From: Blastocystis sp. Blastoise
Lineage: Eukaryota > Protista > Bigyra: Opalinata
NCBI GenBank assembly: GCA_039096225.1
Contig: JBBPEB010000002.1
Location: 434,001 to 498,000, forward strand
Length of the DNA stretch: 64,000 nucleotides
Reading direction: 5' to 3'
Part shown: positions 1 through 64,000 of the stretch, in pieces
Layout: each line of letters opens with the position of its first letter
Numbering within the stretch: the stretch's first letter is position 1
Program-made: the position numbers and the translations under genes
The notes under the pieces: generated by a model
Told to the model about the DNA's origin: nothing
The model's input: the letters and a program-made list of their open reading frames with translations, nothing else
Database searches by the model: none

Positions 1-1345
1 TTTTATTATCTAAAAAAAAAGAATATTAAGAAATATAATAAAAATATTAAATTATACCAAAATAATATATATATATATACTATCGATCTTTGATTCCAAA
101 GTGGAATCATCATTTGATCTAAAACTGAATAAAGAGCTTTGATTTCTAAGTATTATTTCATTTGTGACATTCCCATGATTATTCTCATTAAGAGAATCTA
201 AAGAAATATATAATCATAAAAATAATCATAAAAAAAAATAATCATTAAAATAACTTTAAAAATAGTCATAATCATAATAATCATGGAAATAATAATGAAA
301 AAAGTCATAAAAATAATCATTAAAATAGTCATAAAAATATCCATAAGAATAGTCATAAAAATAATTATAATAGTCATAATAGTCATAATAGTCATAGAAA
401 TAATATAATAAACCAACATATTCATGAAACATTATATATATATATTACTATATGAAATTAATATAATTACTTACCTGAATTTGTAAAGCCAAAAACCTTC
501 GATAAAACTTCTAGAGTTTGTGGAATTAAATCATTAAGTATTTCTTTAGCTAGAATAATACAAAAGGATAACAATAATAATGAATACATATATATATATA
601 TTTATATATATATACAATAATGCATCCCACTAACGCTCAGCATAGTACTTCTATCGAATTCTATTCTATTTGTTGCATTTTTATAGCCTATAAAAAATAA
701 ATAATTCATATAAAAAAAATATATATATACCTTTGTTAGATATACTAACACCATATTTTGAGAAATTCTTCGTATTCAGATTAGTATTACAATTTTGGTT
801 TGATATATTTCCATATTTGTGTTTCTTTGCTTTTTTATGTTTCTTATTTTTCTTTTCCGCCGATCCATCTTTCGCTGAATTTTCATTAAGTTTATTATCA
901 GAAGCAGAAGTAATATTAGAAGAATTATATATATCTTTTGAATTATTAGTAGTAGTATTAGTTACATCAGTAGCTTCTTTCTTTTCTTTTTGTTTAAAAG
1001 AGACATAATCTGATAAACTTAATATTTTTTTAAATTCAATTGGATTATAATTTTTATCGTCACTTTTTATATCTATAATTTATAAGAATAATCAAGAGTT
1101 TATTTTAATATAAGATTTATATATATATATTCATACCTATTTTTGAAGATGATTCAAGAGGAGGAGCAGAAGAAAAACTGTAAAGTACTGGATATTCATC
1201 TATATATTTATGAGAAAAGTAATTATAATTTTTATCAAATATAAAAATTACCACAGTCTGATTGATCTATTAATATCCTTAATTTAGCAGCCCAAAAGTA
1301 CGGTGTCTTACACACTTTCACCTTTATTGACTTTGTTATTAACTT
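1..1345 (-). CDS. Spliced hypothetical protein gene, runs off window start; 5' end not resolved
   Basis: Minus-strand exons bounded by AG/GT join into a plausible reading frame: ~1250-1330 (VKVCKTPYFWAAKLRILIDQSDC), ~1137-1199 (DEYPVLYSFSSAPPLESSSKI), ~731-1073 (Lys/Asn-rich), ~617-687, ~475-549 (KEILNDLIPQTLEVLSKVFGFTNS), ~81-197. No family recognised. Confidence 0.6.
205..400. repeat. Degenerate 9-12 bp minisatellite (ataatcataaaa/atagtcata) inside an intron
   Basis: Repeated aatcata/agtcata units; source of the spurious ORF 198-425. Confidence 0.7.
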
Positions 1346-2920
1346 TTATAAAATAAAAATAACATCATAAAAACAGGAACACAATTCTAAAAATGACTGT
1401 TAAAGAAATTTTTCGAAAAATCTTAATTCCTGGCTAAAAAACGCAAAAAAACCATTTTCGCACAAAATTTTAACCAAAATTATTGGATTATTTTTATTTT
1501 ATCCAATATTTTTTATTTTCATAAAAACACTTATTTTTCGTTTTTCATTTTTTATTGTTTTCTCATTTTTTCTATATCTATTCACATACTCTATATTTAT
1601 TTTTATAAAATTAACTTTTATTGACGGGTTGGTCTTATAAATAGTTTTGACGCGTAAATTTGTTTATATTTAGAACTTGACAACATATCAATACACACAT
1701 CACTAACTTTTTACTCTAAAATGGTTTCAGTTGTTATGATAATGACCTCAAATAATCTGAAACAACAATAATTCCTTTAAATAACAACAAAAGACAGACT
1801 GATATCCGACACATTCCTTTTGAATAAACTTATTTGAGCTTTAATATATTTATTTAACTCTATATCCGTCATAAATATGTTTTATATTTTAATAATATCA
1901 TTTAAAAAAGAAATATTTGTTTATAAAAATTTTTCATATTTGATACCAAATTATATAATCTTGATATCTCTATTCACTGGCAGGCATATTTATGGAAATA
2001 AAACTCCGCGTTATGAGAATTTTTTCTTAATTATTTTTAAGACCATTTCAGATTACCTTTTTGATCGACAAAAGAATGATGCTTTAATTTCTTCTAATTT
2101 TTTAGTTATAAAATAACTCCCTGGTTTTCTGATTATAATTTAAAAAATGATACTTGACAAAACAAAACAATTATTCTAATTAGCATATTATTTTTATATA
2201 AATTTTATATTACAAAAACGAAATAAATAACAATAGATTAATTTATCAGTATATAATATATTATAAACAAAAAAAATTATTATTTTAGCTCTAATAATGC
2301 ATAGCTTCTGGTATATTAGTGTTTAATTAGTTTTGTTGTGTATAATACTAGACGATATCTATATATAGAAATGGATAAATTGTAAAAAAAAGTAAATACC
2401 TTCTATATTAATATGTTCTTGATTTGAAATACTATATAAAAAAATTATGAAAAATGTAAATGACATACCTTAATTGTTGAACAAACAGTGATCTAATAAG
2501 TTGGAAGTCACCTTTAAAATGGTACTATATATAATAAAAACAAACTAAAATTAAGTATAGCATTTACAAAAAATTCTCTATATAAAGCAATTTGAAAACA
2601 TAGAAGCCTAAAATAATATAAACAAAACAATATAGTATAATTACTTGGATTTTATTGTAAAACTGTTAAAAACATAAAAGAAATATGTAGAAATATATAT
2701 ATATATAAATAAGAAAATAAAGAAAATATAAGAAATTTCTTGATAATAAACCAATCAAGAATCAATAAAAAAATCAATTAATTGTATTTTGAATTGCGTC
2801 ATATATGACGCTAATATTATCTATTATTTTTTGATTGGCTTTATAAATATAATCGGTTTTCTCTATTTTATTAAAATTGGATTCCCATAAGTATATCTAT
2901 ATATATATTATATTTAGTGT

Positions 2921-3641
2921 TTAAACAGTAAAAGAATAAAATAAAACAAATATTAATATAATATATAAATATACAAAGATATCATTCTTTTTAATTGTAC
3001 TTTTCTGTATTTTCTTTCCATTTGAAATAAGTTGAAAACCAAAAAAAGAATGAAATGTACATTTATTCAATTTATCCGCTAATGAAGATCTCACTTCTTT
3101 AATAATAGTATAGTCATCAACATAAATTGTAGATAAATAACTTAAAAAGTATTTCTTAATAATTTTTAAAATAAGAAGGTATAAAGAATTATGAATATTC
3201 AATCTATTACATTCTTCAGAATGTATAAACATATCTTTTGCACTATTTCTTTCTCGTTGACTTAAAACATATGGAATATATTGTAGTACTTTCTACAAAT
3301 AATATAATTAAATTGCAAAAATATGTATATACCTTAATCATTCTTGTAGACGTTTTACATGAAGTAACGCTAATCCCATTATTCAGAGCTATCTTTCTTA
3401 AAGCAGTTTCTAAATCATCTGTTAAATACTTTGTCCCATAATCACCTAGATACAAAACTAATTGAATAAAAGATTAGTTATATACTTTTTCGATTGGGAA
3501 ACCTGATAGTACAATAAAATTCTTTACATGCAAGACTGATATTCATTTTGAATCTTCTAATTTTTTTAATATCCTCAACAGTTAGCTTACTATTCTTCCT
3601 AATAATTCAATTATGCAAATATAAATTCATAAATACTCCAT
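2921..3641 (-). CDS. CACTA-A divergent companion gene (spliced, ~200 aa, function unknown); 3' end may extend further
   Basis: ATG at 3641 (ATGGA|gtattt), then exons KNSKLTVEDIKKIRRFKMNISLACKEF, YLTDDLETALRKIALNNGISVTS, LLILKIIKKYFLSY..VDDYTIIKEVRSSLADK..FGFQLI; colinear homologue at 16604-17333. Confidence 0.7.
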
Positions 3642-3707
3642 TCAAGTAAGATAATTAAAATAATAATTAAAATCCAATCACTTTTTTTTCTATTTGTTCA
3701 AGCTATA

Positions 3708-6700
3708 ATGAGAACAAGGACATATGGCTTTCATGGTTTTGAATCTAAAAAAAAGAGTATGATAATAGAATGACTGCTTTAATTATACTAGGGATTGATG
3801 ACAGTGATGCATTCATAGATTCAGTAAACACATGGATAATAAATGATGAAAATATGTACGAACAGCCTTCAGATTTTTTTTGTGACCCATTATTCATTGA
3901 TTCACCTGCTGGACCACTGTTGAAGAATATATTTAATTCTGTATTTGTTTATCATTACTGTTATCTGTAATAATTAATATATTTTTTCTACTAGCAACAA
4001 AAATGTACTATGAATGATACAAGGGAATCAAGAATAGAAGATATAATATTTAAATATTGGTGCCAACTCAATGTTAGTAAATCAAAAATAAGAATTCTAT
4101 ATGAATTAATAAACGAGGCAATTCATATTCTAGTTCCTCAACAACCAAGTATTCCAATACCTCGAAATGGTCAGGATGTAGTAAGAAAGTATTGTAACAC
4201 ACATAGTGAAATGCCAATATATAAGAATATATATATCTGTAAAACATGTAATTCCTTTTTGGGATATAATACAGGAAGAAATTTGTTAAAACCAATAAGA
4301 GTAACTTGTCATAGAGAAGAATGTGATAATACAATAGGTATATTATGTATTTTATTATCTTAAATAAATTTCAGCCATTATTATATGTTTATAATATAGG
4401 TACAAAAATATCAATAGTACCTCTCATACCAAGAATTCGTTATCTATTATCTTCCAAAGATTTAATACAGGATATATCATTCTATGATAAAAACGAAATA
4501 TTTTCTGTTTTATCTTTAGGACAACAGAATTCTGAAAATATTCCATTATATATGTCAGGAGGTAACTATAGAAGATGTATTGAATCTGTGATTAATAATG
4601 GAGATATATTTCTGGTATTTAGTCTAACTTGTGATGGTATATCTCCTTTTAGTAACCCAGTTTCTAATGATAATGCTTCTTCTTTTCCAATACTTCTAAA
4701 ACTTCTCAACTACAATACTAATAGGAAAATCGATACTCGTTCTTATTGGCCATACTGTATTACAAATGAATCCTATTCTAATGTTGTTTTGGATATTATC
4801 GCTAAAGAGTTTAAACTACTATCTTCTGGTATCATTATGGATGTATATACAAATGGACATATAGAATCAAAACGAGTTGTTGCTATACTTTTGAATATAT
4901 ATGGTGACTGCGCGGCAATAACTCAAGTAGCTAGTTTTACAGGATCATCTTCATTATTTCCATGTCGTAATTGCGAACTACAATGGGATAGGAAGAATGA
5001 AACATTTCATAGTGGTATAAAGTGTTCATATAACAAGATAAAGCAATATATATCACTTGATACAGAAACAGGTAATATCATAACAGTCTCATATCCATCT
5101 TTCAGCCGAATTAATACTTATTCAGCAACATCATCAATATCGTCACAAATAGATCAGTGTAATATCTCCAGTCAGATAGTATTAAATAATATATCTAGTA
5201 AATATTTATATAAGGATGCTATTAATAATAATGATTATCCTATAAGAACTAAAGAATCTATTATTCAGAATAGAAATGAATGTGTTAAGGATAAATCTGT
5301 TAAAGGAGTTAAGCAAGTACCTGGAGTTTTTGAATCTTTGTTTTATTTTGATGCAGCAACTTTCTATAGTATAGACATAATGCATCTATTTAACAATATA
5401 GCAACTTTATTATTAAGTTTATTATTTCATTATAATAGTAATACATACATATCTATATTATCTAAGAATAAGAAAATAAATCCAGAGAACACACTGAAGA
5501 AACTTTATCTTAGTAAAGAAAACATTCTAATACTTCAAACAAGAATTCAAGGAATAAATACGTTATATAATAAGAATGAATATGAATTTCGTTATATTCT
5601 AGATGAAAAGAAGTTTAATCATATGTCTTCTCATACACGTATCTTCTTTATTTCCTATATTCTTCCTCTTATAACATATGGATTTACTGTTAAGGATTCT
5701 CCAATTGTTTTACTAATAAGTCCTTTTGCAACTGTTGTTCGTCAAATACAGCGTTATAATGGTAATACTGAAAATCATCTATTGCAAGTTCTCAAAGATC
5801 AATGTTTCTTATTTTGTTTTCTATGTGAACTCTTATTACCTAGAGAACTCATTAATTCCCAAATTCATCTTATTCAACACCTTCATCTAACTATTCAAAA
5901 TGTAGGATCATTACAATATGGATCAACATATGAATCTGAACGCTATTATTCATTTTTAAAACGATCTACATTTGGGAGACAACATTTTAATAATTCGTGT
6001 ATAGTATTCATAATAGAAAAAGAGGTGATTAGTATTAGTAGTAATACTGTTTCTATTCCAGATCATATTAATGATTCTCAAGTCTCAATTGAAGATAGAT
6101 CAGCTGAGAATGATAATATTAGTGATTATAATTATATAAATTATCAGGAAGATAATATTCAAGGTTTTAAAGAGATAAACATAAATAAAGGGAGTATACA
6201 TATGATAAAAGGTATAAGAGCTATGGATAGGATGGAACTCTCAGAATTGGAAATAAAAGATGTTTTAAAGATATTAATACATTCAAATAATCATATTATT
6301 AATAGATTATTATTCAAAAATATAAATATAAATAATATAGAAGCTGTATTAGAAGAAACTAATAATGAAGATGTATTTCACAGTCTAGTGAATAACTTTA
6401 GAAACATTGAAACATATTTCTATTCTGAAATCATAATAAATAGATATAAAATATTCTCATCATCATCAGAAGATGAAGGAGTAGAACAACGTGATAATTC
6501 ATATATTATGTATATTACTAACGACATAAATGGAAAATCAGAGATTCATTTGATAAAGGCATTGTACTATCTCCAAATTGGTAATTTAATATTAATAAGA
6601 AAACACGAATATCCTTTGGCACATGAATCAATGACTAATTTGTATTACATTATAAAAGATTCAAATAGAATAATGTCCAGAGAAAATAAATTTTCATCAA

Positions 6701-6940
6701 GTTTCTTATCTATAGTGGATATTGTACCCGAAAATATAATTATTGCTGATATTCACGAAGATAAACATAATATAGTAAATGAATCTTTTGAGACAGAATT
6801 GGTATTTAATTACTTTATACTTTTACATTATATATATATAGAATCAAGGAAAACAAAGGAAGAAAGAAAATCATACCGTTCAAGGAAATAGTGTGACTAC
6901 CAATACAGTATTCATGGCACGTTACGAAAGCTATATTTAA
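3708..6940 (+). CDS. CACTA/EnSpm (CMC superfamily) DDE transposase A, 4 exons; one frameshift in an A8 run at 3747-3754
   Basis: Exons 3708-3940, 3995-4337, 4400-6801, 6842-6940 splice in frame. Motifs: CxxC..CxxxxC, LTCDGISPF, GDCAAI..FPCRNC, IDIMH, HLIQHL..YESERYYSFLK. One extra A in exon 1 restores the frame (mutation or sequencing error). Confidence 0.85.
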
Positions 6941-7299
6941 TAATCTGCTTATTACAATGATCATCATATAATAAAGTATTATATATATCTATAATGATTT
7001 ATTAAAACTATATATCTCTCTTATATAATTCTTATCTCCCTCATATATTTGTAAGTACCTATCTAGTATTCTAATTATTCACATTAGTAACGATTTGTTT
7101 TGTTTTTAGACAGGAGAATATACACAATTTGTATAATCATTTCTTCTAAATATGACTCCATATATATTATGTATTAATAAAGGGACAAATAATACTCTAT
7201 ATAGTATAACTAGTTGAAGCATATTGTAAGCTTTTTCATATGCAAAACTAAAATATTTATTATCTCTTTTCTTGAATTAATTAGAATATATAATAAATA

Positions 7300-10200
7300 G
7301 TATAGGTCAAAACATCTTCAGTATAAAAGAGAATATTAGAGTATTTTCATAAGAAGTGGCTATATGTTTATTTATCATGATAATTTGATATATAAAAGAC
7401 ATTATTCTACCTATACTTCTTTAATATATAATATAAACGTTATGATTAGAATTAATATTTTGTTATTATTAATTATAAAATAATTTCAAGTAAGAATAAT
7501 CGATATTCAGTAACACTTGATTATAAATATTTGAATAGAAGATAAATTAGAATAGATTATATTAGTAAAAGGATTGAATTAGTTGCAAATAGAGTTAATG
7601 ATGGAATAATATTTTGATTCAATAATAAGTTAAGAAAGTATTGATTGTAGTAACACAGAATTAGTATTAATAGTAGCTAAAAGGGAGTAATAATGCCTTA
7701 AAAAATTGATACGAAAGAATAGTATTCAACAAACAATATATTTTGTATTTTTTAGCATGAATAAATAGGTACATATATATATTCAAATATTATGTAGTAT
7801 TAAAGAAAAACCAAATGCAACCATAATAATCATAAGAAAATATAAATATCTGAAGAAAGATATTATTCTAATTTAGTATATGATTAGTAGTTATATATTA
7901 AATATTGCAATATTGGGGATAGTATACATGAAAGTAACATGACTTCATATTAATAGTATTAATATATTCAAGATTAATAGTATTAATTAAATGGATATAT
8001 AAATACTAAATGCTGATCAAATAATATGAATTATTATAATAAAATCACTAATATATACTGAATAATAAGAAGTATAGAAATAGCAATAAGATTATAGAAA
8101 TAATACCAGATGTTTAATATATATAAGTATCATTTAAATCAATTAAGATTTTAAGAATTAAATGGAACAATATTCGTAATATGAGTATTTGATATTGAAT
8201 TATTGTAAAAAGAAATAGTTATTGGCATATTAAAAGTAGTAGAATGAATGAATAGTGGAACTCAGAAATTTGTGGAATAATAGTATTACTAGATAATTAA
8301 TTCTATTAAATTATATATAATAATATAAGTGACTATTATTAAAAGTAACCAATGAGAATAAAAGTAGGAAAAATTAAAGGCTTTTAGAAGCATAAGCACA
8401 GTAGAATTGATTATCATTATAGATGTTGTAAATATATTTATATTGAATAAATATGAATAACATAATTCATTGAATGTATGATGATGAGAAAGATTATCAT
8501 ATAAATCAAGATATTAATTGATTGATATGTAGTTTAATATTAGTTGGTACCATATAATTAAAGAAGAATTGTAGTACTATTAGTTATATGAGTACTAATA
8601 CTAGAAACTAGTGGGGAAAGTAAAAACAAATACCAAATAGTAAATATAAATGCCAAATTTGTGCCATGTAGATGTTTTAAGAATATAAATAGTAGGTAGA
8701 ATAGAAGGAATATCATAAATGTTGTGATCATATTAAATATATATATTTATCTAACGGAGACCAATAATACAAATAGTAGGTGAAGTAGAAACATCATTGA
8801 TGAACACTCTCGACACAGTGATAAGCATATACAAATAGGATCAAATATATTAAAAACCTAGGATAAAGGAATAATGTTCATGCTTCTGAGTATGATATAA
8901 GAATTAAAACAAATAAACAACAGAAATAAAATAAAAACTATCATTAGTTAATATAAAATGAATAAATGAAGTGATGTGAATAATATATATGTTGAAATTG
9001 AATATAATAAACAAATAAATGATCAGAATTAATTTCATCAGTAATATGAGTACCGAAATTACAAGAAATAAAAACGGTAATATCATGCAAAATTAGACTC
9101 ATGCCTTTAATAATAAATTGTAAATGAAAACAACCTGCTTTCAATGCAATAGTTATAATTCTTATTATAGTCACAATAATCTCAAATGTTACAATTAGTG
9201 ATATTGAAATTGTTAATGATAATCAATAAGGGGATTTTTGTTTGAACAAAAGAGTTATAAGAAAAGATGGACTATTAATCAATATGTGTTGTATAATATA
9301 TGAAGTAAGTATAATAGCTTTAGTGATAGTAAACATATGTATAGTATACTTTTTGGTTATGATCGAAGTAATATTGAATAATAAGAAGAATTCAATTAAT
9401 ATAGAATCTTTGAAGCATATCAATGTTGAAATCAACTGTATATTTGTTAATAATAGAAAGAAACTGAATAAAATAGTATTGTTTCAATTAAAATAGTATC
9501 AAATATATGATGATACGCATTATGGGATAAATAAACCTTGAGAAAATGATAGATATAATAAATCAGAATGTAATACAAGTTTATACAGGTTGAGTGAAAC
9601 AGTAACTAGTAATAAGTGAGGAGTAGTAGTAAATCAAATCATCATATATAATTGTATAAATGATGAATATAATTGTGAAAATAGAATAAAATATAGGATA
9701 AGGAGTAATTTAGAAATAAACAACGAAGTAAATCATAATATCACCATAATGATCATTTGTAATATCCAAAGAATAATACATATAACAGGAGAAAGATGCA
9801 AGAAATGACATAATTAAGCCACAATTCGAGAGAGAGAATAATCACATGTTTAAAGAGTTTATATAGAACTAATAAATAAATCCAATAACAAGAAAATCAG
9901 AAATAATTATATAAACAAAGCAACTATCAGTGCTCGTATGTAATATTAAAAGTAGTAGGGATCAGTAACTATGGAACAATAAACTGACAAGAACAGAATT
10001 AATAACTCTGATAATAGAACAATTTAATACATAATCGAAAGAAACAAACACATAATTGATAAAAAGAATAATGAATAAAAACGTAATCATCTTCTATTTA
10101 TATTGATAGATTTTTATCACATTAAAAATAAGTTAACGAGAAGAAATATTAGGATGAATACATTATACCTAAAGGTATTTAATTGTATTATTAAATTAAT

Positions 10201-10900
10201 ATTTTAAATCAATTAATGAATATAACACTAGTTATATGTTCATAATAAGAAAATGATATGAAAGTGGAGAGTTATTTTTATTTTATGTAAGCAGCAATAA
10301 TAGATTACTTGAAATATAATGAAAGAGAAAAGTATACAAAAAGATACTAGGGAGTAGTAGGAAGTATAAATATATAGCTGTTTTTTATAACTATTAATTT
10401 AATAACGTGAATATCAAGACCTTAATAAAAGGAACATATAGCATTATTAGGTTTATTATTAGAGTTGACAAGACTAAAAATCTAATTTCGAATAATTTGA
10501 ATGTATCTGAATCATATTATAATGCTTAGCTAATATATAATTATTAATAGTTGTATCAGAAGAGTAAGTACAGAACTATTAATATATGCATCTCAAGAAT
10601 ATCAAAGAGAATTAATATAATAGCGGCGATAGAATATATATTATTTAATATAAGCATATTTCATTGTTTAGACTCACTCTTATTGCTCTAGTATTATATA
10701 AGAAACATAAATGAGCATTTTAGTAATTGAATATTGTTAGAAGGAGGATTAATAAAGGAATATATGTTATACAATGAAAAATAATTAGTATAATTCATAA
10801 AAACACACCAGAATCTGGCAAAAAGTAATAAAATTGTATTAGTTTGCCTAGAAGACAAATAACGAGAAGTGTAGATACATATATTAGTAATAAGTAGAAG
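7300..10900 (+). pseudogene. Heavily decayed coding-like cargo inside CACTA-A, unidentified
   Basis: Purine-biased plus strand with short protein-like stretches (RPIIQIVGEVETSLMNTLDTV, KDARNDIIKPQFERE, RRVSTELLIYASQEYQREL) broken by many stops. Confidence 0.35.
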
Positions 10901-12538
10901 ATTCCTAATTATAATAAACAACTTGATCTATATATATTGGTTCGATTTAGTAGATGATAATAATAAAATATACCTATATTTGTGGAGGAAGGTGAAATAT
11001 AAGCATATATATATACTATAAATGGTTCATAAACCATAAGGATCATTGATTGTATTTAGGAAATAATTCATACTGTTTTAATCTAATATAGAAAAGTGAA
11101 AACCATAATGAAGTATCTATTTTAAATTAAATGAGATCATAATGTAAAATAAGATAATGAATTATAAACATCCATATCTATATTAATATTATAAATAGAT
11201 AAATAATTATAAATATTCAAATATATAGTAATAAAAACTAAATGAATATATAAAAAGAATAATTAAATAATAAATGAACGAATATTTATTAATAATAATG
11301 CTGAAAATAAGCATAATTAATCAGATAATAGTATATAAATTCTGTTAAAATATTATTTATCATAAAATTAATAAATTTCTTTTAATTAAATTCTAATTTT
11401 AAAATTATTCTCAGAAAAACAAAAAATAACATAAATAAAAAATAATAGAATTAAACGAATCATAAAAAGAAAGAAATAATTAAAGAAATAAAATCATTTA
11501 TGTTAAAACAAGACATAATTATATACTTTTGCTTTCTTTTATGTTGATAAAGAACTAATATTTGAATGATAAGTCCTCATAATAACTTGTTATGTGTAAA
11601 AAAATTCTAAATACCTATATAGTTCATAATGTAGAAAATGCATGCTAAATTATAACAAAATATGTATACTAGTATCTATCTAAGGTTTGAACATAACGGG
11701 CAAATTGAAATAAATTATGGTCACGGTTATGTATTTGTTCTCTTTTAAAATACGAAGAATTAAATTTTTTCTTCGCTTTAAAAACGAAGAATTTTCGACA
11801 AAAAAAAATTTTAAAATTAATTCTTGGAGTTGAGTCAAGTGTTCTAAAGGATTCAAAATGAGTTTAATCAGCATTTATTTGGTGTATAACATAAAGGGAA
11901 TCTCGAAAATTTAAAGTACTCATTATGTCAAAATTGTCAATTAAGTATATAAAGTATTTCAACCATATATCTATTACGAAAATGTATTTTATTTAAAGTC
12001 ATAAACATTTAGAAACAAATTAAAGTGACTGTATTTGAAAAATGTAAAAAAAAGCCTTTGTTTAAAGTTTTGATTAGTTTATATTATGGCGCATCTCATA
12101 ATACACTAATAGGTGATTTTCTTGGGACTGAAAAAGCGTCAAATGTAAAATTCTCACTTACTTTTTTTAAGACTAATTCAGATTCTCTCTTTTAGATAAA
12201 ATTAGCAGTGAAAAAAACTCTTTTTGATTTGCTAGATTCTATAAACTAGCTAATCAGTTTGATCAAAATGAATGGCTTAAAAATATAAGAATTTTCTAGA
12301 ATTTTCTTTATCAATTAATAACAGATTTCCGTTCTTGGTAGTTAAAAATATTATTGACAATCATAATACATTTCTGTTCTAACAAAACGATTTTGTACAC
12401 ATTATTACATAATCATACAGAATAATATATAAATATATATATATAACGAAATAAGTCATAATCAGATAAAAATTAAAATGATAAGAATAAATAAAAAATT
12501 ATTGTTTTCACTGTAAACGAAAAAGGCCATCTATATAA

Positions 12539-12569
<31 letters not shown>

Positions 12570-12856
12570 TTAATAATAATAATAATAATAACCAAACGGA
12601 AAAAACATTAACCCATATAATAAACTAATAATAATAATAGTAATAATAATAATTATATACACAACCAAATGAAAAAACATTAACCTATATAAATTATATA
12701 AATTAATAATAATAATAATATCATACATAAGCAAATAGAAAGTCCTAACCTATATAAATAAATAATAAAAATAATAATTATAATAATAATAGTAATAATA
12801 AATATAATAATATACAAAACCAAATAAAAATCGATTAACCTAGATAAATTATATAA

Positions 12857-12929
<73 letters not shown>

Positions 12930-13869
12930 TCATACATAAGCAAATAAAAAGTCACTAACCTATATAAATTAATAATAATAGTTACTATAATAATAATAAT
13001 AATAATTATATACACAAACAAAAATAAATCATTTATCTATATAAATTAATATTAATAATAATAAATCTAATAATAATAATAATAGTAATAATTATATACA
13101 CAAACAAAAGAAATAATCATTTATCTATATAGATTATTATTAATAATAATAAATCTAATAATAATAATAATAATAATATTTATATACACAACCAAAAGAA
13201 ATAATTATTTATCTATATAAATTATTATTAATCATTACTATATATATGAGAATAGGCAAAAAAATTCCCATTGGTCAGTTTTTGGAGAATGCATTTGATT
13301 GGCTACTATATACTAGAGTTTGTACCCACAACTCCTCTAAACTTACGGGGAGTTAACTTTTCGTTGAAACACAGTTCAATAGGATATAACATGTAGTTGT
13401 GCACCATATATTTGGTTAAGCGATATTATTAATAATTAAAAAGTTATTAATAAAAGAACAGAAAACATGATTTTTGAGTCGTTTTTGATTGGCTCTTTGG
13501 GATGACCCCGATAAAAATTGTTGACCAGACAATTGGAAAATAAACATGGGGTAAACTTGATTTTTTCTCAATCCCACAATATACGTTATCCGTGTTTATT
13601 CTTTATATTTATCTATTTTTTAATACTTTTTCATATTGAACACGTGAGGCCTTAACGGTCAAATTTAGATTCTTATTTTGACATCATATTCTGATTCAGG
13701 AGGTCCAAAAACCTAGGTGTAGCGATTTTCAGCTCCTGAGGACGATTTTTGAGTGATCCATATTTTCATCGATCTTCTTATAGTGGACTAATATTACAGC
13801 ATAGTAATCAATAGGTCATTAAACTACTATAGTTAAAACAAAGTCTTAAAATAACGAGTTTAAAAGTGA

Positions 13870-15340
13870 CAATTTTGAAAAATGTGAATTAAGTGGTCTT
13901 AGAGTGAGAGATTCAATATAATGACTTTTATTTAATAAATTAGACTTATAACTCTATACTATATTAAAAGGAGAGTCAAAATTATGAAGGTCAAAGTGTA
14001 TGAGCAAATGACAAAATGTGTCTTAAAAAGTAAAAGGGTTTGCATATGTGTTTAGAATCATGTATTAAGTCTATTTTATGAATAAGAGCTTTAAATAAAT
14101 AGTTTAAGGTTGTCAAATTCAAAAGAATGTGTAAAACATAGTCTTAGACTATGAATAAAAAATTTAGAGATATTAATTAGTGTACAGCTGTAGTAGCTCT
14201 ACAACATATCAAAAGTTCAAAGAAAATAATTTTTAGAGAGTGGATGTGTGAGGTGTTGTGACTATTATTTAAAATTTATTTTTACTTCAGTTTGTTTAAA
14301 ATCGTGAATTTCGTGCACTGTAAAAAAATTGAGTCAAAAAATCAACTCTAAGGGTCTTAAATTTAAAAAAATGTGAAAATGAGTGACTTAGAGGACGAGA
14401 TTCAAAATAAGAGCTTTTATTCATTAAACTAGAGTGTATGACCTATATTATGTTAAAAGAAGGGACAAAAATATTTTGATCAGAGTGTATGACCAAATGG
14501 TAAAGTGTCCTTAAAAAGTCTAAAGTGTTGACTAATGTGCTCATAGAGTCATATAGAGTCTACTATGAAAATATTAGCTTTTAAAAATGTGTTTAAGTCT
14601 TTCAATTAGTAAAAATATGTTCAAAGAGAGTCATAAAATGAGAGTTTTAAGAAACGAGATATTGTTCAGTATACACTAAGAGACACTCTACAACATATCA
14701 AAAATATAGCAAAAACTATTTTTAGAGACTGCATGTGTAAAGGGTTGTGAGAGTTATTGAAAAAATATTTTTACTTCAGTTTGAGCAAAATCGTGTTTTT
14801 GGAACACTGTAGAAAAATTAACTTCAAAAATCAACTCTAAGGGTCTTAATTTTTAAAAATGTGAAAATGATTGACTTAGAGGACGAGATTCAAAATTCCC
14901 CCTCACTTTTATATAACTAGAGCACACACTCTATATTATATCAAAAGGAGGGACGAAAATATTTTGGTCGAAGTAAATGAGCAAATGCAAAAGGTTTATA
15001 AAATGTCTTAAAGTGATCACCAATGTGTAGCTAACACTATACTGAGTATAGTATGTAAATATTAGCTTATAAAAATGAATTTAAGTGTGTCAACTTTTCA
15101 TAATGTGTCAAAAAAGGTCTTTAAGAAAGAGATTCAAAACATTTACTTTTATTTAATAAATAGTATGATAAACTCTATACTATATCAAAAGACTGAAGGA
15201 AATTATTTTGATACAGTGGATCTTGAATGGGTAAAGTCTCTTTAAAAGTTACATTTTCAAGTTATTTGTGTTTAAAATCATTAGTTGAAATTAATATAAA
15301 AATATTAACTTTTTAAATAATGTTTTAGTTGTCAAAGTGA
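13870..15340 (+). repeat. Three diverged ~488-bp internal tandem units in H1 (also in H2)
   Basis: aaaatgtgaa..cttagag..gagattcaa recurs at ~13880, ~14368, ~14856. Confidence 0.75.
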
Positions 15341-15660
15341 AAATGAATGTTGACTTTGTTATACTTAAAACTTCAAAATTCTTTTAAAAAGTATGAAAAT
15401 GAGTTTAAATTATTATATTATGCTAATTTAAATGAATTTTATAAATTAAAAATACTTCAAAGTACTTCACATTGTAACTCATTTCTGAAGTTATTGACTT
15501 TAAAAATTCACAAAATGCTTTAAACAGTTGTTTAATCATTACTAAATACAAAATATATTTTAAAAATAATTTTTTGTGATGAATATAACTCAAAATATTG
15601 TTTTTAATTAAAAGATAATTTTTATTTGTTTTCATTTCTTATTTAAAAAGTCTAAAATAA

Positions 15661-15728
15661 TCTTATATCAGGAATTGAACCTGATTACAATTATAAAATA
15701 ATTGTAACTCTCCATATAGAGTATAAGA
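15661..15728 (-). ncRNA. tRNA-like cloverleaf within Helitron H1 (atypical; TTT at the anticodon position)
   Basis: Minus strand: TCTTATA / CTCT-ATATGG-AGAG / TTACAATT-ATTTTAT-AATTGTAA / TCAGG-TTCAATT-CCTGA / TATAAGA; all four stems fully Watson-Crick; B-box GGTTCAATTCC. Expression unknown. Confidence 0.6.
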
Positions 15729-16603
15729 AATTAATATTTAATAAATAATATATATAATATATAATATATAATATATAATATATAATATATAATATATAAT
15801 AAATGACTCATATTAAAAACTATATATATAATATATAAGATAAAAGATAAATAAATATTCTTTATATACTCTTTATGCAGCCGCGGTCCGGGGCCGTTAG
15901 GCACTGGACCTGCGGCGTGACCCTAGTAATAATAAATATAATAATAATAATAATAATAGTAATAATAATAATACTAAATAATATACACAAACAAAAGAAA
16001 TGATAATTTACCTATATAATACCAATAATCGTTATTATTATAAAAGGAATATAATAATAATAATCTACATCAATAAATAAAGAGTTATTTACCTATAATA
16101 ATAATAGTAATAATAGTAATATATGATAAGGTATATAATATACTAAACATGAGTGTATTGATTGATAAATCATTGAGAATTGAGTGTGATGTTAATAACA
16201 TTCAAAATGCTAGCTATATACATAAAATAACTAAATTAGCAAGTTTTTAATAAAAATAAATGAAATATAATGAAATATTAAATAATATATACATAATAAT
16301 GAAATAATTGTTAATAAAAAATAAATGATAACAGCAATATAAAAAAAAAGAACTAAAATTTGAAAAGATTTTTATTATTGTTTGTATAAAAAAAAATATT
16401 TATCGCAAAAAATTTCTAGAAATTTCTCAAATAATCATATATAGACAAATATTTACCAATGATATTTTTTATAATTTATGGCTATTATTTTTCAGTACTA
16501 CTTCGTCATAACAAATCTTTAAATTCGTGATTATGACGCTATTATTTTTGTAGGAAAATGTGTTTTTATCAAATGCGTCATCCATTTTCTTCCAATCATA
16601 TTT

Positions 16604-17333
16604 CTAAATATATATATTTGATTTTATATATTTTATATATGTAAATACTAAAAACGAGTTTTTGATTATTTTTTTATCAATTATTACTTCTCCGCTACTA
16701 TTAATAATATTGAAACCAAAGGATGAAGGCAAATTCCCATTTTTCTTTTTATCATAGAGAGCATCTTTTACAATTCTTATAATTATATAATCATCTACTC
16801 TACTTTTTTCAAATGACAGCATATACTCTTTTATAATCAGTAAAATTAAAATTAAAAGTCTGTTTTCATCATCTATGTAAATATTTTCTTTGTCATTTTT
16901 GAAAATATGTTCAGCATCCTTTAGATCACGATCAGTCAATACATAAGGTAAAACCCTGAGGCATTTCTATTTAAAAAATCATGATTAAAAAAGAAAATTT
17001 AAAATTAGGATATAAAATACTTTTATTATTTTTGTAGAATGCATGCTTGACGTTACCTTTATTCCCCTTTTTAAAGCTTCTCGCCTAAATGCAATTTCTA
17101 AGTCATATGTTAAATAACTCTTTCCTTGAGAATCTAAAAAATAATATCATGAATACAAAGAAAAAACTACTATCTGTATCAGAATGAGCTAATCCATTGA
17201 AGAATTCATGACTAGCATGTAGAAGTTCAACTTTAAACTTCTTAATTTTTTTGGTTTCTTCATTTGTTAAAGATTTCTGCCTTTATTGTTTTTCTAATAG
17301 GTTATACATACGATATAAATACTTTTTTGGCAT
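16604..17333 (-). CDS. CACTA-B divergent companion gene (homologue of 2921-3641); 3' end may extend further
   Basis: ATG at 17333: MPKKQKSLTNEETKKIKKFKVELLHASHEF, LFTYDLEIAFRREALKRGIKVTS, LLILILLIIKEYMLSF..VDDYIIIRIVKDALYDK..FGFNII. Confidence 0.7.
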
Positions 17334-19527
17334 CTCGTAGCTTTTAAAATGATATAAAAGAGAAAAAGTATTATTTTTAGTATTTTGCTTTAAATATTTT
17401 GATTTTCTTTTTATACAAATAAGTTGTGTAATGGTTAAATATCAAATATTAATTCTTAAATATTTATCTCTAGTTTGAGAAAACATTGTGTTTTTAAGTT
17501 TTATGTCATAATACGTTTACAATCTACTATTTTTAGTCTCAATTTTATAAAATTAGTAAAAAAACACATAAATTTTATTATTATTATATTAAAATACAAT
17601 GAATAATTCAAATATGTGTGCATTATATATATATAATAAAGCTAATAAAAGAATCAAAATATTTTTAATTTTTTGTTTTAATAATAATTACTCAGGAATA
17701 AAAACTCATAAGCTAATAATAATCTTTTCATATTTCATTTAAATAAATTACATTAAAAGAAATATGATAATTGATTATAAATAAATATTTATTCATACGA
17801 CAAGCTTCACAACAAAAAAGTAAAATAGAGTAGAATCTTTACATATTCCCGTAAATATGAATTATTTCTATTTCAATATAACTTTGAATACAAGCTGAAA
17901 TATATATTAAATACAGGTCTTATATTTCTTAATATATATTTAAAAAGCACGAAAATACTTAAAATAGTCATAAAAATAGTATAATACACAAAATATAAAT
18001 ACTGATCATAATTATTCTTTTATAGACTGAATAATCACAGAGAACTGTGTTAATAACATAAGGAAGAAGCTCATTATAACATTTAGAAATCTATTACACT
18101 TTAATATATCCATATAGTGAATTATTAGTTCTAAATTGAGAAATGTCAAATAGAGAATATAAAGGTAGTGGCTATAAAGCTAAAAGAAGAACAATATCAC
18201 GTTTACGAACATTATTTGATAGTCTACCGGAATTAGTTTTAAACAATTCTCCTACTGCAACTTATAATGATAGTGTCGAAAATGATGAGATTTATGAAGA
18301 GAGCTTTAGTAATAATCAGGAGTTGTTGGTAGAAAAATTAATAGAATCAATACTAAATGATAAAGTATATATATATATATAAATTGTATAGAAAGTATTA
18401 TTGTTTCTCTTTAGAATCAAATAAAGGATATACATAAAGGAAATATAGAACGAATTGAAGAGGTAATACTTAATTGTTGGATATCATTAAAAACTAGCAT
18501 GCAAAACATCAAGCCTTTATTTGAACTTGTGAATAAAATAATAGATATTTTGTCTCTACCAATAAATAAACTTACTATTCCAAAAAATGGTCAAGAGGCT
18601 GTTAGAAGATTGATGAAATATGCTCAATATAGACCAACTCAGCGAAATATTTATCTTTGTAGTTCATGTAACTCTTTTATTGGTTTTAATAAAGGACAGA
18701 AACAGATTGATAGAAGTAAAAGAAAGTGTAAAGACTTATCATGTAAAGTCTCCAAATGTAAATATCTTATTATTATTTAAATATTTATACTTATTATTAA
18801 TACTTATATAAAGGTAGAAAGATAACAATAATACCTTTGATTCCTAGGATACGTGTTCTTCTACGTTCCCCTTTATTGATCAATGATATTAGCTACTTTA
18901 CCAAAGAAGATGTTTTGAATATAATAAGATGTAATAATAAATCTGAATTTAAAGGTCCAATGTATTTAATGAGTAAAAACTATAAACAATATATAGATAA
19001 GGTAATCAACAATGGTGATATCTTTCTTGTGTTTACTCTAACCTGTGATGGAATAAGCATTTTCTCTCATTCACTTAGCGAATATAATAAATCATCATTT
19101 CCAATATTATTAAAATTATTAAACTATAACTATAAAAGACAATATGATAAACGAACTTTCTGGACATATACAGTTTCCTCTGAGAATTTTAGTGATAATA
19201 TACTCTCTATAATTGTTGAAGAGTTTAAACAATTAGAAAAGGGTATAGATATGGATGTTTATATTCATGGTATGTTACAAAGGAAAAAAGTTGTTTCAAT
19301 TCTATTGAATGTTTCTGGAGATTGCGCTGCAATATCAAGCATTGGACATTTTACAGGATCAGCTTCTTCTTTTCCTTGCAGATGTTGTGAGTTGGAGTGG
19401 AAACGTGATGATAAGAGTTTTCATCAAGGCATTAAGTGCTCCTTTTCGCATGTGTCTGATCTCGTAAATAAAGATGAGATGACAGACCAACTTCACAGCA
19501 TCAGATTTCCAATTATGCCATATAAAG

Positions 19528-20574
19528 GTATATTATTATTATATCAATTTATTATATTAATAGTAGTACATCTATTTATTATATTAATAGTATTATTACA
19601 TCTATTTATTATATTAATAGTATTATTACATCTATTTATTATATTAATAGTATTATTACATCTATTTATTATATTAATAGTATTATTACATCTATTTATT
19701 ATATTAATAGTATTATTACATCTATTTATTATATTAATAGTATTATTACATCTATTTATTATATTAATAGTATTATTACATCAATTTATTATATTAATAG
19801 TATTATTACATCAATTTATTATATTAATAGTATTATTACATCTATTTATTATATTAATAGTATTATTACATCTATTTATTATATTAATAGTATTATTACA
19901 TCTATTTATTATATTAATAGTATTATTACATCTATTTATTATATTAATAGTAGTACATCTATTTATTATATTAATAGTATTATTACATCTATTTATTATA
20001 TTAATAGTATTATTACATCTATTTATTATATTAATAGTATTATTACATCTATTTATTATATTAATAGTATTATTACATCTATTTATTATATTAATATTAT
20101 TACATCAATTTATTATATTAATATTATTATATCTATTTATTATATTAATATTATTATATCTATTTATTATATTAATATTATTACATCTATTTATTATATT
20201 AATACTATTACATCTATTTATTATATTAATATTATTATATCTATTTATTATATTAATACTATTACATCTATTTATTATATTAATACTATTACATCTATTT
20301 ATTATATTAATATTATTACATCTATTTATTATATTAATACTATTACATCTATTTATTATATTAATATTATTACATCTATTTATTATATTAATACTATTAC
20401 ATCTATTTATTATATTAATATTATTACATCTATTTATTATATTAATACTATTACATCTATTTATTATATTAATATTATTATATCTATTTATTATATTAAT
20501 ATTATTACATCTATTTATTATATTAATATTATTACATCAATTTATTATATTAATATTATTATACATATATATAG
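19528..20574 (+). repeat. Intron expanded by a 30-bp then 27-bp minisatellite (tattattacatctatttattatattaatag)
   Basis: GT at 19528, AG at 20574; splicing gives YK-D-NEEKH; 1047 bp, stop-free in frame. Confidence 0.85.
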
Positions 20575-21821
20575 ACAATGAAGAAAAGCATTATACTGTT
20601 TTAGTTAATTCATTGCCTAATAAAATTTGCTATAATGATGCATACTCTACGAATACATACCAAAATAGAACTTATGAGTCTATTAAACAGTATAGACTTT
20701 TCGGTATACAGGATGGATCATTTAAGGGTATAAAATGTGTACCAAGCTGTTTCGAAAGATTATCTTACTTTGATACATCATCAAGTTTTCCCATAGATAC
20801 GATGCATCTCTTTAACAACATTGTTACACTTCTTCTTTCTTTATTATTTCATTACAATTCAGATAAATACTCTTCTTTAATAGCCAAGACATTTTTAAAT
20901 AATGAAAACGAAAATGAAGATATAGATAATACATCCCATAGCGTAAACACTGAAAATAATAATGAAGCTACCTCTAATTATGCAAAAGTTAAAGCAGATA
21001 AAATAGTATCTGGTTTTCGTCTTAACAAGGAAAATATGAATATACTTAACACTCGGATAAATGATATTAACACGTTTTACAATAAGTACGAATATAAATT
21101 CCGATTTGCTCTAAATGAGAAGAAATTTTGGTATTTATCATCTCATACAAGAATCTTTTTTTTCTCTGTTATATTACCTTTAATAACTAACGATTTTAAT
21201 ATGAAAGACTCTCCCATTATATTATTGATAAATCCTTTAGCGACGATAATACGTATAATAGAAATAGAATCTCTATCATTATCTAATGATTCAATAGACA
21301 TTCTACAAAGACAATGCTATCTATTTTGTTTTTAATGTGACCTATTGCTCCCAAAAGAAATTATCAACAGTCAGATACATTTAATTCAGCATCTTTCAGA
21401 TTCTATTAAGTCTAATGGATCTTCAACTTATGGATGTACTTATCAATCGGAACGATTTTATTCACATATAAAACGAATGACTTTCGGAAGGCTATGTTTC
21501 AATGAATCAAGTTTAAGATGTTTAGTACAAGATGAGATTTGTAATATTAATATTAATAATAATGTATTTGATATAAATAATAATCATAATAATATTGATT
21601 ATCCTTTAATATTAAACGAATCACAAAATATAACGGAAAATAATAGTTATTCCTTTCCAGAATTTAGAAAAATTGTCTATACAAGCAATAGTAATATCGT
21701 AAATTTTAGAGGATTAAGAGAAGCATCGAATAAAACATTGAACGAAGAAGAAATATATTATCTACTTAAAGAATTACTTTTATCAGGGAATATGGAAATA
21801 AAAAAAATATTATTAACCAAT

Positions 21822-22014
21822 CAGTGACTTCCAAAAGGCCCTTTTTTTTTGCGGTGCCGCAATTGTCACAGAAAAATGTGACACTTTTGTTAATTTTTGA
21901 CAGTGTAAAAATATTTATTATTATATTAAGTCATATTAAGTCTGACTTAAAGAGACTTTATGTGACTGTCAAAAAAAGTCACCGCAAGTGTCACAAAAAG
22001 TCGGGAAGGCACTG
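21822..22014 (+). mobile_element. 193-bp hAT-type MITE, copy 1
   Basis: TIR cagtgacttcc / ggaaggcactg (10/11); 8-bp TSD taaccaat (21814-21821, 22015-22022); almost identical to 41816-42008. Confidence 0.93.
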
Positions 22015-22880
22015 TAACCAATATAAATATAGATAATACTACAAATCTATTAGATCTATTAGACTCTGTGCTATCTTATACAAGATTAAAGGAAAACATG
22101 AAGTTGTTACAAATGTATTATTATTCCGAAATATTAGTAAATGAAAATTTAGTTTTTACTTCTACAGATGAATATGAAGGTGTTGAAAAAATTGATAACT
22201 CATATATCGCGTATTCACTGGATAAAGATCATCCAAAAGACTCTATTCATTTGATAAAAGCACTATACTATATTCAGATATATGATGTAGTCCTAATTAG
22301 AAAACATGAATATCCTCAGCCACATAAATCAACCACTAATATATTTTTCATTATAAATGACTCAAATAATGTAGTACCTTCGAATTCAAAATATGGATCA
22401 CCTTTTTTATCATTAACTCATATTATACCTGATAATATGGTAGTTTCTGATATACATAATAATAATATAGATGAGGAATCACATTCTAAAGTATATACTA
22501 CTTATTCATATATATATATTAATACTATTAATGTTTATCATAGACAAATATTCGAAAGAACCAATCCAGTATTCCAGTTTATAATCCGGAATCAATTCAA
22601 ACATCAACAGTATTTACTTCACGTTATTTAGAATCAATCAAATCATTTTTTTAATTTTTCTGTTATATTTATAATATAGTTTATTAATCAATAATCTCTA
22701 TAAGATTTATTATATATATTTTATGTATATTTTCTAAATAGTATTTATAATAACTGCAACATCGGTTTATTCTTTTGTTTATTAATAATATAAATTTATG
22801 TTTATATCTAGTTAATTACAAGCATTGTAATTAAACGTAAGAATGCACCATATTTTCATATAATCAGTATATAAGTGTCA

Positions 22881-22922
<42 letters not shown>

Positions 22923-23199
22923 ATTTTGAAAAATTCATATAACTTAAGACATTACTCCATGTATTAAAAAGATGACATATTGCAATTTTAGATTAACACT
23001 CAGCTGTATATCGTAATAGAAATTGTTCTTATCATTTCAACATTTTGCTAATCAATTTAGCTTTATTTTATTCATATATTTATTCTTTAACATGCAAAGG
23101 TACATATCAATAATAATAATATTACGCACTTATTTTTGAACGAAGGAATACAATAAATCATTTATAGAAGAAAAAAGTAATAAGGAAGATATGGAAGTT

Positions 23200-25620
23200 A
23201 CATTAAGTTTATATTTACAAAAGAATACAAAAAGGAGAGCGACTAGGATAAAGATAAAAACGTTAAGATAATCATACACGTTTTAAAAGAAAGGTAAACA
23301 GAAGGAATTAAAATAATCTATGAAAAAAATAAGAATACTGATTATGGACAGCAATAGATATCCAAAAGAAATAATTGGAGAAAAGTTAAAAAGGAAAAAT
23401 CAAGTAATGATGAAGAGTAAGTATAGTAACACTAACTAATTAGGATAGAAATGGATTAGTACAAGAATACAAATATATAAATCCCAAAAAGAGTAGAAAA
23501 AGAAACAAGACACAAATAGGAGTAGAGAAGCAGGTATAAAAGCAAAAATTAGAAGATAAAGATAAATAAGAAGGATTAGAAGAAGAAGAGGAAGACAGAG
23601 TAAAAGAAGAAGAAGAATGAGTAGAGAAAATGCTAGTAAGAAAGTACAACGTGACTAAAAATATCATGAAATAAAATATAAGTTGATAAATAGTCGTATA
23701 ATTATTGTATCATCAGGAATAATAAAGAAATATTATACGATAATAAAGCGTAACTGAATAGTATTAATGATATGTATTGAAAACAAGAAGTATCATATTT
23801 GTTGGAAATCTTCACGAATGTGAAACAAAAAGAAAACAGCTTTAGAAATTAAAACAAAATTGTTTTTAGAAAAAGTACAATTTGAATAAGATAAAGAATA
23901 TTAAAGTAGCAACAATTTCATGAGGAATAGGAAAAACTATAAGAATAACAAGAAACAGAATGAAGAGTAATAAATTAAGGAGAAGAAATGAAAAATAGTA
24001 GTATCAAAATATGATCAATGAAGTAAAAACGGAAAGAGAAACATCAATTTAACACTGAATGAAAAGAGTATTAGACACAATGAAAAATAATAAATATAAT
24101 AAAAGAAAGAAGCGAATGTAATAAATAAGCCAAAAATAAACATAGAAGAAAACTATGATATATACTAAGATGATTAGTATAGGAAAAAAATTAAGATGAA
24201 GACAAGAACATAATATCAAAAATACTAGAGTATAAGAAGAATTAGAATCATTGATATTTGCATATTCGTATAATCAATAATAGAAGAGGATGAATAATGG
24301 ATAAAGTATGAAGATTAAAAAAATAATTAGTGACAAAAAGAAGAGTCAGTATTATTGAGAAGATACATATGAGTAGACATAGCTATACCAGAAGCGACTA
24401 TTGGAGTATTAAAGCCAGAAATACATAATATCAAAGATAGGTAGTAAATAACCTTAAATAAACAAGATAAATATGAAGATTAGAATATAAGTACAGACTA
24501 AGTAATAAAAATAAATAGTTGTACAGATGATTAGCTAAGTAATAATACATGTATTAGAAACGTATATAAAGAAAGAAAAAACGAATTTAATAAGGAGAAA
24601 AATACCATTATTAAAGTAGAAAGATATAAACAATAAAAAAAGATAAAGAAGGAATTAACCTAAACATATTAAAGAAAATACAAAGAGAATCATAAATAGA
24701 ACAAGAAGAGTAAAGTGTAAGAAAGAAAATGAAGATTAAAAATATAAGAAAAGAATAAATGAATGAATTATTATGAAGTTAGCCTAAAATTAAAAACGAT
24801 GAAATAGTAGAAGAATATGGAGTATTTCTATTTTGACATTTAAAAAATAAGGATAGAAGTGTCTGAACAAATAAAATCAATATTGAGTATTAGCAAAAAG
24901 TAGTAAGATAAGAAATAATTGTAAGAAACATTTAAGCGCAATATCGGAAGCAAAAGATAAGCTAATTAAAATATGATTGTAAAAAGGTGCCACAGACATG
25001 CGACTAATAAAAAGAGGGTAGTATTAGTAACATGAGAAACGGAAGAATTATTAATTTAGAAGCAGAAGAAACTATAGTATTATAAGCAATCATTTTAGAA
25101 GAGGAAAACCAACAAAGAAAAATATTAGCATATAACTATAGTTTGATTAAGCAATATAAAGAACAAGAAGAAGACTATTAAGACCAGAAATAGTAAAAAA
25201 AGCACTAATACTGGAGGAATAAAAGAATAGTATGAATAATAAGAATAGCATGAATATTATCAATAAATGATAAATGATCGAACTGATACGAATTGCTAAA
25301 TGTAACAACAAAGATAGTTGAATCTAGAAACTATCTAAATAATTATAGAAACTGTTAGAAGATAATAATTGCAACATAGTGTAAATTGAAGATGCTGAGA
25401 ATGTAGGAGAAAAATAGAATCTAAAAAGAAAGTACATCGTAGTTAAAGTGAAATGTTAAGGAGTAAAAATATTAAAAAAAAAATAAAATAACTAAAAACA
25501 TAAAGACAGAAGGAAGAAAAGAGATATAGCTAATCATAATAAAATTAGTAGTGTAAACAATTTCTGATAAGAATAAGTACCAAACTGAAGCGAAACAAAT
25601 AGGAAAGTAAAAACATAGGG
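23200..25620 (+). pseudogene. Decayed coding cargo in CACTA-B, weak resemblance to a USP (peptidase C19) His-box region
   Basis: Purine-rich with many stops; fragments PKINIEENYDIY, ELESLIFAYSYN, WIKYED around 24130-24320. No intact catalytic motif seen. Confidence 0.3.
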
Positions 25621-25956
25621 AAATATTTTAAGACCATTAGAAACTTATAGTTACGCTTATATAATAAAATAATCATAAAATCCTTTTTGATTTTTTTCGT
25701 AGATAACTACCTCTAAGGCGTTAATAGTATAATAATCAATGATATTAAATGAATTACAAAGAATCGTTTGAGTCTATTATTCAGTATAATGAAATATAGA
25801 AAAAAATATAGCAGGATAAATAATACATATAGCAAAAAGCTAATAATTATAATAATGTGTTTGGAAAGTCTTCTAGAAGAGATAATATTAACACAAGGAG
25901 AACTAGTAGTATTAATATCAGCAATAGAATTAATAATTTTCAAATAGAAAACTATG

Positions 25957-26098
<142 letters not shown>

Positions 26099-26299
26099 TA
26101 TGTATAAAATGTATATACTCTGATATTATATGGATAATGGATAGATTATTTAACGAGACAATATAGATAGAAGCTCATAATAATAGGTATATGATAACGT
26201 TCGCAATTGATAATTATCAATAAGATCCATAAATAATAAATTACTAATCATTATTTACACTTTAGATCAACATATTTTAAAAGATCCATTACTATATAA

Positions 26300-27115
26300 A
26301 TACAATCATGGTAATAAACAATTTCTATATATATACTAGTTATTTAGATTCATCTCTTTCTCTCTGTGGTTTAGTTTTTAATATTTACGTAACTATATCA
26401 AGAATCTTGTGGAAGTTACTATATATAATAGAATATAGATTAATATATAAGAATAATAATAAATAATATAACTATATACGTTTCAAATATATATTCAGGT
26501 AATTATAATTATATTATATTATGCATAACATAAAGAAGAACGAATTGTTTTTTGCTCATTTTTATTAGTATGTACTGTCTTTCTATATTAATAATACGTA
26601 ATAGTAATCAATATATATATATATATATATACTTTTAAGTTTAGATATCAATTCATTATATCTAGTACATAATACTCGGATTCTAACACGTATTTCATCA
26701 TTTATTATAGGACATTTTCCTTCATTATCTTCTTTTATTCCTTCTTCATCTTCATCTTTATCTGATCATCAATTTCTTCTAATATTTTCTCTTCTATATA
26801 AGTTTCTTTTTCTTTTTCATATTTTATATTCTTATCTTCAGTATTATTATCATTTTCAGCTTCAGTATCATCTCTTTCTCTCTCTCTTTCTAAGCATCTA
26901 GCTTGTTGTATAATTTCTTCTTCTTATTCTTTTTCATAAATTACTAACACAATCCCATTTACGTGTTGTCATCTTACTACCTATGCTTCTATTTCTTCAC
27001 TATATTCCTTCAAATCTTCTTTGCTAACATCAGATACACTAACTCTCCAGTTATATACTAAAGAACATAATACACGAATTATTACCTTCTCACCAAGTTT
27101 CTTATTCTCTATCTA
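26300..27115 (-). pseudogene. Decayed spliced host-gene fragment (Glu/Lys-rich) in CACTA-B
   Basis: Minus-strand exon-like stretches (NWRVSVSDVSKEDLKEYSEEIEA*, EEIIQQARCLERERERDDTEAEN) with stops, flanked by (AT)n introns. Confidence 0.4.
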
Positions 27116-27199
27116 TATATATACATAGGATATATAATAGAATAAACAATAATAAATAATAATATATAAATATTTTATATATATATTATTCTTATATAT

Positions 27200-27890
27200 A
27201 TATACCTTTTTAATGATATTTCCGAATTAGAATAATGTTTGAGACCAAGGAATAAGACGATTAAAAGCACCAAGAGTATTAATATTATAATGTCATTATT
27301 TCTATAAAGAATATGAAATATATTATAGTTATAACATTTATGAATAATAATAATAATAAATATAATAATAATTATAATATATATAAAAACAATAATATAT
27401 AAACTTACAATTTTAATTTTGAAAGGACACAACTAATGAGAACACACAGAAATGATTTCAAGAAAACTAATATTCTATATATAAAAAAAATAATATAGCA
27501 AGTATATAAAATAGGAAAATAGAAAAAATGAAAATAAAATCAATATTTTATATAGGAAAATAAAAAAATAAAAATTTGTTAATGCAAAAGAGGGAAAAAA
27601 AGTTGTAATTATATACCTTCAACAGTGTGCTGAGTGGTTATCCGACAATGTTTAGAATAAGAGTCATCAAAAAACCTAGAAAACAAAATAGAAAAAAAAA
27701 TGCAAAAAATACCTTTGTAAATATATAGAAGAAACGATTCTATTTGATAACACTTTTGGTAATAACCAAGGAAACTGTTTGACAGGAGACGAGAACCCAG
27801 AATGGAAAACCTAAAAGAATTATATAAAAAAGAAGGAAATATTTATTAAATATATACTTATAAAGGGGATACATATTCTAGAAACTCCTA
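27200..27890 (-). ncRNA. Putative spliced non-coding leader (5 short exons) at the right end of CACTA-B
   Basis: GC-richer 30-100 nt blocks bounded by tag| and |gta on the minus strand; intron and upstream scaffold homologous to 35300-36250 while the exons diverge. Confidence 0.5.
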
Positions 27891-30299
27891 AAAAATAAAT
27901 AATAATGTCTATATATGACTGATAATAATAAATTAAGAATAAAGATAAATTCACTAATAAAATTAAATTTGTTAGTCAAACACAAAAAAATTTCATGAAA
28001 AAACGATTTTTAAAATTTTAAATTTTTTTATGATCCACTACTAGAATTACAAGTTTTAACACGTCATGTACTACACTATTGACACAACACTATTGTATTC
28101 CACAACTTTCAGCTTTAAAAAAATTATTCATTTTTGTTGACTCTCTGATCTGTTGACTCACCCATCCAGAAACTATTGATTCTAACTTAAAAAGTTTGTA
28201 CGTTACATAATTAACTCTAAAAACAACTTTTTAAAAGACTTTTATTTGATTCTGAAGAAAATGTGTTTTTTAATAAACTTTGACATACTTTTTGTATGCG
28301 GAACTTTGATTCATATTAAAATTTAATGAAGAAACTGTTCTACAACTCTTATGTCCTCTGATATCATTACTATTATAAAGCAAATAGGCAAAAAAATTCC
28401 CATTGGTCAGTTTTTGGAAAATGCATTTGATTGGCTACTATATACTATAGTTTGTCGCCGCAACTCCTCTAAACTTACGGGGAGTTAACTTTTGAGTGAA
28501 ACACAGTTCAATACGATATAACGTGTAGTTGTGCACCGTATATTTGGTTAAGCGATATTGTTTATAATTAAAAAGTTATTAATAAAAAAACAGAAAACAT
28601 GATTTTTGAGTCGTTTTTGATTGGCTCTTTGGGATGACCCCGATAAAAATTGTTGACCAGACAATTAAAAAATAAACATGGGGTAAACTTGATTTTTTCT
28701 CAATCCCACAATATACGTTATCCGTGTTTATTCTTTATATTTATCTATTTTTTAATACTTTTTCATATTGAACACGTGAGGCCTTAACGGTCAAATTTAG
28801 ATTCTTAATTTGACAGCATATTCTGATTCAGGAGGTTCAAAAACCTAGGTGTAGCGATTTTGAGCTCCTGAGGATGATTTTTGAGTGATCGATATTTTCT
28901 TCGATCTTCTTATTATCGACTAATATTATAGCATAGTAATCAATAGGTCCTCAAACTACTATAGTTAAAACAAAGTTTTAAAATAATGAGTTTGAGTATG
29001 ACAATTTTGAAAAATGTGAATTAAGTGGTCTTAGAGTGAGAGATTCAATATAATGACTTTTATTTAGTAAACTAGAGATAATACTCTATACTATGTTAAA
29101 AGGAGAGTCAAAATTATGAAGGTCAAAGTGTATGACCAAATGACAAAATGTGTCTTAAAAAGTAAAAGGGTTTGCATATGTGTTTAGAATCATGTATTAA
29201 GTCTATTTTATGAATAAGAGCTTTAAATAAATAGTTTAAGGTTGTCAAATTCAAAAGAATATGTAAAACATAGTCTTAGACTATGAATAAAAAATTTATA
29301 GATATTAATTAGTGTACAGCTGTAGTAGCTCTACAACATATCAAAAGTACAAAGAAAATAATTTTTAGAGAGTGGATGTGTGAGGTGTTGTGACTATTAT
29401 TTAAAATTTATTTTTACTTCAGTTTGAGCAAAATTGTGAATTTCGTACACTATAGAAAAATTGAGTCAAAATATCAACTCTAAGGGTCTTAAATTTTGAA
29501 AAATGTAAAAATGAGTGACTTAGATGACGAGATTCAAAATAAGAGTGTTTATTCATTAAACTAGACTGTATGATCTATATTATGTTAAAAGAAGGGACGA
29601 AAATGTTTTGATCAAAGTGTATGACCAAATGGTAAAGTGTCTTTAAAAAGTCTAAAGTGATGACTAATTTGTTTATAGAGTCATATAAAGTCTACTATGT
29701 AAATATTAGCTTTTAAAAATGTGTTTAAGTCTTTCAATTAGTAAAAATATGTTCAAAGAGAGTCATAAAATGAGAGTTTTAAGAAACGAGATATTGTTCA
29801 GTATACACTAAGAGACACTCTACAACATATCAAAAATATAGCAAAAACTATTTTTAGAGAGTGGATGTGTAAAGGGTTGTGAGAGTTATTGAAAAAATAT
29901 TTTTACTTCAGTTTGTGCAAAATCGTGTTTTTGGAACACTGTAGAAAAATTAACTTCAAAAATCAACTCTAAGGGTCTTAATTTTTAAAAATGTGAAAAT
30001 GTTTGACTTAGAGGACGAGATTCAAAATTCCCCCTCACTTTTATATAACTAGACCACACACTCTATACACTATCAGGTATTCCCGTGATACTTTTTGGAG
30101 AGTTTTGCCAAAAAATGACTAAATTACTTTTTAAGACTATTTTCAGTCAGGCGAAAAGAGTAGCCAAAAACTAGGTTATTTTTGTCGAATATGGTCTTTC
30201 TTTTCATTCGTTCAGAATTCTTTTAGAAACGTCATTTTATTATTAATTTAATCGTTGTGTGAATGATAATCAATATATATATATAACAAAAGACAATAA

Positions 30300-30925
30300 A
30301 TAATATATAATAATTAAAATAGCAAGAAAGATAAGAAAATAATAATTATTTTGATTTGTTTTGATAAATTGGCAACTGTATCTGAGGACTATATATATAA
30401 ATTGATAGAACTAATAATAATATAGATAATATAGAATACATACCTTCTAACATCACTTCTAGACCAACTCTTGAACAAGAACCAAAACTATAAAAATAGA
30501 ATGTAAAAAAATAAATATATTATAACAATATACCTTCTAAATCCTAGCAGTGTAGACCAAAAGGGACACCAGAGAGTACCTAGAACCTATAAAAAATTAA
30601 ATTAGTTAATTTCAAAAAAATAAAATATAATTAAATACCTTCAGAAGCATTGATTTGTTGACCAAGGAGACCTGAGACAATAGTTGAACCTATATAAGAT
30701 AATAAATAATAATAGCAGAGAGAATGCTAAAAAATATATACCTTTAATACAACCAGATTTCTATACGTTCAGGCCCGGAAACTCATAAACTAACTAAAGA
30801 GAATAAAAGAAATGAAAAATAAGCATACCTTTAAAAAAGAAGACCAATTAGGACCTATTAGAATCTATTTTGACACACCAGTAAGCCTATATAGAATAAG
30901 ATAAATAAAAAAAATATTATATACA
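30300..30925 (-). ncRNA. Putative spliced non-coding RNA of micro-exons near the left end of CACTA-C
   Basis: Exons 30829-30886, 30742-30789, 30639-30689, 30534-30586, 30444-30487, each tag|...aag|gtat; the first has stops in all three frames. Confidence 0.55.
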
Positions 30926-31899
30926 TTTAATAATATATAAAATATAGTTGTAAATTAAAGAAAAATAAAAATAAATATGCGAAAAAGTTGAATCTTATAA
31001 ACAAAGAGAAATTCCCCCTTACAATTTTTTTTTTTGTATAATAAAATTCTTTACAAAATCTGGGTTTCCAGGGGTTACAACATTTTTAAATTTTCCCTTT
31101 TTCTCTAATAAAAAGTCTATTTGAATATAAAAATGATTTATAAATGTAATATGTGTTTATGAACCTAAATTATTTAATTACAACATGTTTAAGACTTATT
31201 AGAACAAAAATATAGTTATTTAAAAAATCTTTAATTACAATTAAATATATTTGTCTGCTATTTTTATATAATAGTATTTTATTTATAACAAGAAGGTCCT
31301 AGATAATCAAGAGAAATATTTAGTATAATCACTTATAGAGACATGATTCAAAATTTATAAACTTTTGTTTCTAATATGATTTATTTCAACAATTTATCGA
31401 TTATTGTAGATGTATAAATAAAACGAGAATGTTTGAAAGCTTTGTGAGTTGTTTAAGACATAATAAAGAATGTAATTTATTAAAGTATAAAGTAGATTAA
31501 TATTTACTCTTTTTTCTATTATTCCAAAAGAATTCTATAAATAATTTTATTCCTAAATATCAACAAAACAAATAGAGTAATATATAAAGAAATAAAACAA
31601 AATAAAAGATAGATAAAAAAGATAATATATAGTATATATATAGTAATATATCATTATAATATATATAATATGAATAATTTATTAAACTCCTTTCTATTCT
31701 ATATATACATGATTATAAAACCATATATAATTTAAATATATATATATATTGATATAGTATTATAAATATATATATATACAAGAGTTATCATTATCTTAAT
31801 ACATAAAGGAATCATCCAAAAGTTTATATAATAATAATAATATAATAATAGTAATAACAATAAGTATATAATATATATATATATATATACAAGATATAT

Positions 31900-33624
31900 A
31901 ATAACCATGTTTCTGATAATCATGGTTATCAATAAGGAACATAAAACGTGGGTATTATAGGAGGTATATAGTTGTATATATATGTTTTATATGGTGGTAA
32001 TTCTTCAAATAGATAATGATCCTTTTTCTGTAGTTTGTATGGAATTGTCATAACTATATATATATATATATATTATATCAAAATATAATAATAAAGTATA
32101 TATATAAATATATAATATCACGAGAACAATAAAGTATATATATATATATACTTGAGAAATTCTAGAATAAGTATTTCCCACGATTATAATTCATAAAGAC
32201 AACACGCTACTCTTAGTAGGGAAGATGAAGTAGGAGATAACAGGATAACAGTATATAACCACGGGGATAATTAAGTATATCCTATAAAATATGTAATAAG
32301 AAAATCATGTGACATAAGTAGCTGATAGAGGGATTCAAACATTCATAGAATACATATATTCTATATAATAATAATAATAATAATAACAATAATAATATAT
32401 ATATATATATATATACAAAGTCATCCAGTATATTTATATCATATATATCTTCTTATCCGCGGTTTTCAGTCGGTTACGAAGAGAATATACATATTGAACA
32501 TCAATAGCTATATATATTATATAATATAATAATAATAATAATACACACAATAATATATACAATAAATATAATGTAACTATAATAAAACCATAATAAATAC
32601 AAAACATACAATGATCATTATCTTCTTCTCTTTTTCCTATATAAGTAAACATATCTATCATTTCTTTTTCTTTTTTCTTTCCTGTTTCTTCTTCACCTTC
32701 AATTTCAACCGTATTCAGTATATGACTTAATCCATAAATCAGTTCTCCACTAGGTTTTTCTTCTCCTTCTCCTCTTTCTTTCTCTTCATATGTATTCATT
32801 AATCCTATTTCTTCTTCTTCAGGTACTTCCATATCATTATCAATCATCAAATCATTTCCTGTATCTTTATATGCACCTGTGAAATAATTAGTAGTAGGAG
32901 GAGGAGGAAAAGGAGGACTATAGACTTCTTTTAAACTATTATGACTCATAAAAAAGGAAATAGAATAAATATCAATCTTTTTAATGTATGTAACTGAGGA
33001 GGTATATAAGAAGAAGGACAACGAGCTATTTGTATAATTTCTTCTATTCTTGTTAATAAGGTATATATCATATCTTGAGGAATATAATTCAATTCATATA
33101 TATATAGACTTACTAATATTGTTTCTCTTCTTTGTATTATATATAATAATATGATATAATATTATAAGTAAGAAACGAGATAGTACAGTATATGAATTGA
33201 AATGGATTTCAAAGGAAGGTTTAAAAGCATAATAAACTGAAGAATAATTTAAAACACTTATATAAATATATTGCATTCTTTAACCATGTTGTTAAGAAGT
33301 CTATAATAATATACAATAATAATATATAATAATAATAAAATATATATATATAATAAAATATATATATATATATATATATACAGCTCTCCGATTTATAAAG
33401 TGGAATCAATGAGAATATCACGTGCTTTTCTTCATTTGATTCGGGAGTACAAATACATCCTTAACGGAAAATATACTCACCAACTGTTTTAATAGAATTT
33501 CGAATAGAATCAGGAATAGGTTGTGATTCAGGGATGTCATTTATATATATAACTAACAATTTTACTTAATACTTTAATACTCTATAAATAATATGAATAT
33601 AAGTATATATATATATGTATAATT

Positions 33625-33655
<31 letters not shown>

Positions 33656-34369
33656 AGTATATATAAATATATACTTGTACTGTACATATATCAACACTTG
33701 TATTTAATAATAAACTTTGTAAATATTCACGTTCTATATATAAGAATATATAATAATAAAAAGCATAATACTATATATATATATACGTTGATTAGGGAAG
33801 AAAGGGAGTAGTTGACATATAATGGTAGTTGCTTGAATGTATTCATATATACTGCTATTATGAACAGCTTCATAAAATATATCAATATCCTTATTTGTTA
33901 AAGGGATAACAGTGCATATATATTGAAGAAGAGAGAGAGACAATCGTAACGTTTCTGTATTTAAACACTGTCGGAATAACACATCTAATATATCTCTGTC
34001 TCGTATATATTGAACAAGTGATTTATAAATAGCAGATTTCTTTACCGTTTGAAGATCATTAAATAATGTAGTTAAATTCGTTATTCCATCAATTTTATTT
34101 TTCATGTTTGATCTCATCAACTTATATATATATATATTAATATATAATTTTTGATAATCATAAGGATCTTGATAAATTTTTCGTTTTTCAGCAAATTTCA
34201 GTGTATTTGTATATTCATCAACATCAATTTGGCGGGGAAAATCACTTGGTAAAAATTTTTATAAACTATATATATATACATTTCATTACAAATAGTAACA
34301 AGTGAAGGAAGAGAAGTAAGTATATAAATATATATGCTTAATTTATACATAGAGAATAAGTATTCAAAC

Positions 34370-34409
<40 letters not shown>

Positions 34410-35173
34410 TATATATATATATATATATATATACATCTTTTCCAAAGTCGATATCTGCCCATAATGATTGTAATACATTCATATATTCATATAAAGAGGT
34501 TTCAATAGCTTTATATAAAAAACTATAGGGTTTACAATAATATCGTTTATCTGTATATTCCTCGACAAATGATTTGAGTTTCGTACTGAGAATGGGGTCT
34601 GTTGGAGGGGGATTGAGGGGAGTCACGAGACGATCACGTGCTGGAATTTCTTTTAGAATCGTATATGAACCTTGAGATAAATCAAAACTATATATAGGGT
34701 TGAATATAAATATAATAGAATATAATATATATGTATACATAAATGCTCTATTATCACTATTTCGTAGTGAATATGTATATTTATCAGAAATGGGGGAGTA
34801 AGAAAGATCTATTATGGTATAAATCCTATATAATATATATAATATATATATATAATATATATACTGTTTGTCCTGATGATAATAAATAAGTAAATTCTTA
34901 TCATGAGATGTATTGGTTAGTACAAGTGACGCATCTAGATGACGCTCCAGGTAAGGAAATGGCTCTACTCTATAATAATATATAATATATAATATATGTA
35001 TAATAATAAATAACAAATAATATATATATATATATATACATATCAACTTGAATATCTTCTAATCCATAAATATCTGCTTGTGTATATCCATCTTAATAAA
35101 CTCTGTATATATTCTTATATATACCTCTCTCTTCAAAGAAATCAAGCACTATTCCCGTGATTCTAAAGATATT

Positions 35174-35205
<32 letters not shown>

Positions 35206-35270
35206 CGTATAATTATCATTAACATGAATAGACATATAGAGACCAATATCCTTTGTAAAATCAGTCTATA
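31900..35270 (-). pseudogene. Captured intron-containing host gene fragments; 33734-34120 resembles the helical N-terminal region of USP34/USP9X/USP24-type deubiquitinases
   Basis: Many GT-AG exons with (AT)n introns; SNMKNKIDGITNL..LVQYIRDRDILDVLFRQCLNTETLRLSLSLLQYI..LTNKDIDIFYEA; stops in some exons. Confidence 0.5.
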
Positions 35271-35299
35271 TAATAATAATAATTATAATAAATATATTG

Positions 35300-35780
35300 T
35301 GAATTACCTTTTTAATTTTTAAAGAACACACCAGCAACCTAATTCACCAATGGCAACTAAAAAGCACCTTCCTATATAATATAATATATAATAAACATAT
35401 ACTAAAAATAGAGTAAATTAAAAAAAGAATAAAAGAATATTGTAACATAGGAAAAGAGAAAAAAGAAAAATATCTAAATGCAAAGAAAAAAAAATATATA
35501 ATTATATACCTTCTAGACTTTGTTAATTGATTATTTGAAGTACCGACAAGACCTAATAAACAACCTAAAAAAATTAAAAATAAACAAATGTAATAAAATA
35601 CCTTATAAGAAAAAACCAAACAAGTACACATGATGAATCACTTTGAAACCGACCTAGGAGAATGTCTGACAGGAGAAGGATTTCCAAAATGGGAAACCTA
35701 AAAGAATTATGAAAAAAAGTAGAAAATATCTAATAAATAAATACTTATAAAGTGCATACCTGTATAAAAAACACCATAAA
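35300..35780 (-). ncRNA. Putative spliced non-coding leader at the right end of CACTA-C, positioned to splice into the cargo
   Basis: Exons ~35308-35371, ~35510-35564, ~35602-35697, each tag|g...aag|gta; paralogous to 27200-27890. Confidence 0.5.
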
Positions 35781-37509
35781 TAAGTATAAAAATATCTATA
35801 TATGTTTGGTTATAATAATTTAAAAATAAAGATGAATTCACTAATATAATAAAATTTGTTAGTCAAATACTAAAAATTTTCGTAAAAATAGCTTTTATAT
35901 TTTTTTTTAATTTTTTATGACTCACTACTAAAATTACAAGTTTTAAACGTTATGTACTGAGCTATTGACACAACACTATTGTATCTCACTACTTTCAAGT
36001 TTTAAAAAATTACTCATTTTTGTTGACTCTCTGATCTGTTGACTGACTCGTCTAAAAACTATTAATTTTGACTTAAAACGATTGCATGCTACATAATTAA
36101 CTCTAAAAGTGACTTTATAAAAGACTTTTATTTGATTCTGAGGAAAAGTAGTTTTTTTAGAAGTTTTGGCATACTCTTTGTATGCGGAACTTTAAGTCAT
36201 AATAAAATCAAATGAAAAAACTCTTCTAAAACACTTATATCCTCTGATAGTCAATAAAATATAAATAGACTCAGTTTTGAACGAGAAAAATATTCCCGTA
36301 AATATTTTAAAAATTCAAAACTCTGGTCTGACTGCCCATGGAACAAATAGGCTCGGCTCAATTTTTCAGTGTAAAAAAAATATAAAATTTTGACTTTTTG
36401 GCTGAATTTTGGTTTCGAACCATAGAGGTCTTTTTATTCATTTTTAATCATATATGTGACTCTGAGAGGGTCTTCACTTTAAACACAACTATAAAATATT
36501 TTAAAATATTGACCCTCATTTTCTTCAGAATTGCGACTTTAAAATAAATAAAAACGGTTTGGATATCGTGTGATCCTCTGTAAATAAAAAATATTGTCAA
36601 TTCTTTAATAAAATATGTTTAATAGGGTTTTTGTGTCTAAATCAAAAGTCGACTTAAAATTTTTATGAAAATTTTGTTTTTTTTTGCCTAAGTCTTTTTT
36701 TTGTTATAATTTATTGGCTGAATAAGTTTTGAACGAAAATTAGCCAATCAAAAAGCTTTAAAAATTAAAAATGACCTGATAGTGATATTATGTCAAAAGG
36801 AGAGACGAAAATATTTTGGTCGAAGTAAATGAGCAAATGCAAAAGGTTTACGAAATGTCTTAAAGTGATGACCAATGTGTAGCTATGGTCTTATTAAGTA
36901 TAGTGTGTAAATATTAACTCTTAAAAATGAGTTTAAATGTCTTAACTTTTCATAATGTGTCAAAAAGGGTCTTTAAGAAAGAGATTCAAAACATTTGCTT
37001 TTATTTAATAAATAGTATGATAAACTCTATACTATATCAAAAGACTGAAGGAAATTATTTTGATACAGTGGATCTTGAATGTGTAAAGTCTCTTTAAAAG
37101 TTATATTTTTGAGTTATTTGTGTTTAAAATCATTATTAGAGACGACTGTAGAAATATTAACTTTTTAAATAATGTTTTAGTTGTCAAAGTGACAATGAAT
37201 GTTGACTTTGTTATACTTAAAACTTCAAAATTCTTTTAAAAAGTATTAAAATGAGTTAAAATTATTATATTATGCTTATTTAAAGGAATTTTATGAATTA
37301 AAAATACTTCAAAGTTCTTCACATTGTTACTCATTTCTAAAATTATTGACTTTAAAACTCAAAAAAAGCTTTAAACAGTTGTTTAATCATTACTAAATAC
37401 AAAATATATTTAAAAAATTTTTTTGTGATGAATATAACTCAAAATATCGTTTTTAATTAAAAGATAATTTTTATTTGTTTTCATTTCTTATTTAAAAAGT
37501 CTAAAATAA

Positions 37510-37577
37510 TCTTATATCAGGAATTGAACCTGATTACAATTATAAAATAATTGTAACTCTCCATGTAGAGTATAAGA
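37510..37577 (-). ncRNA. tRNA-like cloverleaf within Helitron H2
   Basis: Identical to 15661-15728 except one D-loop change (ATATGG to ACATGG). Confidence 0.6.
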
Positions 37578-39151
37578 AATAAATAATAAATGATTAATAA
37601 TAAATAATAATAAATAATAATAAATAAATAATAAATAATTAATAATAAATAAATAATTAACAATAAATAATAAACAATAAAAAATAAACAATATATAAAA
37701 ATAATGAAGGATACTAAAAAACTAAACACACATATTTTCATGCAGCCGCGGTCCGGGGCCGTTAGGCACTGGACCTGCGGCGTGACCCTAGTTCAATAAA
37801 ATATAAATAGACTCAGTTTTGAACGAGAAAATTATTCCCGTAAATATTTTAAAAATTCAAAACTCTGGTCTAAATCTCCATGATACAAATAGGCTCGGTT
37901 CATTTTTTCAGTGTAAAAAAAAAATAAATTTTTGACTTTTTGGCTGAATTTTGGTTTCGACTCATAGAGGTCATTTTATTCATTTTTACACACACTTATA
38001 ACTCTAAGAGGCTCTAAACTTTAAACAGGGCAACAAAAGGTTTTAAAATATTGACCCCGTTAATTCACAAAATTATGACTTTAAAATAAATAAAAACATT
38101 TTTGATATTGTGGGACCCTCTGTAAACAAAAAATAATGTCAATTCTAAATTAAATAATGTCTAACAGGGTCTTTGAGTCTAAATCAAAAGTCTACTTAAA
38201 ATTTTTGTGAAAATTTTATTTTTTTTGCCTAAGTCTTTTTTTTATTGAATTATTATTGGATGAATAAATTTTGAACGAAAATCAACCAATAAAATTGCCT
38301 TAAAAAGTCAAAAGCACCTACTAGTGATATATTTAAAATTTTTGTAAAATGAACTCTTTATATGCTATATCTCAATAAAAGTGAACAAATATAAATAGAC
38401 CAACTTTTGAACAAAAGAATTATTCCCGTAAATATTTTAAAAATTCCAAACTCTGGTCTGGCTGCCCATGGAACAAATAGGCTCGGTTCTCTTTTTCAGT
38501 GTAAAAAAAATATAAATTTTTGACTTTTTGGCTGACTTTTGGTTTCGACCCATAGAGGTCTTTTTATTCACTTTTACACATATTTATGACTCTTAGATGG
38601 TCTTCGTTTTAAATACAACTAGAAAATATTTTAAAATATTGACCCCCTTTTTTGACAAAATTACGACTTTAAAATAAAGAAAAACGTTTTTGATATTATG
38701 TGACCCGCTGTAAATAAAAAATAATGTCCATTCTTTGATAAAATATGTCTAATAGGGTATTTGAGTCTAAATCAAAAGTTAACTTAAAATTTTTGTGAAA
38801 AATTAACATTTTTTGCCTAAGTCTTTTTTTATTCATGTCTCATTGGATGAATGAATTTTGAACGGAAATTAACCAATTAAAAACCTTTAACAAGTCAAAT
38901 ATGCCTGTCAGTGATTAATATTCAACATATAATTATAATTATAATATATTTAGAAACTAGATAACATAAACATGATGCATTTTAATATTTTTATTTAATG
39001 TTTAGTATTGACTAAAATATATAAGTTTATATGAAAAACATAAAATCTACAATTCACTCGTTTTTTTCTCGATTATGACTCGTTTTTCTAGAATATTTTT
39101 TTTAAATATTTCTTTAACGCTTAAAGTAATACAGGTAAAGAAAACGTCTTA

Positions 39152-44350
<5,199 letters not shown>

Positions 44351-44650
44351 ATATTATTAATTTGATACTTTTTATATTTTTTTATATTTTTTATGATATG
44401 TGTCTCTTTCTCTACGTATACTTATAAAAAATAGCAAATGTTTTTGTAATATTCTGTATTCGACAAAGAATCATGTTCGAATTTTAAAAAGTTTCATTGA
44501 ATTTTATAATATAGAACACTTTTCATTCATGAAAAAACAAACAAATGAAAAATAGTTAACATATATGAATGTTTAAACTGATAAAAATTTACACATAAAA
44601 ATTTAAAAAACGAGTCATAATCGAGAAAAAAACGAGTGAATTGTAGAAAT

Positions 44651-47600
44651 TGAAAATTTTTTAAAAATGGTATATTTTATGATTACATTTTCTCAGTCAA
44701 TATTCTATAAAATAATAAAGTTAAAGTATATTTAGATATAAGACAACCCAAACATGATGTATTTTTATCATTTTTTTTTTAAATATAAAAAATGAAGTCA
44801 CAGGAGACAATAGTTGAATCCAATAAAAAAATGACTTTTGAAATTTTTTTTAAAAACTTTTTATTTGTTTTTTGTTTATATTCTCATCAATAATAAATAT
44901 ATTTGACATTTGACTTCATATTGAATCACTAAATACCAAAATAAACATATTTTATAATTTTATTTTGTTTTTAAAAGACTTTGACAACAGATCACCAGAC
45001 AATGTTAACTCAATAAACTCTTAAAATGTTTAAATTAGTGTTTAGAATCACTCATAGACATTGTACGTGACTTATTTGAAAAAGTTGAGACAACATGTTG
45101 AACTGATACAGACAATGTTTGTTCTAAAAAGTAAGTTATCAGTCTTTATAAGTTGTAAATGGCATAAAAAATCTTTAAATAAATAAATTTGTTTTTAATT
45201 GTCTTTAATTAGTGAAATAAATCGTTTATAAAAAGAAACCGTTTTTGATACTATAGTTTATTTTGACAATTTCTCCATCAATATTTATTTTTAAAAAATA
45301 AATAAAACTTATTTATAAACTAGACAACATATAGTTTATAAATTTATAAAAATATTATCAAAATATAAAATAACTTTTGAGATAAAAAATTATATATGCA
45401 AAACATAAAAAAATTAATTTTTGAAAAAAGGGTATAGTTTATGGTTTTAATTTCTCAGTCAATATTTAATTATTTTATATAATTTTAACAAATAAATATA
45501 GAGAATAAAACGTGTTATTAATATAATTTTTAATATTTAAAATTAATAAAAAAATGAGTTCAGTAGAGTCAATAGTATAACATGTTAAAAAACTGAAAAT
45601 TGAAAAATCATTTTTCTAAAAATTTTCCAAAAGTTGACAAATCAAATTCATATTTGACAATTAATTTTTATATATTTGAAAACTAGACCTTATATGTATT
45701 GCATTTCTCAAAAGAATGGTTAAAAGTGGAGTTGACAAGTGTATGAGTAAATGGAAATGTTGACTCAAAATTTTGAAAAAAGTAGTTCAATGTGTCCTAA
45801 ATCACATATCATGGCAATTCTGAAAATATTATCACTTTATAATGAGTTTAAAGGGAAAAATAATTTTGAATTGTCTGTTTGACTGTCTTAAGTGAAGAGA
45901 TTCAATACACTTTTTATAATAATGAGTATTAGAGTGTTTAATACTTATAATAATAAAAGAATTGTTTGAAATAAAGGTGGTTGTGTGTTTGACCAAAATG
46001 TTAAAATGAGTCTATTTTTCCAAAATGGTTGTAATAAGTATGCATTGAGTGTTTTTTGAATGTTTTATATAAAAATCTAAAATAAATAAATAATTTAAGT
46101 TGTTTAAAAAATTATTTTTTTAGAATTACAATAGTTAAATCAAGAGATTCAAGTCACTTTTTATAATAATAATAAATAGACCTATTATAGAATATAAAAT
46201 ATTAAAAATTGATTTAATTAAGTATGGTTGACTGTTTGATAGGAATGTTAGAATGGGTAAAATAATTTTAATTGTTTCTAAAACAGTATAATACGTTTTT
46301 TTGTCACTAAATACAAAACTATTATTGTTTAAAGAATGTTTTTTGTCTTTCAAAAGAACTCATTTTTTGTAATTGTGACTTTAAACAAAAGAGATTCAAG
46401 TTACTTTTTATAAATTAAAATAATAAATTAAATATATATGTATATTAATATAAAATTCGTTTTAATAAAAGTGAATGTGTGTATTTCAAAATGTTAAAGT
46501 CTTTTAGAGTTTTTTAAAAATAACTTATTTGTTGTATAAACTATATTTTATGTACAATAGGTAAAGTTTCCAAAGTATTTAAAACTATTTAGTTATGAAA
46601 TGGAATGTAATTTTTGTTTTATATTTTTGTTTTTAGTTTTTAGTTATGAAATGATTATGAAAACACTATAAAAATTGAATTAAATTTGAATTAAGTATTT
46701 TTAAATAATGAAAAGATAATTTCTCTATAAATATTCTCTTTTACTTAAAACGAATAGATTCTATTAATGATAAATATTAAAATAAGACTCTAATTTTTTT
46801 GTTTATTATATAAAGTAATAAATATCTTTTAATTATTAAGAGTACTTTTGTATTAATAATTCAAACTGAAATAGGTATAATAAAAGAAAAATTATAATAT
46901 TTATGAAATAATATCGAGACATGATTACTATTTATATAATTAAACATTTATTAATAGGGAAAAGCTGTATAATAGAATTTCTAAAAAATTTATATAATAG
47001 TATATATAAAAGGAAAGGATAAATTATAAAAAACAAATAGATATCAAAATCATAATATTTTAAAAGTAAAACAAAACAATATATGAACAAAATAAAAAAG
47101 AATATATAATGTTTTTTTTAGACAAGAGAATAAGCTATTTCTCACAATAATAATTATATAGACTAATTCAAATAAAACATAAATATTTAAAGGTAGGGTA
47201 TAAGTGATAATAATATGTTTTAAAAGAAAAAGTATTTTATAATCATATTGATATTATTTAAAATACTAAATATTTATAAAACTAAATGAATTGATAAAAT
47301 ACATAGAAAGTTATAAATGAAATAACAAAGAAAAGTGAATTAATATTGAAAACTAAAAACTAAATAGAAATAGAAATAGAAATAGAAATAGAAATAGAAA
47401 TAGAAATAGAAATAGAAATAGAAATAGAAATAGAAATAGAAATAAGATCAAAAATAAAACACAAGAGTTAATTAATTATCATTGATAAACAATAAATATA
47501 TATAATCAATAATAAAAATGGCCAAAAAAGATATTAAATAAAAAAGGAAATAATATTCAAAAACATATAGAATGTTAAGTAAGAATTATCAATATGTATG

Positions 47601-47847
47601 AATTAAATTATTTAAAACACTAAATTGAAAATTAAGCATTAGAAGATAACAATTAAAAGCAATTGAAATAATATTTTATAAAATATGAAATAGTTTTAAT
47701 CCTAAAAAAAAATAAAAACAGAAATGAATAACAAAAACATAAGAATAAATATTCATTTTTAAAAATTCAATGTAAGATATAACAATTGAGAGATAATAAT
47801 TATCTAAACTCAAGCGTAGGCTGGCGTAGCCAGTCGTGAAACGCTTG
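44651..47847 (+). mobile_element. Older Helitron-like element distantly related to H1 (3' portion)
   Basis: Diverged H1-type gagattcaa units at ~45897, 46144, 46391; hairpin ggctggc-gta-gccagtc 8 nt before CTTG|t (variant of CTRR). Confidence 0.5.
47363..47444. repeat. (TAGAAA)n hexamer microsatellite
   Basis: ~13 perfect units. Confidence 0.95.
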
Positions 47848-48505
47848 TTACAATAAAGAATATATTATGTATATATTTATATTGTTAATAATTACTTTAT
47901 AGATTATTCAAAAAATATGAAAACAGTATATCTTATTGATATTTATATTTTTAAATGAAAAATAATTAATATTTTGTGTTTTGTTTTGTTATTATTTTTT
48001 GAAACTATTTCTTTTAAACGACAATTTTCAACTGTTAAAAATACTGTTGTCAGCAGTATTTTATCTGAAAAGATATTCAGATCATATCCAGTTTTGACTG
48101 CTTATTTTTTACTGATTTCATATAAAGTCAAAAATTCTCATGAGGGGTATTCTTATAATCGCGATTATGCCCGACAGTATAAAAGAAAAATAAATATTAA
48201 GTTTATATAATTTTGATGGAAACAAAAGAATTCTATAAAATATACGACAGTTTTTATTGGTTAAAAATTCAAATTTAATCCTTTTAGCATATTTTAGTGG
48301 CCTAGTCGATTAAGTATTTTTTTGTGGGACCGTTTTAGGTCTTTAGACATGAAATTTTTGAAAAAAAAAAAGTATCATAATGGATTTTTTATATAGTATC
48401 TTAATATATTATCAGTTTAACTTAGATATATAACACAAAAAAAAGTAATCAGTTCATTTATATCAGTTCAATTTGTGTGCTATCAATCTTTCTTTATATA
48501 CAAGA
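47848..48505 (-). mobile_element. 5' portion of an H3-family Helitron
   Basis: 48240-48505 resembles 43450-43708 (tttgtgggaccgttttagg, aaagtaatc.gt.catttatatcagt); minus 5' end a|TCTTGTATATAAAG. Left boundary uncertain. Confidence 0.6.
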
Positions 48506-48872
48506 TTTTAATTATCATTAAAATAAGGATTAAATAAATGAGAAAATGATGTTTTAAAAAGTAATGAACAAATAAAAACCCCAAAACATATCAGACACAA
48601 AACCATTTTTTTTTTTTGAAATTTTATTTTTTGTATTTAAAAAGGTCTGACTAAAAAAAATAAAGACTACTCATTAATGAAAATTATTAATCCAGTGAAA
48701 ATGTATATTAGTGCAGCTATTTTTATTTTTGAATAGAAAATTGATATATTTATATAAAATAATAATAAATTATATTTAATAAGTGATAACTGAATAAGAA
48801 AAGAGAAAAAAATTAACAAATAGAAGTGATATAAGTTAATAGTATATGTAAATAAGATAAAAAAGAATATAA

Positions 48873-48945
48873 GCCTCGATAGCTCAGTCGGGAGAGCGTA
48901 TGACTGAAGATCATAAGGTCCCTGGTTCGATCCCGGGTCAAGGCG
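48873..48945 (+). tRNA. trnF: tRNA-Phe (GAA)
   Basis: GCCTCGA TA GCTC AGTCGGGA GAGC G TATGA CT-GAA-GA TCATA AGGTC CCTGG TTCGATC CCGGG TCAAGGC G; T-rich tract follows; C5:A68 acceptor mismatch. Confidence 0.93.
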
Positions 48946-48977
48946 TAATTTTATTTTTATTTATTTTTTTAGATTCT

Positions 48978-50902
48978 ATGAAGCATAAGGATCATAATGG
49001 TGGTCCTTTGGAGTTCAAACTCTACACCAAAAATATTTTTCCTAAATGGGAAAAATATCTTTATAGATTTCAAATTTGGAAATCTCAGTTCAGAGATGAT
49101 GGTCTACAACAGCTGTATCAAAAGTCGTTGTCAAACTATCATTCTTCTTCACTGAGAAAACTGAGTTTAAAGAGATCTACTCATGTATTCAGCTGGAAGT
49201 TTCCTCAAAATAAAAATTTTCAAATTTACAGTCAAAATTCAAAAATAATTAGAAAAATGAAAAATTTGAATTTTTCATGTTCTTCTTCTACCCCTTTTTA
49301 TTTCTCTAATAGAGAAATTAAGAATTTCAAAGCTTCTAATAATGGAATCTACACGTCTTCCGCCATTGAATCTCAAGATCCAAACCACAAAAATTTTACT
49401 CATTTACTTAATCGGCGAAGTGAAGTGGTTCGAAAATTGGCTTCTAAGGTTCCATCCACTACTGATAAGGGTCCTCATTACAAAAAACCATGTTTCAGCT
49501 CAAAAGCTCAGAAACAAGAGAGAATGGTGAAATACATTATGAAAAAGGTCCTTTCCAAAAATATCAAAATTGGTATCCGTGATGGTTCTTCTTACTCTAC
49601 ATCAGATAATGGTCTTCATTTAAATTCTTCTATGGTTTCCAAAAACAGAGAGAATGGTGACTTTAAAGAAGTTTCAAAAAATGATGAAAATGGTGTGGAA
49701 AGCAAGATAATGATGAATACGAATGGTTGTGATGATACTAATACTTCAATGGTTCCTAATGAGAGAAAAGAAGCCAAGAATGATGATGAAAATAATATAT
49801 ATATAGATGTTATTAATGAGAATACTAATATGAATAATAATATAATAGATATCAGTAATGATGAAAATAATATAAATATTAATTATATAGATAATAATAA
49901 TGACGAAAATAATATAGTCCATAATTATGTAAAGAATAATAAGAATATAGATAATAAGAATATGGATAAGAATACTAATGAAATTGGTACTAATATGGAA
50001 GATAATGATAATAATTATATAGAAAGTGATGATTCTTCATATGTTCCAGATTCTGAAATGGATGATGTTGATAGTTATACCTCTTCTAGTTATTATACAT
50101 CAGATATGGATGAAAGTGAAGATATAAATGCATTCCAGAAAGATGAAATAGTGAAGATAGATGATATAAGTAATGAAAATAATAATATAAATAATCCTCT
50201 AAATATACTTATGAATGATCTTCTTAATGATGTTAATAAGTATATAGATAAAAATGAATATATAGATAAATATAAATATGAAAATAAAATATCAAATGAT
50301 ATAGATAATAAAGATATGAATAATATTTCTAATACTCCTATTACTCCTAATAACACTATAACTCCTATAACTCCTATAACTCCTTCTATTCCTATAACTC
50401 CTTCTACTCCTAATACTTCTATAACTCCTTCTACTCCTAATACTTCTATAACTCCTTCTACTACTATATCTCCTAATACTCCTATAATTCCTTCTACTCT
50501 TATAACTCTTATAACTCCTTCTACTGCTAATACTTCTATAACTCCTAATACTCCTATAAATGTTTCTACTCCTATAACTTCTTCTACCCCTATAACTTCT
50601 GGTACTTCAATAACTCCTATAACTCATATTACTTCTATAACTCCTTCTATTCCTATAACTCCTCTTGATCCTATAACTCCTATAACTCCTTCTACTTCTA
50701 TAACTCCTATAAACCCAATAACTCCTATTACTCCTATAACTCCTATTACTCCTATAATTCCAATAACTACAATAACTCCTATAAATCCTATTACTCCTAT
50801 AACTCCTATAACTCCTTCTACTCCTATAACTCCTATTACTCCTATTACTCCTGTAACTACTATTAACCATTTATATATTAATTCTCATCTAAATGTTAAT
50901 AC

Positions 50903-50936
<34 letters not shown>

Positions 50937-51240
50937 ATTAACAGAGATACTGACATTAAGAGATTTAATAATATTAATAAATTGTCTAACAATAATAATA
51001 ATAATAATAATAATAATTCTTTAGATATTAATTCCTCAACTAATATAGATGAATCTACTAATATTAATAATAATATGATAATAGATTCTTCTTCTTCTGA
51101 TAATAATAATAATAATTCTACAGATATCGATATTAATAATACTAGTATATATGATAATGATATTGATTCTACTGATATTAATATTATAGATATTACAGAA
51201 GATGAAACAGATGCTATGAATACCTTTGATGATCATGAAG

Positions 51241-51306
<66 letters not shown>

Positions 51307-54300
51307 GAAGAAATAGATCTGATTCAATTTCCTCTTCTTCCTCTTCCTCTTCCTCTTCCTCTTCATCTTCCTCTTCCTCTTCATCTTCTTCTTCATCTGG
51401 AATGGATATAGAAGAATCAAATATTAATAATAATAATAATGATATTGATATTGATAATATGCCTTCTATTATTCCTTCTATTATCAGAAATTTAAATAGA
51501 AATACAAATTCTATTCAACAAACTAATAATAATAATAATACTTTTCCTCCAAATAATAATCAAACTATAAATCAATCAATTCCTAATAATAATATTAATA
51601 ATACTATAAATAACATTGATCTAGATTTATCTCTTAATAATCATATTAATAATCCTATTATTCCTAATTATCTTCATATTCCTATTCAAGATAGAATATA
51701 TCCTTATAATTTAGATAATCTTGATTTACCTACTGGAATAATAGAAAACAATATGATGAATACATTATTTAATTCTAATAGAAGAGTATTAACATTAGAT
51801 TCTTCTATTTATTCTATAAATTCTATTCCTAATAATATTCCTAATTTTCCTACAGAATGTAATTGGATATTTCCTTGTAAACCAGATTTCTTTATTGGTT
51901 ATAATGAAATACGAAATCATGAGAAAGGAAAAGTATGGAAATATTTAAATGAAATACGTGAATGTTTTAATCATATAATATTAATGTTATCTTGGAATAG
52001 ATCTATTAATCATTCTAATTTAACAAGATTAGATGCATTCACTTTATTCTTTCCTAATATAGAAAAGAACGCTATAGATTCATTATTACGTAAGATAAGA
52101 AGTAATTATAGACAAATAAATAGAGATACTAATATTCCTACTTTAGGTAATAGAAATAATAATCGTATTCCAAATAATCAAAGATTAAGAAATAATCAAA
52201 TACAAAATGGTTATATTAATATTAATAATAATAATAATAATAATAATATTGATATTAATATAAATAATTCTGATATTAACTCTAATAATAATAATGATAA
52301 TAATTCCAATAATAATGAATCAAATGAAATGGAAATAGATAATGAAATAAATCATTCTAATAATTCTAATATTAATAATATTTCTAATTCTTCTAATTCT
52401 TCTAATTCTAATAGTCATATATCAAATAATAATAATAATAATCATAATAATAATCATAATAATATATCCTCTCAATCTTCACTAGATTCTGATATTGATA
52501 TAGATATGAATTTAAATAATTCTAATTCTAATAATTCTAATTATAATAATAATAGAAGAAATAATAATAATAGAAATAATACAAGACCTTCTAATATTCC
52601 TACTTTACAAACTAGAATAAATCATAATCCTAGAACAGTTCAAGGTAGAAGAACAAGAGAATTAGAATTAAATAATAATAATAATAATATGAATAATGAT
52701 AATGAAATGGAAATAGAAAATGAAGAAGAAAGAAATAATAATATTAGAAATACTAATGATAATAATAATAATCCTAATAATAATAATACAGAAATAGATT
52801 TAATATCAACTTATTCAGAAAATAATATTAATAATATTATTAATAGATCAAATAATCTTCATTATACTTCAAATGTGAAAAGAAGATTATCTAGATTAGC
52901 TTTAAAGCGTTGGTCTAATAATAAAACAATAAATCGATTTAATAGATTTGTAGAAGAGAGATTATATGATCATATTCGATGTTATCCTATAGAAGATTCA
53001 AATCATAATCCTACTATGACTCCTGAATTAATAGAATCTTTTAATAAGAGTTGTGAATATGTATTTAATGAAATATATAGATGGATATCACAATGTGATA
53101 GAGGAAGAATAAATCATAATGATAGATATAATAATAATAATAGAGATGTAGGTAGTTCAGCTAATGAAGATCGTAATTATCACAATGAAACTAGAAATAG
53201 AAATCATCATTTTCATGATAATAATAGATTTAATAATAATAATAATAATAATAGAAGATATATTAGAAGATATAATAATAATAGAAATCAAAGAAGATAT
53301 AATAATAATAATAGAAATACTAGAAGATATAATAATAATAATAATAATAATAATAGAAATCATAATAATAATAATAATAATAATAATAACAGAAATACTA
53401 GAAATTTAAATACAAATAGAAATGAAAGAAGAATGAATAATGAAATGGAAATTGAAATTGAATCTGAAAATACTAATAATACTAATACTAATTCTAATCA
53501 AATTAATTCTTCTAATTCCAATACTTCTAATAATGATACTCAATCAGAAAGAGAATCTAATATTAATAATTCTAATAATAATTCTAATACTCATTCTAAT
53601 AATAATACTCATAATAATAATAGATATAATAGAAATAGAAATAATAATTATCATTCAAATAATAATAATAATAGATTTAATTATAATATAAATGATGAGA
53701 ATGAATTGAATGAAGAATTAATAAATTCAGAAATTCAATATTATAAGAAAGTATCTAAACTTCTTAATGAATGTATTCAATCTATTAATACATTTACTTC
53801 TCAAATATCTATGAATAATAATAATTCTATTTCTATTCAATCTTCTATAAATATATTTATAGGTAAATTAGTAGAAATATATGAAATGAATACAGAAGAA
53901 CCTATATTAGGTACTATATTAGAAAATCTAAATATATCAAATATTAATGAATCTATTAATATAATGAATATAGATTTATGGAATGATAGTAAGAATTCAT
54001 TAAATCATTTTTATGAAAATTCAAAAAGAATGATTGAAGATTTATTAAAGAATAAAGAGAATATAAAGAATCATAGAGAAGCATCTAAAATAAGAAAAGA
54101 TTTTGAAATTAATTCTAAATCTACTCTTCGTTCTCAAATATGGAATAATAATACTGGAGAACATTGTACTATTCCTCCTGATACTCTTACTCAATTATAT
54201 TCTGATTTATATTCCTCTCATGAATCTAATACTAATTCTACTTCTACTCCTCCTCCTCTATGGTTATCTACTAATATTTCTACTCTACCTGAAAATTCTT

Positions 54301-56995
54301 CTTCTTTCAATATTATTAAATTTAAAGATGTTACTAGAATTTTAAGGAAACTTCCTAATAATAGTACTCCTGGTGCTAATGGAATTCCTTATGAAATCTA
54401 TAAAAGAAGTACTTCTGCTAGATTATTATTAACTTATATCTTAGAAGTATGTAGATATAATGAAATTACTTTAAATAGTTGGAATGAATCTATTACTTGG
54501 TTATTAGATAAAAGAAAAGATGATAAATCTTCTTTAAATAATTGGAGACCATTATGTCTTCAAAATGTAGAATCAAAAATATTTTCTTCTCTTATAGTAG
54601 ATTATATTAATAATATTAATAATTCTTATCATATTATATCTTCTTATCAAAAAGGATTTACTCCTAGTGTAGCTGGTTGTGAAGATCTTAATTATATTCT
54701 TAGTAATATCATAGCTGATTTTAAATTAAAAAGAATAAGAAATTCTAATTTATTAATTAATTTCTTAGATTTAGAAAAAGCTTATGATACTGTTCCTCAT
54801 AAGATATTATTAAATATTCTTCATATGATGAATTTTCCTAATAATATTATTAATATAATAAAGAGTTGGTATGATAATGCTTCTACTAAAATTAGATATG
54901 ATAATCATCAATATACTTCTTCTATTCATCTTCATAGAGGTATTCGTCAAGGTGATCCTCTTTCTCCTCTATTATTTAATATTATTATAGATCCTCTTCT
55001 TAAATATATTAATAATAATAATAATATGAAAGTACAAATAAAAGATAATGATACTATAATATTAGAATCAAATGCATATGCTTATGCTGATGATATAGTA
55101 TTATTATCAAATTGTACTAATGATAATAATATTTTATTAGAAAGAGTAGGTGAAGTATTAGATTATTATTCTATGAAATTGAGTGTTTCAAAATGTAAAT
55201 GTATGGGAATGAAGATGAGTGATGATAGAAATAGAAAATTAGAATATACTATTACTCCTCCTATTTATAAGAATGAATCAATTCCTATAATGAATGAAGA
55301 AGAGACTGTAAGATATCTTGGTTGTCCTATTTCTTATATATATACAAAAAGAAGAGAATTTTGGGTAGATAATATAAAGAAAGTAAGTGAACGATTATCT
55401 TGTTTAAATAATAGTTTATTAACTCCTTGTCAAAAAATTAATGTAGTAAAACAATATATCTTACCTTGTTTAGAATTCTTATTTAGAAATGGTGATATGA
55501 ATAAGAATGATATTACTCTTATTGATACTACTATAAAACAATATATAATGAATTGGTTAGGAACTGGTACTAATCTACCTTCTCACTTCTTTAGTACTCC
55601 TATTAATAATGGTGGTTTAGGTATTATGCAATTAATTGATAGATATTATATAGGAAAGATATCTTTAATTGCTAGAATGGCTGTTTCTGATGATCCTCAA
55701 ATTAGAAATATTCTTCAATATACTATTAATAAATCTTCATTAACTAATGATTTATTTATGATACCTAATCCTATTGATTACTTAGATAATAATAATGATA
55801 ATAATAATAATATTCCTGAAAATCATAAGAATGATTTGTTATTCTTTCAATGGTTAATTAATGATAATCATAAAATAGTAAAAGGAAGAATAGAAAATGG
55901 TAATATAATAATACATGATACTCCTTATGAATCATTAACAAATTTCTTTCCTTATCTTCGTAAAGCTGTAGATGCTGCTTATAAACTTGGTGTTAATATA
56001 GCTTATATAGATGTTAATGATATATCTTTAGGTATTAAAATAAAATTAATAGATAAAGATATTCCTGAATTAAATACTACTATTCCTTATGAGAAAGTAA
56101 GAAGAACGATATGTAAAGAAATTAATAATTTATTGAAGAAGAAACATTCAAAACAATTATTAAATAATTATGAGAATACTTATTATTATAAATATTTAGA
56201 TAATAACATAGAAAGTAATAGATGGTTATTTAATGGTAAGAGATGTCATCCTATGAAATATTCTGCTTTAATTAATATAAGAATGAGAACAGCATTTACT
56301 GGTTCTCAATCTTTCTTATATAATAAGAAGAGATCTCCTAAGATTAATGATACTGAAGCTCTTTGTCCTTATTGTTTAGAACATAATAAAAGAGCTATTC
56401 ATAATTTGAATCATATTCTTACTACATGTGATAGAATTACAGATAATAATGGAATAGGTGGTTTAATTACAAATAGACATAATCAAATATTAAATAATTT
56501 ATATAAGAAATTAATAAGAAAATATTAATTAGGAGAATATAGAATAAGTATAGATAAATCATTATCAACTTCCTTTGGTAATGATATATTTAATAGAAAT
56601 ATGAATAATCTTCGTCCTGATATAGTAATTATTCCTACAAATCCAAATAACAAAGATATAATAATAGCAGATGTAGGTATAGCATATGAAGGATCTTCTA
56701 ATCAAATAGATCCTCTTCAAACAATGAAACAGAAGAAAGATCATGATTATGATAATGTAATAGAAATATTGAATAATAATGGTTATAGAGTGAGTAATTA
56801 TTCTTTAATCTTTGGTTCTTCTGGAGTTATTCCTAAAGATACTTTAAATAATCTTAGAAAGATATTAGATATTTCTAAGAAGAATGTATCTTATTATGCT
56901 TCTATATTAAATAATATTATCTTAGATTGGTCATATAAATTCTGGTTAAAATCTCTTCCTGATAGTCATACTATCTCTACTCATTTAAGAGATTC

Positions 56996-57033
<38 letters not shown>

Positions 57034-57044
57034 TATCTCAATAA
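48978..57044 (+). CDS. Retrotransposon polyprotein: low-complexity N-terminus, reverse transcriptase, CCHC knuckle, restriction-like endonuclease; one in-frame TAA at 56526-56528
   Basis: [62 protein letters not shown]....C, RHN, then the same frame continues to [19 protein letters not shown]. Likely start ATG 48978 (shared with copy 2). Confidence 0.9.
50330..50862 (+). repeat. Coding 9-bp minisatellite (actcctata, TPI repeats)
   Basis: Dozens of TPI/TPS units; shorter version in copy 2 at ~60250-60555. Confidence 0.85.
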
Positions 57045-58333
57045 TTTAAATTAATATATCATATTAATTTATCTTTTATTGATATTTTATTCATTTACTT
57101 TCTTTTATTTTTAATTCTTTTCTACTATTCATTCTATATTATTTTCAAAATTCATATTTCTATATATACTCAAAATCAATCATTTTCTTCTTATTTCTTC
57201 ATTATATTCTTCTATTATCAATTCTATTCAAATATCTACGATTTATATGTAATTATCTTTATGTTAAATGAAGTCTTCAATTTTACTAGATTTTATATAT
57301 ATACCTTACATATAGTATTAATTATTAATTTTATTCAAAATTTTATGATTGTGTTCCAAAACACAATTAATAGTTGATATTATATTAATATATATATAAT
57401 CAATTGAAATTTTCAAATTTAGAACTCTAATGGAATCAGGAAATCAATTTATGTTTTGGAATATATATATACTTTTAGATATACTTTTTCACATAGACGT
57501 CCTCTCTAAAATCGATTTTTCATTACCTTCTAGGTGGTCTTATAGGCTCTATTATACCTCAAACATCTTGTATTGAGCTATATTTGGTTTATTTATCATT
57601 CAAATTTTGATTCTGAAAATTTCATTTTTTATGACATTTTTCACTATTTCAAAATTTTGACTAAGTTACCTAAAAAATTAATTTCCATATTTGTGTTCCA
57701 AAACACAATAAAATCCAACTAGGATATCTATCAACTACAAATAAGTTGTTTTCTTCGAATTTAGAATTCTAATAGAGTCAATAGAACTAACTTAATGTTT
57801 TCATATTATCTCTCCTATTACTAAGTCAAGCCGAAATTAACTTAAAAATATCGAGTTTTCCAAAATTTTAAAATTTCATTATATACTACTCCTTCCTCTT
57901 CATATTAATATATATTCCAATTTTCGTAAGTCTCTCTACTTTACTACTTATACATCATTTTATACTAAAATTTTCAACATACTTCTCATTATTATTGAGT
58001 TTTCTCAATATTCAAAGCGCACATGATTGTGTTTCTTGGCAATAATATTGTTCATTACTTCTATTATTACATTTCTTATTAAATAATTATTCTCATATTT
58101 CTTATTTTTCATCTTCATTTTTATACTTTTATCAAAATCATGATTCTCATTTTTACTCATATACTCTATATTCTATTAACTGATTCTCTCTTAAATATTT
58201 TTCATCCAAAACTTATTTTTTCTCATATGATGAATTATTTCATCTCATTATTAAATCCATCTTTTTTATTCTATTTTGATCTCTCTTTCTCTCTATTATC
58301 ACTTTTTAATACAATTCATTTTTTTATATACAT

Positions 58334-58377
<44 letters not shown>

Positions 58378-58947
58378 TTTCTCTCCTCTATATATATATA
58401 TATAAACTATATTTTATTTTTCTTTTATATATTTATTTTATAATTTTATTTAATTTAAAATAGGACATATTTTAATATAATATTAATTAATTTTAATAAT
58501 AAAATTAAAATATTTTTTTATAATATTTTTTTATATAATATATTACTATGCCTTATATTTATATATATATACATATATATAAATATAATATTATGACCTT
58601 TGTTTTATTAATAATATAAGATTTCTTTAATTTTATTATCATAAATTTTATATTATCTAAAGATATATATATATATAGATATCTTATCATATATATAGTT
58701 AGGAACTATATAGATCAAAAACTCCTACCTATCCTGTCCTATAGGCAAAAAATTAAAAAACTAAAACTTTTTTATATAATTCTTGTTTTTGACGTCCCTC
58801 TTTGGATGTCTTTTTCTCCATGATGACATGGAGTTTTTGTTTAGTTTTTGATCTTAAAATAAAGTTGACTTTCTCAATTTTATTATTATTTTATTTTTAT
58901 TTGTGTTTCTCTGTTCCTTATCTTTCTTTTCTCTTGTTTAAATTAAT

Positions 58948-58970
58948 TGGTTCGATCCCGGGTCAAGGCG
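58948..58970 (+). other. Duplicated 3' fragment of tRNA-Phe (positions 51-73)
   Basis: tggttcgatcccgggtcaaggcg, identical to 48923-48945. Confidence 0.95.
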
Positions 58971-60975
58971 TAATTTTATTTTTTGTTTATTTTTTTAGAT
59001 TCTATGAAGCATAAGGATCATAATGGTGGTCCTTTGGAGTTCAAACTCTACACCAAAAATATTTTTCCTAAATGGGAAAAATATCTTTATAGATTTCAAA
59101 TTTGGAAATCTCAGTTCAGAGATGATGGTCTACAACAGCTATATCAAAAGTCGTTAAATGAAAAGAATTCTTCATTGGTGAGATATATGAGATTAAAAAG
59201 ACCTCACCATGTTTACAGCTGGAAGTTTCATCAAAACGGGAATTCTCAAATTTGCAGTCAAAATTCGAAAAGAATTAGAAAAAATAGAATTGCTGGAAAT
59301 TTCTCTTATTATTATTCTCCCATTTATATAGAGAATAAGAAATCAAACAAGTCCAAAGCTTCTAATAATGACTTCTATAGGTTTTGCGCCACTCGTTTAC
59401 AAAAACCAAACCAAAAATTCTTTCGCAATTAGTTAATCGGCAACAACATGTACCTCGAAAATGTGCTTTCATGATTCATACAAGTAGTGGTAAGGATACT
59501 GAACTCAGAAAACCATGTTTCAGATCAAAAATAATGAAACAAGAGAGAATGGTGAATTATGACTTCAAAAAGTCCTTTCCCAAAAAATGAAAATTCGTAA
59601 ACTACGTGATTCTTCTATCTACTCTTCAAATGATAATCAATGTTTAAATACTTCAAGTATCACTAAAAACAGAGAGAATGGTGACTTGGAACATATTTCA
59701 AAAATTGAAGAAAATGATGTAGAAAGTAAGATAATGATGGTTAACAATGGTTATGATGATACTAATACTTCAATGTTTCCTGATGAGAGAATAGAAACCA
59801 AAATGGATGAGAAAATGTATATATATATATAAATACTACTGATGAGAATAATAATATCGATACTAATACTGTAAAAGATGTAAATGATGATGATAATCCT
59901 ATAGTAAATGAAATGAGTACTGTGGATACTAATACTACTGAAATGGGTAATAATATAGATTATAATGATGAAAATAATATGGAGAGTGATGATTCTTCAT
60001 ATGTTCCAGATTCTGGAATGGATGATAATGATAGTTATACTTCTTCTAGTTATTATACATCAGATATGGATGAAAGTGAAGATAGATGATATAAGTAATG
60101 AAAATAATACTACAAATAATCCTCTAAATATACTTAAAGATGATCTTTTTAATGATGTTAATAAGTATATAGATAAAAATGAATATATAGATAAATATAA
60201 ATATGAAAATGAAATATTAAATGATATAGATAATAAAAATATGAATAATACTCCTATAACTCCTATTAGTCCTAATATTCCTACAACTCTTAATATTTCT
60301 ACAGCTTTTATAACTCCTATAACTCCTAATTCTTCTATAACTCCTAATACTCCTATAACTCCTAATACTCCTATAACTCCTATAACTCCTATCAATCCTT
60401 CTACTACTAATTCTTCTATAACTAAATAATACTTCTATAACTCCTAATACTCCTATAACTCCTTCTATCCCTATAACTGCTATAACCCCTATTACTCCTA
60501 TTACTCCTATTACTCCTTCGACTCCTATTATACCTATTACTCCTATAACTCCTAGGATTCCTACTACTCTTTTGTATAATAATATTATACATAATAATAA
60601 TGTTAATATAAACATGGATACAAATATAAATACAGTTAATAATGAAAAATTAGTTATTAATCCTATAAATATTAATAATAATAATAATAATATATCTATA
60701 GATAATAATTTTACCTCTCCTTTGAATAATAATATTCCTTTAAATATTATTCCTTCTACGAATATAAATGAATGTATTAATTTCAATAAAAATAGTATGA
60801 TAATAGATTCTTCTTTTTCTGATAATACTATAAATAATAATAGTCAAAATATTGATATTGATAATACTACTATAAGTAATAATGATACTTCTACTGATAT
60901 AAATATTATAGATGTAACTGAAGATCAAACTGATACGATGAATACGTTTGATAATAATGAAGATAATGAAGATAA
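58948..60975 (+). pseudogene. Second, diverged and frameshifted copy of the RLE retrotransposon (5' part), interrupted by Helitron H4
   Basis: ATG 59004 [10 protein letters not shown]..; colinear with 48923-51245 with several frameshifts; stops at gataa|tc. Confidence 0.88.
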
Positions 60976-61815
60976 TCTTATATATAAAAGGGATAAGCTC
61001 GCACGAAATTATACTGATATAAATGGACCGATTACTTTTTTGTGTCACGTATCTATGTTACAATGATAACAGATTAAGATACTAGATAAAAAACGTATTA
61101 TTATGCGCTTTTAAAATTTTCAATAATTCCACGTCTAAGGGCCTAAAACTGTCCAACAAAAGAAAATTTAACCGACTCGACCACTAAAATGCGATAAAAA
61201 TCAAAATTTGAATTTCTATCCAATAAATATCTTTCGTACACAAAATTTCTATTTATTTTTCATTTTCTCAGAAATTTCTTCATTTTTTACATTTTTCTTC
61301 TTAAAATTCTTCTTATATTTTTCAATAAATATTTTTTATAATTTTTATTCTTGACTTTTATTTTTCTTTATGATGTACTTTATATTTGTTATTAATTATT
61401 AATATATTTTATTTTAAATACATAACATTTTTCGCCACACACAAAAACGACTTTTAAAATATAAGAAACAATTTAGACCAGTAATCAGTTATCAAAGTGA
61501 CTTAATAGACTTAATTTTAACCTATATACATAAAATAACCTAAATAATGATAATGTATGAAGCTTTGAAAAAATTTGATCCACAAAGTTTTGAGATATCG
61601 GACACATTCTCTTTTGAACCTTTTAAATTTTAATGAAAACTATCTGGATCATCATGATAACTCATGAAACCATCCTAAAAGTCATTAAAACCTGTTTTTG
61701 ACATGTTGAAAAATTAATAAAAAACTTCAATTGCGTGTTCTGTCAACATTTTTTATTTTATTAAATTTTAAACGTTACAGGGTTTATTGTAAGTGTTTAT
61801 ATTCATGAATTATTT
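60976..61815 (+). mobile_element. Helitron H4 (H3 family), 5' ~840 bp only
   Basis: a|TCTTATATATAAAAGGGATAAG; colinear with the reverse complement of ~42870-43708 until the hairpin at 61815. Confidence 0.85.
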
Positions 61816-61943
61816 TAGTAATTCTTCGCACAAACCCAGGCGGCCAAGATATGGCCGACATCCCTATACTGCGAAGTTCGTAGAACTTCGCTAGCATAGG
61901 GATGTTGCCCATATTTGTGTGGGTTTGTGCGAAGAATTACTAA
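61815..61943. other. GC-rich ~129-nt fold-back hairpin at an element boundary
   Basis: Outer stem ttagtaattcttcgcacaaaccca / tgggtttgtgcgaagaattactaa, inner stems acatccctat / atagggatgt and gcgaagttc-gta-gaacttcgc. Confidence 0.85.
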
Positions 61944-62065
61944 TTCTTATCATATAGAAAAATCAAGGGAATAAAGAAAAATACACTATAAAATATGCTA
62001 TTCCCATAAAAATGATTTAAAGAGATTTGATTGGTTAAACTAGAGTGACAATAGGTGTGTCACAC

Positions 62066-62390
62066 TTTTTCATTTCGTTTTCTTTTTCTATATATTATCT
62101 ACTTACTACTTTACTTTTTAAAAGTAATAAGTAAAGAAGTAAGAAAACCCCATATATAATAAAAAGTTTGGGTGAGATAAAAAGAGCCAGTTCGGATTTA
62201 TTTGATTGGTTGAACGAAATATTGGTTCATTTTTTTCATTTCGTTTTCTTTTTCTATATATTATCTACTTACTTACTACTTTACTTTTTAAAAGTAATAA
62301 GTAAAGAAGTAAGAAAACCCCATATATAATAAAAAGTTTGGGTGAGATAAAAAGAGCCAGTTCGGAATCATTTGATTGGATGAACAAAAT
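62066..62390 (+). repeat. Two ~160-bp direct repeats, each ending near an ATTGG (CCAAT) box
   Basis: 62066-62220 and 62232-62390 nearly identical. Confidence 0.9.
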
Positions 62391-62569
62391 GTTTTTCTTG
62401 AAATAATTTCAAATAAAAACATTCAATTTGATATCTTTTAAATTTACCCCTGGATTTCTTTTTTCATTATAAAAATTTAATAAATAAAATATACCCCCAT
62501 GGTTATAATTTTTTTTATTTTTTTTTAATTTAAAATATTTTTCATTTTTATTTTATTTTTAGAAAAAAA

Positions 62570-62974
62570 ATGAGTGAAAATACTTTAATATTTGGTGAAA
62601 AAGAAAAAGACAGGTATTTTGCTATTTATGTTATTTATAAATTATATAGTTTCATTGAAGACCACAATCAAATGAAAAAAGATGCTTGTGATATATTAAG
62701 AGCTGACTTAGCAGAGTGTTCATTAGTTAATACAGCCATGAAAGTAACTAATCCCAAAAACAAAGGAGAAAAGTATATATTAAGCAAACAAATGATAGAT
62801 TTTTTTGAAAAAGAATACTCTCCAGCAGTTAAAAAGTTAATCGGTTTACTTGAAAAAAGTGATGATAATCTTATTGATATCTATAATAAAAATAAAGAAG
62901 ATTTTATTAATTTTGATAAATGTTTTGATAAGATGCTTGATTATCAGTCTAGAATATCGAAATATTTTCATTAA
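62570..62974 (+). CDS. Hypothetical intronless protein, 134 aa
   Basis: A-rich ATG context, normal globular composition, CCCCTGG motif upstream at 62447. Confidence 0.7.
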   Translation: MSENTLIFGEKEKDRYFAIYVIYKLYSFIEDHNQMKKDACDILRADLAECSLVNTAMKVTNPKNKGEKYILSKQMIDFFEKEYSPAVKKLIGLLEKSDDNLIDIYNKNKEDFINFDKCFDKMLDYQSRISKYFH

Positions 62975-63156
62975 AAATATTGAATTCCTATTAGTAGTTT
63001 TTTGTTTATTTTTTTAAATTTTTAAACCACTAAAATCGAATATTCTTTTTAAATATCTAAAAAAGAATAATTAGAACTGACTCTATTTAAAAATATATTT
63101 TAATAATTTCACATAATTTATTTATTTTTTAATTTTTTAAAAGTGGATATTTACGA

Positions 63157-63441
63157 ATGGATAAGGAAATTAATAACACCCAGGATGTATGTAAAGATGT
63201 TGAAATGGATTCAGATCATCCTAAAACACCTAAGAAGCCCCGCCAACCCCGTGCAGTCTCAATAATTAAACGTAAAGGTGAAGATATTCAAGTTATTCCT
63301 GATTATTTACTGGTTTTCCTTAAGAATTTTAAAGTTATGCTTGATGATCTGCTAATGAATGATATGACCCAACGTCAGAAAATTGATGAATTATTTGAAA
63401 ATGATGAATCATCAAATTCTAAAAGAAAAAGAACTGCTTAA
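63157..63441 (+). CDS. Hypothetical intronless protein, 94 aa, basic NLS-like motifs
   Basis: PKTPKKPRQPR and KRKRTA; non-repetitive ORF. Confidence 0.65.
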   Translation: MDKEINNTQDVCKDVEMDSDHPKTPKKPRQPRAVSIIKRKGEDIQVIPDYLLVFLKNFKVMLDDLLMNDMTQRQKIDELFENDESSNSKRKRTA

Positions 63442-63715
63442 TTTGTCTTAAAATTATCATTAATTAATAAAATTTTGTTTTGTTTTCTTTAAAACTGTTG
63501 GATAAATATCTTTAAGCCCATAATACACAACTCTATTAATTTTTTATAATAAAATGTAATTTAACCCCTGGATAATAACATTCCAGCCCCTGGATTGTTT
63601 CTCTATTATTTTTTAATAATAAACTTTCAATACCCCCTGGATCACTAAAAACGAAATCTTTTTTATTTTATTATAAATTTATTTTCATATTTATTTATAT
63701 TTATTTGGTGAAAAA

Positions 63716-63952
63716 ATGAAATTTTCGTTACAACACGATTTGATGACTGCCTGCTTAAATATTAAAAGATTGCAGCGTATGATCACAAAGATGCAGGAGG
63801 AAATAGATGATATGGTTGATACTATTGATAGAATTAATGATACTGTTCTAGAAGATTATTTAGAATTAACTGATGAAGATGATGATATTGAAGATCCTCC
63901 AAAATCACCAAGAAGTCCTCGAAGTATGGTCGAAAAAATCTTAAAATTTTAA
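63716..63952 (+). CDS. Hypothetical intronless protein, 78 aa, coiled-coil-like with acidic and SPR tail
   Basis: aaaaaATG context; three CCCCTGGAT motifs upstream (63565, 63587, 63634). Confidence 0.65.
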   Translation: MKFSLQHDLMTACLNIKRLQRMITKMQEEIDDMVDTIDRINDTVLEDYLELTDEDDDIEDPPKSPRSPRSMVEKILKF

Positions 63953-64000
63953 TTCATCTGCTTTTTATTTTTATCATATGAGTTTTAAATATATTCAGTT

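Follow-up and report, generated by a model that had tools for sequence, protein, structure and literature searches.

To our knowledge, the accessory functions of transposons known so far are proteins or DNA binding sites. Runs of short exons are familiar from other settings: the micro-exon genes of Schistosoma encode proteins in exons whose lengths are multiples of three, and snoRNA host genes combine non-coding exons with intron-encoded snoRNAs. Helitrons are recognised by a TC start, a subterminal GC hairpin, a CTRR end and insertion between A and T without duplication, and HUSH reportedly silences intronless elements. In C. elegans, PATC introns have features that protect from silencing (PMC4947018). 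Closest to the locus described here are CACTA elements. The Pack-CACTA elements of Arabidopsis join non-autonomous CACTA ends and a 3-bp duplication to captured host gene fragments, and Pack-CACTA1a has a reported internal promoter (PMC6379663); fragments captured between the CACTA ends of soybean Tgm-Express1 can be spliced into chimeric RNAs (PMC1947982); and En/Spm tnpA and Tam1 tnp1 are abundant multi-exon RNAs of CACTA elements, tnpA being protein-coding and co-directional with the transposase (PMC2613891). Outside land plants, the red-algal giant Plavaka elements (EnSpm; PAG1-3) carry extra genes thought to favour the element (bioRxiv 10.1101/2025.02.11.637652).

The window analysed here is a stretch of 64,000 nucleotides from Blastocystis sp. 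Blastoise (contig JBBPEB010000002.1, positions 434,001 to 498,000); its ORF at 4330-6891 is identical to an NCBI protein of this organism, from which 14 further matches also come. The GC content of the window (22.6%) falls within the 21-23% that, together with longer introns and canonical stop codons, is reported for the tortoise-associated Blastocystis clade in the part of PMC10690189 covered, and we infer that the source belongs to this clade. Such a tortoise-type Blastocystis harbours CACTA, Pack-CACTA and Helitron-like families that are nested in one another and by which fragments of host genes are shuffled into spliced transcripts. When all 63 CACT[AG] sites in the window are paired with all 56 [TC]AGTG sites, three of the 1446 left-right pairs, here called A, B and C, agree in no fewer than 12 of 14 terminal letters and are flanked by a 3-bp target duplication. 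The original prediction of three CACTA elements thus stands, with the addition that they are nested. The elements are:

1975-38913: element A, the outermost CACTA, with an ATT target duplication
About 3770-6890, plus strand: transposase of element A
About 2900-3760, minus strand: second, spliced ORF of element A
12104-38326: element B, a CACTA nested in A, with an ATA target duplication
18143-22631, plus strand: transposase of element B, with an in-frame stop
About 16600-17330, minus strand: second ORF of element B
30068-36784: element C, a non-autonomous Pack-type CACTA inside H2, with an 11-bp terminal inverted repeat and an ATA target duplication
13232-15926, plus strand: H1, an uninterrupted Helitron-like copy within the left array of B
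28364-37791, plus strand: H2, Helitron-like and non-autonomous, with a TC start, a GC hairpin, a CTAG end and an A/T target; host of C

B thus lies inside A, H1 and H2 inside B, and C inside H2, and the flanks of C rejoin when compared with the uninterrupted Helitron-like copy at 13231-15941. The terminal inverted repeats of A, B and C start with CACTA or CACTG and their target duplications (ATT, ATA and ATA) have 3 bp, as in CACTA/EnSpm elements. Of the domains of a TnpD-type transposase, DUF4218 is weakly matched in seven of nine members of the transposase family (best E 1.7e-4) and Transposase_21 in one of nine (E 0.022), the inspected scores lying under the Pfam cut-offs; the second ORFs of A and B, both spliced and opposite in strand to the transposase, have no Pfam match, and C contains no transposase. 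H1 and H2 show the TC start, subterminal GC hairpin, CTRR-type end and A/T insertion without duplication of Helitrons as generally defined, and no Rep/helicase ORF was seen in either. A metagenome scan with the transposase alignment gave 593 pattern matches, none of them confirmed, and no related locus. Within the transposase of B, a 1047-nt block of 27-30-nt tandem repeats (19528-20574) is bounded by AAG/GT and AG and has a length divisible by three; judged by these features it may be a repeat-expanded intron, which the NCBI model P0015 translates instead. The interiors of A (7000-10900) and B (23000-26000) carry a strong plus-strand purine skew, the GC skew reaching 0.37 and the AT skew 0.38; neither a long ORF nor homology to the cargo was found in them.

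Between its ends, C carries captured sequence and a candidate regulatory motif:

31780-35265, minus strand: cargo of C, captured multi-intron gene fragments that look ARM/HEAT-like; this copy contains an in-frame stop, and the left boundary is approximate
31068-31074, minus strand: CCCCTGG, about 190 nt upstream of C-left exon 1; candidate promoter element, function putative

The cargo has 16 annotated relatives, 62-100% identical over a 111-residue query and variously truncated, ten of which are fused to other N-terminal sequence. Captured fragments with truncated or chimeric relatives in an element without a transposase mark C as a Pack-type element, and its several copies are likewise typical of Pack-CACTA. 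The nearest lead to the origin of the cargo, a USP24/USP9X-type cluster, is weak (Atlas score 0.82), five cargo proteins gave no Pfam match, and no homology to the cargo was found in A or B. Five of the 16 annotated relatives begin in exons of the right array and one ends in exons of the left array, these gene models being predictions with unverified junctions. About 900 nt without predicted exons separate the cargo from C-left exon 1. CCCCTGG has five copies in the window against 0.1 expected, and the other four precede two small ORFs: at 62447-63953 lie three small intronless plus-strand ORFs, two of them preceded by one and three copies, and the two that were scanned gave no convincing Pfam match. 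A second cargo subfamily (P0022-P0031) joins the ARM-like fragment to an unrelated N-terminal piece, which we take to be fibro-slime-like, with no Pfam match in three scanned members; P0030 additionally carries a DDE_3 domain. These fusions suggest that exon shuffling by these elements is ongoing.

The original prediction placed five exon-like blocks of 44-58 nt, bounded by TAG and AAG/GTAT, at 30300-30925, near the left end of C. They are present on the minus strand, and their junctions were compared with RNA contigs from four (X1 to X4) of five runs, placed on the window stretch 26150-30910. X2 is a poly(A) gut metatranscriptome; X1 comes from a separate study, is presumed to be RNA and may derive from the source material of the window itself. 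The left array of C (C-left) reads as follows, in the order of transcription:

30887-30925, minus strand: predicted further intron upstream of C-left exon 1, GT..AG in sequence
30829-30886, minus strand: C-left exon 1, 58 nt; X2 contig with 0 other letters, joint 30793/30829
30742-30793, minus strand: C-left exon 2, 52 nt; joints 30793/30829 (X2) and 30687/30740, cut +2 (X1, X2)
30639-30689, minus strand: C-left exon 3, 51 nt; joined on both sides in X1 and X2; carries the ATG of a doubtful 64-65-codon frame
30534-30586, minus strand: C-left exon 4, 53 nt; joints 30584/30637, cut +2 (X1, X2), and 30487/30534 (X2)
30444-30487, minus strand: C-left exon 5, 44 nt; joints 30487/30534 and 30388/30444 (X2)
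30301-30388, minus strand: C-left terminal exon 6; X2 contig ends at 30301, X1 loose end at 30305

All five predicted introns of C-left are spliced in X2, with CT..AC ends (GT-AG on the minus strand), and the listed X2 exon pieces contain no other letters than the window; in X1, two of the five are joined, in a contig of depth 196. The main X1 contig retains intron 4, downstream of exon 4, from which it follows that splicing of C-left is not uniformly efficient. X1 contigs on the adjacent Helitron-like DNA are about 2-5 deep, although contig depth is a poor measure of expression, contigs reveal neither ends nor strand, and they could stem from near-identical copies elsewhere in the genome. The array lies outside the coverage of X3 and X4, from which nothing follows. 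The six-exon RNA thus has at least 346 nt and includes an exon, starting from 30388, that the original prediction lacked; 5' of exon 1, the covering X2 contig has 37 unplaced letters. Contigs from the two studies end at 30301-30305, which is 233 nt inward from the terminal repeat. On the RNA strand, the X1 loose end (30305) closes with a short A run, a weak hint of poly(A), and together these contig ends hint weakly at the 3' end of the RNA. The original claim of heavily spliced non-coding transcripts near the element ends therefore holds for C-left, which is transcribed, multiply spliced and most likely non-coding, and RNA confirms it for this array only.

Each of exons 1 to 5 is preceded by TAG and followed by AAG/GTAT; these exons have 33-45% GC, and the introns are 35-55 nt long with 8-23% GC. 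In the 626 nt of C-left, five AAG/GTA[AT] donors lie on the minus strand, while the plus strand has none; five donors are reached by none of 5000 base shuffles (mean 0.08). As predicted, four blocks contain GACCAA on the plus strand (30462, 30555, 30660 and 30842), TTGGTC standing 19-27 nt before four donors, and exon 1 has stops in all three frames. Exons 3 and 4 are weakly similar (p 0.007, uncorrected). The joined RNA forms no stable fold (minimum free energy -64.9 against -69 to -70 for shuffles, z +0.9), and 30068-31300 has no Rfam match at E up to 1. The longest match to the exons in the window is 15 nt, borderline for chance and in the same sense (exon 3, 30673-30689, against 44803-44817, itself a repeat near the end of another DDE element); no telling complement was found in the window, and a metagenome scan with the exon-2 motif revealed no related locus.

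Is this RNA translated? Every frame of the joined 346 nt contains stops. The longest stop-free stretch has 87 codons, close to the roughly 86 that the original prediction had set aside as possibly due to chance, but only 21 of 2000 shuffles of the whole RNA and 35 of 2000 made exon by exon (about 1-2%) reach that length, and 31 and 44 of 2000 match the frame of 64-65 codons from the exon 3 ATG; this rarity counts against a non-coding reading. The paralogous copies point the other way. Seven segments were compared by eye, namely two of the three rows of one table and five of the 15 listed among 45 loose ends, a choice that favours in-register rows; the X1 loose end at 30870 in exon 1 lacked a clear register and was excluded. 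They agree with the window in 87 of 159 letters (55%) with no gap, and 66 of 159 letters (about 40%) are G or C, which compares with 38% in the C-left exons, 27-32% in coding exons and 22.6% window-wide. Differences are spread evenly over the three positions modulo 3 (22/27/25; p 0.77 by chi-square), and leaving out the second exon-2 segment gives 17/21/20. With only 55% identity, yet register, splice sites and GC kept and no codon bias, C-left is likely non-coding, and taken together its exons behave as non-coding sequence selected for being exons. A conserved ORF, which the original prediction had named as refuting it, is not indicated by these segments.

One annotated relative, P0029, runs from the cargo into the C-left exons (E 5e-8). 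Its tail translates exons 2-6 (69 open codons) in a different frame, one that is interrupted by stops in the window copy, and its exon lengths differ after exon 3 (35 against 46 codons), so conservation of exon length is not family-wide. The array-derived tail has no homolog among proteins of 37-121 residues, and of three matches among 50% representatives the two inspected are translated tandem repeats, leaving no credible homolog. Reassignment of TAG to a residue, which would open frame 1, was rejected, as four long coding stretches contain no in-frame TAG. Overall, C-left shares with spliced long non-coding RNAs transcription with GT-AG splicing and, on the seven short paralogous segments, the lack of a conserved reading frame, and we consider it very probable that its RNA is spliced and non-coding.

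Arrays had been predicted at both ends of all three elements. The remaining ones are:

35308-35697, minus strand: C-right array, upstream of the cargo, with leader exons predicted at 96, 55 and 64 nt; annotated models begin there
27206-27810, minus strand: B-right array, a homolog of C-right with predicted exon lengths of 98, 59, about 65 and 96 nt
2290-2670, minus strand: A-left array, strong donors at 2468 and 2399; its predicted exons are 56 and about 33 nt long
10960-11620, minus strand: A-right, weak candidate exons only, 18-25% GC
12661-16011, minus strand: B-left, eight tandem units of an intron and a predicted 23-25-nt exon, split by H1

Relative to the window average, strong minus-strand donors are enriched in C-right (3, P 9e-4), B-right (3, P 2e-3) and A-left (2, P 9e-3); A-right and B-left have none, and the candidate sites of A-right do not align with those of B and C. 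Hence C-left, C-right and B-right are well held and A-left is plausible, while A-right is weak, B-left is of another kind, and the claim for all six ends was overstated. An alignment of family members, as originally proposed, shows splice sites conserved above exon sequence between B-right and C-right: splice-site windows, which include the invariant GT and AG, agree in 42 of 48 letters (88%), against 115 of 196 (59%) in exon interiors and 98 of 158 (62%) in introns (Fisher p 1.6e-4 and 7e-4). Exon lengths (98/96, 59/55 and 65/64) differ by 2, 4 and 1 nt. The X1-X4 contigs list no RNA joint for B-right (27200-27890), an absence that proves nothing, and two RNA contigs terminate at its predicted splice sites (27206 and 27112). 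The right-end arrays of B and C look like spliced leaders of captured-gene transcripts. The left arrays of A, B and C resemble one another in low-complexity sequence only, and GACCAA is not common to the other arrays. Further RNA contigs give a minus-strand joint in a paralog at 26405-26480 (depth 60) and a low-depth 468-nt piece (26645-27112) that starts at a predicted acceptor downstream of B-right. CCAAT and TGACGC/GCGTCA motifs between the second ORF and the left array (A 2750-2840, B 16455-16580) are possible promoters of the left arrays of A and B, judged from their letters and position.

How does this compare with the systems described so far? Schistosoma micro-exon genes share runs of short exons with C-left, but exon lengths divisible by three are found in one of five C-left and three of eight B-left exons (taking the micro-exon gene as commonly defined). 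Likewise, snoRNA host genes share runs of short non-coding exons, but the C-left introns are 35-55 nt and AT-rich (8-23% GC), with no Rfam match at E up to 1 in 30068-31300, so that the snoRNA host gene as usually understood does not fit. C resembles Pack-CACTA and Tgm-Express1 in its ends, duplication and captured fragments, but their spliced exons are captured host exons, whereas the five short introns of C-left lie in the element's own arm and show no coding signal; further, C-left varies between members with its architecture kept, may own a promoter and belongs to a stramenopile host (PMC6379663, PMC1947982). Like tnpA and tnp1, it is a multi-exon RNA of a CACTA element, but its exons lack codon bias and are on the other strand from the A and B transposases (PMC2613891). 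The Plavaka elements are likewise EnSpm outside land plants, but their accessory genes are proteins, and the part of that account covered makes no mention of a spliced non-coding unit (bioRxiv 10.1101/2025.02.11.637652). C-left would resemble the PATC and HUSH systems if splicing or intron features license expression; those, however, are host-side rules in animals, and a transposon-borne cassette exploiting such rules in Blastocystis is a proposal only (PMC4947018 for PATC). No description of such a spliced unit was found among the top-ranked literature results, main texts being covered, and the words CACTA and Helitron are absent from the main text of the Blastocystis genome paper, whose supplementary repeat table S3 may name them (PMC10690189).

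The reading we tentatively favour, at somewhat less than even odds, is that the six-exon unit is kept for the act of splicing, by which the element stays gene-like and silencing is limited. The RNA would start from its own promoter near 31070 and be polyadenylated about 230 nt inside the terminal repeat. As five of 16 annotated relatives begin in right-array exons, a right-end promoter with spliced leader exons may feed the captured gene, and when right-end transcripts read through the cargo, as in P0029, the C-left unit could double as a 3' exon cassette. Dense co-transcriptional splicing at the ends would hold them host-gene-like and active, so that the element might pass as a host gene and silencing be limited. 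Against selection for splicing stand the chance that the RNA comes from near-identical copies elsewhere, the weakness of A-right and the merely low-complexity likeness of the left arrays; a search for literature on RNAi or intron-sensing silencing in Blastocystis found no paper. A broader version is doubtful, namely that CACTA-type transposons came to possess an accessory gene without a protein product, a "splicing flag" dense in introns, free in sequence and selected in architecture for escape from silencing, and recurrent across eukaryotes. An expressed RNA with five introns that loses sequence from copy to copy while its splice architecture is kept would be a different kind of accessory module, and a natural test of splicing as a "self" mark for genome defence, in a lineage remote from the animals and plants in which this was demonstrated.

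Several other explanations need to be weighed against selection for splicing. A plain UTR cassette, with the right array as 5' leader and the left array as 3' UTR and poly(A) site of one minus-strand unit (the cargo in C, the second ORF in A and B), would give the introns no role of their own and keep them as a processing need of an intron-rich genome. All arrays do share their strand with the cargo or second ORF, right-array exons start five and left-array exons end one of the 16 relatives, and fragments captured by Tgm-Express1 are spliced into chimeric RNAs (PMC1947982). Yet the exon-free gap of about 900 nt before exon 1 contains a candidate promoter motif, five introns with uniform AAG/GTAT donors in 600 nt go beyond the needs of a UTR, the AAG is missing from three cargo donors read by eye, and the supporting gene models are predictions; this account is rather unlikely, and if true it would make C-left the ordinary UTR of a Pack element, of modest interest. 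That the array is a decaying but still spliced relic, of an old captured host gene or a lost TnpA-like accessory gene, would suit a family that captures gene fragments, the 11 exons of En/Spm tnpA itself (PMC2613891) and the 69 open codons across exons 2-6 in P0029; it is improbable given that the paralogous segments have diverged by 45% with no gap and no loss of GC in a 22% GC genome, that no frame has a codon signal and that the open translation lacks a homolog. We give only a slim chance to a micropeptide of 64-65 codons from the exon 3 ATG, hydrophobic at both ends and perhaps fast-evolving. The 87 stop-free codons speak for it, as does the frame staying open, by eye, across the blocks that are replaced in exons 4 and 5 of the paralogous contigs, but the ATG is missing from one paralogous segment, retention of intron 4 in the main X1 contig shortens the frame, and third positions hold just 10 of 29 differences in these segments. 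Moreover, the frame was picked after the fact among six frames and several arrays, and its end at the RNA 3' end calls for a poly(A)-made stop, which is not supported, such stops being reported absent in the tortoise-associated clade in the part of PMC10690189 covered.

The paralogous contigs alternate near-identical blocks with replaced blocks of equal length, and this pattern could also reflect a trans-acting RNA whose variable 17-21-nt blocks serve as guide, decoy or small-RNA precursor, the TTGGTC blocks 19-27 nt ahead of four donors being constant protein-binding parts. With no telling complement in the window (the 15-nt match at 44803-44817 is in the same sense), TTGGTC lost in one exon-1 paralog, and neither structure nor Rfam family, this is very unlikely. 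Least probable is an origin by tandem duplication of an intron-exon unit as DNA-level subterminal repeats, putative sites for the second protein with splicing as a by-product: tandem repetition is clear in B-left, exons 3 and 4 of C-left show a weak likeness, and TnpA binds subterminal motifs in plant CACTA elements (PMC2613891), but splice sites are what B and C conserve, and GACCAA occurs on one strand and at one end only. Antisense self-regulation, which had also been suggested, finds no support: C has no transposase, the array lies on the strand of its captured gene, and no match longer than 13 nt links the C-left exons to the transposase genes in the window.

Finally, the window holds further repeats outside the CACTA elements. 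A non-LTR retrotransposon at 48873-57044, directly behind a tRNA-Phe gene, has a 2551-codon ORF with RVT_1 (E 5e-33), whose tail is presumably, from its motifs, a restriction-like endonuclease; a second, truncated copy (58948-60976) starts with only the last 23 nt of that tRNA-Phe, and the two starts suggest tRNA-targeted insertion. Inverted repeats of 873 bp (42867-43733 and 60951-61815, 87% alike) bracket 17 kb including the retrotransposons, with a third partial copy at 48243-48520. Fragments of another multi-intron DDE transposase, which we take by motif to be piggyBac-like, lie at 39180-40900 and 43900-44350 (DDE_Tnp_1, E 0.003) and are interrupted by other repeats, and two long near-perfect palindromes are found at 41297-41504 (207 nt) and 61815-61943 (129 nt).

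Follow-up and report, generated by a model that had tools for sequence, protein, structure and literature searches.

The window, by which we mean the whole 64,000-nucleotide stretch of Blastocystis sp. "Blastoise" DNA analyzed here, contains a complete tRNA-Phe(GAA) gene that is followed directly by a 10-kb retrotransposon copy (here referred to as W1), an exact second copy of the last 23 nucleotides of the tRNA gene, and the start of a second element (Table 1). The host is a tortoise-gut isolate. A dictyostelid origin, first suspected from the AT-richness and poly-Asn, was rejected, as a Helitron protein encoded in the flanks is 98% identical to NCBI proteins of Blastocystis sp. "Blastoise". 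The 23-nt repeat covers part of the T-stem, the T-loop, the 3' strand of the acceptor stem, and the discriminator base G73, and both copies carry A68, which is mismatched with C5 in the acceptor stem of the tRNA. This arrangement, with the repeat at the same tRNA position on both sides and the mismatched A in both 3' fragments, was described in the original prediction and is seen in the sequence. W1 has neither a poly(A) tail nor terminal repeats, and repeats are found only between units. The T-runs of its 5' untranslated region (UTR) start directly after G73, and the element starts in the same way after every tRNA-Phe gene or fragment. The two element 5' ends that follow the 23-mers in the window are 98% identical over 181 to 185 nt. 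A tRNA-like or minihelix fold at the 3' end was considered and rejected, as the fold of the last 98 nt of the element together with the 23-nt fragment is not significant, its energy being no better than that of shuffled sequences (z = -0.22).

Two stacked elements had been proposed for the window. Tandem stacking is real, as seen at C15 and C4 (see below), but the second unit in the window is a diverged remnant. Past the first 185 nt, its identity is ~75% at the DNA level and 56 to 63% at the protein level, and no reverse transcriptase (RT) was found within the next 57 kb. The places matching the dispersed repeat that breaks this unit include the break points of the C4 element copy.

Table 1. 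Features of the tRNA-Phe locus and of element copy W1
Feature	Positions	Strand	Basis
Complete tRNA-Phe(GAA) gene, 73 nt	48873-48945	+	ARAGORN; Rfam RF00005, 61.6 bits; sequence
23-nt repeat, copy 1 (tRNA 51-73)	48923-48945	+	Exact match to 58948-58970
Element copy W1, 10,002 bp	48946-58947	+	Alignment to other copies; junctions at 13 loci
5' UTR, 32 nt, T-runs T4/T5/T7	48946-48977	+	Sequence
Single ORF, 2,688 codons	48978-57044	+	One in-frame TAA at 56526-56528
Conserved N-terminal block A, helical	51846-52109	+	39% identity to P0213/P0214 (tRNA-Lys family)
Conserved N-terminal block B, helical	52878-53099	+	~40% identity to P0213/P0214; mean pLDDT 56
RT domain	54522-55331	+	Pfam RVT_1, E = 5e-33; YADD box at 55077-55094
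CCHC zinc knuckle	56364-56429	+	Motif; aligned with relatives; profile matches R2 C terminus
Restriction-like endonuclease core (RPD ... D-V ... K)	56613-56750	+	Motif; profile match
3' UTR, 1.9 kb, ending in ...AAATTAAT	57045-58947	+	Sequence
23-nt repeat, copy 2 (tRNA 51-73), read as target-site duplication	58948-58970	+	Sequence
Second unit, diverged 5' remnant of a family member, ~2 kb	58971-60976	+	98% identity over first 185 nt
Unrelated dispersed repeat breaking the second unit, outside the element	60976-61815	.	85-90% matches at six other places

Protein domains and class of the element

The reading frame of W1 is interrupted once; in other copies, it is open throughout and comprises ~2,685 codons. 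The best solved relatives of the RT domain are R2 proteins (E = 6e-38, versus 1e-28 for LINE-1 ORF2p). A CCHC zinc knuckle and a PD-(D/E)XK-type restriction-like endonuclease (RLE) lie C-terminal to the RT. The P, D, and K residues of the RLE are invariant in an alignment of 12 relatives, and a profile of the CCHC-RLE region matches residues 906 to 1098 of the R2 protein 9nl2 (E = 1.1e-26). A non-LTR-type RT, a CCHC motif, and an RLE in a single frame of 2,685 codons, with no LTRs or TIRs, are the hallmarks of the RLE supergroup (R2/NeSL/CRE/HERO/R4), and Pfam shows no Exo_endo_phos match, that is, no APE domain, in the element ORF. As judged from its sequence, the element is a single-ORF RLE-bearing (R2-like) non-LTR retrotransposon, in agreement with the class originally assigned to it. 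It lacks the R2-clade site in 28S rDNA, all copies being located at tRNA-Phe. Its domain set and its junctions suggest that it integrates by target-primed reverse transcription.

Pfam gave no match at all in the N-terminal 1,800 amino acids, and so neither the zinc finger(s) nor the Myb domain of R2; structure models are poor in this region, and distant folds are possible. The Ulp1 (C48) protease of NeSL and the one to three zinc fingers of Utopia were likewise not detected by Pfam. Block A lies inside otherwise unalignable low-complexity sequence and is common only to the W1 family and a sister family at tRNA-Lys; it is a candidate target-binding domain, with a poor AlphaFold model (pLDDT 48). 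The possibility that block A is a zinc finger was rejected because its cysteines are not kept in the tRNA-Lys family.

Target genes and arrays across the genome

The 33-Mb genome contains 15 identical copies of the 23-mer. Seven are part of complete tRNA-Phe genes, the other 8 immediately follow the 3' end of an element, and a search with the reversed pattern as a control gave no match; the repeat is therefore not due to chance. Elements or arrays are carried by six of the seven tRNA-Phe(GAA) genes found genome-wide, and the seventh is empty. All 13 element 5' ends follow a full tRNA-Phe gene or the 23-mer, and the 3' junctions are at the site in 8 of 8 cases. The predicted specificity for tRNA-Phe is borne out by these data: the element occupies one position in one tRNA species, each copy was found at a tRNA-Phe gene or 23-nt fragment with none at a non-tRNA site, and an empty gene is available for comparison, as expected for a tRNA-gene-specific retrotransposon.

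No element sequence lies within 1.5 kb of the empty gene (C25:44575), and all seven tRNA-Phe genes are identical, C5:A68 included. It had been suggested that A68 came with an element-borne 3' end from a GCCTTGA isodecoder and that positions 5 and 68 should be compared between occupied and empty genes. The identity of the empty gene at both positions removes this argument, and no other tRNA-Phe 5' half was found in the genome within three mismatches, so that the isodecoder proposal is not supported. Two complete arrays end with the element, the 23-mer, and the native trailer ATTTCTTTTT, and the same trailer lies behind the empty C25 gene. Array ends of this kind are the hallmark of a 23-bp target-site duplication. 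Of the two routes originally offered, a long target-site duplication and an element-borne tRNA end, the former fits best, while the latter survives in an RNA-borne form as a less probable option.

Full-length copies are arranged in tandem at C15:712-753 kb and C4:2.40-2.42 Mb, and the array at C23:70-90 kb is made up of a single full copy and, behind it, a short remnant. Array blocks in this genome are 10 to 40 kb long. Regeneration of a full-length tRNA gene and of the element's own target, together with stacking of units, is thus present as predicted. Over the last 4.2 kb, divergence is 0.7 to 1.5% within one array and 1.2 to 1.6% between loci, and arrays mix different element 5' variants, which argues for separate insertions and not for local duplication. 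An upstream flank of 0.6 to 1 kb is common to four of the six occupied loci (81 to 99% identity), and there have therefore been fewer independent events than loci; the upstream flanks of three occupied loci are unrelated. The one public sequencing run found, of low share and uncertain type, yielded contigs with the tRNA, a single tRNA-to-element junction contig at depth 2, and low-complexity noise, which do not bear on transcription.

Proposed integration at tRNA-Phe and alternative explanations

Taken together, we consider it reasonably probable that the element represents a site-specific RLE-bearing (R2-like) non-LTR family of Blastocystis sp. "Blastoise" that has tRNA-Phe(GAA) as its sole target and rebuilds the gene through a 23-bp duplication. 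The tRNA-Phe gene in the window is the regenerated target. In the proposed mechanism, reverse transcription of the element RNA would be primed at a bottom-strand nick made by the element protein; this nick would lie across from tRNA positions 50/51, which belong to the 5' strand of the T-stem and adjoin the B box. The top strand would be cut 23 bp farther downstream, exactly after G73, and repair of the staggered cut would duplicate tRNA positions 51 to 73, giving a complete tRNA gene, the element, the 23-nt fragment, and the native trailer in this order. The 32 T-rich nucleotides at the start of the element would take over from the Pol III terminator of the gene as a surrogate, and the gene should stay usable and continue to be expressed. 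Since the complete target would be restored upstream of the element, later insertions would stack as head-to-tail arrays. The sister family would act likewise at tRNA-Lys(UUU). Given that the element starts one position after the discriminator, it is conceivable that the 5' end of the element RNA is defined when RNase Z trims a cotranscript of tRNA and element, by analogy with the role of the ribozyme in R2.

Alternatively, although we regard this as unlikely, the element template could carry the tRNA at its 5' end through cotranscription or read-through, with the cDNA end annealing to the tRNA and both strands being cut near 50/51. Such a homology-made 5' junction would parallel a proposal for R2 with upstream 28S sequence. 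This route would give an identical final structure; homology-guided joining predicts uniform, full-length 5' junctions, as seen in 13 of 13 cases, and repeated copying from element RNA could homogenize the seven identical genes. However, the T-runs right after G73 should halt Pol III read-through, inner array members have just 23 nt of tRNA upstream, and A68 and the native trailer are already present in the empty gene. Furthermore, Rfam shows the tRNA alone at the element 5' end, with no ribozyme or other known RNA family. Because all 23-mers are identical, target-derived and RNA-derived copies are indistinguishable, and no 5'-truncated element copy, which could separate the two models, was found.

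It is far less likely that segmental duplication and unequal crossing-over multiplied a single ancient insertion beside tRNA-Phe, with no ongoing specificity. The flank common to four occupied loci would fit such a history, and unequal exchange can enlarge tandem arrays, but the flanks are unrelated at two further occupied loci and at the empty locus, the divergence between array neighbors is similar to that between copies on different contigs, neighbors differ in their 5' variants, and the same geometry recurs in the tRNA-Lys family and in distant relatives from other samples. An integrase-type island of the kind that targets tRNA genes in bacteria, with an attP-like site containing the tRNA 3' end, would resemble the observed order in its attL/attR ends but is refuted by the gene content, the sole ORF encoding RT, CCHC, and RLE and no recombinase, and the host is a eukaryote.

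Relatives and known systems

The preferred reading, a family that rebuilds its target gene by duplication, can be extended to relatives. A sister family, 43 to 44% identical over the RT-RLE region and known from coordinates and short pattern matches, occupies five of the six tRNA-Lys(UUU) genes in the same geometry. At five loci, the distance between a tRNA carrying the anticodon loop CTTTTAA and the start of the RT match of this family is exactly 5,097 bp; the T-arm of tRNA-Lys recurs every 8,591 bp, and the fragments start at G50, one position off the tRNA-Phe site. The 11 nt behind the tRNA are identical at occupied and apparently empty sites, and the 5' boundary of this family is therefore provisional. 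Five distant relatives from other AT-rich samples (29 to 32% identity) have a tRNA-like 3' end immediately before their start and a T-run just behind that end, and one of them has the same tRNA-like fragment at both contig ends. These fragments, which were assigned by reading the T-arm and acceptor sequence, are only 12 to 36 nt long, and for this reason Rfam found no tRNA on the contigs. A tree built from unnamed database proteins places the W1 family in a separate clade of 8 members that contains neither C48-bearing nor Myb-bearing proteins. The five relatives fall into one clade with an SH-aLRT support of 97, and this grouping may be inflated by common AT-rich composition. One relative carries a UCH-type protease. 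We tentatively raise the possibility of a distinct, unnamed RLE clade in Blastocystis and other AT-rich organisms that might spare the host gene by tying the second-strand cut to the exact tRNA 3' end and bringing its own Pol III terminator, with near-full colonization (6 of 7 tRNA-Phe and 5 of 6 tRNA-Lys-UUU genes) without loss of function.

The Blastocystis genome paper mentions neither tRNA nor retroelements. Site-specific RLE elements such as R2 are under development as tools for gene addition at safe genomic sites. A natural relative of R2 whose target is a short, highly conserved Pol III gene, restored after insertion, would be a different safe-harbor solution, and the tRNA-Phe site offers a compact DNA target of ~25 to 75 bp for biochemistry. 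The family also shows how a small set of essential genes can be occupied by a parasite in almost all of its copies, and two sister families with different tRNA targets allow the determinants of target switching to be mapped.

R2 proteins (9nl2, 9dou, 8gh6, and 8ibw) are the closest structural-sequence relatives of the RT and the CCHC-RLE C terminus. Both R2 and the W1 family have a single ORF, no poly(A), and a strict site in a multicopy RNA gene; unlike R2, the W1 family shows no N-terminal zinc finger/Myb match, targets a Pol III gene, and has a 23-bp duplication. R2Bm leaves a 2-bp deletion at its target, and R2 inactivates the rDNA unit that it enters, whereas the W1 family leaves the gene complete.

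The tRNA-targeting elements of Dictyostelium and yeast Ty3 are of the APE or LTR type and are guided by Pol III factors, with Ty3 landing just upstream of tRNA genes. In common with the W1 family, they exploit tRNA genes as safe places for insertion in a compact genome. However, Dictyostelium TRE5, TRE3, NLTR-A, and DGLT-A insert outside the tRNA gene, from 2 to 6 bp up to ~100 bp upstream or downstream (PMC5006619), whereas the W1 family inserts inside the gene. The non-LTR members among them do not belong to the RLE group. Dada DNA transposons insert sequence specifically inside tRNA and snRNA genes (PMC3706591 and PMC8869645) but encode a transposase and no RT or RLE, both of which the W1 family has.

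Among RLE elements, published passages describe a 20-bp target duplication in reptile Utopia (U2 snRNA genes) and occasional tandems of Utopia, and a paper title reports an "exceptionally long" target duplication for R9 (28S). With the W1 family, these share the RLE, small or ribosomal RNA genes as sites, and long duplications, but the targets differ, and the passages concerned do not mention gene regeneration together with a terminator. As for the suggested novelty, no tRNA-Phe-specific family appears in the literature searched, but RLE families for other tRNA genes are on record: Kojima and Jurka (2015; PMC4640811) list the NeSL-like NeSL-1_TV for tRNA-Pro in Trichomonas and LIN15_SM and LIN25_SM for tRNA-Arg and tRNA-Glu in a planarian. 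Like the W1 family, these have a single ORF with RT, CCHC, and RLE and a fixed position in one tRNA species; as far as the published descriptions go, the W1 family is set apart by its target tRNAs, a stramenopile host, a 2,685-aa ORF, and a near-saturated gene set. In their machine-read S6 figure, the 5' and 3' junctions of LIN15_SM have a long overlap, as here, and, as far as the figure is legible, the 5' junction lies inside the T-arm, so that the tRNA 3' end is missing from the upstream copy. In contrast, the duplication of the W1 family ends exactly at G73, leaving the gene whole with a T-run added. Thus, while tRNA-specific RLE elements were already known, what is new here is that the gene is spared, that a terminator is probably supplied, as the T-runs suggest, and that the gene set is nearly saturated.

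The element and its tRNA-Phe locus

The ORF behind the complete tRNA-Phe(GAA) gene of the window contains a reverse transcriptase (RT) domain detected by Pfam (RVT_1), the closest solved relatives of which are R2 proteins (E 6e-38), with LINE-1 ORF2p behind. C-terminal to the RT are a CCHC knuckle and an RPD...D...K motif, and a profile of the C terminus, derived from an alignment with 12 relatives, matches residues 906-1098 of the R2 protein 9nl2 (E 1.1e-26), the C-terminal region that holds its knuckle and endonuclease. Judged by these sequence features and its single frame, the element is thus a single-ORF non-LTR retrotransposon of the restriction-like endonuclease (RLE) type, as the original prediction had proposed. 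It is not an R2 element in the strict sense, since it has no 28S target and no detectable zinc-finger/Myb N terminus. The N-terminal 1,800 residues, in which Pfam finds nothing, are largely Asn-, Ser-, and Thr/Pro-rich low-complexity sequence; two short helical blocks within them, for which structure models are unreliable, are kept in a sister family at tRNA-Lys(UUU) genes. The copy at C23:70045-80018 (contig C23) has one uninterrupted frame of 2,685 codons, and at least one further copy has an open frame.

Features of the tRNA-Phe locus (window positions) and arrays of the sister family (contig positions)
Feature	Coordinates	Remarks
tRNA-Phe(GAA), complete	48873-48945	73 nt; ARAGORN and Rfam both
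T-rich leader		32 nt; starts directly 3' of G73
ORF	48978-57044	from ATG; one in-frame TAA at 56526-56528
Untranslated tail	ends 58947	1.9 kb
Exact repeat of tRNA positions 51-73 (23-mer)	58948-58970	
Sister-family tandem arrays	C10, C13, C14, C29, C33, C23, e.g., C13:618989-636253	8,591-bp period; behind tRNA-Lys(UUU)

The predicted layout of tRNA, element, 23-mer, and second element start is correct in its positions and repeats: the tRNA is complete, the repeat is exact, and the leader and ORF start recur behind it with 98% identity over 181-185 nt. The second unit does not stand as a full element, as identity past its first 185 nt is ~75% for DNA and 56-63% for protein, an unrelated dispersed repeat breaks it at ~60976, and no RT of this unit was found within the next 57 kb. 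Elsewhere in the window, ARAGORN called a tRNA-Lys(TTT) at 15659-15731 (-) that is extremely AT-rich and dissimilar to the nuclear tRNA-Lys(UUU) elsewhere; it may represent a tRNA-like repeat or a fragment of organelle origin.

Occupancy of tRNA-Phe genes and probable target duplication

In a census of the whole Blastoise genome with exact and looser tRNA-Phe patterns, the tRNA-Phe 5' half occurred seven times, and the looser patterns revealed no further tRNA-Phe genes genome-wide. An element lies next downstream of six of the seven genes; the empty gene, at C25:44575, has no element similarity within 1.5 kb. The 23-mer is present 15 times, always exact, within genes (7) or directly after element 3' ends (8). 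Two complete arrays end with element, 23-mer, and the trailer ATTTCTTTTT, which is also found directly behind the empty gene; this is the structure that would be expected of a 23-bp target-site duplication.

All seven genes are identical, including the C5:A68 acceptor-stem mismatch and the G73 discriminator seen in the window; the usual tRNA-Phe discriminator is A73. The mismatch had been proposed to mark an element-borne 3' end, but since the empty gene also carries C5:A68, it is most simply regarded as native.

Arrays contain from one to at least four units, and divergence among copies over the final 4.2 kb is 0.7-1.6%. Neighbours within an array differ about as much as copies located on other contigs do, and distinct 5' variants are mixed within single arrays, which argues for arrays built by repeated insertion rather than by local duplication. 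An upstream flank of 0.6-1 kb (81-99% identity) is common to four of the six occupied loci, and the number of clearly independent flank classes is only three. This flank corresponds to 48179-48872 of the window and to matching sequences in the fetched stretches L041, L042, and L024; within it, the part at 48243-48516 is similar to the dispersed repeat breaking the second unit at 60976. Either the tRNA-Phe loci were duplicated or another repeat adjoins tRNA-Phe genes. One element copy (L026-L034; C4:1502047-1586106) lies in pieces over 84 kb with nested insertions between them, including a Helitron Rep/Hel ORF (L029:1-3318), and this region also holds an ~32.6-kb internal duplication repeating three of the pieces.

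The best reading of these sequences is target-primed reverse transcription with a 23-bp duplication. A bottom-strand nick at tRNA position 50/51 and a top-strand nick after G73 would generate the duplication; the rebuilt gene would retain its A and B boxes, with the element's T-runs becoming its terminator, and stacking would follow because this gene remains a target. The main rival, homology-guided 5' joining from an RNA carrying tRNA sequence, would yield the same product, and because the 23-mer fragments are all identical and no 5'-truncated copy was found, the data are compatible with both.

The sister family and other mobile elements

A second RLE family, revealed by a protein search of the genome, has at least 11 copies, mostly open frames of ~2,400-2,640 amino acids, with 47% identity to a shorter RT-RLE query; its NCBI members P0213 and P0214 (~2,550 amino acids) share 43-44% identity with the Phe family across the RT-RLE. 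At five loci, the start of the RT match is at a distance of exactly 5,097 bp from a 72-nt tRNA that has the same orientation and the anticodon loop CTTTTAA, and the tRNA-Lys T-arm repeats behind each unit, mostly in 8,591-bp steps. GGGGTTCG is preceded by TCA in full tRNA-Lys genes versus CTT in 10 of 10 fragments, which places the first base of the Lys fragments at G50, one position away from the Phe site. Five of the six tRNA-Lys(UUU) genes are occupied, whereas no pattern-matched tRNA-Lys(CUU) gene is near an RT match. Since most copies are open with identical scores, the family is probably young.

Blastocystis sp. Blastoise was isolated from tortoise gut and has a GC content of 21-23%, and its genome paper contains neither "tRNA" nor "retro." A Helitron protein encoded in the flanking sequence shares 98% identity with NCBI proteins of this organism. 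A 1,476-amino-acid Helitron Rep/Hel ORF (Helitron_like_N and PIF1; L045:1301-5728, C23:91301-95728) sits ~11 kb downstream of the C23 element array. Long ORFs with weak matches (E ~6e-4) to DUF4218, a domain linked to CACTA-type transposases, lie at 4345-6891 (+) of the window and L041:6871-8547. Just beyond the window, an ORF at C15:502299-503609 (L035:4299-5609) weakly matches DUF5906, a D5-like primase/helicase family; several long ORFs without Pfam matches surround it, and the region is possibly a virus-like or Polinton-like insertion. The small contigs C9 and C12, with dense tRNA matches in mirror image, probably represent the mitochondrion-related organelle genome in two copies.

Relatives and known tRNA-targeting elements

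An exhaustive search revealed no relatives outside this genome closer than 32% identity. The five nearest proteins are all on AT-rich contigs, four of which start with a tRNA-like 3' end (T-arm, acceptor strand, G) with a T-run within 3-5 nt; the fifth has the same ~30-nt tRNA-like 3' part at both ends. In the RT tree, these five group with both Blastocystis families in a single clade (SH-aLRT, 97), separate from C48-bearing and Myb-bearing proteins; the grouping may be inflated by common AT-driven composition. Relatives in L055:99-6023 (P0365) and in L046 have an N-terminal UCH/USP-type protease domain in the place of the NeSL Ulp1 protease, whereas the Blastocystis families have neither. A metagenomic stretch (L054:1-19740) carries head-to-tail 3,075-amino-acid Myb/zinc-finger R2-like ORFs with a period of 9,492 bp, only 264 nt separating successive frames and no tRNA detected in it.

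Elements that target tRNA genes in yeast integrate outside of them. The same holds for those of dictyostelids (PMC5006619), whereas the Phe-family element lands inside. As a kind, tRNA-gene-specific RLE retrotransposons are already known, since Kojima and Jurka (PMC4640811) describe NeSL-like families that specifically target genes for tRNA-Pro, tRNA-Arg, and tRNA-Glu. For LIN15_SM, the S6 figure of that paper, as read by machine, places both junctions inside the tRNA, so that the gene would be left unrestored, whereas a complete gene stands in front of the Phe-family element. Long target duplications are likewise already known for Utopia and R9. As far as the literature searched shows, what is new is the gene-sparing design, together with the targets, the host, and the level of occupancy.
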